From the NCBI GenBank assembly GCA_965246995.1, contig OZ252008.1, positions 64,993 through 128,992 on the forward strand: a DNA stretch of 64,000 nucleotides, in the 5' to 3' direction. The stretch comes from Vicinamibacterales bacterium (GTDB lineage Bacteria; Acidobacteriota; Vicinamibacteria; Vicinamibacterales; UBA8438). The notes under the pieces were generated by a model that worked only from the letters and a program-made list of their open reading frames with translations, ran no database searches and was not told where the DNA came from. Every line of letters begins with the position of its first letter. Within the stretch, counting starts at the first letter, position 1. The position numbers and the translations under genes were made by a program. Of the stretch, positions 1 through 64,000 are shown in pieces.

Positions 1-2
1 AC

Positions 3-809
3 CAGAGGCTGGCCGACTGGCGCCGCGAGGCGCCGATCCGGCCGGTCGTCTTCGAAGACGCCGGCGTACTCAGTGACGACACCGTCCACCTGCACCTGGA
101 GCAACGGGTGGCCCAGCGTCTGCTCGCGCGGTTCCGCGCCCAGGGCTTCATCTACCACGACCTGTCACGCGCCTGTCTCGCGCAGGCGAACGACTCGATT
201 CCCCGGGTCGTCCTTCTCGGGCGGCTGTGTCTCTACGGGCGCCGGGCGGAGCGGCTGCACGAGGAGATCGTCCCGCTGGCGGCCCGGTGGATCGAACCGG
301 GGCGGCGGAGCGGTCCGCTCCGGGCCTACGCGCGCGAAGCCGAGACGCGGACGCTCGATCTGCTGAAGCAGTCGCTGACCGGTCGCCTGGACTGGACGCC
401 GCACGACGTCATCCGCGCCCGGCTGCTGGCGACGGCGCCGCGCGACGTCGAGGAACTGCTACCGCAACTCGAGCCGCGGGCCGAGGAGTTGGCCGCGCTG
501 GCGACGCGCAGGCTGCGCGAGCGGGGAGAGCGGGAGGCGCGCGACCTGGACGAAACGCTCCGCCGGCAGCGCGAACGCATCGTCGAGGAGCTCGACCGTC
601 ACGAGGGTCGTTTCGCGCAGATCGCACTGGAATTCGACGAAGAGGAGCGACGGCAGCTTCAGTCGAACATGCGCTACTGGCGCAAGCGCCTCGACCAGTT
701 CGACCGAGACCTGGAGCAGGAGCCGCGCCGGATCCGAGCCTTCTATGAGGTGCAGGCACAGCGGGTCGAGCCGGTCGGCGTGGTGTACCTGTGGCCGGAG
801 ACGAATTGA
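3..809 (+). CDS. 3' fragment of a large helicase-type (defence-associated) protein; 5' end outside window
   Basis: The frame is open from the window edge (QRLADWRREAPIRPVVFEDAG... precedes the first listed Met at 108) to the stop at 807-809. The tail is an Arg/Glu-rich coiled coil (...EEERRQLQSNMRYWRKRLDQFDRDLEQEPRRIRAFYEV...VGVVYLWPETN). No helicase motif lies inside the window, so the family call rests only on its position directly upstream of a giant N6-adenine methyltransferase. Confidence 0.4.
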   Translation, partial: QRLADWRREAPIRPVVFEDAGVLSDDTVHLHLEQRVAQRLLARFRAQGFIYHDLSRACLAQANDSIPRVVLLGRLCLYGRRAERLHEEIVPLAARWIEPGRRSGPLRAYAREAETRTLDLLKQSLTGRLDWTPHDVIRARLLATAPRDVEELLPQLEPRAEELAALATRRLRERGEREARDLDETLRRQRERIVEELDRHEGRFAQIALEFDEEERRQLQSNMRYWRKRLDQFDRDLEQEPRRIRAFYEVQAQRVEPVGVVYLWPETN

Positions 810-855
810 GTGGCCTCACGCCAACGTGTGGCGATCTGTTGCTGATCGGATTACC

Positions 856-1143
856 ATGCATTTCATGAACGGCCTTTCTGTCAAGTTGCCGGAAGAGTTG
901 CATGCGGTGCTCTCCAGGGAAGCGCGGCGCCGCAACGTCAGCCGGTCGTCCCTCGTGCGGGAGCTCATCGCGAACGCGCTGAGCGACAGGGGCGGCGCGC
1001 CGCCACCGAGTTGCGCGGATCTCGCCGGTGACCTGGTCGGCGCCGTTCGCAGCGGACGTTCCGACCTGGCGACGAATACGCGTCTGCTCGACGAGGCTGT
1101 CGTCCAGGACTCCCACCGTGCCGGCGCCGACGGTCATCGTTGA
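856..1143 (+). CDS. vapB: Ribbon-helix-helix (CopG/Arc-type) antitoxin, VapB-like
   Basis: ATG at 856 (alternative at 865). The N-terminal LSVKLPEELHAVLSREARRRNVSRSSLVRELI is a typical RHH beta-strand plus two helices. The gene overlaps the downstream PIN gene by 26 nt, the usual TA operon architecture. Confidence 0.75.
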   Translation: MHFMNGLSVKLPEELHAVLSREARRRNVSRSSLVRELIANALSDRGGAPPPSCADLAGDLVGAVRSGRSDLATNTRLLDEAVVQDSHRAGADGHR

Positions 1144-1543
1144 CACCGGGCCCATCGTTGCGCTGCTCGATGCGGACGAGGCGCACCACGAGTGGGCGCG
1201 CACGCAGTTTGCTGCGCTGGGAGCACCGCTGCTCACTTGCGAAGCCGCGCTCTCGGAGGCGTCGTTTCTGTTGCAACGGGCCGGAGCCGATCAGAGCCTG
1301 CCGGTGACGCTGGTTGGCCGGGGTGTGCTGCGCATCGAGCACCCGATCGCAAGCGAGGCCGATGCGCTGGCCGTCCGGGGATTGATTCGTCGCTACCGTA
1401 GCGTGCCAATGTCGTTTGCCGATGCCTGTCTGGTTCGACTGCTTGAGGGCACCGATAGCGCGTCGATCATGACGCTCGATTCCGATTTCCGCATCTATAG
1501 GCAGGCTGGACGGCGGGTCATTCCCCTGCTCATGCCGACGTAG
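1118..1543 (+). CDS. vapC: PIN-domain toxin, VapC-like
   Basis: GTG at 1118 gives (M)PAPTVIVDTGPIVALLDADE..., carrying the first acidic PIN residue. Later motifs include FADACLVRLL and IMTLDSDFRIY (C-terminal acidic residue). The size (~141 aa) and coupling to an RHH gene fit VapC. Confidence 0.8.
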   Translation: MPAPTVIVDTGPIVALLDADEAHHEWARTQFAALGAPLLTCEAALSEASFLLQRAGADQSLPVTLVGRGVLRIEHPIASEADALAVRGLIRRYRSVPMSFADACLVRLLEGTDSASIMTLDSDFRIYRQAGRRVIPLLMPT

Positions 1544-1546
1544 CCG

Positions 1547-4500
1547 ATGCCGAAGCGCGACCCGCACAGAGACGCTCACCTGGAGTGGATCGGCTTCGTC
1601 CGGCCGACCGGCCTCGTGGTGTCGGCACCGGCCCTGGTCCGCGCCGGGGCGATTCTCCCGCGCGATCCGGAAGGGCAGCGACTGCTGCGCGCCTGCGTCA
1701 CCGAACGGCGTCTCCATCCCGACCGCGAACCGGAGCCGTGGCTGCCGGACTTTCGGGCGTTCGCCTCATCGGTGCTCGGCTGGAACTTCTCGCCGAGGGG
1801 CTACGCGGGGACTGTCGAGTGCCCGATCCCGCCGGAGCTGGAGACGCCACTGCAGGAAGGCGGGGAGGTGCTGCGTCCCGACTTCGCGGTACGCGAGCGC
1901 GACCCCCGGGGAAACGCGTCCGCGTGGCAGCTCATCGTCAAGGTCATCGAGCCCGGCGAGGACTTCGATCGCGTTGCCGGCGGGGCCGGCCGCCTGGAGG
2001 TGTCGGCCCACGGTCGAATGGAACGGCTGCTGCGGCAGACCGGTGTTCCGGCAGGTTTGCTGTGCAACGGCCGCTCACTCCGCCTCGTCTCGGCGCCTCG
2101 CGGCGAAAGCTCCGGCTGGCTCGACGTGCACGTGGCCGACATGGTCACCACGGCGGGCCGGCCGATCGTGGCTGCGCTGCGGCTGCTGCTGAGCCAGACC
2201 CGGCTCCTGAGTCTCCCGCGCGACAAGCGTTTCGCCGCGCTGCTCGCGGACAGCCGGCGCTTCCAGAACGAGGTGAGCGAGCGGCTGGCCGAGCAGGTGC
2301 TGCACGCGCTCTACGAACTACTGCGCGGCATCCAGGCGGCCGACGACACCTCGAAGGGAAAACTGCTGCGCGCGCCGCTGGCCGAGCGGCCCGACGATAT
2401 CTACCACGCGCTGCTCACCGTCATCCTGCGCCTCGTCTTCCTGCTCTACGCGGAGGAGCGGGACCTGCTGCCCGGCGGCGAGACGTTCGCGCGCCACTAC
2501 TCCCTCGCCGGCCTGTACGAGCGCCTGCGCGAGGACGCCGCGCTGCACCCCGACACGCTGAACCAGCGCTACGGCGCCTGGGCGCAGCTTCTCGTGCTGT
2601 TCCGGCTGTTCCACGACGGCGCCGAGGCGGATGGTCTGCACCTGCCCAGACGCCACGGCGCGTTGTTCGACCCCGACCGCTTCCCGTTTCTCGAAGGCCG
2701 GGGCGCCGGGGCGCGCCAGATTCACGAACGGATCGAGCCACCGCTCGTGCCCGACGGCACCATCTACCGCGCGCTCGACAAGCTGCTGGTGCTCGACGGC
2801 GAGCGCATCTCGTACCGCGCCCTCGACGTGGAGCAGATCGGCTCTGTCTACGAGACGATGATGGGCTTCCGGCTCGAGACGGCCCGCGGCCGGTCGGTGG
2901 CGATCAAGGCGCAGAAGAAGCACGGCGCGCCCACAACCGTAAACCTGGAGGCGCTGGCCGCCGAGCCGGGCCACCGCCGGGCGCAGTGGCTGCGGGAGCG
3001 GACCGACCGCGCGCTCACCGACACCGTGCGCAAGCCGGTGGCCGCAGCCCAGGCCGTCGCCGACCTGCACGCGGCGCTGCACCCCGTGATCGACACCGCC
3101 GCCACGCCCGACCTCGTGCCGCCCGGCGCCCTCGTGCTGCAGCCGAGCGAGGCGCGCCGCCGCTCCGGATCCCACTACACACCGCGCGAACTGACCGAGC
3201 CGATCGTCCGCACCACGCTGGAGCCGATCCTCGCCCGCCTGCGCGGACCCGGCGGCAAGCCGCCGAGGCCGGCGGCGATCCTCGACCTGAAGGTCTGCGA
3301 CCCGGCAATGGGCTCCGGGGCCTTCCTGGTGGAAGCGTGCCGCCAGCTCGGCGATGCGCTGATCGAAGCGTGGCGCGCCGCCGGCGACGACGCGGCACCC
3401 GACATTCCGCCCGGCGAGGACGAAGTGATCTTCGCCCGCCGGCTCATCGCCCAGCGCTGCCTCTACGGCGTGGACCGCAACCCGATGGCCGTCGACCTGG
3501 CCAAGGTCTCGCTTTGGCTCGCCACGCTGGCCAAGGAACACGCCCTCACGTTCGTCGATCACGCGCTGCGGCACGGCGATTCGCTCGTCGGGTTGTCGCA
3601 GCGCCAGATCGAGACGTTCCACTGGGACACCACCAGCAAGTACTCCCAGCAGGGGTTCGAGACCATCCCCGTGCGGGAACAGGTCGCCAAGGTGTCCGAG
3701 TTGCGCCGCCAAATCCGTGAGGCCGACGCCAGCGTCCCGGACTGGGATCTGCGCGACTGGTGGGACGAAGCCCGCTTCGAGCTCGACAAGGTGCGTCTGT
3801 TCGGCGACCTGGCAACCGCCGCCTTCTTCGAGGGGAGCAAACCAAAGGAACGCGAAGCCCGGCGCGCAGAGTACGCCGCTGCCGTCATCGAGGGTCAGGC
3901 CGACCAGTTCCGCGCAGAGCTCGACGAGCGCCGCCGCGACGACGCGCCCCTGGCGCCGTTCCACTGGGAGCTGGAGTTCCCGGAGGTGTTTGAACGCAAG
4001 TCATCAGCCGGGAGCGTGAGGAGGAACCCCTCGCAAGAGAAGCCGCCGGGGTTCGATGCGATCGTCGGAAATCCACCGTTTGCGGGCAAGAACTCGGTGG
4101 CCGCTGGAAACGTCGCGAACTACCCCGACTGGTTGAAGGAGATCCACGAGGAAAGCCACGGCAACGCCGATCTCGTCGCCCACTTCTTCCGCCGCGCGTT
4201 CGATCTCGTCCGACATCAAGGCGCGTTCGGCCTCATCGCCACCAACACCATCGCCCAGGGCGACACTCGCGCCAGCGGCCTGCGCTGGATCTGCAAGCAC
4301 GGCGGCGAGATATTTTCCGTCCGCCGCCGGGTCAAATGGCCCGGTCTGGCCGCCGTCGTCGTCAGCGTGCTGCATATCGGAAAGGATGCGGTCATGGACC
4401 GCAAGCAGATCGACGGCCGCGACGTCGAGCGCATCACGGCGTTCCTGTTCCACCGCGGCGGCCACGACGATCCCGTCCGCCTCAAAGCCAACGCGGGCAA

Positions 4501-5167
4501 GAGCTTCCAGGGCAGCATCGTCCTCGGCATGGGCTTCACGTTCGACGACACCGACACGAAGGGTGTCGCCTCGCCGCTGTCCGAGATGCACCGGCTCATC
4601 GAGAAAGACCCACGGAACCAGGAGGTGATCTTCCCCTACATCGGTGGACAGGAGGTAAACACCAGCCCGACGCATGCGCATCACCGGTATGTGATCAACT
4701 TCAGTGACTTTCCGTTGCGGCGGGCGAGTGTCGAAACCGGCGGAGCAGGTGTGCCCGAAGACAGCCGGGTACCGGCCGATGAACTCGTTGAGCCGGTGAC
4801 GTCGTGGGTCGACGCGACGGACGAGCAGCGGCGTGCGTGGCTCCACCAGGGAAGAGTTCCGCTCGACTATCCCCAGCCGGCGGCTGCAGACTGGACGGAC
4901 TTGTTGCCGATTGTGAAAGAACGGGTGCGAGGCACGCGCGGGAGACACTCGACGGCGCCGTGGTGGCAGTTTGAACGCGTTCGCCCCGAACTCTATGCCA
5001 CCATCGGCGGCCTGGAGCGGGTGCTGGTGATTCCCCAGACGTCGAACGTTCAGGCACTAGCCCGGATAATTCGTGAAGGGTCCGATTTCGATAGTGACGC
5101 AAGGACCCCCGTGTGGTACAAATGCTGTGAAGCCAGACATTTACCCACCACAGAGGCCCTTGCGTGA
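1547..5167 (+). CDS. Giant gamma-class N6-adenine DNA methyltransferase (Eco57I/MmeI/PglX/DrmMI-like), native 3' end replaced by IS sequence
   Basis: SAM motif I VCDPAMGSGAFLVEA is followed about 250 aa later by FHWELEFPEVF and catalytic motif IV IVGNPPFAGK; the order I then IV defines the gamma class. The N-terminal block RLVFLLYAEERDLLP is typical of the PglX/MmeI-type group. After roughly 5050-5060 the ORF reads into the left end of an IS1380-type element, so the last ~35 codons are not native. Confidence 0.8.
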   Translation: MPKRDPHRDAHLEWIGFVRPTGLVVSAPALVRAGAILPRDPEGQRLLRACVTERRLHPDREPEPWLPDFRAFASSVLGWNFSPRGYAGTVECPIPPELETPLQEGGEVLRPDFAVRERDPRGNASAWQLIVKVIEPGEDFDRVAGGAGRLEVSAHGRMERLLRQTGVPAGLLCNGRSLRLVSAPRGESSGWLDVHVADMVTTAGRPIVAALRLLLSQTRLLSLPRDKRFAALLADSRRFQNEVSERLAEQVLHALYELLRGIQAADDTSKGKLLRAPLAERPDDIYHALLTVILRLVFLLYAEERDLLPGGETFARHYSLAGLYERLREDAALHPDTLNQRYGAWAQLLVLFRLFHDGAEADGLHLPRRHGALFDPDRFPFLEGRGAGARQIHERIEPPLVPDGTIYRALDKLLVLDGERISYRALDVEQIGSVYETMMGFRLETARGRSVAIKAQKKHGAPTTVNLEALAAEPGHRRAQWLRERTDRALTDTVRKPVAAAQAVADLHAALHPVIDTAATPDLVPPGALVLQPSEARRRSGSHYTPRELTEPIVRTTLEPILARLRGPGGKPPRPAAILDLKVCDPAMGSGAFLVEACRQLGDALIEAWRAAGDDAAPDIPPGEDEVIFARRLIAQRCLYGVDRNPMAVDLAKVSLWLATLAKEHALTFVDHALRHGDSLVGLSQRQIETFHWDTTSKYSQQGFETIPVREQVAKVSELRRQIREADASVPDWDLRDWWDEARFELDKVRLFGDLATAAFFEGSKPKEREARRAEYAAAVIEGQADQFRAELDERRRDDAPLAPFHWELEFPEVFERKSSAGSVRRNPSQEKPPGFDAIVGNPPFAGKNSVAAGNVANYPDWLKEIHEESHGNADLVAHFFRRAFDLVRHQGAFGLIATNTIAQGDTRASGLRWICKHGGEIFSVRRRVKWPGLAAVVVSVLHIGKDAVMDRKQIDGRDVERITAFLFHRGGHDDPVRLKANAGKSFQGSIVLGMGFTFDDTDTKGVASPLSEMHRLIEKDPRNQEVIFPYIGGQEVNTSPTHAHHRYVINFSDFPLRRASVETGGAGVPEDSRVPADELVEPVTSWVDATDEQRRAWLHQGRVPLDYPQPAAADWTDLLPIVKERVRGTRGRHSTAPWWQFERVRPELYATIGGLERVLVIPQTSNVQALARIIREGSDFDSDARTPVWYKCCEARHLPTTEALA

Positions 5168-5922
5168 CGACCGACAAGATATCACAGACTGTCCTCTTTC
5201 CGGATCTCTTCGACAAGCCCCTCGTCGCGACGTTCGACCGCCAGCACGCGAGTTCCGATGGCGGCGCGGTTCTGCTCAAGGCGGCCGAGCGGCTGTACGG
5301 GTTGGTGGCGGGCTTTGCCCGCTGTCTGGTCGACCGGCGGGAGCCCGGGAAGGTTCGGCACACGTTGGCGGAGTTGCTCGGCCAGCGGATCTTCGGCATT
5401 GCGTGTGGCCATCCGGATGGTAACGACGCCGACCGCCTCGCCGACGATCCGATCCACAAGCTGTTGCTCGGGCGCGACCCGGTCGCTGGCGAGGCGTTGG
5501 CCTCGCAGCCGACGATCTCTCGGTTCGAGAACGGCGTCGGCCGGTCTGCCCTCTACGAGCTGGCGCGCGAGCTGGCGATGCGGGTCATCGAGCGGCATCA
5601 GCGCCGGCTGGACGGGCGGGCGCGGCGGATCACGATCGACCTGGATCCCACCGACGACGCGACGCACGGCGCCCAGCAGCTCACCTTCTTCAACGGGCAC
5701 TACGATAGCTGGTGCTACCTGCCGTTGCTGGCGTTTCTGACCTTCGACCAGGAACGCGAACAGTATCTGTGCGCGGCGGTGCTGCGGCCCGGAAATGTGT
5801 CGGCCACCCGCGGGACCGTGGGCGTGTTGTGTCGGCTGCTGCCCCTGCTGCGGCAGGCCTTTCCCCAGGCGCGGTTTCTCGTCCGGCTCGACGGGGGCTT
5901 TGCGACGCCGGAGATCTTGAGC
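5061..5922 (+). mobile_element. IS1380-family IS fragment (left end plus N-terminal ~250 codons of the DDE transposase); right half missing
   Basis: The transposase starts at 5164: MTTDKISQTVLFPDLFDKPLVATFD...SSDGGAVLL...ITIDLDPTDDATHGAQQLTFFNGHYDSWCYLPLL...VRLDGGFATPEIL, a pattern I recognise as IS1380 family. Both the similarity and the high GC stop abruptly near 5920. The left boundary (~5061, cccggataattcgtgaagggtcc) is approximate. Confidence 0.7.
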
Positions 5923-7770
5923 ATTGCGGCCAGGGTAGCTTCGGAACTGAAAGCGAACGAATTTTGGAAAAAAAACGGCTTCGACATTATACGCCGCACG
6001 CCCGGTGGAGCCACAGGGCGGACGATAAATCACTACACGCTCCATCTTGACGTTCCGTCACTCCTCCCCGGTGGCCAACGTCACATTACTTCACCCCTCG
6101 ACGATGCCGAACAAATCCGCTACAGCCGTCCGCTGTTACCAACGCTCTCCTACGTACTTGATCTGAACGTCTTCTTCGACATCGTGAGAAGCCGTGATGT
6201 TGGAGAATCTGCTCATCTTTTATCGCTCGCTCTAGACAATGAAATACGTCTCTCTACTACTTCGGAATTTGCCAAGGAACTGGAACGGCATTCACGCGAT
6301 CTGCAAAACGACCCTGTCTTGGCGTTCGCAAGACGTTTACCGACACTACCGGAGTTGCGACCGGAAATCCTGACCCCGCTGACCGATGAGTTGAGAAAGT
6401 TGCTTGCGCCGGGACAGCCCAAAACAGGAAAACGGGCGGCAAATGATGCCTCAGATCTGATCCATCTTGCGTCCTGCATTCATCACAAGGCATATGGCTT
6501 TGTCACTCGTGATGGTGCAATTCTTCAACGCGCTACGGCGCTACGTTTACAATATGGCCTTAGAATTATCTCGCCGGTGGACCTCACGAATTCCTTCAAT
6601 GACACAGACAGCCATTACGAATCGCGGTCGGCGACCGTTGAGCACGAAGATATCGAGGTTGCGACTCTTAATGAACAATCTCGAGCGGACGTTGAACGAT
6701 TCCTGGACAACCTGGGAGTCGAATCAAATCGCATGTCCTCGTGTCTTGAGCCGGGGTCAATGCGTCGACCTAGGTCACGAGTCGTGGTGCAAACCAAGCA
6801 GCAGATAATCGGAATCTGTTCCTGGACAGCCATACGCCCTTCCGGCCGCGAAACCACGTTGCATCTGTATGTTGATGAGGATCATCCTAATTCTGAAAGG
6901 GCTATCGATTGTCTTTTGGAGTCTTCGATGGCCATTGGCTGTCACGGTCAGCTGTATCGACTTCACTTGAAGATTAGTCCGAGACAAACGAAAACCCGCG
7001 AAGTCGCTATCCAGAGAGGCTTTCGGCCTTCGGACCCAAGAGATGGGATGTCTTCCAACACCTTAAGCAAGATGTCACTGAGAGGAATCATTACAACCGG
7101 CGACTGGCCGCGGTTCAGGAGCGAATTTAGAGAAACAACCGGTTTGATGCTTCAGGATAGCATGCCACGACATACCACATCGTCTGATGCACGCATTACA
7201 CTGACCTCGGTGGAACATCATAGTTCACGTACTATTTCTCTATTTGATTTCGAAACCTTGATAGCACCTGGCGCTTTGCTTTACCTCAATCGATCCGCAG
7301 TAATGGTACCCATCAGAGAAGAATACGCGAATGGACTGCTTCCGGCAACCGGAAGTCAACCATCGTTTCTTCCTGGTTCGGAAGCGGTTCTGCGCCTGGA
7401 GCGAGCCTATTTTTGGGCTGCCGGCAAGCATGCATTAGTGCAGAGAGGAATGATCGTTGTGTTCTATGTCAGTCGCCGACGGCGGGAAGCTGTGGCGCTG
7501 GCCAGAGTAACATTCTCTGACTCTCTAACTAAAACTCAGGCTGTAATGAACCTGGGCCGGCAGGGTGTGCTGACTGAACAAGAAATACACCAGAGAGCCA
7601 ATAACAGAAATGAAGTCGCGGCGTTCACCTTTGACAATCTTCTGGTATTTCGCGAAAAGATCGCTTTTCGAGAACTTAAGCGAATGGGCTGCATCGGAGG
7701 AGCTAATCTGGTTACAGCACAACCGCTGACTCACGAATCTATGCTTAAAATCGTGAAACGAGCGTTCTGA
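5923..7770 (+). CDS. Low-GC multidomain ORF: (GNAT C-terminal remnant)-PIN-like-degenerate GNAT-like-ASCH-like; 5' end lost or fused in frame to the IS1380 fragment
   Basis: This is the same frame as ORF 5164..7770, but composition drops sharply at ~5920. The first residues ...ANEFWKKNGFDIIRRT look like the end of a GNAT fold. The PIN-like region (~6151-6590) reads LSYVLDLNVFFDIV...NDASDLIHLASCIHHKAYGFVTRDGAIL. The GNAT-like region (~6650-7040) reads IEVATLNE...IIGICSW...LHLYVDEDHPNSERAIDCLLE...EVAIQRGFRP and lacks the usual R/QxxGxG/A loop. The C-terminal ~160 aa align block by block with the ASCH protein encoded next. No in-frame ATG or GTG precedes the PIN block. Confidence 0.5.
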   Translation: MAARVASELKANEFWKKNGFDIIRRTPGGATGRTINHYTLHLDVPSLLPGGQRHITSPLDDAEQIRYSRPLLPTLSYVLDLNVFFDIVRSRDVGESAHLLSLALDNEIRLSTTSEFAKELERHSRDLQNDPVLAFARRLPTLPELRPEILTPLTDELRKLLAPGQPKTGKRAANDASDLIHLASCIHHKAYGFVTRDGAILQRATALRLQYGLRIISPVDLTNSFNDTDSHYESRSATVEHEDIEVATLNEQSRADVERFLDNLGVESNRMSSCLEPGSMRRPRSRVVVQTKQQIIGICSWTAIRPSGRETTLHLYVDEDHPNSERAIDCLLESSMAIGCHGQLYRLHLKISPRQTKTREVAIQRGFRPSDPRDGMSSNTLSKMSLRGIITTGDWPRFRSEFRETTGLMLQDSMPRHTTSSDARITLTSVEHHSSRTISLFDFETLIAPGALLYLNRSAVMVPIREEYANGLLPATGSQPSFLPGSEAVLRLERAYFWAAGKHALVQRGMIVVFYVSRRRREAVALARVTFSDSLTKTQAVMNLGRQGVLTEQEIHQRANNRNEVAAFTFDNLLVFREKIAFRELKRMGCIGGANLVTAQPLTHESMLKIVKRAF

Positions 7771-7783
7771 ATTTGGAAAACTG

Positions 7784-8248
7784 ATGAATCAAGCGATCAT
7801 TTCACTCAAACCGCAGTACGTAGAGCTGGTCCTATCGGGACAAAAATCCGTAGAGCTGCGCAACAGGATCGTGAGGTTGGAACCTGGTTCCCGCGTATGG
7901 ATATACGCGACAAAACCGGTGGGCGGTATTGTAGCGATGGCAGACGTCGAGTCGGTCGTTCATGCCAAGCCGGCGGCAATCTGGCGGCGTTACGGAAAGG
8001 AAATATGTATCAACAAGGATTGTTTCGATTCCTACATCGGAAATAGGGATTGTGCGACGGCTATGTTATTGACGTCTGTGAGAAAACTACATAAATTCCT
8101 GACATTAGACGGTATACGCCGTGCGGTGGGCTCCTTTCATCCACCACAGTTCTACACACGGCTTTCGTCGGACGGCTTGTTGATTGGGGCCTTGAATAGA
8201 AGCATGAGCATCGGAAAAGATGTTGATATTGGCGACGATGGAAATTGA
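7784..8248 (+). CDS. ASCH (ASC-1 homology, PUA-like fold) domain protein
   Basis: MNQAIISLKPQYVELVLSGQKSVELRNRIVRLEPGSRVWIYATKPVGGIVAMADVESV... is the characteristic ASCH N-terminal pattern (I..kP.y...I.sG.K..E.R). It has the same low-GC composition as the upstream ORF and starts 13 nt after that ORF's stop. Confidence 0.75.
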   Translation: MNQAIISLKPQYVELVLSGQKSVELRNRIVRLEPGSRVWIYATKPVGGIVAMADVESVVHAKPAAIWRRYGKEICINKDCFDSYIGNRDCATAMLLTSVRKLHKFLTLDGIRRAVGSFHPPQFYTRLSSDGLLIGALNRSMSIGKDVDIGDDGN

Positions 8249-8440
8249 CGACGCATGCGGATGCATGAAATAGGTAGTGCTGTGGGCGCATGCGCAGCCG
8301 CAAGCAACATTGCAGGTCGCGGATCGGACCGAATGTTGGCCGCTGGCCTGGGGTGCTGGCGGGGCCCGCGACGCAGGCCCGCCCGCTCCGCGCCGGCAAT
8401 CCTGCCGCAACTACTACTCGATCTGCACTCACTACCGGTC

Positions 8441-9411
8441 TAGTGTCCCGTGCGCGAAGTACTTCGACCACACAGCGAATCCTGGTACCGTCTGATGCAT
8501 GCAGACGACCAAGGACTTCCAATTGTGCCCGGATGACCGGGACACCTTGAAACGGTGGCTGCGACGGCCGACGACGCCGAGTGGTCAGACGCGGCGAGCG
8601 CGCATCCTACTCTCGCTCGACGGGGCCGCGGTGCCCGGGAAACCGCCAGGATCCTGCACATCAGGCGGGCGACCGTGCACCTCAGGCACGGTCGCTACAG
8701 CACCGAGGGGGTCGCCGGATTGGTGGATCGCCCGCGGTTGGGGCGACCTACCGTCCTGGACCGGCGAACCGCCGAGCGCATCCTGCTGCTGACCACCAAG
8801 CGGGTTCCCGTCGATGCAACCCATTGGAGCACGCGGCTGATGGCGCGCTACGCCGGCGTCACGCAGTGGCAGGTGCGGCAGGTCTGGCAGGCCGCCGACC
8901 GTCAAACCCCATCGGCTCAAGACCTTCAAGCTCAGTCGGGACCCGCAGTTCGCCGAGAAGGTCATCGACGTCGTCGGGCTCTACCTGCACCCACCCGACA
9001 ACGCGCTGGTGTTCTCGGTCGACGAGAAGACGCAGATCCAGGCCCTCCACCGGACCCATCCCATGCTCCCGCTGCGGCCCGGTCAGGTCGCGGCCCGCAC
9101 GCAGGACTACAAGCGGCACGGGACCACGAATCTGCATGCGGCCTTCAATGTCGCGACCGGGGAGGTGCTCGGCCGGACCACCCGGCGCCATCGCGCCACC
9201 GAGTTCCGCCAGTTCCTCGCGCAGATCCAACGCGCGAGGCGCCCGACTTGCCGCTGCACCTGATCGCCGACAACAGCAGCACGCACACGACCGAAGCGAT
9301 TCGCGACTTCCTGGCCGCCCATCCCCGCTTTCACCTGGACTTCACGCCGACCAGCGCGTCCTGGCTCAATGCGGTCGAGACCTGGTTCGGCCAGTTGGAG
9401 CGGCGCGCCCT
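8441..9411 (+). mobile_element. IS630-family element, transposase inactivated by at least 3 frameshifts and 3'-truncated by another IS
   Basis: The left end is TA + gtgtcccgtgcgcg at 8441, resembling the gtgtc... ends of the intact IS630 copy at 16872. Transposase pieces lie in alternating frames from 8499: LCPDDRDTLKRWLRRP...; then GLVDRPRLGRPTVL...THWSTRLMA; then KTFKLSRDPQFAEKVIDVVGLYLHPPDNALVFSVDEKTQIQAL...YKRHGTTNLHAA; then LIADNSSTHTTEAIRDFL...TPTSASWLNAVETWFGQLERRAL. The sequence ends at the IS5-type insertion. Confidence 0.8.
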
Positions 9412-10886
9412 TAGCAGCCCGTGGTGAAAGTCCCGAATAGGGATCGACAAGACCGATCCCGCGTACTACACTTCTGCCCATGGCAATGGGCAAACGCCGC
9501 CGCCGCGTGCGGCAGCCGTCGATGTGGGTGGCCAGCGCCGACCTGCCACGAGGCGGAGGCCACCCGTTCTATGAACGCTTGAATCGTGTTCTCGACGAGG
9601 CGGGTTTCGACGCCTTCGTCGAGAGGGCGTGCGCGAAGTTCTACGCCGACGGGGTGGGCCGGCCGAGTCTGGCGCCGGGCCGCTACTTCCGGCTGCTGCT
9701 GCTCGGCTACTTCGAGGGCCTGGATTCGGAACGGGCGATCGCGTGGCGGGCCGCCGACTCGTTGAGCCTGCGGCAGTTCCTGGACATCGCGCTGCACGAG
9801 GCGTCGCCGGACCATTCGACGGTATCGCGCACGCGGCGGCGGGTGGACCTGGAGACGCACCGGGCAGTCTTCACGTGGGTGCTCGAGCGGCTGGCCGACG
9901 CCGGCCTGGTCCGCGGCAAGACGGTGGGCATCGATGCGACGACGCTGGAAGCCAACGCCGCGTTGCGGAGCATCGTCCGCCGGGACACGGGCGAGGGCTA
10001 CGAGACGTTCCTGCACGGGCTGGCCGAGGCGTCCGGCATCCCGACGCCGACGCGCGCGGAGCTGGCCCGCTTCGACCGCAAGCGCCCGAAGAAGGGGTCC
10101 AACGACGATTGGACGCATCCGCAGGACCCGGACGCGAAGATCACCCGCATGAAGGACGGCCGCACCCACCTGGCGCACAAGGCCGAGCACGTGGTGGACC
10201 TGGAGACCACCGCGGTTCTCGGCGTCACCGTGCAGGATGCCGACGCCGGCGACACGAAGACGATGGTCGAGACGTTGATTACCGCGGCCGAGCAGGTCGA
10301 AGCGGTCCTGCCGGCCGGGGCCGGCCTCACCGAGGTGGTCGGCGACAAGGGCTATCACAGCAACGACACCCTGGTTGCGTTGGCCGCGTTGGGAATCCGC
10401 AGCTACGTGTCGGAGCCGGATCGCGGTCGGCGCAACTGGCGCGACAAGCCCGACGCCCGCGCGGCCGTCTACGCCAACCGGCGACGCATTCGGGGCGCCC
10501 GCGGGAAGCGCCTGCTGCGCCAGCGGGGCGAACGGCTCGAGCGTCCTCACGCCCACCTCTACGAAACCGGGCGATTGCGCCGCGTGCATCTGCGCGGACA
10601 TGCCAACGTGCTCAAGCGTCTGCTGGTGCACGTCTGCGGCTCGAATCTGGGCCTCCTGATGCGCGAACTGACCGGCGTCGGGACCCCGCGCAGCCTCCAG
10701 GGCCGCGCCAGGGCACTCCTTGACGCCCTGATCCGGGCTCTCAGCCGCCGCTGGCGCCCCGTAGCGCCTTCCGGAGCGGCTCGTCCGTTTGACCCGCGCG
10801 ATTCGCCGTGGATTGCTCACGCCACGCATCGTCAACAACTCGTTCCGCTCACGCTACAAAGAAGCCGTTCTGCCACGGGCTGCTAG
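9412..10886 (+). mobile_element. IS5-superfamily (IS1182-like) insertion sequence
   Basis: A 13-bp terminal inverted repeat, tagcagcccgtgg (9412-9424) and ccacgggctgcta (10873-10885), brackets a single transposase gene whose stop codon lies inside the right repeat. The element is inserted into the 3' part of the IS630 transposase. Confidence 0.75.
9480..10886 (+). CDS. IS5/IS1182-type DDE transposase
   Basis: 468 aa: ...GGHPFYERLNRVLDEAGFDAFVE...GRPSLAPGRYFRLLLLGYFEGLDSERAIAWRAADSLSLRQFL...GIDATTLEANAALRSIVRR...VVGDKGYHSNDTLVALAALGIRSYVSEP...LERPHAHLYETGRLRRVHLRGHANVLKRLLVHVCGSNLG. These are typical N-terminal transposase and DDE blocks of this family. Confidence 0.85.
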   Translation: MAMGKRRRRVRQPSMWVASADLPRGGGHPFYERLNRVLDEAGFDAFVERACAKFYADGVGRPSLAPGRYFRLLLLGYFEGLDSERAIAWRAADSLSLRQFLDIALHEASPDHSTVSRTRRRVDLETHRAVFTWVLERLADAGLVRGKTVGIDATTLEANAALRSIVRRDTGEGYETFLHGLAEASGIPTPTRAELARFDRKRPKKGSNDDWTHPQDPDAKITRMKDGRTHLAHKAEHVVDLETTAVLGVTVQDADAGDTKTMVETLITAAEQVEAVLPAGAGLTEVVGDKGYHSNDTLVALAALGIRSYVSEPDRGRRNWRDKPDARAAVYANRRRIRGARGKRLLRQRGERLERPHAHLYETGRLRRVHLRGHANVLKRLLVHVCGSNLGLLMRELTGVGTPRSLQGRARALLDALIRALSRRWRPVAPSGAARPFDPRDSPWIAHATHRQQLVPLTLQRSRSATGC

Positions 10887-10925
10887 GCGTCGTAGTAACG
10901 ATGACTGTCCCAACGAAGGAGGAAC

Positions 10926-11948
10926 ATGATGCGCGGAAAGAGATTCGCCCTCGCCCTCGCGGTGTCCGTCGGTCTACCCTTCGCGCTCGCCGGCTGCTCC
11001 GGGGAAGCGCCGGAAGCGGCGATGGAGGACGTGTCCGTCGAGAGCGTGCGCGATCCGATCGTCGGCACGTACCAACTGGTCGGACGTAACGTCAAGGACG
11101 AGAGCGGCGCCTGGGTACCGACCGACGACTTCAACTCCCTCGGCTACATCACCTACAGCGACAGCGGCTACATGGCCGTGAACGTCATGCCGCGCGACCG
11201 CGAGCCGTTCGCGGACGACAGCGAGCCGACGGCGGAGGAGGTGCACACGGCGCTCCAGGGCTATACCGGGTACTACGGCCCTTTCTCCGTCGCAGAGGAT
11301 GAGGACGGCGGATTCCTGATCCACCACCGGATCGGACAGATCGACCCTGGCGGCGAGGTGGACGCGAAGCGCTACTACGACCTCGACGGTGACCGGCTGA
11401 TCCTCACCCCCGCGTCCGCCACCGGAATGAAGCACGACGCCACGCGGCAGGTCGTCTGGGAGCGGCTGCCCGACGCGGCGCTGTCGGAGGAAGCGCGACG
11501 CTTCGTGGGCTTCCGTCAGCTCCTCTACACCGACCGCTACACGGTGCAGGACGGCGTGCCCGTCGAGAGTGGGGAGCGGAACGTAGACCGCGCCGGCTCA
11601 TACATCATCTACACGCCGACCGGCCACATGATGGTCCACCTGATGGCGCGCGAAGGACGTATGCCGTACGCCGGCGACACGCCCACGCCGGAGGAATCCC
11701 TGGCTGCATACCGGACCTACGGCGGTTACTTCGGCCGCTTCACCGTGCACGAGGACGCGGATCCGCAGTACGTCGTCCACCACCAGGAAGGACGGGCGCG
11801 GCCCGTCAGCGAGGTGACCGACGCCGAACGCCTCTATCAGCTCGACGGCGACGTCCTGCGACTCGGAGGCCGGCCCAGCACAAACGAGGACGGCGTGATG
11901 GCCGGCGGGCACCTCTACTGGGAGTTGCTGCCCCACCGGCCGGAGTAG
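10926..11948 (+). CDS. Lipoprotein with two tandem lipocalin-like domains
   Basis: An AAGGAGGA RBS precedes the start. The signal peptide has a lipobox (LPFALAGC). There are two internal repeats: VGTYQLVG...GYITYSDSGYMAVNVM...YGPFSV...HHRIGQIDPG...RYYDLDGDRLIL, and again YIIYTPTGHMMVHLM...YGGYFGRFTV...HHQEG...RLYQLDGDVLRL. Confidence 0.6.
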   Translation: MMRGKRFALALAVSVGLPFALAGCSGEAPEAAMEDVSVESVRDPIVGTYQLVGRNVKDESGAWVPTDDFNSLGYITYSDSGYMAVNVMPRDREPFADDSEPTAEEVHTALQGYTGYYGPFSVAEDEDGGFLIHHRIGQIDPGGEVDAKRYYDLDGDRLILTPASATGMKHDATRQVVWERLPDAALSEEARRFVGFRQLLYTDRYTVQDGVPVESGERNVDRAGSYIIYTPTGHMMVHLMAREGRMPYAGDTPTPEESLAAYRTYGGYFGRFTVHEDADPQYVVHHQEGRARPVSEVTDAERLYQLDGDVLRLGGRPSTNEDGVMAGGHLYWELLPHRPE

Positions 11949-12115
11949 CAACGAGGCAAGCGCAGCCGGACCTCGCGGGTGAGCTATTTGAGTCCCGTGC
12001 GTACCGGATCACCCGTAGCAGTCAGGCGTCGAGGCCGGCGGTGGGCATTGACGATTGTCGGCGGCGCTACATACAGTCAATGCTAGAAGCGGCACCCCGC
12101 CCTCGACCTATTCGC

Positions 12116-13081
12116 ATGCCACTGGAAGTCGGAGTCATCGAGACCGTGCCGATCCGCGATGTCTGGCCGAGGGAGGATGCCGACTTTACACCTTGGCTTC
12201 AGTCGCACATCGGCGAGCTTGACCAGGCCCTCGGACTCGGATTGACCAACCCTCAGAGGGAGGTCGGAGCCGGTGACTTCAGCATCGACCTGGTGGCGGA
12301 GACCAACTTCGGCGATGTCGTCATCGAGAACCAGTTCGGACGGAGCGACCACCGCCACCTCGGCCAGTTGGTGACCTATCTCTCGCACCGGGACGTTCAA
12401 CGGGCGATCTGGATCGTTGAGGACGGGAGGCCGGAACACGTCAAGGCCGTGGAGACCCTTAATGAACGCGGCGTCGGGCAGATCTGGATGATCACGGTGC
12501 GACCTGTCCGGATCGGCGATTCCGCGCCGGCCCCGCTGTTCACGGTCGTCGCCGAGCCGTCCGACATCGAGAAACCCGTCGGGCCGATGGAACTCACGCC
12601 GATCCAGATCAAGAAGCGTGACTTCATGGCCGCTCTATTCACGCAAGCGCGGGATGAAGGGATCGACTCGCCGTTCAGGAATCTCAAGCCGGACTACATT
12701 GGGCTGCAGGACACACCTGCCAGAGGGTCGGGGCTGGTGTACCGCGTTGCGATTAACCGCCACGAGGCCCGGGTCGTCCTCACCAACAAGCGGGGCCGAT
12801 GGACGGGCGCGCTGGCCGTGTTGCTTGAGAACCGACAGAAGATCGACGCGGCCTTCGCGGAGGGCGACCTGCCGGAGCGCCTCAAATGGTCGGAGGAGGT
12901 GACCGCGGGCCGCTGGGTGATTCGCTACGGGGTAGACGTCAACTACCGGAACGAGCCCGACATGGCCAAGATGCTCGAACTCAATCGGGCTTCCGCCGAG
13001 ATGAAGCGCGTCTTTGCCCCGCACCTCGAGCAACTCGATCCAGAGCTTGAAGAGGACACGTCGGAGCCATCGGCCGACTGA
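12116..13081 (+). CDS. PD-(D/E)xK-like nuclease-fold protein with DUF4268-like C-terminal domain
   Basis: PIRDVWPREDADFTPWLQSHIGELDQALGLGL...GDFSIDLVAE...VVIENQFGRSDHRHLGQLVTYLS...IWIVEDGRPEHVKAVETLN is a pattern I recognise from restriction-endonuclease-like proteins (D...E-x-Q variant). The start is uncertain: the ORF opens at GTG 12041, and ATG 12116 was chosen by analogy with family N-termini. Confidence 0.5.
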   Translation: MPLEVGVIETVPIRDVWPREDADFTPWLQSHIGELDQALGLGLTNPQREVGAGDFSIDLVAETNFGDVVIENQFGRSDHRHLGQLVTYLSHRDVQRAIWIVEDGRPEHVKAVETLNERGVGQIWMITVRPVRIGDSAPAPLFTVVAEPSDIEKPVGPMELTPIQIKKRDFMAALFTQARDEGIDSPFRNLKPDYIGLQDTPARGSGLVYRVAINRHEARVVLTNKRGRWTGALAVLLENRQKIDAAFAEGDLPERLKWSEEVTAGRWVIRYGVDVNYRNEPDMAKMLELNRASAEMKRVFAPHLEQLDPELEEDTSEPSAD

Positions 13082-13109
13082 CGGTCGTGGCGACGAACGA
13101 GGTGGCCAG

Positions 13110-14585
13110 ATGTTCATGGGTCAGTCGCAAGACGAGCTCCGCTGGCAGCCACGCGCTCGTGCTCCGCGTCTCGTCTGGCTCTGCGTCCTGTGCGCGGCGG
13201 CCACCCTCGCACTGGCCCAGCCCGCCGCCGACCGGGAATGGTTGCCCGGCGATTCGCACATCCACAGCCACTGGAGCACCGGCTACGACTACCGAACCGT
13301 CCCGCCGACCCCCATCAAGGGACGGGATGCCCTCTACTCGACGCCGCGCAACGCCGCGATGGCGCGGCGGTTCGGCCTGCGCTGGATGGTGACGACCGAT
13401 CACGGCGGCCCCGCCCACTCCAAGGTGAATCTGGAGCAGGCCTACCGCGAACTGACCCTGTCGCGCGAACTCGTTCCCGAGGTGCTGCAGTTCTACGGGA
13501 TGGAACTCAACATGCCGGGCATGGACCACCACACGCTGATCATCCCCCGCGCCGAGGACGAGGCTTCGGTGCTGAACGAGATCGAAAGCCGATTCGACGC
13601 CAACGAGGACTGGGCTCGGCCCCGCGACCCGCGCCGGCAGTCGGCGGGGCTCAGACAACAGGCGCTGGCGCACATGCAGGAGCTGGACAGGCTGCCGATC
13701 CTGTTTGCAAACCATCCCTCCCGGTCGGCGGAAGCAATCGGGGTCTACGGTCGCGACGAACCGTGGGAGCTCCGGGAAAACAACGACATCGCGCCGGACG
13801 TGTACCGTGGGATGGAAGGCGCGCCCGGCCACCAGGCCGCCGCCCTCAACGAGAACGGCAGCGGGCACCGCGGCGCCTACCGGAACCCCGGGGCCCAGAC
13901 CCTGGGCGGCTTCGACCAGATGACGGCCATCGTCGGCGGCCTGTGGGACGCCCTCCTCGGCGAGGGGCGCCGATTCTGGATCGTCGCCTCGTCCGACTCG
14001 CACTTCCACTACGCCGAGCCGGTCCGGGCCGGAAGCGATTTCTGGCCCGGCGAGTTCCACAAGACCTGGGTCCACGCGCGCCCGACCTACGCCGACGTGC
14101 TCGACGGCCTGCGGCGCGGCCGTATGTTCGCGGTGGCGGGGGACCTGGTGACCGAGCTCGAGGTCAGCCTGGCGAGCGGCCGGCACGAGGCCGGGCTCGG
14201 TGGCACGCTGCGTGTCGCGCCGGGGACGCGGGTCACGGCGACCGTCCGGTTACGGGATCCGGAGACCGCGAATGCGGCGGGCGAGAACCCTGCCGTCCGG
14301 CGGGTCGATGTGATAGTGGGCGAGGTGCAGGGACCTGCCTCCGATCCGGCGAACGATCGCAACCCGACGACGCGCGTCTTCGCCCGCTTCACGCGCGACG
14401 CGCTGGACCGTGACGGAGACCGCTACACCGTCGAGGCAGTGCTGCCCGCGGTGGACCGCGACCTCTACGTCCGGGTGCGCGGGACGAGCACCGACGACCT
14501 CGAGCCTCCGATGGACGGCCCCGAGGAGAACCCCTGGCACGATCTCTGGTTCTACTCGAACCCGATCTTCGTCGAGGTCGAGTGA
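13110..14585 (+). CDS. Secreted PHP-domain metal-dependent phosphoesterase (CehA/McbA-like)
   Basis: ATG at 13110 gives a signal peptide (LVWLCVLCAAATLALAQP), then GDSHIHSHWS (PHP HxH motif), MVTTDHGG and SSDSHFHY. The 13014 start in the ORF track would overlap the preceding gene. Confidence 0.65.
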   Translation: MFMGQSQDELRWQPRARAPRLVWLCVLCAAATLALAQPAADREWLPGDSHIHSHWSTGYDYRTVPPTPIKGRDALYSTPRNAAMARRFGLRWMVTTDHGGPAHSKVNLEQAYRELTLSRELVPEVLQFYGMELNMPGMDHHTLIIPRAEDEASVLNEIESRFDANEDWARPRDPRRQSAGLRQQALAHMQELDRLPILFANHPSRSAEAIGVYGRDEPWELRENNDIAPDVYRGMEGAPGHQAAALNENGSGHRGAYRNPGAQTLGGFDQMTAIVGGLWDALLGEGRRFWIVASSDSHFHYAEPVRAGSDFWPGEFHKTWVHARPTYADVLDGLRRGRMFAVAGDLVTELEVSLASGRHEAGLGGTLRVAPGTRVTATVRLRDPETANAAGENPAVRRVDVIVGEVQGPASDPANDRNPTTRVFARFTRDALDRDGDRYTVEAVLPAVDRDLYVRVRGTSTDDLEPPMDGPEENPWHDLWFYSNPIFVEVE

Positions 14586-14795
14586 CGCCGTTCGGGCTGG
14601 GGCGTCGTCAGGCGGACTGGAGCTTGCGCCGGATCAAGCGGAGCTGGCCCTGGAGGACGCCGCCATCGAGGATCTGCCGAGCAGAAGGCCGTAACGCCCG
14701 TCGCGCGTCACGATGCCATCGAGGTCTTGACGACGGAGCATCGGCTCTCGGTCCGTCGCGCCTGCCGCGTCGTCGGACTGGCCCGGGCGGCATGG

Positions 14796-16463
14796 TCATG
14801 GTTCGGACGTCCGCGCGTGCAGGTCGAGAAGAACGCCCGCGTGGCCAGCAGGCGGGTAGACCCTTACCGGCGGATCGGCAGCCGTGCTGGCCCGAACCAA
14901 CACCTCCTGCAACGCTTCTCCAGTAGCCGCCTCGAGAAACCGTCCGGACATCGACACCGGAAATCGCAGCATCAGGTGGGAATCGAGGCGTGTCGACTCG
15001 ACGTATCCGATGAAGCGCACCGGCGACTGAAATCCGAAGGCTTGGCGGAGTCCATGCGCCGCCCGTAGCGTGCTTCCGTCCGCAGGACCGCCCACGAAGC
15101 GGAGTTCCGAGAGACTCGGCATGGGTTCCAGCGCCTGAATCGCCCGTGACGTTTCGGGCTGGACCCGATACAGCCGAGTCTCCCCCTCTACGGCCTCGAG
15201 CGCCAGATCCCGTCGTCGCTCCAGTTCGCGCAGCTTCCGCCGCATCCGGTTGCCGTATTGGTTCAGGTCTATGACGACATAACCGACGCCGATTTCCTGA
15301 AGCCATTTCACGGTCAGCACCGAAGGGAATCCGCTGGCCACGTGGGCGTTATCGTCGAAATCCGGCGGCGCGAAGCCACCAAAGCCATTCACGAGTGGTC
15401 GCCAATGGACAGTTGACGCCAGCAGATACCGGGCGTTCCTGTGAAACCCGTAGCGCCGCTGGTAAATCGGCAACTCGACAACGGCGCCGGGCCACGGCGA
15501 CGTCGCCAGGAACCGATGGATGCGCCCGGAAGTGTCTCTCCACGGATCGGAACCCCAACCGTGGAAACTCTCCCCCGTGGCCAACAGGAGCACGACGACG
15601 GCAAGCAGCGACCGCCGCGGCGGCGACACCGGCCACCTGAGTCCACTCAGGCCGATGCCTGCCAGCGCCGCGAGCGCGAAGATCGCGAGAATACCGAAAC
15701 GATTGACCGCCCGCAGACCTCGTAGCGGCGGGACCCACTCGTACGCCCAGGTGTAGACCGGCGTGAGCGACCCTAACGACAGAACCAAGCCGATGGCAGC
15801 GGCCGCCAGGAGCATACGGCCAGCCCCCAGGGGCGCCATGCGACGCCGCTGACAGACAGCGACGGTTGCCAGCACAAGCGTCACGACACCCGGAAACAAT
15901 GTACCGGGCGACGAGCGGTTGTAGTCGGCGCTCCAGCTTTCGTAGTGAAAAACGGCGCCCGACGCCAAGTAGCTTCCCAGCGCCGTCGCGAGGTCGGCCG
16001 CCTCGGCAACGGGAGGTCGTTCGTGTCCCGCCTGCAGGTAGGGCCACAGCACGACAAGCAGAATCGCGATGGTCCCCACCGCCGCTAACCCCAATTGCTG
16101 CAACAGGCGAGCTCCTTGGTGCCCCCGGAACGCGTTCGCCCGCGCAAGCGCAGCCGCGCATAGTGCGAAGAACACGAAGACCACGAGGTAGCCGGACGTC
16201 AGCGCAGCACCGATCACGCAGAGCCCCAGCCAGGCCGCGTCCCGCGGGCGGCGATGCTCCGTCAACCGTTGGAACGCAAGAAACGCCAACGGCAGCCAGT
16301 AGATGTGTATCCCTTGTATATGCGCTGACCGCGTCAAGAGCGCCGTGGTGAATGCGAACAACGCACCCGACAAAAGGCCGGCGCGAAAGTCCCCGGTCCA
16401 GTTCCTGACGAGGACGTACATGCCCAGGGCGGTCAACGCGTAGCCGAGCAGCACGAGCACCAT
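14796..16463 (-). CDS. Polytopic membrane protein (ArnT/PMT/YfhO-like glycosyltransferase-type topology) with soluble C-terminal domain; 5' end probably truncated by IS insertion
   Basis: About 10 hydrophobic segments in the first ~330 aa are followed by a soluble domain. The frame stays open upstream of the listed Met right up to the IS3-remnant terminus at 16491 (...RPGSPLLAH-MVLVLL), which suggests the native N-terminus is missing. The functional call is weak. Confidence 0.4.
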   Translation of the reverse strand: MVLVLLGYALTALGMYVLVRNWTGDFRAGLLSGALFAFTTALLTRSAHIQGIHIYWLPLAFLAFQRLTEHRRPRDAAWLGLCVIGAALTSGYLVVFVFFALCAAALARANAFRGHQGARLLQQLGLAAVGTIAILLVVLWPYLQAGHERPPVAEAADLATALGSYLASGAVFHYESWSADYNRSSPGTLFPGVVTLVLATVAVCQRRRMAPLGAGRMLLAAAAIGLVLSLGSLTPVYTWAYEWVPPLRGLRAVNRFGILAIFALAALAGIGLSGLRWPVSPPRRSLLAVVVLLLATGESFHGWGSDPWRDTSGRIHRFLATSPWPGAVVELPIYQRRYGFHRNARYLLASTVHWRPLVNGFGGFAPPDFDDNAHVASGFPSVLTVKWLQEIGVGYVVIDLNQYGNRMRRKLRELERRRDLALEAVEGETRLYRVQPETSRAIQALEPMPSLSELRFVGGPADGSTLRAAHGLRQAFGFQSPVRFIGYVESTRLDSHLMLRFPVSMSGRFLEAATGEALQEVLVRASTAADPPVRVYPPAGHAGVLLDLHARTSEP

Positions 16464-16490
16464 ATGCGCCAGGAGCGGAGAGCCTGGCCT

Positions 16491-16858
16491 TGATCCAGTT
16501 TCGTGGACGGGTTGATTATGCTGCCGGTGTCAGCCTCCGACGTTCAAACTCGGCCGGACTGACTTGGCCGAGCGTCGTGTGGTGGCGCCGCAGCTCCTCG
16601 CGTTCCTCGGTCGTCAGGCCTGTCCGGCCGTTGGTCCGGTCCGCCCGCTCGCGCTCGACCCAATGCCGGAGCGCCGACTCCGTCAGATCGAGCTCGCGGG
16701 CTACCTGGCCGACCGTCTTGCCCTCGTCGAGCACCAACCGGACCGCGCCCGCCTTGAACTCATCGGTGAACTGTCGCCGCGCTCGACGCGGCCTGACTAT
16801 CACTGCCATGGTGGACATCGTATCCGCCTTTCGAAATGTGTCCACGAGTTCGGATCAA
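16491..16858 (-). mobile_element. Internally deleted IS3-family remnant (MITE-like, both termini retained)
   Basis: The termini are tgatccagtttcgtggac (16491-16508) and gtccacgagttcggatca (16841-16858): TG...CA ends, 14/18 matching as inverted repeats. The internal ORF 16516..16845 fuses an IS3 orfA (RRQFTDEFKAGAVRLVLDEGKTVGQVARELDLTESALRHWV) directly to the extreme C-terminus of an orfB integrase (HTTLGQVSPAEFERR). Confidence 0.7.
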
Positions 16859-16879
16859 GCCCAGGCTCCTAGTGTCCTG

Positions 16880-18057
16880 TCATTCATCAAGTGTCGGATA
16901 GAGGCGTTTCAGCTTGACGCGGGCGTCGTCCGTGGTGAACTGCCAGTTGACCTTGGCCTGGATGCGGTCTCGGGACGCCTGCCAAGCCGCGACCTCGTCG
17001 TGCAGGATCTCGAGGGAGTCAATGCGGCGGTTGAGGCACTGACGGGTCATGACGTTGAGCTCGACCTCGGCGACGTTGAGCCAACTGCCATGCTTTGGCG
17101 TGTAGACGAACTCGAAGCGGTCCCACAGGGCCTTGGCCTCGGCCGGTGGAAAGGCCTCGTAGAGGGCGCCGGGGCGGTGGGTGTTCAGGTTGTCCATCAC
17201 CAGCGTGATCCTCTGGGCGCCGGGGTGGCGCTCGGCGATGTCGTTGAGGAAGTGCGCCCAGTCGGTTTTGGTTCTGCGCGCCGTCACCTTGGTCATGCGC
17301 CGCCCGGCCAGGGGTTCGGTCGCCATGAACACATTGCAGCTTCCGCGGCGTCGGTACTCGTAGTCTTCGCGTGCCGGTCGACCCGGTGCCGCCGGAACTG
17401 GTTCGCGCGTCTCGCTGATCAGTTGCCGGGGCGTCTCGTCCATGCACACCACCGGAAACGCCGCATCGTAGGGACGCCGGTAGACGTCGAGCACCTTCTC
17501 CATCGCCGCCGCGAAGTCCGCGTTGCCCTGTGGGGGAATCACCCAGCCGACTCGCCGCCACGGTTTGATTGCGTTTTTTTTAGAACCCGCCGCACCGTCT
17601 CGTGCGACACACTGTCGATGTGGCCGAGCTCCACGACGCGATCCGCCAGCAACCGCAGCGACCACTGCGAGTGGCCCTCCGGAGGCTCGGCGCAGCTCAG
17701 CGCCACCAAGCGCGCCTCGAACTCGCCGTCGGCCTTGCGCACGTAGCTGGAACGGCGACCCTGCCGACCGCCGACTGCCGCCTCCATGCCCTCCTCGACA
17801 AAACGCTTCTTGACCCGATCCACCTTGCGCGCACTGATGCGCAGGACCTCGGCAATGGCCGCCCCGCGCGCCCGGTGCTCGTTGAACTCGCCCTCATCCG
17901 AGTTGAGCAGAATCAGCGCGTTGAGCACCTTCTGCGACTGATGCGACCCCTTGCGCGTGATCCCCGCGAGTTCGGCACGCTCGTCCTTCTCCAAAGTCAC
18001 CACGTAACGCTTCATGCCAACCTCCTCGCCGTCGTTGGACGACGAGAAGGCTACCAT
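16880..18057 (-). CDS. IS630-family transposase, two overlapping frames joined by -1 frameshift
   Basis: The N-terminal HTH part (ORF 17539..18057) reads MKRYVVTLEKDERAELAGITRKG...HSQWSLRLLADRV...ETVRRVLKK. The DDE part (ORF 16880..17665) reads ...NAIKPWRRVGWVIP...VVCMDETPRQL...YEYRRRGSCNVFMA...ITLVMDNLNTHRP...TPKHGSWLNVAEVELNVMTRQCL. The frames meet at an A8 run. Confidence 0.85.
17574..17581 (-). promoter_or_regulatory. Slippery A8 run (A AAA AAA) for -1 frameshifting or transcriptional slippage in the IS630 transposase
   Basis: The minus-strand sequence is gggttctAAAAAAAAcgc. The upstream frame reads L-K-K-T-Q-S, the -1 frame reads S-K-K-N-A-I-K-P-W, and a fusion gives ...RRVLKKNAIKPW.... 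Confidence 0.65.
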
Positions 18058-18089
18058 GAAACATGCGACATATCACGTGTGACGTGACA

Positions 18090-20198
18090 CTAGGGGCGCG
18101 GGCGAGGCCCGTAGTGCGGTGCGGCGCCGCCGACCTCCAGCGCCCCGAGGTCGGGCGCGCTCCCGGTGAAGCCATCGGTCACCGTCGGCAGCACCAGCCC
18201 CTGGTCGACGGCGGCCGAGCCGGGCCTCAGGCGAAAATCGAGATCGTCCGCATCGTAGAGGTCCTGCAGAGTGCTCACGTTCCGGGCATCGAGCGCGGGG
18301 ACGTTCACGAACACGTCGTATCCCACCTGAACACTGTTCCGGTCCTGCCCGGTCGCCTCACTGTAGTCCTCGAGCGTCGCGAACTCTCGCACCTCGAGCG
18401 TCGGGTTGTGATTCGGGGCCCGGAAGTCGGCGACCACGTCGAACGGCGGACTCTCCCATCGAAATGGCATGCTCATGCCCGGCGCGGGTCCGAAGCCGTT
18501 GTAGTCCGACGAGGTGTAGTTCGTGAACGTCGTGATCCCGAACAGGTTCGGACGCAGTCGTCGAAAGTCGGACGGCGCGTTCTGCCCCAGAATCAGATTG
18601 TTGCGCCAATGCGTGTTCGACGTGGTCCCGGTGGTCTCGGACAGGATGGTGTTGTTGTAGAAGACGACGCCGGCGGCGCCAAAGAAGCGGCTCGAGCCCC
18701 CCGGGAGGTTGTAGGCGATGTTCCGAATCCAGTAGACGGGTCCGCCGAGCACCGGTTGACTGCAGAACGCGTGCGACGGGTGGTTGATGAGCAAGTTCCG
18801 GAGCACGCGCACATTGTGCAGGCTCCCGTCGGTCTCGATCGGGTTGTCGTGGGAGTTGGTGATGGTGTTGTTGTAGAAGTCGATTGCGACGGGCCGCCGG
18901 TCCCAGAACTCGCGAGGCGGGTACTTGGGACCGTCGGGTATCCCGGGTCCGGACGCGACGCTGCCGTCGGGATTCCCATAGGTCTCCACGTTGATCCCGT
19001 CGTGGAAGTCCGCGATGTAGTTGTAGGCCACGACATGACCGGGGCCATAGAGCTTTACCGCCACATAGGAGGCCATGACGGGGGGATGGACCTGACCGTC
19101 GACGCCGTCGAACCTCCCCCACAGTGGAGCGTCGCTCCATCCGATCAGACGCTCGGGGTCGTTCCGGCCGTAGAACCCGTTGTCGGCGATGTAGAAATTG
19201 CTGGAACCCGCATAGTTGGTGAAGACACCGACGCCCACATCCTCGAAACGGGAGTGCTTGACCGTGAGCCCCTTCGCCCCGGCGATGAACTGCTCGCCGG
19301 CCAGGATGGCGAACTCGGTGTTGCGAAACGTGATGCCCTCGAAATAGGTGTAGTCGGCCGCCATGACGTTGAAGAGGGCGAAGTTGCCGTCGCCGTCGAA
19401 GACGACCTCGCCATCACCGGCGGCCTTGATGGCAATCGGCCGCTCGGGCGTGCCGTCGGCCGTCAGGTAGTACGTGCCCTCGAACGGAAAGGCGCGGTTG
19501 GCTCCGCCGTACTCGAGGTGGTTGTATCGGTAGAGGCCGGCGTGCACGAGCAGGGTGTCCCCGGCGCGCACCCGGGGACGCCCGGCTGTGGCGAAGTCCC
19601 CACCACCGCATGAGGAGTTGTACGCACATATCAACCCCTCGAACGACGGCTCGATCTTCGTGCCCTCGAAGCCATGGGGATAGACGTGCAGCACCCTCCC
19701 CTCCGCGTAAGGCACCGGCTCGGCACGCGTCCGCACGGTCACGGTCTTGCTGGCCTCGCCGATCACGCCATCGGGATCGGTCATCACGAACCGCGCCTCG
19801 TACGCCGTGTCGGGCTCCAGGTCGATGATGCTTCCGGCAAACATGTTCGGCGCGACGACGTCGAACTGCGCTCCCACGAATACCCGCTCACCCTGGAGCC
19901 GCAGGAGCGGGAGCGCCGGCGACCACGCCGTCTCGCCCTGCCGGCGATACGAGACCTCCACCGCGGCGTTGCGGTTGTCGTCACCCTGGATGAACCACTC
20001 GAAGCCGAGGTTGATCAGCGTCGGCGGCTCGATCAGGAACTCGCCCGTCGAGACCGCGTTCGCTGGTGTATCTCCCCGTTGCGCCAGGACGACGGTGCCG
20101 CCGCCATGGTGTGACGTGCCGATCAGGCACACGCCGAACGCCACGATGCGCACGAGTTGACCGACCCTCTCACTCATGGAGGCATCATGATGGGCCAT
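18090..20198 (-). CDS. Secreted right-handed parallel beta-helix repeat protein (pectate-lyase fold)
   Basis: 702 aa with an N-terminal hydrophobic leader. It has repeated beta-helix style blocks (FRNTEFAIL, VKHSRFEDVGVGVF, NFYIADNGFYG, IDFYNNTITNSHDNPIETD, VRVLRNLLINH, VVFYNNTIL, HWRNNLILG). The C-terminal ...APDLGALEVGG is typical of this family. The stop codon TAG is part of the CTAG used by the IS630 insertion. Confidence 0.7.
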   Translation of the reverse strand: MAHHDASMSERVGQLVRIVAFGVCLIGTSHHGGGTVVLAQRGDTPANAVSTGEFLIEPPTLINLGFEWFIQGDDNRNAAVEVSYRRQGETAWSPALPLLRLQGERVFVGAQFDVVAPNMFAGSIIDLEPDTAYEARFVMTDPDGVIGEASKTVTVRTRAEPVPYAEGRVLHVYPHGFEGTKIEPSFEGLICAYNSSCGGGDFATAGRPRVRAGDTLLVHAGLYRYNHLEYGGANRAFPFEGTYYLTADGTPERPIAIKAAGDGEVVFDGDGNFALFNVMAADYTYFEGITFRNTEFAILAGEQFIAGAKGLTVKHSRFEDVGVGVFTNYAGSSNFYIADNGFYGRNDPERLIGWSDAPLWGRFDGVDGQVHPPVMASYVAVKLYGPGHVVAYNYIADFHDGINVETYGNPDGSVASGPGIPDGPKYPPREFWDRRPVAIDFYNNTITNSHDNPIETDGSLHNVRVLRNLLINHPSHAFCSQPVLGGPVYWIRNIAYNLPGGSSRFFGAAGVVFYNNTILSETTGTTSNTHWRNNLILGQNAPSDFRRLRPNLFGITTFTNYTSSDYNGFGPAPGMSMPFRWESPPFDVVADFRAPNHNPTLEVREFATLEDYSEATGQDRNSVQVGYDVFVNVPALDARNVSTLQDLYDADDLDFRLRPGSAAVDQGLVLPTVTDGFTGSAPDLGALEVGGAAPHYGPRPRP

Positions 20199-20608
20199 TC
20201 TGGCGACGTCAATATGCCCGGTGCCGCCGCGGTCCTCCCATTCGGTCTACGGGACCGGCAGCGTGTAGATAGGGATACAGTGACGAGAATGATTACGGAC
20301 CTGCGGGCGGCAGATTTCTCGGTGACCGTCGAAGGGGAGCCGCGCGCCGACTCGCCGTCCCTCTGGGAGCGCACCGAGGTCGAGGTGGACGTGATGGACG
20401 GCGCGACCGGGCCGGTCCTGGCACGGGGGGCGGCCATGTTGGAGGGCCCGGACGGCGCCCCGCGCCGCCGGGTCACGGCAGTCGTGGCGCTGCCCCATCT
20501 GCCGCCGGGGCGGTACGTGGCGCGCGCCCGCGTAATGCACGACGCCACGGAAGTGGCTCAGGTTCGCCGGCCGTTCCGGGTCACCGCGTCTCCTGCCCGG
20601 TAGCACTC

Positions 20609-22039
20609 ATGGGGCGCCATTTCTTTTCGGCCCTTCGCACGCTCGGGGCGCCGGTCCTCCTGCTGCTGGCGGCCCCGGTCGCGAGCGCCCAGACGAGCAA
20701 CGATCCGTTCGGCGAGCCGATACCGGCGGTTGACGGCGTCATTCGCGTTGGCGCCGTCGAGTTCGCCGCACTGCCGGACGTCGGTGGCGAGGCGGCGCGC
20801 ATGATGCGGCTGGTCGATGAGCCGGGCACCGGCCGCCTGTTCGTCAACGACATGCGCGGCATCGTTTACACCGTCAGCTACGACGGCCGGACCGTCACGC
20901 CGTATCTCGATCTCACCGCCACGCGCTGGGCGCTCCAAATCGAGGCGTCCGGCCGCGAGCGCGGTTTCCAGAGCTTCGCCCTCCATCCGCAGTTCGGCGA
21001 GGCCGGGGCGCCGGGGTACGGCAAGCTCTACGCCTACACCGATTCGAACAACACCGCGCCACCGGCCGACTTCGTGTCTGGCGGTGGGAGCGACGCGCAC
21101 GACACGCTGCTGCTGGAGTGGACAGCCGGGGATCCTGCGTCCACGGTCTATGACGGCGGCCCGCCGCGCGAGCTGATGCGGGTCGAGCAGCCGTTCGGCA
21201 ACCACAACGGCGGGCAGCTCGGCTTCAACCCCCTCGCGGCCCCCGGCGATCCCGACTTCGGCCTCCTCTACATCGGGTCGGCGGACGGCGGGAGCGGCGG
21301 CGACCCGCTCGACCTTGCGCAGAACCTTGGCTCGATCTTCGGCAAGATCCTGCGCATCGATCCGCTCGGCTCCAACAGCGCCAACGGCCGGTACGGCATC
21401 CCCGCGGACAATCCGTTTGCGGGCGACGGCGACGCCGGCACGCTCGGCGAGATCTACGCCTACGGCGTGCGCAACCCGCAGCGCTTCGCCTGGGATGTCC
21501 AGAACGGCAACCTGTTTGTGGCCGACATCGGCCAGAACATCGTCGAGGAGATGAGCCTCGTTACGTCAGGCGCCAACCTCGGCTGGAACGACTGGGAGGG
21601 AAGCTTCCGGTTCATCAGCCGTCGCGAGGTCAGTCTGGTCGACCCCCGCGGTGAGGCCGGTCTCAGTTACCCCGTCGCCGAGTACGGACAACTGGATCCG
21701 CTCCTGCAGCCGCGCTCGGCCGCAACCGGCCTCGTCGTCTACCGCGACGACGCGATCCCGCAACTGACGAACCTGGTGCTGTTCGGCGACAGCCCGAGCG
21801 GGGAGATCTTCTACGTTGACGCCGACGATCTGCCCGACGGAGGCCAGGAGTCGATTCGCCGGGTGCTGCTCCACCGCCAGGGCGACACGAAGACGTTGCT
21901 CCAGGTGATTCAGGAAAAGAACGTGGCCCAGGGGCGGACGCCCACCGACCGGGCCGACCTGCGCTTTGGGTACGGTCCCGACGGTCAGGTCTTCCTGCTG
22001 AACAAGCACGACGGCGTGATCAGGCGCCTCGTGCCGTAG
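20609..22039 (+). CDS. PQQ-dependent sugar dehydrogenase (soluble glucose/sorbosone dehydrogenase family, six-bladed propeller)
   Basis: A signal peptide is followed by GFQSFALHPQF, EQPFGNHNGGQLGFNP, LLYIGSADGG, GKILRIDP, GIPADNPF, EIYAYGVRNPQRFAWD and LFVADIGQNIVEE. These are the hallmark blocks of the sGDH/GSDH family. Confidence 0.8.
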   Translation: MGRHFFSALRTLGAPVLLLLAAPVASAQTSNDPFGEPIPAVDGVIRVGAVEFAALPDVGGEAARMMRLVDEPGTGRLFVNDMRGIVYTVSYDGRTVTPYLDLTATRWALQIEASGRERGFQSFALHPQFGEAGAPGYGKLYAYTDSNNTAPPADFVSGGGSDAHDTLLLEWTAGDPASTVYDGGPPRELMRVEQPFGNHNGGQLGFNPLAAPGDPDFGLLYIGSADGGSGGDPLDLAQNLGSIFGKILRIDPLGSNSANGRYGIPADNPFAGDGDAGTLGEIYAYGVRNPQRFAWDVQNGNLFVADIGQNIVEEMSLVTSGANLGWNDWEGSFRFISRREVSLVDPRGEAGLSYPVAEYGQLDPLLQPRSAATGLVVYRDDAIPQLTNLVLFGDSPSGEIFYVDADDLPDGGQESIRRVLLHRQGDTKTLLQVIQEKNVAQGRTPTDRADLRFGYGPDGQVFLLNKHDGVIRRLVP

Positions 22040-22193
22040 CCGCACCGGGGGAGGTCGCCGGCTGATCGGCGGGATGCAGCGCCGCCGACCATCGAACCCC
22101 GTTTCGGGCTAACATCCGACCTTCGGCCGAGCGGGTACGGCGGTGGAGCCGAGAACCCGGTTCACTAAACGCGGGGTCGATGGGAGAGAAGCC

Positions 22194-23357
22194 ATGTCAT
22201 CGTCACGATATCTGATGTCCACGTTGTTGGCCTGCGTTGCGCTCGTACTTGGCGGGTGCGCCGCCGAGCCCGAGGCGCCGACCGAAACCGCTCCGCCCCC
22301 CCCACCGGGCAACACGATCACGGGTGAGGGTCTGCCGAACCCGACCGCGACCGTGATGGCGAACTGGGGCGACCTGCCGGAAGGTCGAGAGTGGGGGTCG
22401 ACCGCCGGCATCGATATCGACCCGAACGACGGCCAGATCTGGGCATACGAGCGCTGCGGCGCCGGCACCTTCGGGAGCGGCGTGCCAATCAACTGCGACT
22501 CCAACCCCGTCGACCCGATCTTCAAGTTCGACCGCAACACCGGGGAGGTGCTGGCGAACTTCGGGGGCGGCGTTATGGTCACGCCGCACGGTATCCACTT
22601 GGATGCCGACGGCAACGTCTGGGTGACCGACTTCGCGGGGAATCAGGAGGGGACCAAGGGGCATCAGGTCCACAAGTTCAGCCCCGAGGGCGAGCTGCTG
22701 ATGAGCCTCGGCACGGCGGGCCAGCCGGGCAGCGGCCCGAATCAGTTGAACCAGCCGAACGACGTGGTCACCGGGCCGGACGGCAGCATCTATGTCGCGG
22801 ACGGCCACGGCGGCCAGGGCATGACCACCGCACAAGCGATAGCGGCGGGACTCGAGTCGGGCGCCACCGGACGCATCCTGAAGTTCGACGCCGATGGCAC
22901 GTTCGTCAAGGAGTGGGGACAGATCGGCACGCTGCACGGCGAGTTCCGCACACCCCACGCGTTGGCGTTCGATTCGCAGGGCCGCCTCTTCGTCGCAGAT
23001 CGCGGCAACCATCGCATTGAGATCTTCGACCAGGACGGCAACTATCTCGACTCCCGCTACTCCTACGGGCGCATCAGCGGCATCTTCATCACCGCGGACG
23101 ACATGCTGTACGCGATCGACTCGGAATCGAGCCCGACCAGCCATCCGAACTGGGTGAACGGCGTGCGCATAGGGCATGTGGACGAGGATCGCATCACGGG
23201 CTACATCCCGCCGTTCGATGCGGACACGCGGCCGTACCAGGGCGCTGCTGGCGAAGGTGTCGCGGTCGACGCAGACGGCAGCGTGTTCGCTGCCGAGGGA
23301 CCAAACTCACTCCGGTTTGCGGGTGGAGCGTTCACGAAGTACGCGGTCGCTCAATAG
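22194..23357 (+). CDS. NHL-repeat beta-propeller lipoprotein
   Basis: ATG at 22194 gives MSSSRYLMSTLLACVALVLGGC (lipobox). NHL-type repeats follow: PHGIHLDADGNVWVTD, NQPNDVVTGPDGSIYVADGHG, FRTPHALAFDSQGRLFVADRGNHRIEIFD, ISGIFITADDMLYAID. Confidence 0.7.
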   Translation: MSSSRYLMSTLLACVALVLGGCAAEPEAPTETAPPPPPGNTITGEGLPNPTATVMANWGDLPEGREWGSTAGIDIDPNDGQIWAYERCGAGTFGSGVPINCDSNPVDPIFKFDRNTGEVLANFGGGVMVTPHGIHLDADGNVWVTDFAGNQEGTKGHQVHKFSPEGELLMSLGTAGQPGSGPNQLNQPNDVVTGPDGSIYVADGHGGQGMTTAQAIAAGLESGATGRILKFDADGTFVKEWGQIGTLHGEFRTPHALAFDSQGRLFVADRGNHRIEIFDQDGNYLDSRYSYGRISGIFITADDMLYAIDSESSPTSHPNWVNGVRIGHVDEDRITGYIPPFDADTRPYQGAAGEGVAVDADGSVFAAEGPNSLRFAGGAFTKYAVAQ

Positions 23358-23369
23358 CAGGGAGTGGAG

Positions 23370-23554
23370 CCCCTAAGTACTCTCGCCGATCGCCTCCGCA
23401 ACTTCGAGACCCACTTCGCGAAAACCAGCAAACCGTTCGAATGGACCTTCACCCGCGACGATTTGACCAAACTCCTCAAGAAACTCGACGCACCGTCCCT
23501 TGCCGATGCCGCGTGAATACGTTGCCGAACTTATGACCCAGCGGTACTAAGGGG
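23370..23554 (+). mobile_element. IS630-family remnant: last ~45 codons of a transposase plus right terminus
   Basis: In-frame ...LADRLRNFETHFAKTSKPFEWTFTRDDLTKLLKKLDAPSLADAA-stop is the typical IS630 transposase C-terminus (PF.W motif). It is followed by ~30 nt and a TA junction at 23548-23549. An 11-nt imperfect inverted repeat, cccctaagtac (23370-23380) and gtactaagggg (23544-23554), brackets it. Confidence 0.6.
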
Positions 23555-25316
23555 CGCCCGCGTCGGCAGCGAGGCAAGCTCCACGTTCGGGAAGTTCCCA
23601 GCGCGGTGGAGTCGCGAAGTCGGCGGCGTTGAGCCGTCCACCGCGGGCGGTGAGCCAACTGGCGACGGCCTCCCGGACGAGCGGCGCCGACGCTAGCGCG
23701 GCCTTCGGCCGCGCGACGATGGAGTCGCGTGCGGCACGCGCCGCGAAGAAGTCCGTGGTCGCCACGGCAAGGGTTTCGTCCGGGTCGATCGTCATTCCCG
23801 ATGGCCGGACGATCTCGAGTTGCCGGCGACCCCCCGGGCATGCCACCCGCACGCGGATACCCGACACGCTCGGGATTCCTCGCCGGCTGCGGGCCAGTTC
23901 GCGCGTCAACTCGCCAGCCAGGGCTCGTTGCACCTGTGCCCCGGTCATCGTCAGCTCGACGATACGATTGTCGAAGGCGAACACGTCGTAGAGGGGTCCA
24001 CGGGTGAGAGCTCCAGCCGGCAGCCCCGCGCGCAGCCCCGCACGCCTGCCACCCATGCCGATCGCCAGATCCGCGCCCGGCACGGCGGCCAGGAGGGCAT
24101 CCGCGAAGAGGTTGCCCAGCGGCGATTCGATGCCGTCAGGGTTCCGCGGGAGAGGTGTCTCCAGAGTGACGCCGAGCGGCTCGGCGCGCCAGCGGTTCAC
24201 GCGCTCGAGCTCCGGTTGCATCGCGGCGACGATCGACGCGTCGGGCCGGACCGGCGCAGCTTCGTAGGTCGCCGGCGTGGCCCCGCCGCCGGTCGCGCAG
24301 GACCACCCGTCCGGGGCGACGGCGGCACAGACCGTCTGGGGCGGAAAGAGTCGAGCCGCCACGACCCCGGCGCCGCGCTCGACGGTCAGATCGACGCGAG
24401 CGAACGCGCTTCCCCGCGAATAGGCCTGGACAATCGGGATGCCGGCCACCTCGTGCGCCAGCGCCCGGTGGGTGTGTCCGGCGACGATCGCATCGACGAG
24501 ACCAGACGGTAACTGCCGGGCCAGTTCGAAGATCTCGGCATCGTCGTCGCACGACGACAGGTCAGTGGGATCGTCAAACCGAAAGCACGCGCCGCCGGCG
24601 TGCGCGAGAACCAGCACGAGGTCGGCGCCGCGCCGGCGCAGACGCCGCGCCTCGTTCTCGACGGTGAGTGCGAGCGCCGTCGTGTCGAGCCCCTGGACGT
24701 TGGCGGCGAGCGCCCTCGTGAGCCCCTCGCGGGTCATGACGCCGACGATGCCCACCCGCAGGCCCGCCGCGTCGACGAGCGTGGACGGCCGGACGTTCGG
24801 CCATTCGAGCGGGCGTCGGGTCGACGTGTCGATCACGTTCGCCGCCAGAAACGGAAACCGTCCGCGGGCGGCCGCGGCCTTGAGCGCACCGCGCATGTCG
24901 GGCGTCCCGCTGTCCCCGGGCGCGGTGTCGATGGCCCCGTAATCGAACTCGTGGTTCCCGATGGCGAGCGCGTCGTAGCCGAGCGCGTTGTAGGCATCGA
25001 CGACGAGGGCTCCTTCCGAGAGATTGGAGGAGACCCCGCCCTCGAAGGTGTCGCCCGCGTCCAGCAGCAGCACCGCGCCGCCGTCGGCCGCTCTCGCCGC
25101 GCGCAGGTTGCGCAGATACCCGCCCAGCAGCGCGAGGCCTCCCTGCCCATCGTTGGGGAACACGCGGCCGTGCAGGTCCGTGGTGCCGACGATGGAAAGC
25201 GTCACGCGTGCCGTCGCGCCGCCCGGATCGGCGGGGGGAGCCTGCGTCGTCCCGACCGACCCCGCGAGAGAAACGGAGGCCGCGACGAGCGCAGCCGAGG
25301 CCCAGGTGTTCGTCAC
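23547..25316 (-). CDS. Bifunctional metallophosphatase / 5'-nucleotidase (UshA family), secreted
   Basis: A signal peptide is followed by metallophosphoesterase motifs (IVGTTDLHGRV, LLLDAGDTFEG, AIGNHEFDYG, LAHAG, AGHTH) and a C-terminal 5'-nucleotidase domain. Confidence 0.8.
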   Translation of the reverse strand: MTNTWASAALVAASVSLAGSVGTTQAPPADPGGATARVTLSIVGTTDLHGRVFPNDGQGGLALLGGYLRNLRAARAADGGAVLLLDAGDTFEGGVSSNLSEGALVVDAYNALGYDALAIGNHEFDYGAIDTAPGDSGTPDMRGALKAAAARGRFPFLAANVIDTSTRRPLEWPNVRPSTLVDAAGLRVGIVGVMTREGLTRALAANVQGLDTTALALTVENEARRLRRRGADLVLVLAHAGGACFRFDDPTDLSSCDDDAEIFELARQLPSGLVDAIVAGHTHRALAHEVAGIPIVQAYSRGSAFARVDLTVERGAGVVAARLFPPQTVCAAVAPDGWSCATGGGATPATYEAAPVRPDASIVAAMQPELERVNRWRAEPLGVTLETPLPRNPDGIESPLGNLFADALLAAVPGADLAIGMGGRRAGLRAGLPAGALTRGPLYDVFAFDNRIVELTMTGAQVQRALAGELTRELARSRRGIPSVSGIRVRVACPGGRRQLEIVRPSGMTIDPDETLAVATTDFFAARAARDSIVARPKAALASAPLVREAVASWLTARGGRLNAADFATPPRWELPERGACLAADAGAP

Positions 25317-26587
25317 CTCTGCCCAGGCGCAACCATCCTGGTGACGCGGCCGACGCTCGTGTCGCCTGCATACAGGTTGTCGTGCCTGTCCATGGCCCAG
25401 TAGCCGGCTTCAGTGAACTGGCCCGTCCCTATCCCCATGCCGTTACCGATCGCGCCGAGCACCTTGCCGGTCGGGTCCAGCTTGAGGAACTGGCCATCCT
25501 GACCGCTTGCCATCCATGGCCGGCCGTGCGAGTCGAAGTAGAGGGCGCACGGGAGGTTTCTCATCTGCAGCGTCCTGAGGAACGTGCCGTCGGCCGTATA
25601 GATGACGATGCGATAGTCCTCGCGGTCGCCGATCCAGACATCGCCGTTCGCGGGATCGACGGCGAGCCCGTGGGCCGAGTTGAATTTCCCCGGACCGACC
25701 TCGTTGCCGAACCATTGGTTGATGTAATTGCCGTCGCTGTCTACGTGCAGGATCCGCGAGGCGCCGATACTGTTGGCCGGATCGTCGCTATCGGTGTCGT
25801 TGGGGCTCTCGTTGCCATGCCCCTGGGCGATATAGACATCGCCGTTTGGCCCGAAGGCGACCATGACCGGCTGCCAGAGCAGCCTCTGTCCCCTGGCTTC
25901 GTCCCAGTCCCCCCGGCGTCCGGCCTCGCCGAGCGTCAGGAGAAGCTCGCCCTCGGGACTGAGCTTCATCACGGTGGCGCCGTGCGTGGCGGTGATCCAG
26001 ACATTGTCCTCCGCATCGACTGCCATGCCGTGCGCCTTGTCCTGATAGCCGATTACGTCCGGGCCGACCTCGAGGACGAGGTTGTAGTCCGGATCGAACT
26101 TGAAGAGCTGCGGTTTCCCGGCTGGTGCGCGCTGAAAGACCCAGAGGTGGTCCTTCGAATCGAGGGCCACCGCCGAAACGCCGCCGAAGCCGGCGGGCAG
26201 CTCGTAGGGATACGTGAAGGTGTAGCCCAGCGTCTGTTCCCACTGCACGCGCTGCAACGACTGGCGGGTGCGGCCATCCCGCCTGCCGCAGATAGGCGAG
26301 CGCCTGCAGCCGGGTGTCTCTCCGGCGGTGGTGCTGTAACCTCCGGCTTCGCCGCGGGGGACCGTCGTGACCTGTCCATCCCGATCGACAACCGTCCGTC
26401 CCCCGGGGTCAGGGAACGATCCCTGCATAAACCACGCCGGCGACCCGTCGACGGCCGAACCCTCTGAGGGCGGACCCTCCGAGGGCGGACCCTTTGAGGG
26501 CGGCCGTGTCTGAGCGAGCGCCGGCATCCCGGCGAGCATCAGGCCGAGAGTGACGACGGCGACACCGGTGAAATCGTTTTTCTTCAT
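25313..26587 (-). CDS. Secreted NHL-repeat beta-propeller protein
   Basis: The signal peptide is MKKNDFTGVAVVTLGLMLAGMPALAQ, followed by a short PPS(K/E)G repeat. NHL-like blades include VSAVALDSKDHLWVF, AHGMAVDAEDNVWITA, VAFGPNGDVYIAQGHG and AHGLAVDPANGDVWIGDREDYRIVIY. Its stop overlaps the 5'-nucleotidase start by 4 nt (operon). Confidence 0.7.
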   Translation of the reverse strand: MKKNDFTGVAVVTLGLMLAGMPALAQTRPPSKGPPSEGPPSEGSAVDGSPAWFMQGSFPDPGGRTVVDRDGQVTTVPRGEAGGYSTTAGETPGCRRSPICGRRDGRTRQSLQRVQWEQTLGYTFTYPYELPAGFGGVSAVALDSKDHLWVFQRAPAGKPQLFKFDPDYNLVLEVGPDVIGYQDKAHGMAVDAEDNVWITATHGATVMKLSPEGELLLTLGEAGRRGDWDEARGQRLLWQPVMVAFGPNGDVYIAQGHGNESPNDTDSDDPANSIGASRILHVDSDGNYINQWFGNEVGPGKFNSAHGLAVDPANGDVWIGDREDYRIVIYTADGTFLRTLQMRNLPCALYFDSHGRPWMASGQDGQFLKLDPTGKVLGAIGNGMGIGTGQFTEAGYWAMDRHDNLYAGDTSVGRVTRMVAPGQR

Positions 26588-26668
26588 CAGGCCTCCAGGA
26601 CTCCGTGGGTGTCATTCCTACCCGCGCCGCAGCCGAGCTGCGCGGCGCGGGTACACCGCCGGTCGCCG

Positions 26669-28738
26669 CTACGGATCGACGGTAATCTCCCCGACGGCCC
26701 AGGGATGATCCTCGCAGTGATAGAGAAAGGTCCCGGGATCGTCGAAGGTGACGAAGCCCCACAGTCCCGGCCCGAGCGTGTCGGTGCTCCAGCTCCCGTC
26801 GCGCGCCGCCACCGTGTGCGCCATCTCGCCGTTGTTGGTGAACCGCACGCGCGTGCCGGCGGTGACGCGGGCCCGGACCGGGTTGAAGTTGTGCTCGTCG
26901 AATGCGTAGCGCCGGCCGCCGACGGAACCTCTCGGGTTCTCGAGGAGCGTGGCGGTCTCGATCTCGTTCGTCTCACGCGGCGTAGGACCGCTCGGCTGAT
27001 CGTCCACCGGCGGGTCGGGCGACGGTTCCCCCCGCGCCGGCACCGTGCCGTCGAGCGTGAACGCCCACAGTTCGGGTCCCATCGCGATAGCGATGTACTG
27101 CGTGCCGTCCAGCGTGTAGGTAGCGGCCGGGCCGGGCCGGAGGCGCGCACCTTCTTCGCTGGTCCGGAACGCCCACCGGCGGGCGCCGGTCCGGACGTCG
27201 TACGCCTCCATCTGCCCGCCGGGCGAACCGCGGAACAACAGGCCGCCCGCCGTGACGAGCGGACCGCTGGTGCCGAGAAACGCGCTCGGCATCTCTTTCT
27301 TCCAGACGACGCGCCCGGTCCGCGTGTCGACGGCGGCCAGGATCCCGACCGCCTCAGGCAGGGTCAGATGGAACCGGGCGGTGTTCCAGACGAACGGATC
27401 CGCGAACCGGCGGGCGCGGCCGACATGCGCGCGACCCTGGGCGTAGACGTAGCCGGTTTGGGGTGAGAACGCCATCGGCGTGACCCGTACCAGCGGAATC
27501 GGCACGCCGGGCGCGACGACGGTCTGTTCGTCGACCGACGGCGGCGTATAGCTGCTGCAATTGAGCTGGAACGGCGGCGGCACGCGGTCGCGCCAGTAGG
27601 AACACTCCGGGAGGATGCTCTCGGTACGGGTCGGGAACGGCTGGGTCGGCACGGTGCGCTGCTGGTCGTCCTGCGGCACCGGCCGGTCCTCGATCGGCAG
27701 GAGCGGCTCGCCGGTCTCCCGGTTGAAGAAAAATAGGTAGCCGTCGGCCCGCATCGCGGCGACCGCCTTGACCGGTTCGCCGTCCATCGTGATGTCGTAC
27801 AGCAGCAGCGGCGTGGCGATGTCGGCGTCCCAGATATCGTGGCGCACCACCTGGTAGTGCCACCGCCGCTCGCCCGTCTCCATGTCGAGCGCGAGGACGG
27901 AAGCCGTGAACAGGTTGTCCCCGTCGCGGAGTTCGCCGCCGAACATCGGCACGGGGTTGCCGGTCGAGAAATAGACCATTCCCAGGTCCGGGTCGACCGT
28001 TCCCTGCAGCCAGACGCCACCGCCGCCGAACTGCCAACTGTCGTTGTCCTGCGGCCAGGTGTCATGGCCGAACTCGCCCGGACGCGGCACGATGAAGAAA
28101 GTCCACTCCACCTCACCGGTCCCGGCATCGAGAGCCACCACCCGGCCCTGTCCGCCGATATCACCATTCGCGATGCCGACAAACACCTTGCCGCGCGCGT
28201 ACATGGGCGCGGTCGTCACCGTCTCGCCCGGCGCCGGTGGGACCTCTCCGACCGGCGTCGCCCAGACCAGTTCGCCGTCTTCCCGATCGAGCGCGATAAC
28301 TTCCCCGCTCCGCGTGCCGAAAAAGATCCGGTCACCGCCCATCGCGACGCCTTGCCACGACGGAACCCGTCCCGCCTCGGGATCCGGCTCCCAGCGCCAG
28401 ATTGGATCGCCCGTCCGCGCATCGAACGCGAAGACGTTCGCGCCGCCGGTCAGGTAGATGACGCCGTCCTGCACCACCGTGGTCGCGCGCGACGACGCGC
28501 CGCCGGGGAGCGGGGTCACCCACGCCGCACCAAGGCGATCGACGGTGTCGGTCGCCACCGCGTCGAGGGTGGAGTAGCGCGAGCTGGACCAGTTACCGCC
28601 GGTGAAGGGCCAGTCGGTGGACGGATAGCCGCGGCCCGGATCAGGGGCCTGCCCGGCGAGGCCGCCCGCGAGCAGCAGGACCGTGATCACCGATGCCGCA
28701 ACGGCGACGATGGCGCGATAGGGTCGAGGCGTGATCAT
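26669..28738 (-). CDS. PQQ-type eight-bladed propeller dehydrogenase fused to a C-terminal amicyanin-like cupredoxin domain (paralogue A)
   Basis: ATG at 28738 is preceded by GGAGAG. After a signal anchor come propeller blocks: GGNWSSSRYSTL, VVQDGVIYLTGGANVFAFDARTGDPIWRW, GRVVALDAGTGEVEW, GGGVWLQGTVDPDLGMVYFSTGNP, NLFTASVLALDMETGERRWHYQVVRHDIWDAD, DGYLFFFNRETGEP. The C-terminal ~95 aa read RVRFTNNGEMAHTVAARDG...GTFLYHCEDHPWAVGEITVDP, which aligns with the amicyanin ligand loops (..MPHNV.. / YHCTPHPFMRGKVVVE). Confidence 0.8.
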   Translation of the reverse strand: MITPRPYRAIVAVAASVITVLLLAGGLAGQAPDPGRGYPSTDWPFTGGNWSSSRYSTLDAVATDTVDRLGAAWVTPLPGGASSRATTVVQDGVIYLTGGANVFAFDARTGDPIWRWEPDPEAGRVPSWQGVAMGGDRIFFGTRSGEVIALDREDGELVWATPVGEVPPAPGETVTTAPMYARGKVFVGIANGDIGGQGRVVALDAGTGEVEWTFFIVPRPGEFGHDTWPQDNDSWQFGGGGVWLQGTVDPDLGMVYFSTGNPVPMFGGELRDGDNLFTASVLALDMETGERRWHYQVVRHDIWDADIATPLLLYDITMDGEPVKAVAAMRADGYLFFFNRETGEPLLPIEDRPVPQDDQQRTVPTQPFPTRTESILPECSYWRDRVPPPFQLNCSSYTPPSVDEQTVVAPGVPIPLVRVTPMAFSPQTGYVYAQGRAHVGRARRFADPFVWNTARFHLTLPEAVGILAAVDTRTGRVVWKKEMPSAFLGTSGPLVTAGGLLFRGSPGGQMEAYDVRTGARRWAFRTSEEGARLRPGPAATYTLDGTQYIAIAMGPELWAFTLDGTVPARGEPSPDPPVDDQPSGPTPRETNEIETATLLENPRGSVGGRRYAFDEHNFNPVRARVTAGTRVRFTNNGEMAHTVAARDGSWSTDTLGPGLWGFVTFDDPGTFLYHCEDHPWAVGEITVDP

Positions 28739-28836
28739 GACGCTCTCCTCTCTCAGGTCTCCCGTCCGCACCACGATATACCCGAACGGTTACACTAGCC
28801 GGCGCATCAATCTTCAAGTCTGAACGGAGTCCTGTC

Positions 28837-29307
28837 ATGAAGTGTCTGCTGCTCGGTCTCGGACTCGTTCTCGCTCTGGTCACGCCGGCGTTCGCCCAGG
28901 GTCCGGCCGCGACGGTCGCCGACCTCGCGTGGATGACGGGCAACTACCAGGGCGACACCGGCAACGGGACGCTCGAGGAAAACTGGGCGGAGCCGGACGG
29001 CGGTTCCATTGCGTCGCTCGTCCGGTCGACGGCGGGTGGAGCCACCAACATGATCGAGCTCATCGTCGTGGAAGAGACGGGCAATTCGCTGACACTGCGC
29101 CTCAAGCAGTGGGATCCGGGCATGAAGCCGCGGGCCGACGGCTTCCAGGTGATGGAGCTGATCGAGATCGGCGACAAGAAGGTGCGCTTCACGAACACGG
29201 GTGAGGGCGGATTGCAGCAGCTCGGCTACAGCCTCGTCGGCGATCAGTTCACCATCTCCGTCAAGACGGCCCAGGGTGAATTCGACATTCCCCTGACCCG
29301 GCAATAG
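28837..29307 (+). CDS. Small secreted protein of unknown function (DUF6265-like by recollection)
   Basis: The signal peptide is MKCLLLGLGLVLALVTPAFAQG, followed by a ~135-aa beta-rich domain (LAWMTGNYQGD...LEENWAEPDGGSI...LTLRLKQWD...). The family name is from memory only. Confidence 0.45.
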   Translation: MKCLLLGLGLVLALVTPAFAQGPAATVADLAWMTGNYQGDTGNGTLEENWAEPDGGSIASLVRSTAGGATNMIELIVVEETGNSLTLRLKQWDPGMKPRADGFQVMELIEIGDKKVRFTNTGEGGLQQLGYSLVGDQFTISVKTAQGEFDIPLTRQ

Positions 29308-29333
29308 CCAGACTGTCGAAAGGACCACAACGG

Positions 29334-31079
29334 ATGCGTCTGCTCCCTCGACCCGTTTGCGGCGTGATCGCGGCGTGCCTGCTCGCGGGAGCGTTCGTCT
29401 CGGCACAGTCCCCCACCGACGACTACACGCCGGTCACCGAGCAGATGCTCGTCGACCCCCCGGGGGACGACTGGCTGATGTGGCGGCGCAGCTACAACCA
29501 CTGGGGTCACAGCCCCCTCGACCAGATCGACACCACTAATGTCGGTGACCTGCGCCTCGCCTGGGCGTGGACCATGGCGGAGGGCCTGCAGGAGACCACG
29601 CCGCTCGTCCACGACGGCATCATGTTCCTGGTCCAGGCGTGCGACTACGTCGAGGCGCTCGACGTTCGCGACGGCACCCGGCTGTGGGAATACCGCCGGC
29701 CGCGGGTCGAGCACGCCGCCACGCTGGCCTGCGCGAACCGCAACGGGACCCTCTACGAAGACAAGCTGTTCATCGGCACCCACGACGCCCATCTGGTGGC
29801 GCTCGACGCGCGCACCGGCGAGGTGGTGTGGGACCAGACGGTCGGCGACTGGGAGGTCGGCCAGCACTACTCCGGCGGGCCGCAGATCATCAAGGGCCGG
29901 GTGGTGGCCGGGATGTCGGGCTGTTACTACCTCAATACGCGCTGCTGGATTTCGGCCCACGACGCCGAGACCGGGGAGGAGGCGTGGCGCACCTACACGA
30001 TTCCCCGCGCCGGCGAGTTCGGCTACGACACCTGGGGTGACATCCCGGACGAGATGCGGCGCGGCGGCTCCTCATGGAATGCGCCGAGTTACGACCCCGA
30101 GCTGAATCTGATCTACGCGGGCGTCGGGGTGCCGATTCCGTGGGGCTCGGTGCAGCGCGGCACCGGCGACGGCGATGTCCTCTACACGAATTCCACCCTC
30201 GCAATCGACGCCGACACGGGCGAAATCGTGTGGTACTTCCAGCACACCCCGAACGACGAGTGGGATCTCGACCATCCGTACGCCCGGCTCATCGTCGAGA
30301 CCGAGGTGTCGCCGGACCCCGACGCGGTCGAATGGTTGAACGGCGGGATCACGCCCGGCTCGCGGCGGAAGATCGTGACCGGCATCCCGGGCAAGACGGG
30401 TATCGTCTGGGCGCTCGATGCCGCCACCGGGGCGTTCCTCTGGGCCGAGCCGACGAACCGCCAGAACGTGGTCGCCGATGTCGACGCCGAGAGCCGCCGC
30501 GTGATCCTCAACGAGGCGCTCAAGTTCCCGCAGGTCGGCGAGCCGGTCTACGTCTGTCCGAGCCTGACCGGCGGCATCAACTGGAACGCGACCGCCTACC
30601 ACCCGGGCACCAATGCCCTGTATGCGCCGACCAACAACGTCTGCATGAACATCACGCTCAACGAGTTCCGTGACCGCACGGGCTTCCACCATGGGTCGGC
30701 GGGAGCCACGCGCGAGGTGGCGCCGGACGTCGACGGGCAGGTCGGCATGCTGACGGCGATGAATATGGCGACGGGTGGAACGCTATGGGTTCATCGCCAG
30801 CGGGCCGGCATCGGCGGTTCCGTCCTGACCACCGGCGGCGGGCTGGTGTTCGTGACCGATGACGCGCGCCGCTTTCGAGCGTTCGACGCGCAGACCGGCG
30901 AGATCCTCTGGGAGCAGATCCTCAACTCGAGCGCCGGTGGCTTCCCGGTGAGCTACATGCACGACGGCGTGCAGTACGTCGCCATCGCGGCCGGAGGCGG
31001 CGTCAACTACCGGATGGTCACGCCGGAAGTCCAGCAGCCGCCGCGCGGCAACATACTCTACGTCTTCCGGCTTCGCTGA
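29334..31079 (+). CDS. PQQ-dependent dehydrogenase, eight-bladed propeller (methanol/ethanol-family-like), no fused redox domain
   Basis: A signal peptide is followed by DDWLMWRRSYNHWGHSPLDQI, TPLVHDGIMFLV, VALDARTGEVVW, ISAHDAETGEEAW, SSWNAPSYDPELNLIYAGVG, LAIDADTGEIVWYFQHTPNDEWDLD, VWALDAATGAFLW, LTAMNMATGGTLW and FRAFDAQTGEILW (repeated W-motif blades). Confidence 0.8.
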   Translation: MRLLPRPVCGVIAACLLAGAFVSAQSPTDDYTPVTEQMLVDPPGDDWLMWRRSYNHWGHSPLDQIDTTNVGDLRLAWAWTMAEGLQETTPLVHDGIMFLVQACDYVEALDVRDGTRLWEYRRPRVEHAATLACANRNGTLYEDKLFIGTHDAHLVALDARTGEVVWDQTVGDWEVGQHYSGGPQIIKGRVVAGMSGCYYLNTRCWISAHDAETGEEAWRTYTIPRAGEFGYDTWGDIPDEMRRGGSSWNAPSYDPELNLIYAGVGVPIPWGSVQRGTGDGDVLYTNSTLAIDADTGEIVWYFQHTPNDEWDLDHPYARLIVETEVSPDPDAVEWLNGGITPGSRRKIVTGIPGKTGIVWALDAATGAFLWAEPTNRQNVVADVDAESRRVILNEALKFPQVGEPVYVCPSLTGGINWNATAYHPGTNALYAPTNNVCMNITLNEFRDRTGFHHGSAGATREVAPDVDGQVGMLTAMNMATGGTLWVHRQRAGIGGSVLTTGGGLVFVTDDARRFRAFDAQTGEILWEQILNSSAGGFPVSYMHDGVQYVAIAAGGGVNYRMVTPEVQQPPRGNILYVFRLR

Positions 31080-31177
31080 AACGCGCGGCTCCGGCAGCGC
31101 GTAGTTGCTGCGGAACGCCTGGGAACGGCCCCTACCGTTGACGGACCGGGGGCTTGGGTAATACCGTATTACCTCTC

Positions 31178-31420
31178 ATGGCGACAGTCTCCTTCAAGGT
31201 CAGTGACGAGGAAGCCCGCCTGATAAGGACCCGGGCCAGGAGGGAGGGCGTCAGCGTCTCGGAGTACCTCCGGCGCCGGGCGCGTCTCGCCATGCCCGCG
31301 CCCAGCTCGCCCAGGCTTGTGCGGTGTCCGCATACGGGCGCGATGATCTTCGCCGCCCCGGAGGACCAGCCCCCGCTCACGACAGACACGGTGCAGGACC
31401 TTCTCGCGGACTTCCCGTGA
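31178..31420 (+). CDS. vapB: Ribbon-helix-helix antitoxin (VapB-like), second copy in window
   Basis: MATVSFKVSDEEARLIRTRARREGVSVSEYLRRRA is an RHH fold. The stop overlaps the PIN gene start (GTGA). Confidence 0.7.
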   Translation: MATVSFKVSDEEARLIRTRARREGVSVSEYLRRRARLAMPAPSSPRLVRCPHTGAMIFAAPEDQPPLTTDTVQDLLADFP

Positions 31421-31830
31421 AGTACCTCCTGGACGTCAACGTCCTCGTCGCATGGGGGTGGTCCGATCATGTCGCCCATGAGCAAACCGCCAAGTGGATC
31501 GCCGCTACGATGAAGCAGAGGGCCTCCCGGTTGCTGACATCGCCGATCCCGGAGCTTGGGTTCGTCCGCGTGTCGGTTCAACGCACGGCGGGACGCGTGA
31601 CGGTCAGTGCGGCGGGAGACGCGCTGGCAGGCATGCTGCGCAGCCTCGGTGCACACCATGCCTTTCTGCCCGACGACCAGCCGGCCCGCGGGTTCCCCGA
31701 GTGGTGTCGTCAGGCGTCGCGCACCACGGACGCCCACGTTCTGGAGCTAGCGAAGGCGCACGGGGCGAGACTCGCCACGCTCGACGAACGTATTCCTGGA
31801 GCGTTCCTCGTTCCCGGCTCGCGCGAGTGA
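31417..31830 (+). CDS. vapC: PIN-domain toxin (VapC-like), second copy
   Basis: GTG at 31417 gives (M)KYLLDVNVLVAWGW...ELGFVRV...TTDAHVLELAKAHGARLATLDERI, with the acidic PIN residues in the expected places. Confidence 0.75.
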   Translation: MKYLLDVNVLVAWGWSDHVAHEQTAKWIAATMKQRASRLLTSPIPELGFVRVSVQRTAGRVTVSAAGDALAGMLRSLGAHHAFLPDDQPARGFPEWCRQASRTTDAHVLELAKAHGARLATLDERIPGAFLVPGSRE

Positions 31831-31834
31831 CGCG

Positions 31835-34018
31835 CTACGGTAGCGCGTAGGCCGCCAGCGAGCCGGGGAACCCGGTCTGGATGCTGCCGACCTGCACGAC
31901 GATGTACTGCTTGCCCTCGTGCAGGTAGGTCATCATGCCGTACTGGCCGGGAGCCGGAAGCTCGACGCTCCCGCGGATCTCACCGGTGTACTTGTCGCGG
32001 CCATGCAGCATCGACGGCGCGTCGGGGACAATCTGCCGCGTCCCCTCGCTCAGGGAGCGGGTCTGCACGAGCAGGTCGCCGGTCACCATCTGAATCGAGA
32101 AGCCGGCGCCGCCGGCGTTCGGAATATCGATGCCCGCGAGCCGCGGATTGTCGCGGATCACCTGAGCCGTCTCTCCGACCGGTAGCGACCAGGCCTTCTC
32201 CCCGGTATTCATCTGGTACGCCGTGAGCTGATTGTCCATCGGCTTGTAGAGCCGCAGGCCGTCGAGGGTCGGCAGGCCCGTTACCGAAACGAACGGCTCC
32301 TGCTCGGGGGTGGGCCGGTGGAAGCCGCCCGGCAGCCACGCGGCGACCGTGGTTCCCGTGGTGGGGGTCGAATTGGGGGTGGCGCCTCCGGGGCCGGGCC
32401 GCGCGTAGTCCGGATCGTCCTCGTCGACGCCGCCGGTCGGCCGCATGAACGACCGCGCGTTGCAGGTGCGGCGATGCGAATTGAACATCATCCCGGTGCT
32501 CGGGTCGGCGACCGGCGGGTGCGGAATGACGTTGCCGCCGCCGAGGCAGCCGACGTTGTTGTAGAAGTCGTTCGTGTGGTTCTGCGGAAGTGCCGGCACA
32601 TACAGGCCGCCCACGCGGTAGTGCTCGAGGATCCTCAGTGCTTCCTGCTTCAGCTCCGGCGTGTAGTCGATGACGAATTCCTCGGTCAGGCCATTCAGCA
32701 CAATGGGGTCGACCGGCTCGGGCCGGGTCGGATACGGCTGCCGCGGCGACGTGTAGTTGCCCGGCACCTCGGTCTGGATGACCCGCCGATCCTCGATCGG
32801 CCAGATTGGCTCGCCCGTCTCCCGGTTGAAGGCGAAAACCAGTCCCTGCTTCGTGTTCTGGATCAGCGCCGGAATGGTCTCGCCGTCCACGGTCAGATCC
32901 ATCAGCATCGGCGGGGTCGGCAGGTCGTAGTTCCACTGATCGCTACGGTGGATCTGGAAGTGCCAGCGGCGCTCCCCGGTCCGGACGTCCAGCGCGAGGA
33001 CGCAGCCCCCGAACAGGTTGTCGCCCGGCCGGTGTCCCGCGTAGCTCTGGATGGTCGAGGCGTTCGTCACCAGATAGACGAGTCCGAGTTCCGGATCGGC
33101 CGACGCCGGCGCCCAGGTCGACATGTCGCCCGACCACTGCCACGCGTCGTTGTGCCACGTCTCGTGACCGAACTCGCCCGGGCGCGGGATCATGTGGAAC
33201 TTCCAGAGCACTTCACCGGTCGCCGCATCGACCCCCATCACGTCGCCCGGAACGTTCTCGATCCGCGTCTGCCCGTAACTTGGCTGATGGCCGACCAGGA
33301 CCACGACGACGCCGTTCACCACGATCGGCGGCGACGAGCTGGTCACCATCCCCAGTTCGCGCGGAATGCCGTAGCCGGGGTCGTAGCTGGCGGAACGATC
33401 CTGCCAGCGCCCCCAGTCCTCGACGAGCGGCGGGATCAGGTCCAGCCCGCCGCTCTCCGGAAACCCCTCCAGCGGGACCGCCCTTCCCCAGTTCTCGAGC
33501 GGTCGCCCCGTCTCGGCGTCGAGCGCCCAGAGGAAGAAGGCGGGGCTCGTGACGAAGATGACGCCGCGGCCGTTCACTTCCGCGTAGGCGACACCCTTGC
33601 CGTAGGCCTGACGCGGCGAGCGCAGGTGCCGGACGGTTTCCGGCTCGCGGAACGTCCAGAGTGTCTCGCCGGTCGCCGGATCGATCGCCACCACCTGCCG
33701 GCGGGGCGAGGCGACCGTGTAGAGGACGCCGTCGACGTAGATCGGCGTGGCGCGGTTGAAGTAGTCGAGATTCGGACCGAAGTTGTCTCCCCGCCAGGTC
33801 CAGGCCACCTCGAGGTCGGAGAAGTTGCCACCGTTGATCTGATCGAGCGACGAGGAACGCGTATGGCCCACGTCGCCCCCGAGGTAACGCCACTCGCCGT
33901 TCTCGGTCCCGGTCAGGCGCTGTGCCTGCGCGGTGGCCGCGGCCAGCAGCGCGACGGCGAAGACGCCGGCGAGGACTCCGATGCGGGCGGGGGTCTGCGA
34001 TCTGAAGAATCCAGGCAT
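31835..34018 (-). CDS. PQQ-type eight-bladed propeller dehydrogenase (glucose-dehydrogenase-like, soluble), 727 aa
   Basis: A signal peptide is followed by GEWRYLGGDVGHTRSSSLDQI, TPIYVDGVLYTV, VVAIDPATGETLW, LWALDAETGRPL, VMGVDAATGEVLWKF, PGEFGHETW, LVYLVTNAS, CVLALDVRTGERRWHFQIHRSDQWNYD, LVFAFNRETGEPIW and LTAYQMNTGEKAW. Confidence 0.75.
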   Translation of the reverse strand: MPGFFRSQTPARIGVLAGVFAVALLAAATAQAQRLTGTENGEWRYLGGDVGHTRSSSLDQINGGNFSDLEVAWTWRGDNFGPNLDYFNRATPIYVDGVLYTVASPRRQVVAIDPATGETLWTFREPETVRHLRSPRQAYGKGVAYAEVNGRGVIFVTSPAFFLWALDAETGRPLENWGRAVPLEGFPESGGLDLIPPLVEDWGRWQDRSASYDPGYGIPRELGMVTSSSPPIVVNGVVVVLVGHQPSYGQTRIENVPGDVMGVDAATGEVLWKFHMIPRPGEFGHETWHNDAWQWSGDMSTWAPASADPELGLVYLVTNASTIQSYAGHRPGDNLFGGCVLALDVRTGERRWHFQIHRSDQWNYDLPTPPMLMDLTVDGETIPALIQNTKQGLVFAFNRETGEPIWPIEDRRVIQTEVPGNYTSPRQPYPTRPEPVDPIVLNGLTEEFVIDYTPELKQEALRILEHYRVGGLYVPALPQNHTNDFYNNVGCLGGGNVIPHPPVADPSTGMMFNSHRRTCNARSFMRPTGGVDEDDPDYARPGPGGATPNSTPTTGTTVAAWLPGGFHRPTPEQEPFVSVTGLPTLDGLRLYKPMDNQLTAYQMNTGEKAWSLPVGETAQVIRDNPRLAGIDIPNAGGAGFSIQMVTGDLLVQTRSLSEGTRQIVPDAPSMLHGRDKYTGEIRGSVELPAPGQYGMMTYLHEGKQYIVVQVGSIQTGFPGSLAAYALP

Positions 34019-34107
34019 GATGGGTCCATTCTAGGCGCTTGCGCCGTAGAAGTTTCGCGCCAGCGAAACTTCCAACGCGCCCGCAAGGGCGCGCTAGCGG
34101 GGCACTC

Positions 34108-36167
34108 TCACGGCTCGACGGTGATCTCACCGACCGCCCACGGATGCTCCGTGCAGTGGTAAACGAACGTGCCCGGCTCGTCGAAGGTCACGACTCCCCA
34201 CGTCGCCGGGAGAAGGGCGCCGGTGGTCCAGCTCCCGTCGCGCGCCGCCACGGTGTGCGGCATCTCGCCATTGTTGACGAACCGGACGCGCGCCCCGGCC
34301 GTCACCAGGGAGCGCACCGGGTTGAACGCGTGCTCGTCAATGGCATAGCGCCGGCCGCCCACGGACCAGGAGGGGTTCTCCATGAGCGTCGCCGTCTCGA
34401 TCTCGTCGGTCGCGCGCGGGGCGGGGCCGGACGGTGCGAGGTCCGCCCAGGGATCCGCCGGCGCCTCGCCGCGTGCGGCGACGCCGCCGCCGAGGGCGAA
34501 CGCCCACAGCTCGCGACCCATCGTAATCGCGATGAACTGCTCGCCGTCGAGCTCGTACGCCGCGGCGGGCCCCGGCCGCACCCGGGCACCGGTTTGTGTC
34601 GTCTGGAAGGCCCAGACGCGCGCGCCGGTCCGCGCGTTGTAGGCCTCGACCTGGCCGCCGGGCGAGCCGCGGAACATCAGGCCGCCCGCGGTCGTGAGGG
34701 GCCGCTCGTGCCGAGCAGCGGACTCGGCACCTCCTGCTTCCACACCACCCGGTTGGTCTGCGGGTCGACGGCGGCGATGATGCCGATGGCGTCCGGCAGG
34801 CTGATGTGGCCACCGCTCGGGCGCGACAGCCACGGATCCGCGAAACGGCGGGCGCGCCCGACGTGGGCGTGCCCCTGCGCATAGATGTACCCGGTCCCCG
34901 GGCTGAAGGACATCGGCGTAACCCGCACGCGCGGAATCGGCGCGCCGGGCGCCACGACGGTGTGGCCGTCCGCCGAGGGCGGCGTGTACGTACTGCAGCT
35001 CAACTCGAACGGGGGCGGCACCCGGTCGCGCCAGAACGTGCAGTCCGGCAGGATGCTCTCGGCTCCGACGGGAAACGGCTGGGTCGGCGCGGTGTGCAGG
35101 AACGCGTCCTGGGGCACCTCTCGCTCTTCGATCGGCACGAGCGGCTCGCCGGTCTCGCGATCGAACAGGAAGAGGTAGCCGTCCGCCCGCATCGCGGCCA
35201 GCGCCTTGCGCGGCGCGCCGTCCACTTGCGCGTCGTAGAGCAGCAACGGGGTTGCGATGTCCGCGTCCCAGACGTCGTGCCGGACCACCTGGTAGTGCCA
35301 CCGCCGCTCACCGGTTTCCATGTCGAGCGCGAGCACGGAAGCGGTGAACAGGTTGTCGCCGGCCCGGATCTCGCCCCCGAACATCGGTACCGGGTTCCCG
35401 GTCGAGAAATAGACCAGACCCAGCTCGGGATCGACGGTTCCGACCAGCCAGACACCCCCGCCGCCGAGCTGCCACGTCTCGTTATCCTGCGGCCAGGTAT
35501 CGTGGCCGAACTCTCCCGGCCGCGGCACGACGAAGAACGTCCACTGCGTCTCGCCGGTCGCCGCATCCAGCGCGATGACGCGCCCCTGCCCGCCGCTGTC
35601 ACCGTTGGCCAATCCGACGAAGACCTGCCCGCGCGCATACATCGGCGCCGTGGTGACGCCCTCGCCCTCCCGTCGCGGCTCGCTGCCGACGGAAGTGATC
35701 CACGCCAGTTCCCCGGTGTCCAGGTGAAGCGCGATCACCTGCGCGCTGCGGAGGCCGGCGAAGACGAGGCCCTCTCCCAGCCCGACGCCCTGCCAGGACG
35801 GGACCATCAGCGGGTCGTCGCTCGGCGGCTGCCAGCGCCAGACCGTCTCGCCGGTCCGGGCGTCGATGGCGAACACGTTGGCCCCGGCCGTCAGGTAGAG
35901 GACGCCATCCTGCATCACTGGCGTCGCCCGCGATGCCGCGCCGCCCGGAAGGGCCATGACCCAGGCGCCGCCCAGCCGGCCGACGGTATCCAGGGTGATG
36001 TCATCGAGGGTCGTGTAGCGTGAGCTTGACCAGTTCCCTCCGACCAGCGGCCAGGCGCTGGCCGGATAGCCACTGCCGCCCTCCGGATCCTGTCCCTGCA
36101 CGCCGGGCGGCAGGACCGCGATTCCGGCCGTCAGCGCGACGGCAAGTCCCCACTGAAGTCCACGCAT
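34108..36167 (-). pseudogene. PQQ dehydrogenase::cupredoxin fusion, paralogue B, interrupted by a 1-nt frameshift
   Basis: The N-terminal 496 codons (ORF 34677..36167) and the C-terminal part (tail of ORF 34108..35301) are colinear with paralogues A and C. The frames switch at the G4 run 34698-34701; one extra G/C would restore ...GTSGPLTTAGGLMFRG.... The C-terminus reads NNGEMPHTVAARDG...YHCTEHPWAVGEITVEP. Confidence 0.8.
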
Positions 36168-36255
36168 GACGCCCTCCTGACAGTCGAGTGTAGCCCGGGA
36201 CCGGTATAATCGACGGCAACTCGTCCACCGGCGCCTTTCGAAGCGGGGTACTCAG

Positions 36256-37257
36256 ATGCGCAAAACATGCTTCGCCGCGTTCCTCGGTTTCGCACTCGCG
36301 CTCACATTCGCAGCTTGGCCAGCTCTCGCCCAATCGGGCGGCGGCGATATGCCGATGCGAACCCCCGACGGGCATCCGGATATCTCCGGCCTCTTCACCT
36401 TCCGGACGTTGACACCGATGCAGCGTCCGTCCCAGTTCGAGGGACGAGAGACGCTCGACGCCGAGGAGGCCGCAGCGTTCGAGGCGTCCGAACGGACGCG
36501 TCAGAACCGTGATCTCTTCGACCCCGAGACGGGAGCGCCGAACGCGGGATACCAGTCGCGCGCCGCCGGGGGCGTGCTCTCGTACAACGAGTTCTGGTAC
36601 GAACGGGGCGTCGAGCTGACCTCGGACAAGCGGACGTCGCTCATCATCGATCCGCCCGACGGGCGGTACCCTCCGCGGACCGAGGCGGCCCTGCAGCGAG
36701 ACCAGGAGCGGTCCGCCTACCGTCGGGAGCACCTGTACGACTCGTACGAGAACCGGGGCCTGGGCGACCGCTGCATCATGTTCGGGAAGTCGGGCCCGCC
36801 GATCCGGCCCGGGGCGTACAACAACAACCTGATGATCTTCCAGACGGCCGACAACGTCGTGATTTTCACCGAGCAGGCGCGTCAGGCGCGGGTCATCCCG
36901 CTCGACAACACGGAGAAGCCACAGTTCGAGCAGCTCGCCGGCGTGTCGCGCGGACACTGGGAGGGGGAGACGCTGGTCATCGAGACCACGCAGTTCCGCG
37001 ATTGGGGGAACGGGCGGACCGGCCCGAACGTGCACCTGGTCGAACGGCTCACCCGGGTTGATCCCGATACCGTTGCCTACGAGTACACCGTGACCGACCC
37101 GTCGACGTACACCGCACCCTATACGGTCATGTTGCCATTCCGGCGGACCGATGGCCCGATCTTCGAATACGCCTGCCACGAAGGCAACATCGGGCTGCAC
37201 GGCATCCTGGCCGGGGCGCGGAAGCTCGAGCGTGACGGGCGCGAGTTGCGTCCCTGA
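36256..37257 (+). CDS. Secreted protein of unknown function, conserved C-terminal FEYACHEGN motif (paralogue 1)
   Basis: The signal peptide is FLGFALALTFAAWPALAQ. Conserved blocks shared with the next gene are PDGHPD(I/V)(S/G)G, TPLQRP, YN.FW..RG, RTSLIIDPPDGR.P, GDRCI, AYNNN, GHWEG(E/D)TLV(I/V)ETT, ERLTRV and GP(I/M)FEYACHEGN. Confidence 0.55.
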   Translation: MRKTCFAAFLGFALALTFAAWPALAQSGGGDMPMRTPDGHPDISGLFTFRTLTPMQRPSQFEGRETLDAEEAAAFEASERTRQNRDLFDPETGAPNAGYQSRAAGGVLSYNEFWYERGVELTSDKRTSLIIDPPDGRYPPRTEAALQRDQERSAYRREHLYDSYENRGLGDRCIMFGKSGPPIRPGAYNNNLMIFQTADNVVIFTEQARQARVIPLDNTEKPQFEQLAGVSRGHWEGETLVIETTQFRDWGNGRTGPNVHLVERLTRVDPDTVAYEYTVTDPSTYTAPYTVMLPFRRTDGPIFEYACHEGNIGLHGILAGARKLERDGRELRP

Positions 37258-37325
37258 CCCGTCGAGTTCCTGCGTCGTCGCTTGTCCGACGGATCGGCGT
37301 GTCTTCTCAAGTGAAGGAGTCCGTG

Positions 37326-38387
37326 ATGAATCGTCTTTCCTGTGTGCATGTCGGGTTGGGCGCGGTGGTCTTGGCGGCATGCGTCATCCTGGCGCCGGTC
37401 GCGGGGTGGTCCCAGACGGCGGCGGAGGAGGATTGGGTATCGCCCCGGACACCGTGGGGCGACCCTGATGTCGGCGGCGTCTGGAACAGCTCCACCGTAA
37501 CGCCGCTCCAGCGTCCGGAGGAGCAGGCCGGCAAGGAATTCCTGACCGAGGAGGAAGCGGCGGCCATCGAGCAGGGCGTCGTCGACGCCAACGCCCGCGC
37601 GAACGCGCCCAGTGTCGTTCGCACCGAACCCCTGCCGGTAGGTGGCAACGTCGGCGGCTACAACAGCTTCTGGCTGGATCGGGGGACGACGGTCGTCCCG
37701 ACGCGGCGCACGTCGCTCGTCATCGACCCGCCGAACGGGCGCCTGCCCGCGCTCACGCCGGAGGCCGAGGCGTACATCACGTCGCCGGAGCGGCAGCGGC
37801 TGAAGGCGGTGCGGGAGGGGATGGTGCCGGCCGACTCTTACGAGCAGTTCGACTATGGCGACCGCTGCATCTGGTATCGCGGCGTCCCTTCGCTGCCCAC
37901 CGCCTACAACAACAACTACCACCTCGTTCAGACCGAGGATGTCATCGCGATCGTGCAGGAGCACATCCACGACGTCCGCTTCATTCACCTCGACGGCCGC
38001 CCCGCGATCGACGATCGCATCAGTCAGTTCGGCGGTCATTCGCGCGGACACTGGGAGGGCGACACGCTGGTTGTCGAGACGACCCACTTCGGCGACCGGG
38101 CCTACCTGTTCTCGTCCGGCCCGGGACCGCAGGGCGGCACGAACTGGGATCTCAGCCCGGCCCTGCGGGTCGTGGAGCGATTCACCCGCGTGGGACCCCG
38201 GACGCTCGACTACGAGTTCACGGTGGACGATCCGAACGTCTGGACCCGCCCGTGGACCGGGTCCTCACCGTGGGCCCGCGGCGACGGACCGATGTTCGAG
38301 TACGCGTGCCACGAGGGCAACTACGGGATGCAGAACATCCTCGCCGGCTCGCGCGCCGAGGAGGCGAGGGTCAGGGATCGACGGTAA
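37326..38387 (+). CDS. Secreted protein of unknown function, FEYACHEGN motif (paralogue 2)
   Basis: ATG at 37326 gives MNRLSCVHVGLGAVVLAACVILAP.... The protein is colinear with 36256..37257 over its whole length. Its 3' end overlaps the convergent PQQ paralogue C by 17 nt. Confidence 0.55.
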   Translation: MNRLSCVHVGLGAVVLAACVILAPVAGWSQTAAEEDWVSPRTPWGDPDVGGVWNSSTVTPLQRPEEQAGKEFLTEEEAAAIEQGVVDANARANAPSVVRTEPLPVGGNVGGYNSFWLDRGTTVVPTRRTSLVIDPPNGRLPALTPEAEAYITSPERQRLKAVREGMVPADSYEQFDYGDRCIWYRGVPSLPTAYNNNYHLVQTEDVIAIVQEHIHDVRFIHLDGRPAIDDRISQFGGHSRGHWEGDTLVVETTHFGDRAYLFSSGPGPQGGTNWDLSPALRVVERFTRVGPRTLDYEFTVDDPNVWTRPWTGSSPWARGDGPMFEYACHEGNYGMQNILAGSRAEEARVRDRR

Positions 38388-40452
38388 TCTCGGCGATCGC
38401 CCAGGGGTGCTCCTCGCAGTGGTAGAGGAACGTGCCTGCCTGGTCGAACGTGACGTAGACCGACATCGCCGGCGCCAGCGTGCCGGTCGTCCAGCTCCCG
38501 TCGCGCGCCGCCACCGTATGGGCGACCTCGCCATTGTTCTGGAACCGCAGCCGGTCACCGGCCGCCACCCGCGTGCGCACCGGGTTGAATGCATGCTCGT
38601 TCAGCGCGTTGCGCCGGCCGCCGTACGACCAGGAGGGATTCTCGACCAGCGTGCCGGTCTCCACCAGGTCCGTCGCGCGCGGCGGTGGACCGATCCAGCG
38701 GACCAGATCGTCAATCTCCCCCGGGACCGCCGGTCCCCGCGCCGGAACCTCCCCGTCGAGCGCGAATGCCCAGAGCTCGCGTTCGAACGACGCCGCGATG
38801 TACTGCCGGCCGTCCACCTCGAAGGACATAGCCGGGCCGGGACGCTGCCGGGTCCGCGGCGCGCCCGCCTGGAAGCCCCAGACCTGCTCCCCGGTCCGCG
38901 CGTCGTAGGCCTCGATCAGACCGTCCGCCGCCGCCCAGAACATCAGTCCGGTCGCGGTCAGTAGCGGGCCGCTGGTCGAGAGGCGCGCGCCACGGAACTC
39001 GTTCTTCCAGACCACGCGGCCGGTCCGCCCGTCGACGGCGGCCAGGATGCCAACGGACTCGGGGAGCGTCAGCCGGAGGTAGCCGCTCGCCCGGTTGTCC
39101 GAGATCCAGGGATCCTCGAAGCGGAACGCGCGGCCGACATGCCCGCGCCCCTGGGCGTAGATGTAGCCGGTCTGCGGCGAGAACGCCATCGGCGTGACGC
39201 GCACCATCGGGATCGGCACGCTCGGCGCGACCACCGCATGTTGATCGATTCCCGGCGGCGTGTAGGCGCTGCAGTTGAGCGTGAACGGCGGCGGCACCCG
39301 ATCTCGCCAGAACGAACAGTCCGGCAGGATGCTCTCGACACCGACCGGGAACGGCTGCGTCGCCGCGGTCAGGAGGCGGTCGTCCTGCGGCACCGGCCGG
39401 TCCTCGAGCTCCACGATCGGTTCGCCCGTCTCGCGGTTGAAGAGGAAGAGATAGCCGTCGGCGCGAATCGCGGCGAGCGCCGGCACCGGCTCGCCGTCTA
39501 TCTCGGTGTCGTACAGCAGGACCGGTGTCGCGATGTCGGCGTCCCAGATGTCGTGGCGCACGACCTGGTAGTGCCAGCGGCGCTCGCCCGTCTCCATATC
39601 GAGCGCGAGAACCGATGCCGTGAACAGATTGTCGCCCGCCCGGATCTCGCCGCCGTACATCGGAACCGGATTGCCGGTCGAGAAATAGACCATGCCGAGG
39701 TCGGGATCGACCGTCCCGACCAGCCAGACGCCGCCGCCCCCCACCTGCCAGATGTCGGAATCCTGCGGCCAGGTGTCATGGCCGACCTCGCCGGGGCGGG
39801 GCACCACGAAGAAGGTCCAGAGGACTTCGCCGGTGCGCGCATCGAGGGCGTGGACCCGTCCCTGTCCCCCGCTGTCGCCGTTCGCGAGGCCGACGAACAC
39901 CTTGCCGCGCGCGTAGATCGGCGCCGTGGTGACCGTCTCGCCTTCCGCCTGCGGAACGCTGCCTACCGGGGTCGCCCAGACCAGCTCCCCCGTCTCCTGA
40001 TCGAGCGCGGCCACTTCCGCGCTCCGCAGTCCGATGAATACGTGGCCGTCGCCGAGGCCAACGCCCTGCCAGGACGGCACGCGCTGCGACGCGGGGTCCT
40101 CCGCCTGCCAGCGCCAGATCGGCTCGCCGGAGCGCGCGTCGAGGGCAAAGACGTTTGCACCCCCGGGCATATAGATGACACCGTCCTGCACGACGGGCGT
40201 CGCGCGCGACGAAACGCCGCCCGGAAACTCGGCCACCCAGGCGCCGCCCAGCCGGTCGATGGTGTCGGGGGCGATCTGGTCGAGCGTCGTATAGCGGGAA
40301 CTGGAGGTGTTCCCGCCCGCAAGCGGCCAGTCGGCAACCGGATAGCCCTGACCCGGTTCCGGCGCCTGTCCGACCAGGCCCGCCGTCAACGCGAAGACCC
40401 CCGCTACAACCACCGGAATTGCTATCCCGAATCGAAGGTGTGATCTGCTCAT
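38371..40452 (-). CDS. PQQ-type dehydrogenase fused to a C-terminal amicyanin-like cupredoxin domain (paralogue C)
   Basis: 693 aa, colinear with paralogue A (GGNTSSSRYTTLDQI, VVQDGVIYMPGGANVFALDARSGEPIWRW, HYQVVRHDIWDAD ...). The C-terminus reads RLRFQNNGEVAHTVAARDG...GTFLYHCEEHPWAIAEITVDP. Confidence 0.8.
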   Translation of the reverse strand: MSRSHLRFGIAIPVVVAGVFALTAGLVGQAPEPGQGYPVADWPLAGGNTSSSRYTTLDQIAPDTIDRLGGAWVAEFPGGVSSRATPVVQDGVIYMPGGANVFALDARSGEPIWRWQAEDPASQRVPSWQGVGLGDGHVFIGLRSAEVAALDQETGELVWATPVGSVPQAEGETVTTAPIYARGKVFVGLANGDSGGQGRVHALDARTGEVLWTFFVVPRPGEVGHDTWPQDSDIWQVGGGGVWLVGTVDPDLGMVYFSTGNPVPMYGGEIRAGDNLFTASVLALDMETGERRWHYQVVRHDIWDADIATPVLLYDTEIDGEPVPALAAIRADGYLFLFNRETGEPIVELEDRPVPQDDRLLTAATQPFPVGVESILPDCSFWRDRVPPPFTLNCSAYTPPGIDQHAVVAPSVPIPMVRVTPMAFSPQTGYIYAQGRGHVGRAFRFEDPWISDNRASGYLRLTLPESVGILAAVDGRTGRVVWKNEFRGARLSTSGPLLTATGLMFWAAADGLIEAYDARTGEQVWGFQAGAPRTRQRPGPAMSFEVDGRQYIAASFERELWAFALDGEVPARGPAVPGEIDDLVRWIGPPPRATDLVETGTLVENPSWSYGGRRNALNEHAFNPVRTRVAAGDRLRFQNNGEVAHTVAARDGSWTTGTLAPAMSVYVTFDQAGTFLYHCEEHPWAIAEITVDP

Positions 40453-40722
40453 CGCGGCGGCCTCCTGCGGGTGCGCGGCGCTCCGTTCCGGCGTCGCGAT
40501 CCGCGAGTGTAGCAGGTAGCAGGCGCGTCGTTTCCAACCGCGGGGAGAGCGGTTGCGTCGAGCGGCCGGGGCCGGATAGAATTCGCCCGGGCTGTGTGAT
40601 TTAGTGCGGCCCGAGACAGGGATGGCCCCTCAGGCATCGGTCGTGACGACCGGCGCCGTCTGGATTTCCAGCGGACCGAGGGGTCCGGACAAGCATGAAG
40701 CTGTACGAAAGGAGTCACGACG

Positions 40723-42567
40723 TTGGCTGACGTGACGACGACGGAAACCGCCTCCCCCGCGGCAGGCGGGAGCGAAGGACACGACGCCGCACACGGGCAC
40801 GGTGAGCACGAGCATCACGAGCTCGGCTTCTGGCAGACCTACGTCTTCTCGGTCGATCACAAGGTAATCGGCATCCAGTACGCCGTGACCGGCCTGCTCT
40901 TCCTGTTGTTCGGCTTCACGCTGATGGTGGTGATGCGCTGGCAGATCGCCTATCCCGGCGAGCCGATTCCCTTGATCGGCACCTGGCTGGGCGCGGAACG
41001 GGCGCCGGACGGCATCATGTTGCCGGAGTTCTACAACCAGTTGGGCGCGATGCACGGCACCATCATGGTGTTCCTCGGCGTCGTTCCCCTCGCCGTCGGC
41101 GGCTTCGGCAACTTCGTCCTGCCGCTGCAAATCGGAGCGCCCGACATGGCGTTCCCGAAGCTCAACATGGTGAGCTACTGGAGCTTCTTCGTGGGCGGCG
41201 TCGTCATGTTCGCCAGCTTCTTCGTGCCGGGCGGAGCCGCCAACTCCGGCTGGACCTCGTATGCGCCCCTGTCCGTGTTCGCCACGACCGGGCAAACGAT
41301 GTGGCTTGCGGGGATGATGTTCCTGATCACGTCGTCACTGCTCGGCTCGGTCAACTTCATCGTCACGACGATTCAGTTGCGCGCACCGGGGCTTTCGTTC
41401 ATGCGGCTGCCGTACTTCGTCTGGGCGCAGCTCGTCACCGCGTTCCTGCTGCTGCTCGCCTTTCCTCCGCTCGAGGCAGCCGGCGTACTGCAGTTGATGG
41501 ACCGGGTGGCAGGCACCAGCTTCTTCATGCCGAGCGGCCTCGTCTACGCCGACTCCCCGGTCGAGGCGAGCGGTGGCGGCAGTGTGCTGCTCTGGCAGCA
41601 CCTCTTCTGGTTCCTGGCGCACCCGGAGGTGTACGTCCTTATCCTCCCGGCCCTCGGCATCGTCACCGATATCGTGGCCAACAACACGCGCAAGCCGATC
41701 TGGGGTTACAGCGTGCTGGTCTACTCGACCGTCTTCCTGGGCTTCATGTCGTTCATCGTCTGGGCGCACCACATGTTCCTGACCGGCATGGGAACGACGA
41801 TGAGCTCATTCTTCCAGACGACCACGATGATCATCTCGATCCCGTCGGTCATCATCCTGTCGTCGCTCTTCATCTCGCTCTACGGAGGATCGATCCGGTT
41901 CACCGTGCCGATGCTCTTCGCCCTGGCTTTCCTGCCGATGTTCGGGATCGGCGGACTGACCGGGCTTCCACTCGGCCTCTCCGCACCGGACATCCACCTG
42001 CACGACACCTACTACGTCATCGGGCACTTCCACTACGTCGTGGCGCCGGGGACGCTGATGGCGCTGTTCGGGGGCGTCTACTACTGGTTCCCGAAGGCGA
42101 CGGGCCGCAAGATGAACGACCTGCTGGGCCGCATTCATTTCTGGGGTTCGTTCATCGCGATCAACGTCGTCTTCATGCCGATGTTCTACCAGGGTTTGTC
42201 CGGGATGAACCGCCGGATGTACGACGGCGGCGCGCAGTACACGATGAACGCGGACGTGCTGTGGCTGAACGAGGTGATCAGCATCGCGGCGTGGGTGCTG
42301 GGCCTCTTCCAGTTGCCGTTCATCTACAACTTCTTGAACAGCATCAAGCGCGGGGAGAAGGTAGGCGACAACCCGTGGCAGGCGACCACGCTCGAATGGC
42401 AGGCGCCGTCGCCACCGCCGCACGGGAACTTCGCCACGCCGCCGCGGGCGTACCGCGGCCCGTACGAGTACAGCGTGCCGGGCGCGGCCAGTGACTTCAT
42501 GATGCAGGGCGAGGCGGATCCCCCCAGCTCGGGGACCCCGGCGGCGGCCAAGCCGGCCGGCGCCTGA
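40723..42567 (+). CDS. ctaD: Cytochrome c oxidase subunit I (A-type haem-copper oxidase)
   Basis: TTG at 40723 lies 8 nt after AAGGAG. Motifs include DHKVIGIQY, QLGAMHGTIMVFL, WQHLFWFLAHPEVYVLILPALG (CuB His and the cross-linked Tyr, with the D-channel Glu in HPEVY), VWAHHMF and YYVIGHFHYV. Confidence 0.95.
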   Translation: MADVTTTETASPAAGGSEGHDAAHGHGEHEHHELGFWQTYVFSVDHKVIGIQYAVTGLLFLLFGFTLMVVMRWQIAYPGEPIPLIGTWLGAERAPDGIMLPEFYNQLGAMHGTIMVFLGVVPLAVGGFGNFVLPLQIGAPDMAFPKLNMVSYWSFFVGGVVMFASFFVPGGAANSGWTSYAPLSVFATTGQTMWLAGMMFLITSSLLGSVNFIVTTIQLRAPGLSFMRLPYFVWAQLVTAFLLLLAFPPLEAAGVLQLMDRVAGTSFFMPSGLVYADSPVEASGGGSVLLWQHLFWFLAHPEVYVLILPALGIVTDIVANNTRKPIWGYSVLVYSTVFLGFMSFIVWAHHMFLTGMGTTMSSFFQTTTMIISIPSVIILSSLFISLYGGSIRFTVPMLFALAFLPMFGIGGLTGLPLGLSAPDIHLHDTYYVIGHFHYVVAPGTLMALFGGVYYWFPKATGRKMNDLLGRIHFWGSFIAINVVFMPMFYQGLSGMNRRMYDGGAQYTMNADVLWLNEVISIAAWVLGLFQLPFIYNFLNSIKRGEKVGDNPWQATTLEWQAPSPPPHGNFATPPRAYRGPYEYSVPGAASDFMMQGEADPPSSGTPAAAKPAGA

Positions 42568-42618
42568 CGAGCGGACAAATCGAACGGATGAACGAAGGAC
42601 AGGGCAGAACGTCGAGAC

Positions 42619-43215
42619 ATGGATATTCCATACATCGTTGATGAACGGCCGGATACCGGGCTGACGAACGTCAAGCTGGGCATCTGGCTCTTCCTCGCGT
42701 CGGAGGTGATGCTCTTCGGCGCGCTCTTTTCTTCCTATGTGCTGCTGCGCCTGATGGCGCCGGAGGGCACGTGGCCATTCGGCGTGGACGTGCTGAACGT
42801 GCCACTCGGGACGTTCAACACCGCGGTGCTGATCGGGTCGAGCGTCACGATGGTGATGGCCTACGCGTCGCTCAAGATGGACGACCTGGGCGGTTACAAG
42901 AAGTACATGGGGACGACGATCGGCTTGTCGCTCCTCTTCATGGTGGTCAAGGCGTTCGAGTACAGCCACGAGTTCGACATCGGAAACTTCCCGTGGACGA
43001 GCACCTACCTTGCCATCTACTTCACGATGACCGGACTGCACGCGATGCACATCATCGCCGGAGTGATCGTCAACACCTACCTCCTGCTGCCCGGCTCGAA
43101 GATGTGGTACACGAACAAGGAGCAGTTCACGAACCGGATCGAAGCCGCCGGCCTCTACTGGCACTTCGTCGATCTGGTATGGATCTTCCTGTTCCCGGTG
43201 CTCTACCTGCTGTAG
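42619..43215 (+). CDS. ctaE: Cytochrome c oxidase subunit III (short, five-helix form)
   Basis: [19 protein letters not shown]..., [18 protein letters not shown] and [23 protein letters not shown] are the hallmark subunit III blocks. Confidence 0.9.
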
Positions 43216-43239
43216 CTCGCGGAGGACGACAAGCGAACC

Positions 43240-43584
43240 ATGAGTGAAGACGTTCAGGCGCACATTCGGATATACATGAAGGTGGCCGGCGCGCTCGGCG
43301 TGCTGACCGCGGTGACCGTGGCAATCTCCTACATCGACTTCTGGGGCGTGCCGATCGCCGTTATCGTGGCCCTGGTCATCGCGGCGACGAAGGGCTCGCT
43401 GGTGGCCAGTTTCTTCATGCACCTCATCGGCGAGCGGAAGATGATCTACTGGTCGCTGCTCCTGACCGTCGTTTTCTTCCTGGGGCTCATTTTCCTGCCG
43501 CTGCTCGGCCATGCCGACAAGCTCGGCGAGTACTACACCGTGCCGAACGCGAACGCGCCGGCGCCGGCTGCGCCCGCCCACTGA
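43240..43584 (+). CDS. Oxidase subunit IV, prokaryotic COX4/CyoD-like
   Basis: 114 aa with three hydrophobic helices. IRIYMKVAGALGVLTAVTV...AVIVALVIAATKGSLVASFFMHL matches the pattern of bacterial subunit IV (K..LV...FMHL). Its position after subunit III also fits. Confidence 0.65.
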   Translation: MSEDVQAHIRIYMKVAGALGVLTAVTVAISYIDFWGVPIAVIVALVIAATKGSLVASFFMHLIGERKMIYWSLLLTVVFFLGLIFLPLLGHADKLGEYYTVPNANAPAPAAPAH

Positions 43585-43610
43585 GGAACGCGAAACCGAC
43601 AGAGGCCACC

Positions 43611-43820
43611 ATGTCGCTGCGATCCATTCATCTCGTCTTCATCGGGGCGTCCATACTGCTGGCGGCGCTCACTACCTGGTGGGGTACCGCGATGTTCCTG
43701 AGCGGCCGCGGCGGCAGCGGATACCTGCTGTTCGCCGGCGGGTCGCTCGCGGCGGTGATCGGGATGACGGCCTACGCGGTGCTGTTCGTTCGGAAGACGC
43801 GCGCGATCGGAATGCGGTGA
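43611..43820 (+). CDS. Small two-helix membrane protein, unknown function, inside the oxidase operon
   Basis: 69 aa: MSLRSIHLVFIGASILLAALTTWWGTAMF...LLFAGGSLAAVIGMTAYAVLFV. It has an AGAGG-type RBS and lies in the tight operon spacing between subunit IV and the next small ORF. Confidence 0.5.
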   Translation: MSLRSIHLVFIGASILLAALTTWWGTAMFLSGRGGSGYLLFAGGSLAAVIGMTAYAVLFVRKTRAIGMR

Positions 43821-43840
43821 CGGTCGCGGAGGGTTCTGCC

Positions 43841-44119
43841 ATGAAGAGAATCTCGACAGCTACGATGGCGGCGGCGCTCGTCATGCTCGCGCCCGCGGTG
43901 GCGTTGGCCTGTCCGATCTGCTTCGGCGCCGATCCCGACTCTGCGGAAGCGCAGAGCCTGAACTGGGCCGTCTTCACACTGCTCGGCGTTACCGGTGGTG
44001 TGCTGAGCGGCTTCGTCGGATTCATGTTTCACCTGTTAAAACGGTCCCGGCAGGCGCTCGGGAACGAGGACGCATTCGACGCCACGGACCATCGTGGCGA
44101 TGCGGGAGGAGTTTCGTAG
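43841..44119 (+). CDS. Small exported/anchored protein with CPICFG motif, unknown function, inside the oxidase operon
   Basis: ATG at 43841 follows GGAGGG. The sequence is MKRISTATMAAALVMLAPAVALA-CPICFGADPDSAEAQSLNWAVFTLLGVTGGVLSGFVGFMF... (leader, CxxC, one C-terminal helix). The stop TAG abuts the ATG of subunit II (TAGATG), indicating translational coupling. Confidence 0.6.
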   Translation: MKRISTATMAAALVMLAPAVALACPICFGADPDSAEAQSLNWAVFTLLGVTGGVLSGFVGFMFHLLKRSRQALGNEDAFDATDHRGDAGGVS

Positions 44120-44866
44120 ATGGGCGAGTTGCTTGGACTGCCGATTCAGGCGTCGGCTCACGCCGGCGAGATCGACGAGATGATCATCCTCATCCACTAT
44201 CTGATGGCCGTGCTGTTCATCGGATGGGGAGCGTTCTACGTCTACACGCTGTTCCGGTTCCGCGCGAGCGCGAACCCGACCGCCAACTACAAGGGCGTGA
44301 CCAGTCACACTTCCAGCTACCTGGAGTGGGCGGTGGCGGCCATCGAGGCAGTCCTGCTGGTCGGATTCGCCATCCCGGCATGGGCGCACCGCGTCAACGA
44401 CATCCCGCCGACCGGGGAAGCGACCGTCGTCAACATGATCGGGAAGCAGTTCGAGTGGATCTCGCACTACCCCGGCGCGGACGGCCGGTTCGGGCAGCGC
44501 GACCTCAGTCTGATCACCCCTACCAACGTGATCGGGCTCGATCGGAGCAGTGCGAACGCCGCCGACGATATCATGACTGTCAACCAGCTGAACATGCCGG
44601 TCGACAAGCCGATCATCGTCTACCTGTCATCGCAGGATGTCATCCACAGCTTTGGCATCACCGAGATGCGCGTGAGGCAGGATGCAATCCCCGGCATCCA
44701 GGTACCGGTCTATTGGGTGCCGACGCAGACGGGCGAGTACGAAGTGAATTGCTCGCAGCTCTGCGGTCTCGGCCACTACCGCATGCGCGGCTTTGCCGAG
44801 GTGATGAGCCAGGCCGACTACGACGCGTGGCTCGCCGAAGAAGCTTCGTTCCTCTCCGGTAACTGA
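44120..44866 (+). CDS. ctaC: Cytochrome c oxidase subunit II with complete CuA site and no cytochrome c domain
   Basis: Two N-terminal helices are followed by a cupredoxin domain: DVIHSFGITEMRVRQDAIPG...YEVNCSQLCGLGHYRMRG. This gives CuA ligands H, C, C, H, M, with Gln in the CxExC position as in ba3-type CNQYCGLGHQNM. There is no CxxCH anywhere in the 248 aa. Confidence 0.85.
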   Translation: MGELLGLPIQASAHAGEIDEMIILIHYLMAVLFIGWGAFYVYTLFRFRASANPTANYKGVTSHTSSYLEWAVAAIEAVLLVGFAIPAWAHRVNDIPPTGEATVVNMIGKQFEWISHYPGADGRFGQRDLSLITPTNVIGLDRSSANAADDIMTVNQLNMPVDKPIIVYLSSQDVIHSFGITEMRVRQDAIPGIQVPVYWVPTQTGEYEVNCSQLCGLGHYRMRGFAEVMSQADYDAWLAEEASFLSGN

Positions 44867-44889
44867 CCCGTCGAGACCGGGCGGAGCTC

Positions 44890-45264
44890 CTAGTCGCGGG
44901 ACGCGGCCAGCATCGCCTGCAGGTCCGCGACAGCCCCTTCCAGCGCGTCTGCGGCGGCAGCGATGTCCGTCGTGGCCTCGCTACGCGCGGCAGTGATCCG
45001 TTCCTGGATGGGACCGATCGGGAGTTCCGCCTGAGCCGCCGCGATCATCAGGCGGAGTGCTTCGACGCTGAGCCGTTGGAAACGGGCCCCGTCGGCTTCC
45101 TCACCCGGGCTGGGGGAGACCGCGGGCGGCTGCGGGGAGAGCTCCGTGGGTGGCGGCGCCTCCGTCTCCACGGCGCCGGCAGCGGGGTCGTCGCTCGCGC
45201 TGCATGCCGCCGCGGCGAGTGTGACGGCCAGTGCCACGGTACGGATGGCGGGGGCAGCGGTCAT
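44890..45264 (-). CDS. Small lipoprotein, unknown function
   Basis: ATG at 45264 gives MTAAPAIRTVALAVTLAAAC (lipobox), then a Pro/Glu-rich linker and an Ala-rich helical tail. It starts 4 nt after the stop of the upstream DsbA-like gene. The listed 280-aa ORF is an out-of-frame extension. Confidence 0.5.
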   Translation of the reverse strand: MTAAPAIRTVALAVTLAAAACSASDDPAAGAVETEAPPPTELSPQPPAVSPSPGEEADGARFQRLSVEALRLMIAAAQAELPIGPIQERITAARSEATTDIAAAADALEGAVADLQAMLAASRD

Positions 45265-45268
45265 GGAG

Positions 45269-46339
45269 CTACCGTCCGGCGGCGGCGAGTTCCTCTCGGA
45301 TGATCTGCTCGAAGGTCTCGTACGGCGCGGCGCCCAGCACCGCGCGGCCATTGAGGAACAACGTGGGCGTGGATGACACGCCGTAGTCGTTTCCGATCTC
45401 CATGTCGCGCTCGACGGTGGCGGTGTGGCGTCCGCTGTCGAGGCACGCGGCGAAGGCTTCGGTGTCCAGTTCCAGGTTCTCGGCGTAGGCGTGCAGTTCG
45501 TCAACGCTGAGTGCACCCTGATTGGCAAACATCGTGTCGTGCAGCTCCCAGAACCGGTCCTGCTCGTGCGCGCAGTTGCCCGCCTCCGCCGCCTTGAACG
45601 CGTTCGGATGGCTCGGCAACGGGAAATCCTTGTAGATGAAACGGATCTGGCCGGTGAACTCCTCGAGCAGCCGGTCGACCGTCTCGGTGGCGCGCTGGCA
45701 GAACGGACAATCGAAGTCGGAGAACTCGACAATCTCCACCGGCGCGTCCGCCGGGCCGCGCGCCGGATCCTCGGCGAGCGTTTCGACCATCTGTCGCGGC
45801 GGTTCGAGCATCACCATGACGTCGCCCGCCGCCTCGCGCAACTCGTTCGTGAAAGCGTGCAGCGCCTGCATCGGGCGCTGCTGCTGGATGGCGGCAACGA
45901 TTTCCGGCCGCAGCTCTTCCAGGGTCTGATTCGGGAAGCGATCCTTGTTCCGATCCCAGATCTCCTGGATCTCCTCCTCGGTGACCTCCAGAGTCCGGCT
46001 CGGAAGCTCCGCGATGAGCAGTTCCTCCCGTGTCATGCCACGGGCCGCCGCTTCACGGTCGATCAGTCGGTCGCCCAGGAGAATGTCGAGCGCGCGGCGT
46101 CGCGTCTCGTACACCTCCTGCAGCATCCGCAGGCGAGACGCGGCGTCGTTCGCCCGCCAGGCGTCCTCCACCTCGGCGAACGTCACCTCTATGTCGCCGA
46201 TGCGCGCCACCACGTCGTCGTCGGCCTGCTGCGCGGATACCTCGGCATTGCCGGACGTCAGCAACAGCGCCGTCGCCATCACGGCAGTAAGCGCCGGACC
46301 CCGCGAACGGCGGATCATCCTTCTCTCTGCAAGGGTCAT
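45269..46339 (-). CDS. DsbA-family thiol:disulfide oxidoreductase with N-terminal SurA-N-like chaperone domain
   Basis: ATG at 46339 gives a signal peptide, then a helical domain (VARIGDIEVTFAEVEDAW...) and a thioredoxin fold: PVEIVEFSDFDCPFCQRA...FIYKDFPLPSHPNAF..AAEAGNCA...FWELHD...GVSSTPTLFLNG. Confidence 0.8.
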   Translation of the reverse strand: MTLAERRMIRRSRGPALTAVMATALLLTSGNAEVSAQQADDDVVARIGDIEVTFAEVEDAWRANDAASRLRMLQEVYETRRRALDILLGDRLIDREAAARGMTREELLIAELPSRTLEVTEEEIQEIWDRNKDRFPNQTLEELRPEIVAAIQQQRPMQALHAFTNELREAAGDVMVMLEPPRQMVETLAEDPARGPADAPVEIVEFSDFDCPFCQRATETVDRLLEEFTGQIRFIYKDFPLPSHPNAFKAAEAGNCAHEQDRFWELHDTMFANQGALSVDELHAYAENLELDTEAFAACLDSGRHTATVERDMEIGNDYGVSSTPTLFLNGRAVLGAAPYETFEQIIREELAAAGR

Positions 46340-46374
46340 GCGGCCGACTGTACACCCCGTCCGCACCGGCGTCC

Positions 46375-48012
46375 ATGCGGGATAATGCCCACCCAATGCC
46401 CTCTCATCGTATCCGGGCGCGGGCGGCGCGAGGACAGGCGGGCGAAACGGCGGTCCGGGCGGACACCGGGCTGCTGGCCGCGTATCTCGAGGACGCAGCG
46501 CACTTCCCCGGGGGGCACTCGGCCGGCGTCGCGCGTCCCGCCACGGAGGCGGACGTGTCCGCGCTCGTAACCGGCGGGGCGCCGATACTGCCGGTCGGCG
46601 CGCAGTCGTCACTCACCGGTGGGGCGACGCCGATGGGCGAAATCGTGATCGACATGCAGCGGTTCGACCGGATCGTCCGGATCGGGCCGGACGAAGTGGT
46701 CGCCGAGGCGGGTGTGCCCATCGCGACGCTGCAGGCGGCGCTCGACCGGAGCGATGCTTTCTACCCGCCCGCGCCGACCTTCGACGGTGCGTTCGCGGGT
46801 GGTGTCGTCTCGACCAACGCGGCTGGCGCGGCCACCTTCAAGTACGGCACGACCCGCGATTGGGTGCGGGGGCTGACGGTGGTCCTCGCCTCGGGTGAAG
46901 TGCTCGACATCACGCGGGGCGAGACGACCGCGCATCCCGACGGCTGGTTCGAAGTCGAGACGGTGGGTGAGGTTCGTCGCGTGCCGCTGCCGACGTACCG
47001 CATGCCGGACGTGGTGAAGTGCTCGGCCGGGTACTTCGCTGAACCGGAGATGGACCTGATCGATCTGTTCATCGGCGCGGAGGGGACGCTGGGCGTCATC
47101 ACCGAGATCGCGTTCGCAGTTGTCACCCCGGCGCCGCGGATTGCGATGATCTGGATCCCGCTGGCGAGCGAAACCGCAGCGGTGGATCTGGCCGGGAGAC
47201 TGCGGGAAGCCGGCCTCGACTGCTGGCGCACCGACGGCGCGTCGGGCTTCGACGTCGCGGCCATCGAGCATCTCGACGCGCGCAGCCTCGAGATCGTCCG
47301 GGAGGATGGCGCGGCGCGCCGGCAGGGAATCGCATTGCCTGACGATACGGCGGTAGCGCTGCTCGCGCAGGTGGAACTGCCGGGCGAGGCCGCCGCCGCG
47401 ACCGATCCGGCCGCGGCGTACGCCGAGATCGCCGGGGCCCTCGCGGACGATGGACCCGATTCTCCCCTCGTCCGCCTCTGTCGCCTGCTGGCAGATGCCG
47501 ACGCGCTCGACCGCAGCGAAATCGCGCTTCCCACCGATACGCGGCGGCAGGCCGAACTTGTCGCCTTGCGCGAAGCGGCGCCCGAGGGCATCAACCGGCG
47601 CGTCGGCGAGAGGAAGCGACGCACCGGGACGGCAATCGCCAAGACCGCCGCCGACATGATCGTGCCGTTTGATAAGTTCGCCGAGAGCCTGGCGCTGTTT
47701 CGCGACGCCTTCGAGACACGGCGCCTCGACTATGCCATCTGGGGACACATCTCCGACGGCAACGTGCACCCCAACGTGATCCCGCGTACCATCGATGACG
47801 TCACCCACGGCCGCGAGGCGATTCTCGAATGCGGCCGCGCGATTGTCCGCCTCGGCGGCTCGCCGCTGGCGGAACATGGCGTCGGACGAAACACGGTGAA
47901 GCAGGCGCTGCTGCAACAGTTGTACGGGGTCGACGGCATCAACGAAATGCGAGCCGTCAAGGCGGCGCTCGATCCGGACGGCGTGCTGGCGCCGGGAGTC
48001 CTCTTCCGATGA
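46375..48012 (+). CDS. FAD-linked oxidase/dehydrogenase (GlcD-like, FAD_binding_4 family)
   Basis: ARPATEADVSALV...ILPVGAQSSLTGGATP...VIDMQRFDRIV...VVAEAGV is the FAD-binding PCMH domain. The C-terminal ...WGHISDGNVHPNV...GGSPLAEHGVGR...M..VKAALDPDGVLAPG is typical of the family. Confidence 0.75.
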   Translation: MRDNAHPMPSHRIRARAARGQAGETAVRADTGLLAAYLEDAAHFPGGHSAGVARPATEADVSALVTGGAPILPVGAQSSLTGGATPMGEIVIDMQRFDRIVRIGPDEVVAEAGVPIATLQAALDRSDAFYPPAPTFDGAFAGGVVSTNAAGAATFKYGTTRDWVRGLTVVLASGEVLDITRGETTAHPDGWFEVETVGEVRRVPLPTYRMPDVVKCSAGYFAEPEMDLIDLFIGAEGTLGVITEIAFAVVTPAPRIAMIWIPLASETAAVDLAGRLREAGLDCWRTDGASGFDVAAIEHLDARSLEIVREDGAARRQGIALPDDTAVALLAQVELPGEAAAATDPAAAYAEIAGALADDGPDSPLVRLCRLLADADALDRSEIALPTDTRRQAELVALREAAPEGINRRVGERKRRTGTAIAKTAADMIVPFDKFAESLALFRDAFETRRLDYAIWGHISDGNVHPNVIPRTIDDVTHGREAILECGRAIVRLGGSPLAEHGVGRNTVKQALLQQLYGVDGINEMRAVKAALDPDGVLAPGVLFR

Positions 48013-48371
48013 AGTGGTTCCTTATCCACTGGGTGACGACGGGCGTCGCGCTCGGCGCCGCCGCGTGGATCCTCCCGGGTGTCACCATCCCGTCGATGCG
48101 GGCGCTTGCCGTCGCCTCACTGGTGCTCGGTGTGGTGAACACCGTCGTGAAGCCGGTGCTGGTTGTCCTGACGCTGCCGCTGACGGTGATGTCGCTCGGC
48201 GTCTTCTACTTCGTCGTCAACGGCGTCACTTTCGCGCTGGCCGCGTGGATCGTCCCCGGTTTCGAGGTGGCGTCCTTCTTCTGGGCAATGGCGGGCGCCG
48301 CGCTGGTCGGCCTGATGTCGATGTTCATCGGCAGCTTCCGCTCCCGCCCACACGACCCGTACCGCGCGTAG
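48009..48371 (+). CDS. Four-helix membrane protein, Phage_holin_4_2 / DUF360 (YvlD-like) family
   Basis: The ATG overlaps the upstream stop (ATGA). The sequence reads MKWFLIHWVTTGVALGAAAWILPGV...LVLGVVNTVVKPVLVVLTLPLTVMSLGVFYFVVNGVTFALAAWIVPGF... Confidence 0.65.
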   Translation: MKWFLIHWVTTGVALGAAAWILPGVTIPSMRALAVASLVLGVVNTVVKPVLVVLTLPLTVMSLGVFYFVVNGVTFALAAWIVPGFEVASFFWAMAGAALVGLMSMFIGSFRSRPHDPYRA

Positions 48372-48397
48372 CTCTTGTCGCTGGTAAAGGCGCGGGC

Positions 48398-50755
48398 TTA
48401 CAACCCGACGCGTCGGAGACGCAGCGCGTTCCCGATCACCGAGAGTGAACTCATCGTCATCGCCGCGCTCGCCCAGATCGGGCTGATCAGCAACCCGATG
48501 ACCGGATAGAGCACGCCCGCCGCCACCGGTACTCCCACGCCGTTGTAGATGAACGCGAGAAACAGGTTCTGCCGGATGTTCCGCATCGTCGCACGGCTCA
48601 GCCGCCGCGCCCGGACGATGCCGCGCAGGTCCCCCCGGACCAGCGTGACCCCGGCGCTCTCCATGGCGACATCGGTCCCGGTTCCCATGGCGATCCCGAC
48701 CGCCGCCTCCGCCAGCGCCGGCGCGTCGTTGATCCCATCCCCCGCCATCGCGACGACACGTCCGGCTGCCTGCTCATCCGCCACAATCTGCCGCTTGTCG
48801 GCTGGCAGCACATCGGCGCGGACGTCGCCCGGGTCAATTCCCACTTGTGCCGCCACCGCGCCGGCCGTCGCGTGGTTGTCTCCCGTCGCCATGACGACAC
48901 GGATCCCCTCCGCACGCAGCATCCCAATCGCTTCGACGGCCGAGTCCTTGACCGGATCGACGACGCCGATGATTCCTGCGGCTTGATCATCCACCGCCAC
49001 GAACACGACGGTCTCGCCGCGACCGCGCGCCGGCTCTGCATCGGCTGTCAGCGCCGCAACGTCGACGCCGCGGTCCGCGAGGAACGCCGCCGTTCCGATG
49101 GCCACCCGTCTGCCCTCCACGCGCCCGGTCACGCCGCGGCCGGGCTGATAGTCGAAGTCGGTCGCCGTCGCCGCCGCCCCTCCGCGCGGCTCCGCCGCCT
49201 TGACGATGGCCGCCGCGAGCGGATGCTCGCTGGTCCGTTCCAGACCGGCCGCCAGCCGGACCAGTTCGTCGCCGTCGAACGGTCCCGCGACCGTCTGCAC
49301 CTTCGGTCGTCCTTCCGTGAGCGTTCCGGTCTTGTCAACGATGAGCGTGTTGACCCGCTCCAGCGTCTGCAACGCCTCGGCGTCGCGGATCAGCACGCCG
49401 TCGGTGGCGCCGCGGCCCGTGCCGACCATGATCGCCATCGGCGTGGCGAGGCCAAGCGCACAGGGACAAGCGATGATCAGGACGGCGACGGCGCTCAACA
49501 GCGCGAAAGCGAGGCGCGGTTCCGGACCGGCGACGGCCCAGGCGACGAACGCGGCGATCGCGACCGTGACGACAGCAGGCACGAAGATGCCTGCCACCCG
49601 GTCGGCGACACTCTGAATCGGCGCCCGGCTGCGCTGGGCGTCGGACACCATCTGGACGATGCGCGAGAGCAACGTGTCGCTGCCGACCCGTTCGGCGCGC
49701 ATCACCAGGCTCCCGGTGCCATTCATGGTGGCGCCCACCACGTTTGAGCCCGCGTCCTTCTCGACCGGGATCGGTTCACCGCTGATCATCGATTCGTCGA
49801 CCGCACTTCGCCCCCCGGTGACGACGCCGTCCACCGGGATCCGCTCTCCCGGCCGCACCCGCAGGAGGTCGCCGACCTGGACCTCGGCGAGCGGCACCTC
49901 CGCGTCCCCAGTCGCCATGACCCGGTGCGCGACGGGCGGTGCGAGGTCGAGCAGGGCGCGCAGCGCGGCGCCGGTCCGGTGACGTGCGCGCAGTTCGAGC
50001 ACCTGGCCCAGCAGCACCAGAACCACGATCACGACCGCGGTGTCGAAGTACGGCTCCACGCCACCGTTCATCTGGAAACCGGCGGGAAACACGCCGGGGA
50101 CGATGGTGGCGGCCGCGCTGTAGACGAACGCGGTCCCGACGCCCAGGGCGATCAGCGTGAACATGTTCGGACTACGGTTCACCACCGATGTCCAGGCGCG
50201 CTCGAAGAAGGGACGGCCCGCCCAGACGACGACCGGCGTTGCGCAAGCGAACTGCAGCCAGTTCGAAACCGCGCGGCTGATCGGCAGCCCGCCGGCGCCC
50301 GCCAGCATCTCGGTCATCGCCAGGGCGAACACCGGAAAACCGATCGCCGCCGCGATCCAGAACCGGCGTCGCATGTCGATCAGCTCGAGATTCGGTCCTT
50401 CGTCCGCCGTCACCATGAGCGGCTGGAGCGCCATGCCGCAACTGGGGCAGGGCACCGGTTCGGTCTCGCGGACGTCGGGACACATCGGGCAGACGTACAC
50501 CGTGCCCGGAGGCGCTGGCGCTGCCTCGACGGCTGCGTGGTCGCCGTGCATCGCTGCATGATCGCCATGCATCGCCGGCGCGGCAGCGGCGGTCTCGGCC
50601 GCATGCTTCAGGAAGGCCTCGGGATCCTGCTGGAACGCAGCGTGGCAGCCGCCGCCGCAGAAGTGATACGTCGTGCCGGCGTAGTCGAAGGAGAACCGGG
50701 ACTTGTCAGGGTCCACCGTCATGCCGCAGACGGGGTCCCGCGTAGCGACAGGCAT
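48398..50755 (-). CDS. copA: Copper-translocating P1B-type ATPase with N-terminal TRASH/YHS and zinc-ribbon metal-binding domains
   Basis: ATG at 50755 gives [41 protein letters not shown] (TRASH/YHS), a duplicated AMHGDHA motif, and [24 protein letters not shown]. The ATPase core follows: [13 protein letters not shown] (CPC), [23 protein letters not shown]. The listed 867-aa ORF has a spurious 82-codon extension. Confidence 0.9.
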
Positions 50756-50787
50756 GAAGCGATGATAGCCCGTGGCTAGCGCCCGGG

Positions 50788-51459
50788 CTACGCGCCGAGC
50801 GCCTGCGCGACGAACGTCGCTTCGGGGAGCGCGCCGACGATTTCGATCGTGTCGTCCACCAACGTCTTCGGCACGCCGGTGACCCGGTACAACTGCGCCA
50901 GGTCCGGGAACTCGATCGCCTGGATCACCGTCGTGGTGATGCGCGGACTCGCCGCCGCCAGACGCATGGCCAGGCTGACCGCCTGGGGACAGAACCGTCA
51001 AGTGGGGGTGACGAACACGCGCAGGTTGACGTCGCGGTCGAGCGCCTCGACCGTGTCGAGCGTCTCGTCGCTAAGCGCCGCCTTGCCGGCCGCCACCGCG
51101 GCGGCTCCGCCTGCCGCCACGAGTTCGATCGCTTCGATGACCGATTCCAGCTCGAAGCCGGCCGGCACTCCGTAGTAGCGAATGCCCAAGTCCCCCACGC
51201 CGCCGTCGTCTCCGGGGCCCTCGACCGCAAGCGCGGGCGCCCGGTCGACGCCGTACTTCGCCGCCTCGTCCTTGTCCAGCGCGAGGTTGTGCTCCACGAC
51301 GGTCAACTGATCCGACATTGCCGCGAGCCGGTCGACCACCTGCCGCGCCAACAGGCAACCGTCGCAATCGAAAGTCTGCGTGAAGAAGACCAGACGGACC
51401 GGCGCCTGGAGAGCGGCGAGACGAGACTCGAGACGGGTGGACGCGCCGCCGAAATCCAT
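50788..51459 (-). CDS. Two-unit thioredoxin-fold protein (PDO / AhpF-N-terminal / glutaredoxin-like), predicted selenoprotein with in-frame UGA at 50998-51000
   Basis: Unit 1 reads [22 protein letters not shown]...[14 protein letters not shown]. The ORF track stops at TGA, but the same frame continues for 69 codons to TAG (50788-50790): ...NLRVFVTPT-[TGA][49 protein letters not shown]...[13 protein letters not shown]. This is the canonical second unit (TPTCPxCP...FPDLA..Y.V..VP) with TGA in place of the first Cys. Confidence 0.6.
50970..50986 (-). promoter_or_regulatory. Putative bacterial SECIS hairpin
   Basis: The mRNA reads UGA-CGGUUCUGUCC-CCAGGC-GGUCA-GCCUGG. This is a 6-bp GC-rich stem starting 12 nt after the UGA, with an apical loop GGUCA (GGUC at +18..+21). 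As far as I recall, this is comparable in spacing and loop content to the E. coli fdhF SECIS. Confidence 0.5.
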
Positions 51460-51978
51460 TTACTTGAACAGGTCGTCGAACGCCTGCCGCGCGCTCGCTG
51501 GGTCGGGCGAGGCCTCCGACGGTTGTGACGACGACGACGCTGACGACGACGCATCCGAAGAGACTGCAGGCGCTGGCGTGGCTCGGGAGTGTGTTTCCCG
51601 TTCGACCGTTACACGCGCTTCGAAGAAGGTGCAGTCGTTACGCCCATCCTTCGGTGATACTCGTTTCGGGATCGGCCGCGCGCACTCCAGCGTTTGACTG
51701 GTGTCGAACCAGGTGCACTGTGCGCAACTGTGGAGATCGGCGCCGCACCCCTCACACTGCGTATCGAACCGGATAAAGGCGGAATCCAGCGCGTGCCCGC
51801 AACGGGCGCACTTCATCACTTCCTGGAACGCGGGCATGTTCATCGCGCGCGGCTCGCGCGATCCATAGCCACGCCTCGGGCGGCCATCACCCTTGGGACG
51901 ACGATCACGGTCCAGAACTCGGCCCGGACGGTCGCGTTCGTCTTCCAGGTATCCGCGTTGTTCGTACTTCCTCAACAT
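51460..51978 (-). CDS. Cys-rich zinc-ribbon protein of unknown function
   Basis: 172 aa. A basic N-terminus (MLRKYEQRGYLEDERDRPGR...) is followed by KCARCGHALD...QCEGCGADLHSCAQCTWFD...ECARP...DCTFFE and a Ser/Ala/Pro-rich tail. Its stop abuts the start of the predicted selenoprotein gene (51460/51459), so they are likely co-transcribed. Confidence 0.5.
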   Translation of the reverse strand: MLRKYEQRGYLEDERDRPGRVLDRDRRPKGDGRPRRGYGSREPRAMNMPAFQEVMKCARCGHALDSAFIRFDTQCEGCGADLHSCAQCTWFDTSQTLECARPIPKRVSPKDGRNDCTFFEARVTVERETHSRATPAPAVSSDASSSASSSSQPSEASPDPASARQAFDDLFK

Positions 51979-52102
51979 GGAGCCGGGTGGCGGGTACTAT
52001 CGATTTAATCCAACTTGCCGCCGTTTGTCCAGACCGCCGGCGACCCGGGCGGCGCCGGCAACCCCGCGGCGACGCGTATCAGGGCAGTCGGACGCACCCT
52101 GG

Positions 52103-53089
52103 TTACCATTCTTCCTTCTCCGTATCGAGGCCCGCTTGTCCCGCCGCCGCCTCTACGTCCGCCATTCCCAGAGCGTTCCCGCAGATGAGCAGGACCGTCC
52201 GACCCGCCGGCATCCGGCCGTGCAGGCCCTCGGCGGTCAGGTGGCGCGGAAGTACGGCCGGCTCGGCTCGCGCCACGGCCGGCTCGGCCCGATCGATACC
52301 GCTTCCTGCCGCCCGCGCCGCGTCCAGCGCCAGCGCCTCGGCGGCCGGCAACCCGAGGACGTGGCGGAGGATGTTGCTGGCACGACCGACACCCACCAGG
52401 CCAGCGGCGCGGTCGTGCCTTCCCGGTCGGCTGACAGTCGGCACGTAGACGAAATCGAACGCGCGCGCCCGTTCGATCTCCAGCAATTCCCCGTGGTACG
52501 CCAGTTCATCATGTGTCCGGTTGCCGTGGATCAGCGTGAAACGGCGATCGTCGCGCCGCCCCGTCACGGCGGCGTGATGCAACTGCTTCACCATTGAGAC
52601 AAAGGGCGCCAGCCCCGTCCCCGTCCCGACCATCACCACATGGTCATACCCGTCGGCGCGTTCCGCCAGCGTGAAAGTCCCCGCGATGCGATCGACGTAT
52701 ACCAGTTGCCGATCCTCATCCGTGTCCATCCGCAGCAGCATCGAACTGAGCCGCCCCGACACGCCCTCGCGGCTGATTGTCAGAACGACATAGAACTCCA
52801 GATAGCCGCAATCCTGTTCCCAGGGCGCCGATGCGATGGAGTAGGCGCGGACTATCCGTCCGGTGCGCGGCGTCCCGTCTGCGTCGGTGTCCGGCACGTA
52901 CCCTGGCCGCCGGGCCGGCCCGGCGCCGGCCCGCTTCGTGAGCGGCACATCGTCGCGCCCGAGTGCAATGTACTGCCCGGCTACCGACGGTGGAAACGCT
53001 TGCCCCAGCTCCGGCGCGAGGCGAAAGATCGCGAGGATGGGCGAAAGATCGCGCTTGTAGATTATCGTCCCGGTGCGCCGTGCTGCCAT
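52103..53089 (-). CDS. Ferredoxin-NADP+ reductase-type FAD/NAD(P)-binding oxidoreductase
   Basis: ATG at 53089. Motifs are GQYIALG, RAYSIAS (the RxYS FAD motif), VMVGTGTGLAPFVSM (NAD(P) binding) and LICGN. The sequence contains a short in-frame direct repeat (RAEPAVARAEPAV). Confidence 0.7.
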   Translation of the reverse strand: MAARRTGTIIYKRDLSPILAIFRLAPELGQAFPPSVAGQYIALGRDDVPLTKRAGAGPARRPGYVPDTDADGTPRTGRIVRAYSIASAPWEQDCGYLEFYVVLTISREGVSGRLSSMLLRMDTDEDRQLVYVDRIAGTFTLAERADGYDHVVMVGTGTGLAPFVSMVKQLHHAAVTGRRDDRRFTLIHGNRTHDELAYHGELLEIERARAFDFVYVPTVSRPGRHDRAAGLVGVGRASNILRHVLGLPAAEALALDAARAAGSGIDRAEPAVARAEPAVLPRHLTAEGLHGRMPAGRTVLLICGNALGMADVEAAAGQAGLDTEKEEW

Positions 53090-53181
53090 GGCTCCATTAT
53101 CTCGCACACGATGTCGGGCGCGATATCGCGCGCGCGCCGGGAATCCACGTAGCGGACGGTTTGATACCATCCAAGAAGACG

Positions 53182-54411
53182 ATGGCTTCGCTGGACGAAC
53201 TGAAGATCGACCGGTCCCGGCGTCGGCGAAACTGGATCGCACCGCTGATCGGCGTGATCGGAATCATCGCGATCACGAGCGCCGGCGGGTTCGCAGCCTG
53301 GCGGTGGTGGGACGCCTCGCAAATTCCGACAGTGCGGACGGTCGCGGTGCGCCAGACGGTTGCCGGGGATCTGCAGCCGACGGTGCTGAATGCGTCGGGA
53401 TATGTGACGGCGCGGCTCCAGTCCACCGTTTCCTCCAAGGTGACCGGCCGGATCCTGGACGTGCTGGTCGAGGAAGGGATGGAGGTACGCGAAGGCCAGG
53501 TGCTTGCGCGACTGGACGATACAACCGAACGGTCGCGTCTGGCGCTGAGCGAGGCGCAACTGCAGGCCCAGCGGGGCGCGCTGGCCGAGATGGCAGTGCG
53601 TCACGAAGAGGCGGTCCTCGACCTCCGGCGACACGAGCAGCTGCTCGAAGCGGGGATTGTCGGTCAGGCGGAGTTCGACACCGCCAGGGCGGAAGCGGAC
53701 TCGTTGCGAGCGCGGATTGCGAATCAGCGGGAACAGATCGTCGTTGCGGAACGGCAGATCGATCTGCAGCGAACCGCCATCGACGACATGGTGATCCGCG
53801 CGCCGTTCAGCGGCGTCGCCATCTCGAAGGACGCGCAGCCCGGGGAGATGATCTCGCCCGTGAGCGCCGGGGGCGGCTTTACGCGGACGGGAATCTGCAC
53901 CCTGGTCGACATGTCGTCGCTCGAGATCGAAGTCGACGTGAACGAGAGCTATATCGGCCGGGTGGAACCGGAGCAGCGGGTGGTGGCGAACCTCGACGCC
54001 TACCCGGAGTGGGACATCCCGGGATCGGTCATCACCACCATCCCGGCGGCGGACCGTCAGCGGGCGACGGTGCTGGTGCGGATTGCGTTCGATGAACTGG
54101 GCGATCCGCGCATCCTGCCCGACATGGGGGTGAACGTCGCGTTCCTCGAAGCCGCCGCGACGGTGGCGGTGGCGGTGGACGATGCGGAGGCGAGGCCGCG
54201 GCTCTGGATTCCGTCGGATGCCGTGCGGGACGAGGGGGAGACTAGTGCTATATTCCTGCTGCGGGGAGACACGGCAGAGCGGCGTGCGGTGACGCTGGGC
54301 CTCGAGGACGGGGGCGAGATCGAGGTGCTGTCGGGGGTGACGCTGAGCGATCGCGTGATCGCGGCGCCGCCGCCGGAGCTGGGCGACGGGGATCGGGTAG
54401 TGACGGAGTAG
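53182..54411 (+). CDS. Efflux transporter periplasmic adaptor (HlyD/MacA family)
   Basis: ATG at 53182. A membrane anchor is followed by a lipoyl-like hairpin (NASGYVTARLQSTVSSKVTGRILDVLVEEGMEVREGQVLARLDD), a coiled coil, IRAPFSGV and a beta-barrel domain. It sits upstream of MacB-type ABC genes. Confidence 0.8.
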   Translation: MASLDELKIDRSRRRRNWIAPLIGVIGIIAITSAGGFAAWRWWDASQIPTVRTVAVRQTVAGDLQPTVLNASGYVTARLQSTVSSKVTGRILDVLVEEGMEVREGQVLARLDDTTERSRLALSEAQLQAQRGALAEMAVRHEEAVLDLRRHEQLLEAGIVGQAEFDTARAEADSLRARIANQREQIVVAERQIDLQRTAIDDMVIRAPFSGVAISKDAQPGEMISPVSAGGGFTRTGICTLVDMSSLEIEVDVNESYIGRVEPEQRVVANLDAYPEWDIPGSVITTIPAADRQRATVLVRIAFDELGDPRILPDMGVNVAFLEAAATVAVAVDDAEARPRLWIPSDAVRDEGETSAIFLLRGDTAERRAVTLGLEDGGEIEVLSGVTLSDRVIAAPPPELGDGDRVVTE

Positions 54412-54419
54412 TTGCCGGG

Positions 54420-55115
54420 ATGGCTGAAAACGGGACACTGGTCGAGGTTCGCAACCTGCACAAGGAATACCGGCGGGGCTCGGAGCGGATTGACGTGCTG
54501 CAGGGAGTGACGCTCGACATGCCGCAGGGCGACTATCTGGCCCTGATGGGGCCGTCCGGCTCCGGGAAGACGACGCTGCTCAACCTGCTGGGGGGGCTCG
54601 ACACACCGAGCGAGGGGTCGGTCATCGTCGGCGGCGACCGGATCGACCGTATGTCGGGCGGCAAGCTCGCGCATTGGCGCGCGCGGCACATCGGCTTTGT
54701 CTTCCAGCTCTACAACCTGCTGCCGGTACTGACGGCGGAGCGGAACGTCGAGCTGCCCCTGCTGCTGACGCCGCTGTCGCGCGCCGAGCGGAGGAAGCAT
54801 GTGGCGACCGCGCTCGAAGTGGTCAGCCTCTCGGACCGGGCGAAGCACTACCCACGGCAGCTCTCCGGCGGACAGGAGCAGCGGGTCGGCATCGCGCGCG
54901 CCATCGTCACCGACCCCACGCTGCTGCTCTGCGACGAGCCGACCGGCGACCTCGACCGGAAGTCGGGCGACGAGATTCTCGACCTCCTCGACGCGCTCAA
55001 CCGGGAGCACGGCAAGACGATCGTCATGGTGACGCATGACGCACATGCCGCCGCCCGAGCGCGGCGCACCCTACACCTGAACAAGGGGTCCCTCTCGACG
55101 GAGCCGGTCGCGTGA
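54420..55115 (+). CDS. ABC transporter ATP-binding protein (MacB/LolD type)
   Basis: Walker A GPSGSGKTTLLN, Q-loop FVFQ, signature LSGGQEQRVGIARA, Walker B LLLCDEPTGDLD and H-loop VTHD are all present. Confidence 0.9.
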   Translation: MAENGTLVEVRNLHKEYRRGSERIDVLQGVTLDMPQGDYLALMGPSGSGKTTLLNLLGGLDTPSEGSVIVGGDRIDRMSGGKLAHWRARHIGFVFQLYNLLPVLTAERNVELPLLLTPLSRAERRKHVATALEVVSLSDRAKHYPRQLSGGQEQRVGIARAIVTDPTLLLCDEPTGDLDRKSGDEILDLLDALNREHGKTIVMVTHDAHAAARARRTLHLNKGSLSTEPVA

Positions 55116-56263
55116 AGTACCTGCCGCTCGTCTGGAAGAACCTCTTCCGGCGGAAGACGCGCACGTTCTTCACCGTCGCGTCCATCGTCGTTGCGTTCAT
55201 CCTCTTCGCGTACCTCATGGCAGTGCGGCAATCCTTCAGCATGGGTGTCAGCGTGGCGGGTGCGGACCGGCTGCTGGTAAGCCACAAGGTGTCGCTGATT
55301 CTGCCGCTGCCCGAGAGCTACCTGGCACGGATCACCGCGGTCGACGGCGTCGCGGACCTCAGCTTCTCGCAGTGGTTCGGCGGCATCTACCAGGATCCCC
55401 GCAACTTCTTCCCGCAGTTCGCCGTCGACCCGGAGAGCTACCTTCGCCTCTACCCCGAGATTGTCCTGACCGAAACCGAGCGCGAGACCTGGATCCGGAA
55501 CCGGACCGGCGCCATTGTCGGCCGCGACCTCGCGGACCGGTACGGGTGGGCCGTGGGCGACCGGATTCCCCTGCAGGGAACCATCTTCCGCACCGCCGAT
55601 GACGCCCCGTGGGAGTTCACCATCGACGGCATCTTCGAAGCCGGCAACGGGGGCTTCCAGACGTCGATGCTGTATTTCCACTACGAGTACCTTGCCGAGG
55701 GGAACGCGCGCGGGGACCGCCTGATCGGCCAGTACGTCATCCGTGTGGACGATCCGGCCAACGCGGATGCGATCGCAGCCGCGGTGGATGCCCGCTTCGC
55801 CAACTCGCCGGCCGAAACGAAGACCTCCACCGAATCGGCATTCGCACAGGCAATGGCCAATCAGGCGGGCGACATCGGCGCCATCGTCGCCGCCGTACTC
55901 GCGGCCGTCTTCTTCACCATCCTGGTGATCGCCGCCAACACGATGGCGCAGGCGATCCGCGAACGAACCAGCGAACTGGCGGTGCTGAAGACGCTTGGCT
56001 TCACCGACCGGAAGGTGCTGATGCTGGTTTTGCTCGAGTCGTTCGTCCTGGCGGCGGCGGGCGGCGGCCTCGGGTTGGGACTCGGCTATCTGTTCACCCG
56101 GGCAGGCGATCCGACCGGCGGGTTCCTACAGGGCTTCGTCGTCCCGCCGGGCGACTGGCTGGTCGGCATCGCACTGGTGGCGACGCTGGGACTGCTCACC
56201 GGGATCCTGCCCGGGGTGCAGGCGACACGGCTCCGGATCGTCAACGCGCTCCGGAAGGTGTAA
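55112..56263 (+). CDS. ABC transporter permease, FtsX/MacB-like
   Basis: MKYLPLVWKNLFRRKTRTFFT is followed by a large periplasmic domain and a C-terminal FtsX block (ERTSELAVLKTLGFTDRKV...LPGVQATRLRIVNALR). There is a 4-nt overlap with the ATPase gene. Confidence 0.8.
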   Translation: MKYLPLVWKNLFRRKTRTFFTVASIVVAFILFAYLMAVRQSFSMGVSVAGADRLLVSHKVSLILPLPESYLARITAVDGVADLSFSQWFGGIYQDPRNFFPQFAVDPESYLRLYPEIVLTETERETWIRNRTGAIVGRDLADRYGWAVGDRIPLQGTIFRTADDAPWEFTIDGIFEAGNGGFQTSMLYFHYEYLAEGNARGDRLIGQYVIRVDDPANADAIAAAVDARFANSPAETKTSTESAFAQAMANQAGDIGAIVAAVLAAVFFTILVIAANTMAQAIRERTSELAVLKTLGFTDRKVLMLVLLESFVLAAAGGGLGLGLGYLFTRAGDPTGGFLQGFVVPPGDWLVGIALVATLGLLTGILPGVQATRLRIVNALRKV

Positions 56264-56287
56264 GGACGGCCAGCCACCGCGAAACCG

Positions 56288-57475
56288 ATGCGCTTTCTCA
56301 CCGAGGTTTTCACCGTCACCGCGCTGACGCTCCGGACGATCCCGCAGCGGGCCGGATCGTCCGCCGTCGCCGTCATCGGCGTGACCGGCGTGGTGATCGT
56401 CTTCGTCGCCGTGCTGTCCATTGCCGAGGGGTTCCGCGCGACGATGGTGGGCGCCGGTTCGCCCGACACGGCGATCGTGATGCGGGGCGGGAGCGACACC
56501 GAGTTGAGCAGCGCGCTCGATCTGTCCAGTGCCCGGATCGTGAAGGACGCTGCCGGTATAGCGCGCAACGACAGCGGACCGGTGGCATCCGCCGAGCTGT
56601 TCGTCGTGGTCGACGTCCCGAAGCGGAGCACCGACACACCGGCGAACGTGCCGCTGCGCGGTGTCGAGCCGGCCGCCTTCGACATCCACAACGAGTTGCA
56701 GATTGTCGAGGGCCGGGCGTTCCGCCCCGGCACGAACGAGATCATCGTGGGCCGCGGCGCTTCCCTACAGTTCCGGGGCCTGGAACTGGGCTCGACCCAG
56801 CGTTGGGGCGAGAGCACGTGGGAGGTCGTGGGTATCTTCGAGGCGGACGGCACCCTCGCAGAGTCGGAGATCTGGTGTGACGCGCTGGTCCTCGGACCCG
56901 CGTACCGGCGTGGCGACACGGTTCAGTCGGTCTTCGCGAAGCTCGAATCGACCGACGCTTTTGACACCTTCCGCGACGCCTTGACGACCGATCCACGTCT
57001 CGACGTGATGGTGGAGCGCGAGACCGACTACTACGCCGGACAGTCCGAGCTGATGACCGGCATCATCACCGGCGTCGGTACGTTCATCGCCATTCTGATG
57101 GGCGTCGGCGCCGTCTTCGGCGCCATCAACACGATGTACAACGCGGTCGCCACACGCACGCGCGAGATCGCGACCCTGCGCGCGCTCGGTTTCTCCGGCC
57201 TGCCGGTCGTGATTTCCGTAATGCTGGAATCGGTTCTGCTGAGCGTCGCCGGCGGCGTGATCGGCGGCACCCTCGCCTACCTCGCCTTCAACGGCTACCA
57301 GACCGCGACGCTCAATTTCCAGACCTTCAGCCAGGTGGCGTTCGCCTTCATGGTGACGCCGGCGCTGGCGGTGCAGGGAATCGTCGTCGCCGTCGTGATG
57401 GGCTTCCTCGGCGGCCTCTTCCCCGCCATCCGGGCCGCCCGCCTGCCGGTCGCCACTGCGCTGCGCGAGTTGTGA
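56288..57475 (+). CDS. ABC transporter permease, FtsX/MacB-like (second)
   Basis: The topology matches the first permease. The FtsX block reads TRTREIATLRALGFSGLPV...FPAIRAARLPVATALREL. Confidence 0.8.
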   Translation: MRFLTEVFTVTALTLRTIPQRAGSSAVAVIGVTGVVIVFVAVLSIAEGFRATMVGAGSPDTAIVMRGGSDTELSSALDLSSARIVKDAAGIARNDSGPVASAELFVVVDVPKRSTDTPANVPLRGVEPAAFDIHNELQIVEGRAFRPGTNEIIVGRGASLQFRGLELGSTQRWGESTWEVVGIFEADGTLAESEIWCDALVLGPAYRRGDTVQSVFAKLESTDAFDTFRDALTTDPRLDVMVERETDYYAGQSELMTGIITGVGTFIAILMGVGAVFGAINTMYNAVATRTREIATLRALGFSGLPVVISVMLESVLLSVAGGVIGGTLAYLAFNGYQTATLNFQTFSQVAFAFMVTPALAVQGIVVAVVMGFLGGLFPAIRAARLPVATALREL

Positions 57476-57623
57476 CGCCCGCGGTTACGGGGGAGACTGG
57501 AGGAAGCGCCGGATACTGGAGGCGGCCGCCTGCGGCGCGCAGTTTCGCCGCGTGCGGGACGCCCGCGGTCACTAGGCGCGCGGTTTCGCCGCGGGCAGGG
57601 ACGCCCGCGGTTACAAGGCGGGC
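57474..57623. repeat. Intergenic repeats: three copies of gacgcccgcggt(t/c)ac, the last two within a ~41-bp tandem unit
   Basis: The 15-mer occurs at 57474-57488, 57558-57572 and 57600-57614. Units gtttcgccgcgtgcgggacgcccgcggtcac... (57542-57582) and gtttcgccgcgggcagggacgcccgcggttac... (57583-57623) are near-identical. The core CCGCGG is palindromic. Confidence 0.7.
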
Positions 57624-57637
57624 TTACGCCCGCCTTG
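57614..57637 (+). terminator. Perfect 10-bp GC-rich hairpin downstream of the ABC operon (possible intrinsic terminator, no U-tract)
   Basis: caaggcgggc-ttac-gcccgccttg. It lies ~140 nt after the permease stop and ~35 nt before the next gene. Confidence 0.35.
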
Positions 57638-57673
57638 CGCCCGTCCACGGGCTAACGTAACCTTCGGAGTACC

Positions 57674-60412
57674 GTGCGTACCAAACTCTCGCTCGCACTC
57701 CTCGTGCTGGTGCTCTTCGTGATGCTGCCGTCGATGGCGGAGCTGTACACGGAGTGGATCTGGTTCGGCGAAGTAGGCTACCAGGGGCTCTTCGTCAAGA
57801 GCCTGACGGCGCGCGCCCTGGTCGGGATTGCCGGATTCCTGGTTGCTTTCGCTTTCCTCTTCGGCAACCTCCGCCTCGCGGTGCGGCGCGCGCAGCGGCC
57901 GTTCGTCGTCTTCACCGGCGGCGGTGACCTGCAACCGATCATCCTTGAACGGCGCCACCTCGGGTTCCTCGCGCTGGCGGTCGCCGCACTCGTCTCGCTG
58001 TTCATCTCAGGCGTGGCGTCGAGCCGCTGGATGACGGTGCTGCAGTACCTCGACGCGACGCCGTTCGGCGACGCGGATCCGCTCTTCGGGCGCGATGCGG
58101 GGTTCTACATCTTCACGCTGCCGATGCTCGATCTGCTCCGTCTGGGCCTGCAGTCGATCGTGATACTGACGCTCGCGGGCGCGGCCGGCGCCTACATCGT
58201 GGCGGGCGAGATCACTCTCGATCAGGCGAGTCTGCGCGTCGCCGACGCCGCGCGCCAGCACCTGCTGCTGCTTGTCGCCGCGATCTTCGTCCTGTTCGCG
58301 TGGGGCGCGTATCTCGACATGCCGCGCCTGCTCACAACGCCAGCCGGCATTGTCCACGGCGCGGCCTATGCCGACGTGGCCATCCGTCTGCCAGTCTTCC
58401 GGATCCTGATGGCGGCGTCGGTCCTCGCGGCGGGTGCGGCGCTCTACTCGGCGTTTGCCTCCACGACCTGGCCCGTCGCCGCCGCAGTGGGCGTCTACAT
58501 GGTCGTCTGGGTCGGGGGCGGCGCCACGGCAGGGCTGTTCCAGCAACTGATCGTCACGCCAGACGAACAGCAGAAGGAAGCACCCTTCATCGCGCACAAC
58601 ATCGCCGGGACCCGAACCGCGTTCGACCTCGACGAGGTGGAGGAACGGCAGGTGTCTGGCGATGCGCTGCTGACGATGGATGACATCGCCAACAACGCCG
58701 AGACGATCAACAACATCCGCCTGTGGGATCACCAGCCGCTGCTCGACACGTTCGGCCAGATCCAGGAGATTCGGACGTACTACGAGTTCGCCTCGGTCGA
58801 CAACGACCGATACGTCATCGACGGCGAGTACCGGCAGACAATGCTGTCGAGCCGCGAGCTCAACTCCGACAGCCTGCCGAACCGGTCCTGGATCAACGAG
58901 CGGCTGCAGTACACGCACGGCTTCGGTGTCGCGCTCGGCCCCGTCAACCAGGTGACGCCGGAAGGCCTCCCGGTGTTGTTCATCCAGGACCTGCCGCCGG
59001 CGTCGAAAACCGATCTTCAGGTGGACGAGCCGAGCATCTACTTCGGCGAACTGTCGAACGACTACGTCCTGATCAACACCAACACCGACGAGTTCCACTA
59101 CCCGGAAGGGGAGGACAACGTCTCGACCCGCTACGACGGGGCGGGCGGCCTCGAGCTCGGAAACGCCTTCCACCGGCTGCTGTTCAGCCTGCGCTTCCGG
59201 TCCTACGAGATCCTGGTCAGCGGACAGCTCAACGCGGACAGCCGCATCATCTATCACCGGAACATCTCGGAGCGGATGGCGAACATCGCCCCGTTCCTCC
59301 GTTACGACGCCGACCCCTACCTGGTGATCGCCGACGGTCGGCTCTACTGGATTCGCGACGCGTACACGGTGAGCGGCAACTATCCGTACTCGACACCGGT
59401 AGCGGCCGGCGTCAACTACATCCGCAACTCGGTGAAGGTCGTCATCGACGCGTACAACGGCTACACAACCTTCTACTTGGCGGAACCCAACGATCCGATC
59501 GCCGTCACGCTCGGCAAGATCTTCCCGGGCTGGCTGAAGCCCCTCGATACGATGCCGGCATCGCTTCGCAGCCACCTCCGCTATCCAGAGGGGATCTTCT
59601 CGCTGCAGACGGCGATGTACTCCACCTTCCACATGACCAACCCCTCGGTGTTCTACAACCGCGAGGACCAGTGGGACGTGCCGGTGATCGACAACGAGCA
59701 GATGGAGCCGTACTACACCATCATGCGGTTGCCGGGCGAGGAGCGGGCCGAGTTCATCCAGATGCTCCCGTTCACGCCGCGTGGCAAGAACAACCTCGCC
59801 GCCTGGATGGTCGCACGCAGCGACGGCGACAACTACGGCAAGATGTTCGTCTTCCAGTTCCCGAAGCAGAAACTGATCTTCGGCCCTTCGCAGATTGTCG
59901 CGCGGATCAACCAGGATCAGGACATCTCCCCGCAGATCACGCTGTGGAACCAGCAGGGCTCCGAGGTGATTCAGGGCACGCTCCTGGTGATTCCGATCGA
60001 GGAGGCGCTGCTCTATATCCGGCCGCTCTACCTGCGTGCTTCGGGCGGACGGATCCCGGAACTGACCCGCGTGGTCGTTGCCTACCAGAATCAGATCGTG
60101 ATGGAGGATACGCTCGACCACGCGCTCGACCGGCTGTTTGGCGGCACACCGTCGGCAACGAGTCCCGCTACGAGCAATCTCTTGATGACCGACGCCGCGC
60201 CCGGTGCCGCGGCCGAAGCCGCCTTGGCGCCCACGGCCGCACCGGTTGCTGGCGACAGTCCCCTGGGCACATCCACCGCTCTGGCCACGCGGGCGCAGGA
60301 TCACTACTCGCGCGCCCTGGTGGCCCAGCGCGACGGCAACTGGGCGCTCTACGGCGAGGAGATTCAACGCCTCGGCGCGATCCTCGAAGAACTGCAGGAG
60401 AACGAGAACTGA
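57674..60412 (+). CDS. UPF0182-family large membrane protein
   Basis: 912 aa. The N-terminus YTEWIWFGEVGY...F has about 7 helices. It is followed by a large extracytoplasmic region with IRLWD, YYEF, LQYTHGFG, PSIYFGE, YWIRDAYT..NYPYS, IDAYNG, LRYPE.LF, YY..M.LPGE...EF.....F.P, MVAR.D and LWNQ.GS.V..G.LLVIPI...LYI.PLYL, a block order I recognise as UPF0182. Confidence 0.8.
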   Translation: MRTKLSLALLVLVLFVMLPSMAELYTEWIWFGEVGYQGLFVKSLTARALVGIAGFLVAFAFLFGNLRLAVRRAQRPFVVFTGGGDLQPIILERRHLGFLALAVAALVSLFISGVASSRWMTVLQYLDATPFGDADPLFGRDAGFYIFTLPMLDLLRLGLQSIVILTLAGAAGAYIVAGEITLDQASLRVADAARQHLLLLVAAIFVLFAWGAYLDMPRLLTTPAGIVHGAAYADVAIRLPVFRILMAASVLAAGAALYSAFASTTWPVAAAVGVYMVVWVGGGATAGLFQQLIVTPDEQQKEAPFIAHNIAGTRTAFDLDEVEERQVSGDALLTMDDIANNAETINNIRLWDHQPLLDTFGQIQEIRTYYEFASVDNDRYVIDGEYRQTMLSSRELNSDSLPNRSWINERLQYTHGFGVALGPVNQVTPEGLPVLFIQDLPPASKTDLQVDEPSIYFGELSNDYVLINTNTDEFHYPEGEDNVSTRYDGAGGLELGNAFHRLLFSLRFRSYEILVSGQLNADSRIIYHRNISERMANIAPFLRYDADPYLVIADGRLYWIRDAYTVSGNYPYSTPVAAGVNYIRNSVKVVIDAYNGYTTFYLAEPNDPIAVTLGKIFPGWLKPLDTMPASLRSHLRYPEGIFSLQTAMYSTFHMTNPSVFYNREDQWDVPVIDNEQMEPYYTIMRLPGEERAEFIQMLPFTPRGKNNLAAWMVARSDGDNYGKMFVFQFPKQKLIFGPSQIVARINQDQDISPQITLWNQQGSEVIQGTLLVIPIEEALLYIRPLYLRASGGRIPELTRVVVAYQNQIVMEDTLDHALDRLFGGTPSATSPATSNLLMTDAAPGAAAEAALAPTAAPVAGDSPLGTSTALATRAQDHYSRALVAQRDGNWALYGEEIQRLGAILEELQENEN

Positions 60413-60426
60413 GGAGTAGAGACGCC

Positions 60427-61761
60427 ATGACCATATTTCACGGACAAGGACAACGTGGAACGACTGCGGCCGCCGTGCTCGCCGCCATCGCGCTGACGGC
60501 AGCGGCTTGCGGGCCGGGGGAGCCGGAGGTGGTGGAGCCGACGCCCGGACTGCTCGCATTCACCGGCGCGAAACTGGTTACCGGTGAGGGCGACGCCATC
60601 GACAACGGGACGATGGTGGTGCGCGACGGGATGATCGAGGCAATCGGCGGAGCCGAGGAGGTCGAAGTCCCGGCCGACGCGACAACGGTTGATCTCGCTG
60701 GCCGGACCGTGACGCCGGGACTGATCAACGCACACGGCCATGTGAACAACGTGCGGGGCCTCGAGGCCGACCCGTCGTTCTACACCGAGGAACACGTCGC
60801 GAGTCAATTGGCCCTCTATGCCCGCTATGGCGTCACGACGGTAGCGAGCCTGGGCGGCGATGGTCCGGAGAGCGTCGCGGTGCGCAACCGGGAGGACGCC
60901 AGCCTGATGCATGCGCGGATCCGGGTCGCTGGACCGGTCATCGTCAGCGATGACCCGGAGGAAGCGACCGCGATTGTGAACGAAGTGGCCGACACGGGGG
61001 TGGACTTCATCAAGATCCGGGTCGACGACAACCTGGGCGCCACGCAGAAGATGACGCCAGAGGTGTACCAGGCGGTCATCGACGCGGCGCACGCCCGCGG
61101 CCTGAAGCTGACGTCGCACCTCTACTACCTGGACGACGCCAAGAGCCTGCTCGATGCGGGAAGCGACTTCCTCGCACACAGTGTCCGCGACCTCGCGGTC
61201 GATGACGACCTGATCGCGAAGCTGCAGGAAACCGGCGTCTGCTACTGCCCGACACTGATGCGCGAAGTGTCGACCTATGTCTACGAGGAACGGCCGGACT
61301 GGTTCGATGACCCCTTCTTCCTGCGGGACGCGGATCCGGCCGTCATGGCCGCTCTACAGGAGCCGGAGCGGATGGAAGGCGTGCGCAACAGTTCGAGCGC
61401 GCAAACCTACAAGGCCCAGTTGCCGCTGGCGATGGAGAACCTGAAGACGGTCCATGACGCCGGCATCCCCATCGCGATGGGAACCGACACCGGCCCCGCC
61501 GCGCGGTTCCAGGGCTACTTCGAGCACGGTGAACTGGAGCTGATGGTCGACTCGGGCATGTCACCGATGGAGACGATCGTCGCGAGCACGAGCGCCGCCG
61601 CGGACTGCCTCGGCATCGAGGGCGTCGGCCGGCTGGCGCCCGGCAACCATGCCGACTTCATCATCTTCACCGCAGATCCGTCGGTCGATATCGCGAACAG
61701 CAAGACAATCGAGTCGGTCTGGATCGCCGGCAACGAAGTGCCCGGCAGCGCCAGCAACTGA
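60427..61761 (+). CDS. Amidohydrolase-family lipoprotein (metal-dependent hydrolase)
   Basis: ATG at 60427. The lipobox is LTAAAC. Motifs include VVRDGMIEAIGG, VTPGLINAHGHV (HxH), FIKIRVDD (metal-bridging Lys region), SHL, AHS and GTDTG. The listed 1012-aa ORF is an out-of-frame run over the previous gene. Confidence 0.75.
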   Translation: MTIFHGQGQRGTTAAAVLAAIALTAAACGPGEPEVVEPTPGLLAFTGAKLVTGEGDAIDNGTMVVRDGMIEAIGGAEEVEVPADATTVDLAGRTVTPGLINAHGHVNNVRGLEADPSFYTEEHVASQLALYARYGVTTVASLGGDGPESVAVRNREDASLMHARIRVAGPVIVSDDPEEATAIVNEVADTGVDFIKIRVDDNLGATQKMTPEVYQAVIDAAHARGLKLTSHLYYLDDAKSLLDAGSDFLAHSVRDLAVDDDLIAKLQETGVCYCPTLMREVSTYVYEERPDWFDDPFFLRDADPAVMAALQEPERMEGVRNSSSAQTYKAQLPLAMENLKTVHDAGIPIAMGTDTGPAARFQGYFEHGELELMVDSGMSPMETIVASTSAAADCLGIEGVGRLAPGNHADFIIFTADPSVDIANSKTIESVWIAGNEVPGSASN

Positions 61762-61842
61762 CTCGGCCCGGTTGGACGCGGCGTGCAGCCGGTCGGATGA
61801 CGACGACGGCCGGCTGCGCGGCTGCACACCCGATCTCCTGAC

Positions 61843-62328
61843 GTGCCGACCCGAAAGGCCCTCTATCTCGCGAATCCGTACGGCTTTTCGGCGCAGTTGA
61901 AGGCCGGGCCGCTGCAGGCGCTGGTCGCCGCGCTCGACGCGGCCGGCGCTGAAGTCTGGGAACCTTTCGCGCGCAACAACCAGGCGGACATCGGAGGCGC
62001 GGGCTGGGCGTACCGTATCGGTCAGGCGGACGTCCGTGACGTGCGCGCGGCCGACGGGATCTTCGCGGTGGTCAACGGGTGCCCGCCCGACGAAGGCGTG
62101 ATGGTCGAACTGGGCCTGGCCATCGCCTGGGGCAAACCGACGTTTCTCTTTCGCGACGATTTCCGCCGCTGTACCGACAGCACGACGTACCCCCTCAACC
62201 TCATGCTCTTCACCGGCATACCCGAAACCGGATGGGAGCGCTACTGGTACGCGTCGCTCGACGAGATCGCCGATCCCGACAAGGCGCTCGCCCGCTGGCT
62301 GCGCGGCGAACCGCTGTCCGGGGCCTGA
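61843..62328 (+). CDS. Nucleoside 2-deoxyribosyltransferase-like protein
   Basis: ALYLANPYGFS...GIFAVVNGCPPDEGVMVELGLAIAWGKPTFLF fits the Rossmann-like NDT fold with its conserved acidic residue. Confidence 0.6.
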   Translation: MPTRKALYLANPYGFSAQLKAGPLQALVAALDAAGAEVWEPFARNNQADIGGAGWAYRIGQADVRDVRAADGIFAVVNGCPPDEGVMVELGLAIAWGKPTFLFRDDFRRCTDSTTYPLNLMLFTGIPETGWERYWYASLDEIADPDKALARWLRGEPLSGA

Positions 62329-62333
62329 TCCGG

Positions 62334-63940
62334 CCTAGGAGTCTGCGCCGTAGAAAATACGACAATTGCGGCAGACCTGATCTTGACGGAAGGACGTGAT
62401 GTCGACGACGTTTCGCCGCTACGCCCCGGACCAATCGTTGCTGTTGCCACCAGATTTGCAGGCGTGGTTGCCGGAGGGCCACTTGGCGCACCATGTCAGC
62501 GACTTGGTGGACGGTCTTGATCTGACGGCATTTTACGCACCGTATGAGGGTGACGGTCGGCGCAACGCGCCGTATGAGCCGCGGATGATGTTGAAGGTGC
62601 TGATCTACGCGTATGCGACGGGGGTGTTTTCGTCGCGGGGGATCGCGAGGAAGCTGGAAGAGGACGTGGCTTTCCGAGTGCTGGCGGCGGGCAATTTTCC
62701 GCAACACCGTACGGTGTGCGAGTTTCGTCGTCGGCATCTGGAGGACTTCAAGAAGCTGTTCGTGGAGGTGGTTCGTCTGGCGCGGGAGTTGGGGGTGGCG
62801 AGCTTCGGGAAGCTGTCGATAGACGGGACGAAGGTGCGGGCGAACGCGAGCAAACGCAAGGCGATGAGCTACGGTCGGATGCAGGAGGAGGAGCGTCGCT
62901 TGGTCGGCGAGATTGACGCGCTGCTGGCGTCGGCGGACGACGCTGACGCGGCCGAGGATGCGCGGTTGGGGGCGGCGGTGCGCGGCGACGAGCTGCCGAC
63001 GGAGTTGCGGCGGCGGGAGGATCGTCTGGCGGCGATCCGGGCGGCGAAGGCGCGTCTGGAGGCGGCGCAGCGGGCGGCGGACGACGCGCGCGGGCGGCAG
63101 CCGGGCGAGGGTCGGAACCCGCAGGGCGGTCGGCCGTACAAGCGGGCGTATGGCGAGCCGGACGAGAAGGCGCAGAGCAACTTCACGGATCCGGACAGCA
63201 GGATCATGAAGACGAGCAACGAAGGGTTCCAGCAGTGCTACAACGCGCAGGTGGCGGTGGATGGTGACCACCAGTTGGTGGTGGCGACCGACGTGACGGC
63301 GAACGCGAGTGACCAGGGCGGGTTGCCGGCGCTGCTCGACGCGGTGTCGGAGACGTTCGACGCGCAGCCGGAGACGGTGCTGGCCGACGCCGGGTATTGC
63401 AACGAGCGGGACTTGGTGGACCTGGAGACGCGGGGCGTCAACGGGTATGTGGCGCCGGGGCGAGAGGGTAAGACGGCGACGACCAGCGACCCCAAGAAGC
63501 ATCCGGCGACGAGTCGCATGTCGGAGAAACTGGCGACGCGGGCGGGCCGGGCGGCGTATGCGGAACGCAAGTGGCTGTCGGAGGCCCCGCACGGCTGGAT
63601 CAAGCACGTGCTGGGATTCCGGCGCTTCAGCCTGCGGGGACTCGCCACGGCGGGCGGCGAGTGGGACTTGGTGTGCCTGGCGTTGAACGTCAAACGCCTT
63701 CAGCCCCTGATGGGGATGTGAAACGCGAGGTATGAAGCCGGCAACGGCCGCGCAGCGGTGCGAATCGTGGCCGCTGGCGAGCCCCGGGGCGCGTCGGAGC
63801 CGATTTTGCCGACCGTTTCGCCGGCCGCCGAGAATCGACCTCGCCCGCTGACCGGCGAGGTCGCCCCGACGCGGTGCGTCAGGTTGTGGGCCGACGGCCA
63901 ACTATCGTCCGGCGAATCTCCTACGGCGCAGACTCCTAGG
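62334..63940 (+). mobile_element. IS1182-family (IS5 superfamily) insertion sequence with perfect 20-bp terminal inverted repeats
   Basis: cctaggagtctgcgccgtag (62334-62353) is the exact reverse complement of ctacggcgcagactcctagg (63921-63940). A single transposase gene lies inside. The left end is 5 nt after the stop of the preceding gene. Confidence 0.85.
62396..63721 (+). CDS. IS1182-family DDE transposase
   Basis: FRRYAPDQSLLLPPDLQAWLPEGHLAHHVSDLVDGLDL..FY...GRRNAPYEPRMMLKVLIYAYATGVFSSRGIARKLEEDVAFRVLAAGNFPQHRTVCEFRRRHL...SIDGTKVRANAS...coiled-coil insert...ADAGYCNE...ERKWLSEAPHGWIKHVLGFRRFSLRGL is the typical IS1182 organisation. Confidence 0.9.
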   Translation: MMSTTFRRYAPDQSLLLPPDLQAWLPEGHLAHHVSDLVDGLDLTAFYAPYEGDGRRNAPYEPRMMLKVLIYAYATGVFSSRGIARKLEEDVAFRVLAAGNFPQHRTVCEFRRRHLEDFKKLFVEVVRLARELGVASFGKLSIDGTKVRANASKRKAMSYGRMQEEERRLVGEIDALLASADDADAAEDARLGAAVRGDELPTELRRREDRLAAIRAAKARLEAAQRAADDARGRQPGEGRNPQGGRPYKRAYGEPDEKAQSNFTDPDSRIMKTSNEGFQQCYNAQVAVDGDHQLVVATDVTANASDQGGLPALLDAVSETFDAQPETVLADAGYCNERDLVDLETRGVNGYVAPGREGKTATTSDPKKHPATSRMSEKLATRAGRAAYAERKWLSEAPHGWIKHVLGFRRFSLRGLATAGGEWDLVCLALNVKRLQPLMGM

Positions 63941-64000
63941 AGCCCGTGGTGACGCCCTGCTTCTTCCAGTAGCGGGCCAGGCCGAGCCAGCACTGATCGA

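Follow-up and report, generated by a model that had tools for sequence, protein, structure and literature searches.

An in-frame TGA that is almost certainly a selenocysteine codon in a two-domain PDO gene of Vicinamibacterales

The window, that is, the whole 64-kb stretch of DNA analysed here, carries on its minus strand an open reading frame of 153 codons (51459..51001, with the ATG at 51459) followed by a TGA at 51000-50998. Beyond this TGA, in the context VFVTPT-[TGA]-RFCPQAV, the same frame stays open for 69 further codons, up to a TAG at 50790-50788. This arrangement had been described in the first-pass annotation, and its coordinates are exact. The same annotation had placed the gene between a zinc-ribbon gene and copA on the same strand, and both flanks are confirmed, copA beginning 32 nt past the stop of the joined gene. 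The features of the locus are collected in Table 1.

Table 1. Features of the PDO locus (coordinates of the window)
Feature	Coordinates	Strand	Evidence
Complete PDO selenoprotein gene (predicted), 223 codons + TAG	50788..51459	minus	translation; TIGR02187.2; match to PDB 1A8L; AF2/Foldseek
UGA codon 154, putatively read as Sec, first position of U-R-F-C	50998..51000	minus	alignment with the Cys column; codon counts in 80 species
Redox motif of the C-terminal unit, U154-R-F-C157	50989..51000	minus	C157 and P158 invariant in 62 Sec-form species
Redox motif of the N-terminal unit, C32-D-G-C35	51355..51366	minus	C32 and C35 invariant in the family alignment
Candidate SECIS hairpin, 6-bp stem CCAGGC/GCCUGG, 5-nt loop GGUCA	50970..50986	minus	folding; bSECIS criteria; conservation; covariation
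Zinc-ribbon-like Cys-rich gene, 172 aa	51460..51978	minus	TAA stop abuts the PDO ATG
copA, Cu-translocating P1B-type ATPase with YHS and HMBD N-terminal domains	48398..50755	minus	TIGR01511 (588 bits, cutoff 397); Pfam YHS, HMBD, E1-E2_ATPase
FNR-like NAD(P)-binding flavoprotein gene, upstream of the zinc-ribbon gene	52103..53089	minus	PF00175 NAD_binding_1

In public databases, the locus is divided in two. Gene callers start a separate 59-aa ‘Thioredoxin_3’ ORF at an in-frame ATG (50967-50965), 11 codons past the TGA, and all public records inspected bear a split annotation, namely, a ‘hypothetical’ protein of 139-156 aa and a thioredoxin fragment of 48-59 aa. The initial statement that the downstream codons possess no plausible start therefore does not hold, since such an ATG exists and is in use. 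By our own arithmetic, about 20% of random 69-codon stretches would be open at the GC content of the window, and an open frame together with a hairpin, taken alone, is within reach of chance. The observation becomes significant because homology spans the TGA and because the arrangement is conserved across species. The genetic code is standard, since TGA terminates 17 of the 33 confident genes in the window, and on the same count a reassigned code was rejected. Further candidates for an in-frame TGA were sought in the window, and all turned out to be off-frame or antisense artefacts.

With U written as Cys, the joined product matches the NCBIfam model TIGR02187.2 ‘PDO_seleno_TRX’ with 208.4 bits (curated cutoff 185, E = 7e-62) over residues 8-221, which correspond to profile positions 6-207 of 209, and the Pfam domain Thioredoxin_3 occupies residues 145-220, crossing the TGA. 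The best solved relative is the PDO from Pyrococcus furiosus (PDB 1A8L), which matches end to end (E = 2e-30) and has VFVTPTCPYCP opposite VFVTPT[U]RFCP. An AF2 model based on the family alignment (pLDDT 90.3, pTM 0.87) gave in Foldseek TM values of 0.82-0.83 to 2YWM, 2AYT, 1A8L, and 1J08 over about 225 columns and of 0.76-0.81 to AhpF N-terminal domains. In the model, U154-R-F-C157 is located between strand 144-150 and helix 157-170, which is the canonical CxxC position, and C32-D-G-C35 between strand 21-27 and helix 35-47. Without translation of the 69 downstream codons, the second thioredoxin unit would be incomplete. The marks of TIGR02187 membership, i.e., a score above the cutoff, two thioredoxin-fold units in one chain, and a C-terminal UxxC at a helix start, are all found in this protein. 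The early proposal of a two-unit thioredoxin-fold product of the PDO/AhpF-N-terminal type is thus borne out by a score above the TIGR02187.2 cutoff and by the predicted PDO fold, and the 223-residue product is, as judged from its sequence and model, a putative thiol-disulfide oxidoreductase of the PDO/AhpF-N-terminal-domain type. Inspection of the N-terminus, in which no signal peptide is evident, suggests a cytoplasmic location. An exhaustive profile search returned 3659 representative clusters; among the best 150, most are full-length and presumably Cys forms, and 4 stop exactly at the U column.

The two-thioredoxin-unit fold with a CxxC-type motif in each unit is common to the window protein and the PDOs from P. 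furiosus (1A8L), P. horikoshii (1J08), and Aquifex aeolicus (2AYT, 2YWM), and so is the context of the C-terminal motif, VFVTPTCxxCP. The solved PDOs differ in having CPYC as the second motif where the window protein has URFC, and their identity with it is only about 31%. Tandem thioredoxin folds with a redox CxxC in the second unit are also characteristic of the AhpF N-terminal domain (1HYU, 1ZYN, 4O5Q). In AhpF, a thioredoxin-reductase-like flavoprotein part is joined to this domain, the first unit of which has no CxxC, whereas the window protein stands alone and bears a motif in both units. On the window protein, the AhpF equivalog models remain far short of their cutoffs (51.7 versus 502.9, and 85.3 versus 687.65), and no ahpC was seen near the PDO gene.

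A scan for orthologues with one genome per species yielded 80 loci, all but two of which are labelled Vicinamibacterales, Vicinamibacteria, or Acidobacteria/Acidobacteriota. At column 154, the codon is TGA in 67 of the 80 species and TGC or TGT in the other 13, while TAA or TAG occurs in none; TGA is kept in these 67 species even where protein identity has dropped to roughly 50%. In the same loci, the zinc-ribbon gene stops with TAG (44), TGA (26), or TAA (10), and the terminal stop of the PDO gene is TGA in 64 species, TAG in 14, and TAA in one. Since true stops drift in this way among the three codons, an ordinary stop at codon 154 is disfavoured. All 11 database homologues of the truncated type end at ...VFVTPT, including the closest ones, which comprise proteins of 149-156 aa with identities of 74-97% and a group of 139 aa with about 60%. 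Full-length database homologues (206-235 aa) go on with C-x-x-C-P, and in all of them the first Cys of CxxC falls in the TGA column, which settles in the affirmative the alignment check proposed with the initial annotation. The exact 153-aa product recurs in several independent assemblies, on at least 20 contigs, of which one (ERZ26694896 ctg118071) measures 5.1 Mb, and the same TGA arrangement is found on a 4.29-Mb contig of a relative (OZ253543.1). The name of the latter record ends in ‘77.44x_c’, which we read as circular at about 77x coverage.

In every species scanned, about 71 codons follow the TGA before the frame closes. Amino acids in this segment are strongly kept and synonymous sites are variable, with a pairwise dN/dS of 0.12-0.34 for codons +11 to +66, a constraint like that in the upstream part; the invariant C157 is encoded by TGT in 47 and by TGC in 15 of the 62 Sec-form species. 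Such substitution patterns indicate that the downstream 69 codons are translated and under purifying selection.

The hairpin begins at the 12th nt past the UGA, i.e., after an 11-nt spacer, and is composed (minus strand) of the 5′ arm CCAGGC (50986-50981), the loop GGUCA (50980-50976), and the 3′ arm GCCUGG (50975-50970), with a free energy of -10.8 to -11.5 kcal/mol. In the bSECIS model, the apical loop comprises 3-9 nt and the upper stem 4-16 bp, G is required in the first two loop positions, the distance from UGA to the apical loop is 16-37 nt, and the free energy is at most -7.5 kcal/mol (PMC13188914, Fig. 2A). The window hairpin agrees with this model in every respect, having a loop of 5 nt that starts with GG, a stem of 6 bp, a UGA-to-loop distance of 17 nt, and an energy of about -11 kcal/mol. 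As a measure of what is expected in a window of 67% GC, 10.8% of its 1409 TGA trinucleotides precede a bSECIS-compliant hairpin, and the fold of the 64-nt region is no better than that of shuffled sequences (z = 0.86).

The comparison of species is more telling. In the 62 Sec-form species, third-codon-position entropy is 0-0.58 bits over codons +4 to +9, which make up the hairpin, against about 1.0-1.9 bits in the flanks. Across 59 distinct hairpin sequences, 97.2% of cells are paired, more than in any slid register, and compensatory changes are seen in three of the six pairs (e.g., CCAAGC/GCUUGG in locus L029 and CCAGGU/ACCUGG in locus L039); none of 500 shuffles attained this level. In the loop, G28 and U29 never vary, and the GGUCA sequence as a whole is nearly invariant. 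The SECIS-like 6-bp GC stem with a GGUCA loop noticed in the first-pass annotation is therefore upheld, with exact coordinates, full compliance with bSECIS, and covariation. Like bacterial SECIS elements in general (the bSECIS consensus and the fdhF type of E. coli), it lies within the coding sequence straight after the UGA and has a small apical loop that opens with GG and lies 17 nt from the UGA; its energy is below -7.5 kcal/mol. It differs from them in that its stem is short (6 bp), with no lower helix evident, and in that its sequence is almost invariant over the whole order, because it also codes for the conserved peptide P-Q-A-V-S-L. The recoding site is marked at the DNA level by a nearly invariant motif, TGA-N11-CCAGGCGGTCAGCCTGG. 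Elsewhere in all the fetched loci, a GGUCA-type hairpin after a TGA was met only three times, each time off-frame. Neither a gathering-threshold Rfam scan of the window nor a permissive scan of 50900-51060 gave a relevant match; Rfam is not known to include a model for bacterial SECIS elements.

It is almost certain that the in-frame TGA is a true selenocysteine codon within a two-domain PDO, and we hold with high confidence that the gene as a whole is a Sec-recoded PDO. The original claim of Sec recoding at the first Cys of the C-terminal CxxC is sustained by TGA in 67 of 80 species, purifying selection downstream, a covarying hairpin, and the family match. We infer Sec insertion itself at UGA154 because selection has kept, order-wide, TGA as the sole stop and a SelB-type hairpin at the column of the catalytic Cys. 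ARAGORN found no tRNA-Sec in the 64-kb window or in all 87 sequences, and tblastn with approximate E. coli queries gave no match to SelA, SelB, or SelD in 1.66 Mb of syntenic loci; these negatives say little either way, since all these loci represent a single region in syntenic copies.

According to the proposed mechanism, UGA at codon 154 would be decoded as selenocysteine instead of stop, the mRNA hairpin 11 nt past it acting as a bacterial SECIS element that would bring SelB-GTP-Sec-tRNA(Sec) to the ribosome. As regards the redox chemistry, substrates, and reductant of the PDO, which we infer, a generic PDO mechanism is the likeliest. In the second redox centre, the selenolate of U154 would act as the nucleophile that attacks a substrate disulfide, and would pair with C157 as a selenenylsulfide in thiol-disulfide exchange, with C157 as the resolving residue. 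C32-D-G-C35 in unit 1 would provide another centre of the CxxC type, and the zinc-ribbon protein is possibly a substrate or partner of the PDO.

Full-length translation might also be achieved by read-through independent of Sec, with a near-cognate tRNA (Trp or Cys) decoding UGA154, helped by the hairpin and the UGA-C context, to give a selenium-free protein. The evidence for downstream translation (dN/dS) fits such read-through equally well, C follows the UGA in most orthologues, UGA-C being a leaky context in bacteria, and no Sec machinery was detected in the window or in the 1.66 Mb of syntenic loci. However, the recoded position is the catalytic Cys of CxxC and is exchanged among species only with TGC/TGT, the hairpin with its near-invariant GGUCA loop fits the SelB-type bSECIS model, and the TIGR02187 family already has recognised Sec members. 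Moreover, Trp or Gly as the nucleophile would inactivate the centre. Read-through of this kind is considered very unlikely.

Somewhat less probable still is the arrangement that gene callers annotate in every assembly examined, i.e., two separate genes for a 153-aa N-terminal thioredoxin-like protein and a Thioredoxin_3 protein of 48-59 aa, maybe joined non-covalently. The ATG 11 codons past the TGA is in its favour in the window, but the corresponding codon in relatives is mostly one for W, H, or Y, and the downstream start chosen by the caller in a relative differs from that in the window, so that this ATG has no conserved role as a start. The ten codons between the TGA and the ATG are translated as well, because they hold a Cys and a Pro that never change while their codons vary synonymously; the small ORF would possess neither any CxxC nor the first beta-strand of the fold, and if codon 154 were an ordinary stop, drift to TAA or TAG would be expected, as seen for the stops of neighbouring genes. 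A sequencing or assembly error, or a recent pseudogene, has in its favour only that a stop codon lies inside a homology block, and its probability is practically negligible. It is refuted by the identical sequence on at least 20 contigs of independent assemblies, the same TGA on the relative's 4.29-Mb contig, the conservation of TGA in 67 species, and a downstream dN/dS well below 1. Sec recoding of a single PDO gene is thus the preferred reading.

Selenocysteine in this family has precedents. Among predicted selenoprotein families, the ‘AhpF N-terminal domain homolog, TIGR02187, UxxC’ already has an entry, and its Sec form was first reported from Carboxydothermus hydrogenoformans (ABB15282.1) and Symbiobacterium thermophilum (PMC13188914, PMC9312934, PMC1794560). 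In 2006, only two Sec members were known, one from an anaerobic and one from a microaerophilic thermophile. The window protein resembles the family of ABB15282.1 in belonging to TIGR02187.2 and in having the same type of UxxC motif, the likeness being one of family and motif type. Its host lineage is another one, Vicinamibacterales (Acidobacteriota), with an aa3 oxidase operon in the window, and, unlike in the picture of 2006, Sec forms predominate in a whole order (67 of 80 species).

In 79 of the 80 species, the gene next to the PDO gene on its upstream side is the zinc-ribbon gene. Its product has no match in Pfam or NCBIfam; it has more than 1000 homologues, none with a Pfam domain and all, where named, called ‘hypothetical protein’. 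Eight Cys and one His in it never vary, an FDDLFK at its C-terminus is conserved, and its predicted structure (pLDDT 57) is too poor for a fold search. Among the candidate partners of the PDO, this protein is the most conserved one. Another neighbour, the FNR-like flavoprotein gene, is near the PDO/zinc-ribbon pair in some relatives only, often on the opposite strand, and its product is a possible electron donor.

The position of copA is far more variable. It follows the PDO gene directly in 10 of the 80 species; in 37 it lies downstream on the same strand at a distance of 0.4-5 kb (with an M61 peptidase-PDZ gene between the two in the loci inspected), in 12 upstream by about 5 kb and on the other strand, and in 12 not within at least 5 kb, while in nine the contig is too short to place it. 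Membership in a copA operon was therefore rejected as a conserved feature, and the link to copper export suggested in the first-pass annotation proves to be weak. The surroundings of the PDO gene and copA, with genes for a DsbA-like lipoprotein and an aa3 oxidase, form a conserved neighbourhood and not a conserved operon; for this reason, a copper role of the PDO is speculative. A CopZ-type copper chaperone was also considered and rejected, since there is no HMA match and the fold is that of tandem thioredoxins. The neighbouring DsbA-like ‘(seleno)lipoprotein’ homologue was also examined for Sec, and all its forms proved to be Cys forms. The aa3 oxidase operon in the window, according to our annotation, suggests an aerobic lifestyle.

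It can be imagined that the zinc-ribbon protein and the Sec-PDO make up a dedicated two-gene, order-wide, and ancestrally Se-dependent redox module for copper handling or cytochrome-oxidase maturation; we regard this as unlikely. If such a module existed, it might, for instance, serve to maintain the zinc-ribbon protein, or the YHS/HMBD N-terminus of CopA with its many Cys, in the reduced state, or else to bind Cu(I) through the selenolate. It would also represent an unusual family of thiol oxidoreductases, in which Sec is the ancestral majority form and Cys forms arise by reversion.

In a midpoint-rooted NJ tree of the gene, the Cys forms occur as 4-5 patches nested within Sec clades. One Cys clade, made up of L057, L063, L069, L073, L083, L085, and L086, is monophyletic. 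Apparently, then, and with the caution due to midpoint rooting and the NJ method, the Sec form is ancestral in the order and has reverted to Cys 4-5 times. Some of the Cys-form genes (L038 and L046) keep a degraded copy of the hairpin, as expected of Sec-to-Cys revertants (cf. PMC1794560, Fig. 4). A Sec-dominant family in which revertants retain SECIS remnants is contrary to the general trend for such families, which is from Cys to Sec (PMC1794560). The literature searched yielded nothing relevant on selenoproteins of Vicinamibacterales, and the Sec dominance across an Acidobacteriota order, the nested patches of Cys forms within Sec clades, and the constant pairing of the PDO and zinc-ribbon genes appear to be undescribed in it.

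The gene, systematically mis-annotated as two ORFs, is a fresh member of an already catalogued selenoprotein family, and the general understanding of Sec recoding is unchanged by it. It would imply that most of a widespread Acidobacteriota order decodes UGA as Sec. The Cys-rich family of more than 1000 members offers a lead as a likely functional partner, and the DNA motif at the recoding site can be used to repair the split annotation across Vicinamibacterales.

The Cys-form orthologues of the PDO gene, which carry TGT or TGC at the selenocysteine position, form four to five patches nested inside Sec clades in the neighbour-joining gene tree, and this nesting suggests that Sec-to-Cys reversion would have happened repeatedly. 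Two Cys-form orthologues (L038 and L046, about 10391-10440) still carry the SECIS hairpin in degraded form: GGCGGTCAGCC, its stem shortened.

The PDO gene is directly preceded by the gene of a zinc-ribbon-like protein in 79 of the 80 species. The invariant positions of this protein family include eight Cys and one His, and the motifs RKYxQRGYQD (N-terminal) and FDDLFK (C-terminal) are also kept. Gene callers missed the zinc-ribbon-like gene in several assemblies (L001-L006).

On the other side, the gene directly 3′ of the PDO gene in the relatives inspected encodes a secreted PDZ-domain protein resembling M61 glycyl-aminopeptidases; in L028 and L060 this gene precedes copA. The window's clade lacks it. 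The aa3-type cytochrome c oxidase genes lie close to copA and the gene of a DsbA-like lipoprotein, an arrangement retained in many relatives. This lipoprotein scores 119.9 (cutoff 190) against NF041057, “Rcas_1661 family thioredoxin-like (seleno)lipoprotein”. Its motif in the window is CPFC, and all related loci checked bear the Cys form, with no Sec form among them. An FNR-like flavoprotein, a possible but unproven electron donor, is detected beside the zinc-ribbon/PDO pair in some relatives only, often on the opposite strand.

Features of the window and of related loci (L-numbers)
Feature	Position	Strand	Remark
DNA-methyltransferase-like ORF	1544-5167		1208 aa; near left end
Transposase-like ORFs	8841-10886; 17539-18072; 62387-63721
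PQQ-dehydrogenase-like paralogues	26669-28789; 29280-31079; 31835-34030; 34677-36251; 38371-40629		sequence inspection
COX1, COX3, COX4_pro, COX2 (aa3 oxidase)	40699-44866
DsbA-like lipoprotein (Thioredoxin_4)	45269-46318	-	NCBIfam NF041057 match below cutoff
Cys-rich zinc-ribbon-like protein	51460-51978	-	172 aa; family unannotated, >1000 members
FNR-like NAD(P)-binding flavoprotein	52103-53089	-	PF00175; upstream of zinc-ribbon/PDO pair
M61 glycyl-aminopeptidase-like/PDZ	L028 10648-12528; L060 10656-12614; L012 about 10.7-12.5 kb

Elsewhere in the window, the methyltransferase-like ORF is possibly a restriction or defence gene. Five PQQ-dehydrogenase-like paralogues were identified by sequence inspection between 26669 and 40629, the fourth of which may be truncated; its C-terminus is ~200 residues shorter than those of its closest paralogues.
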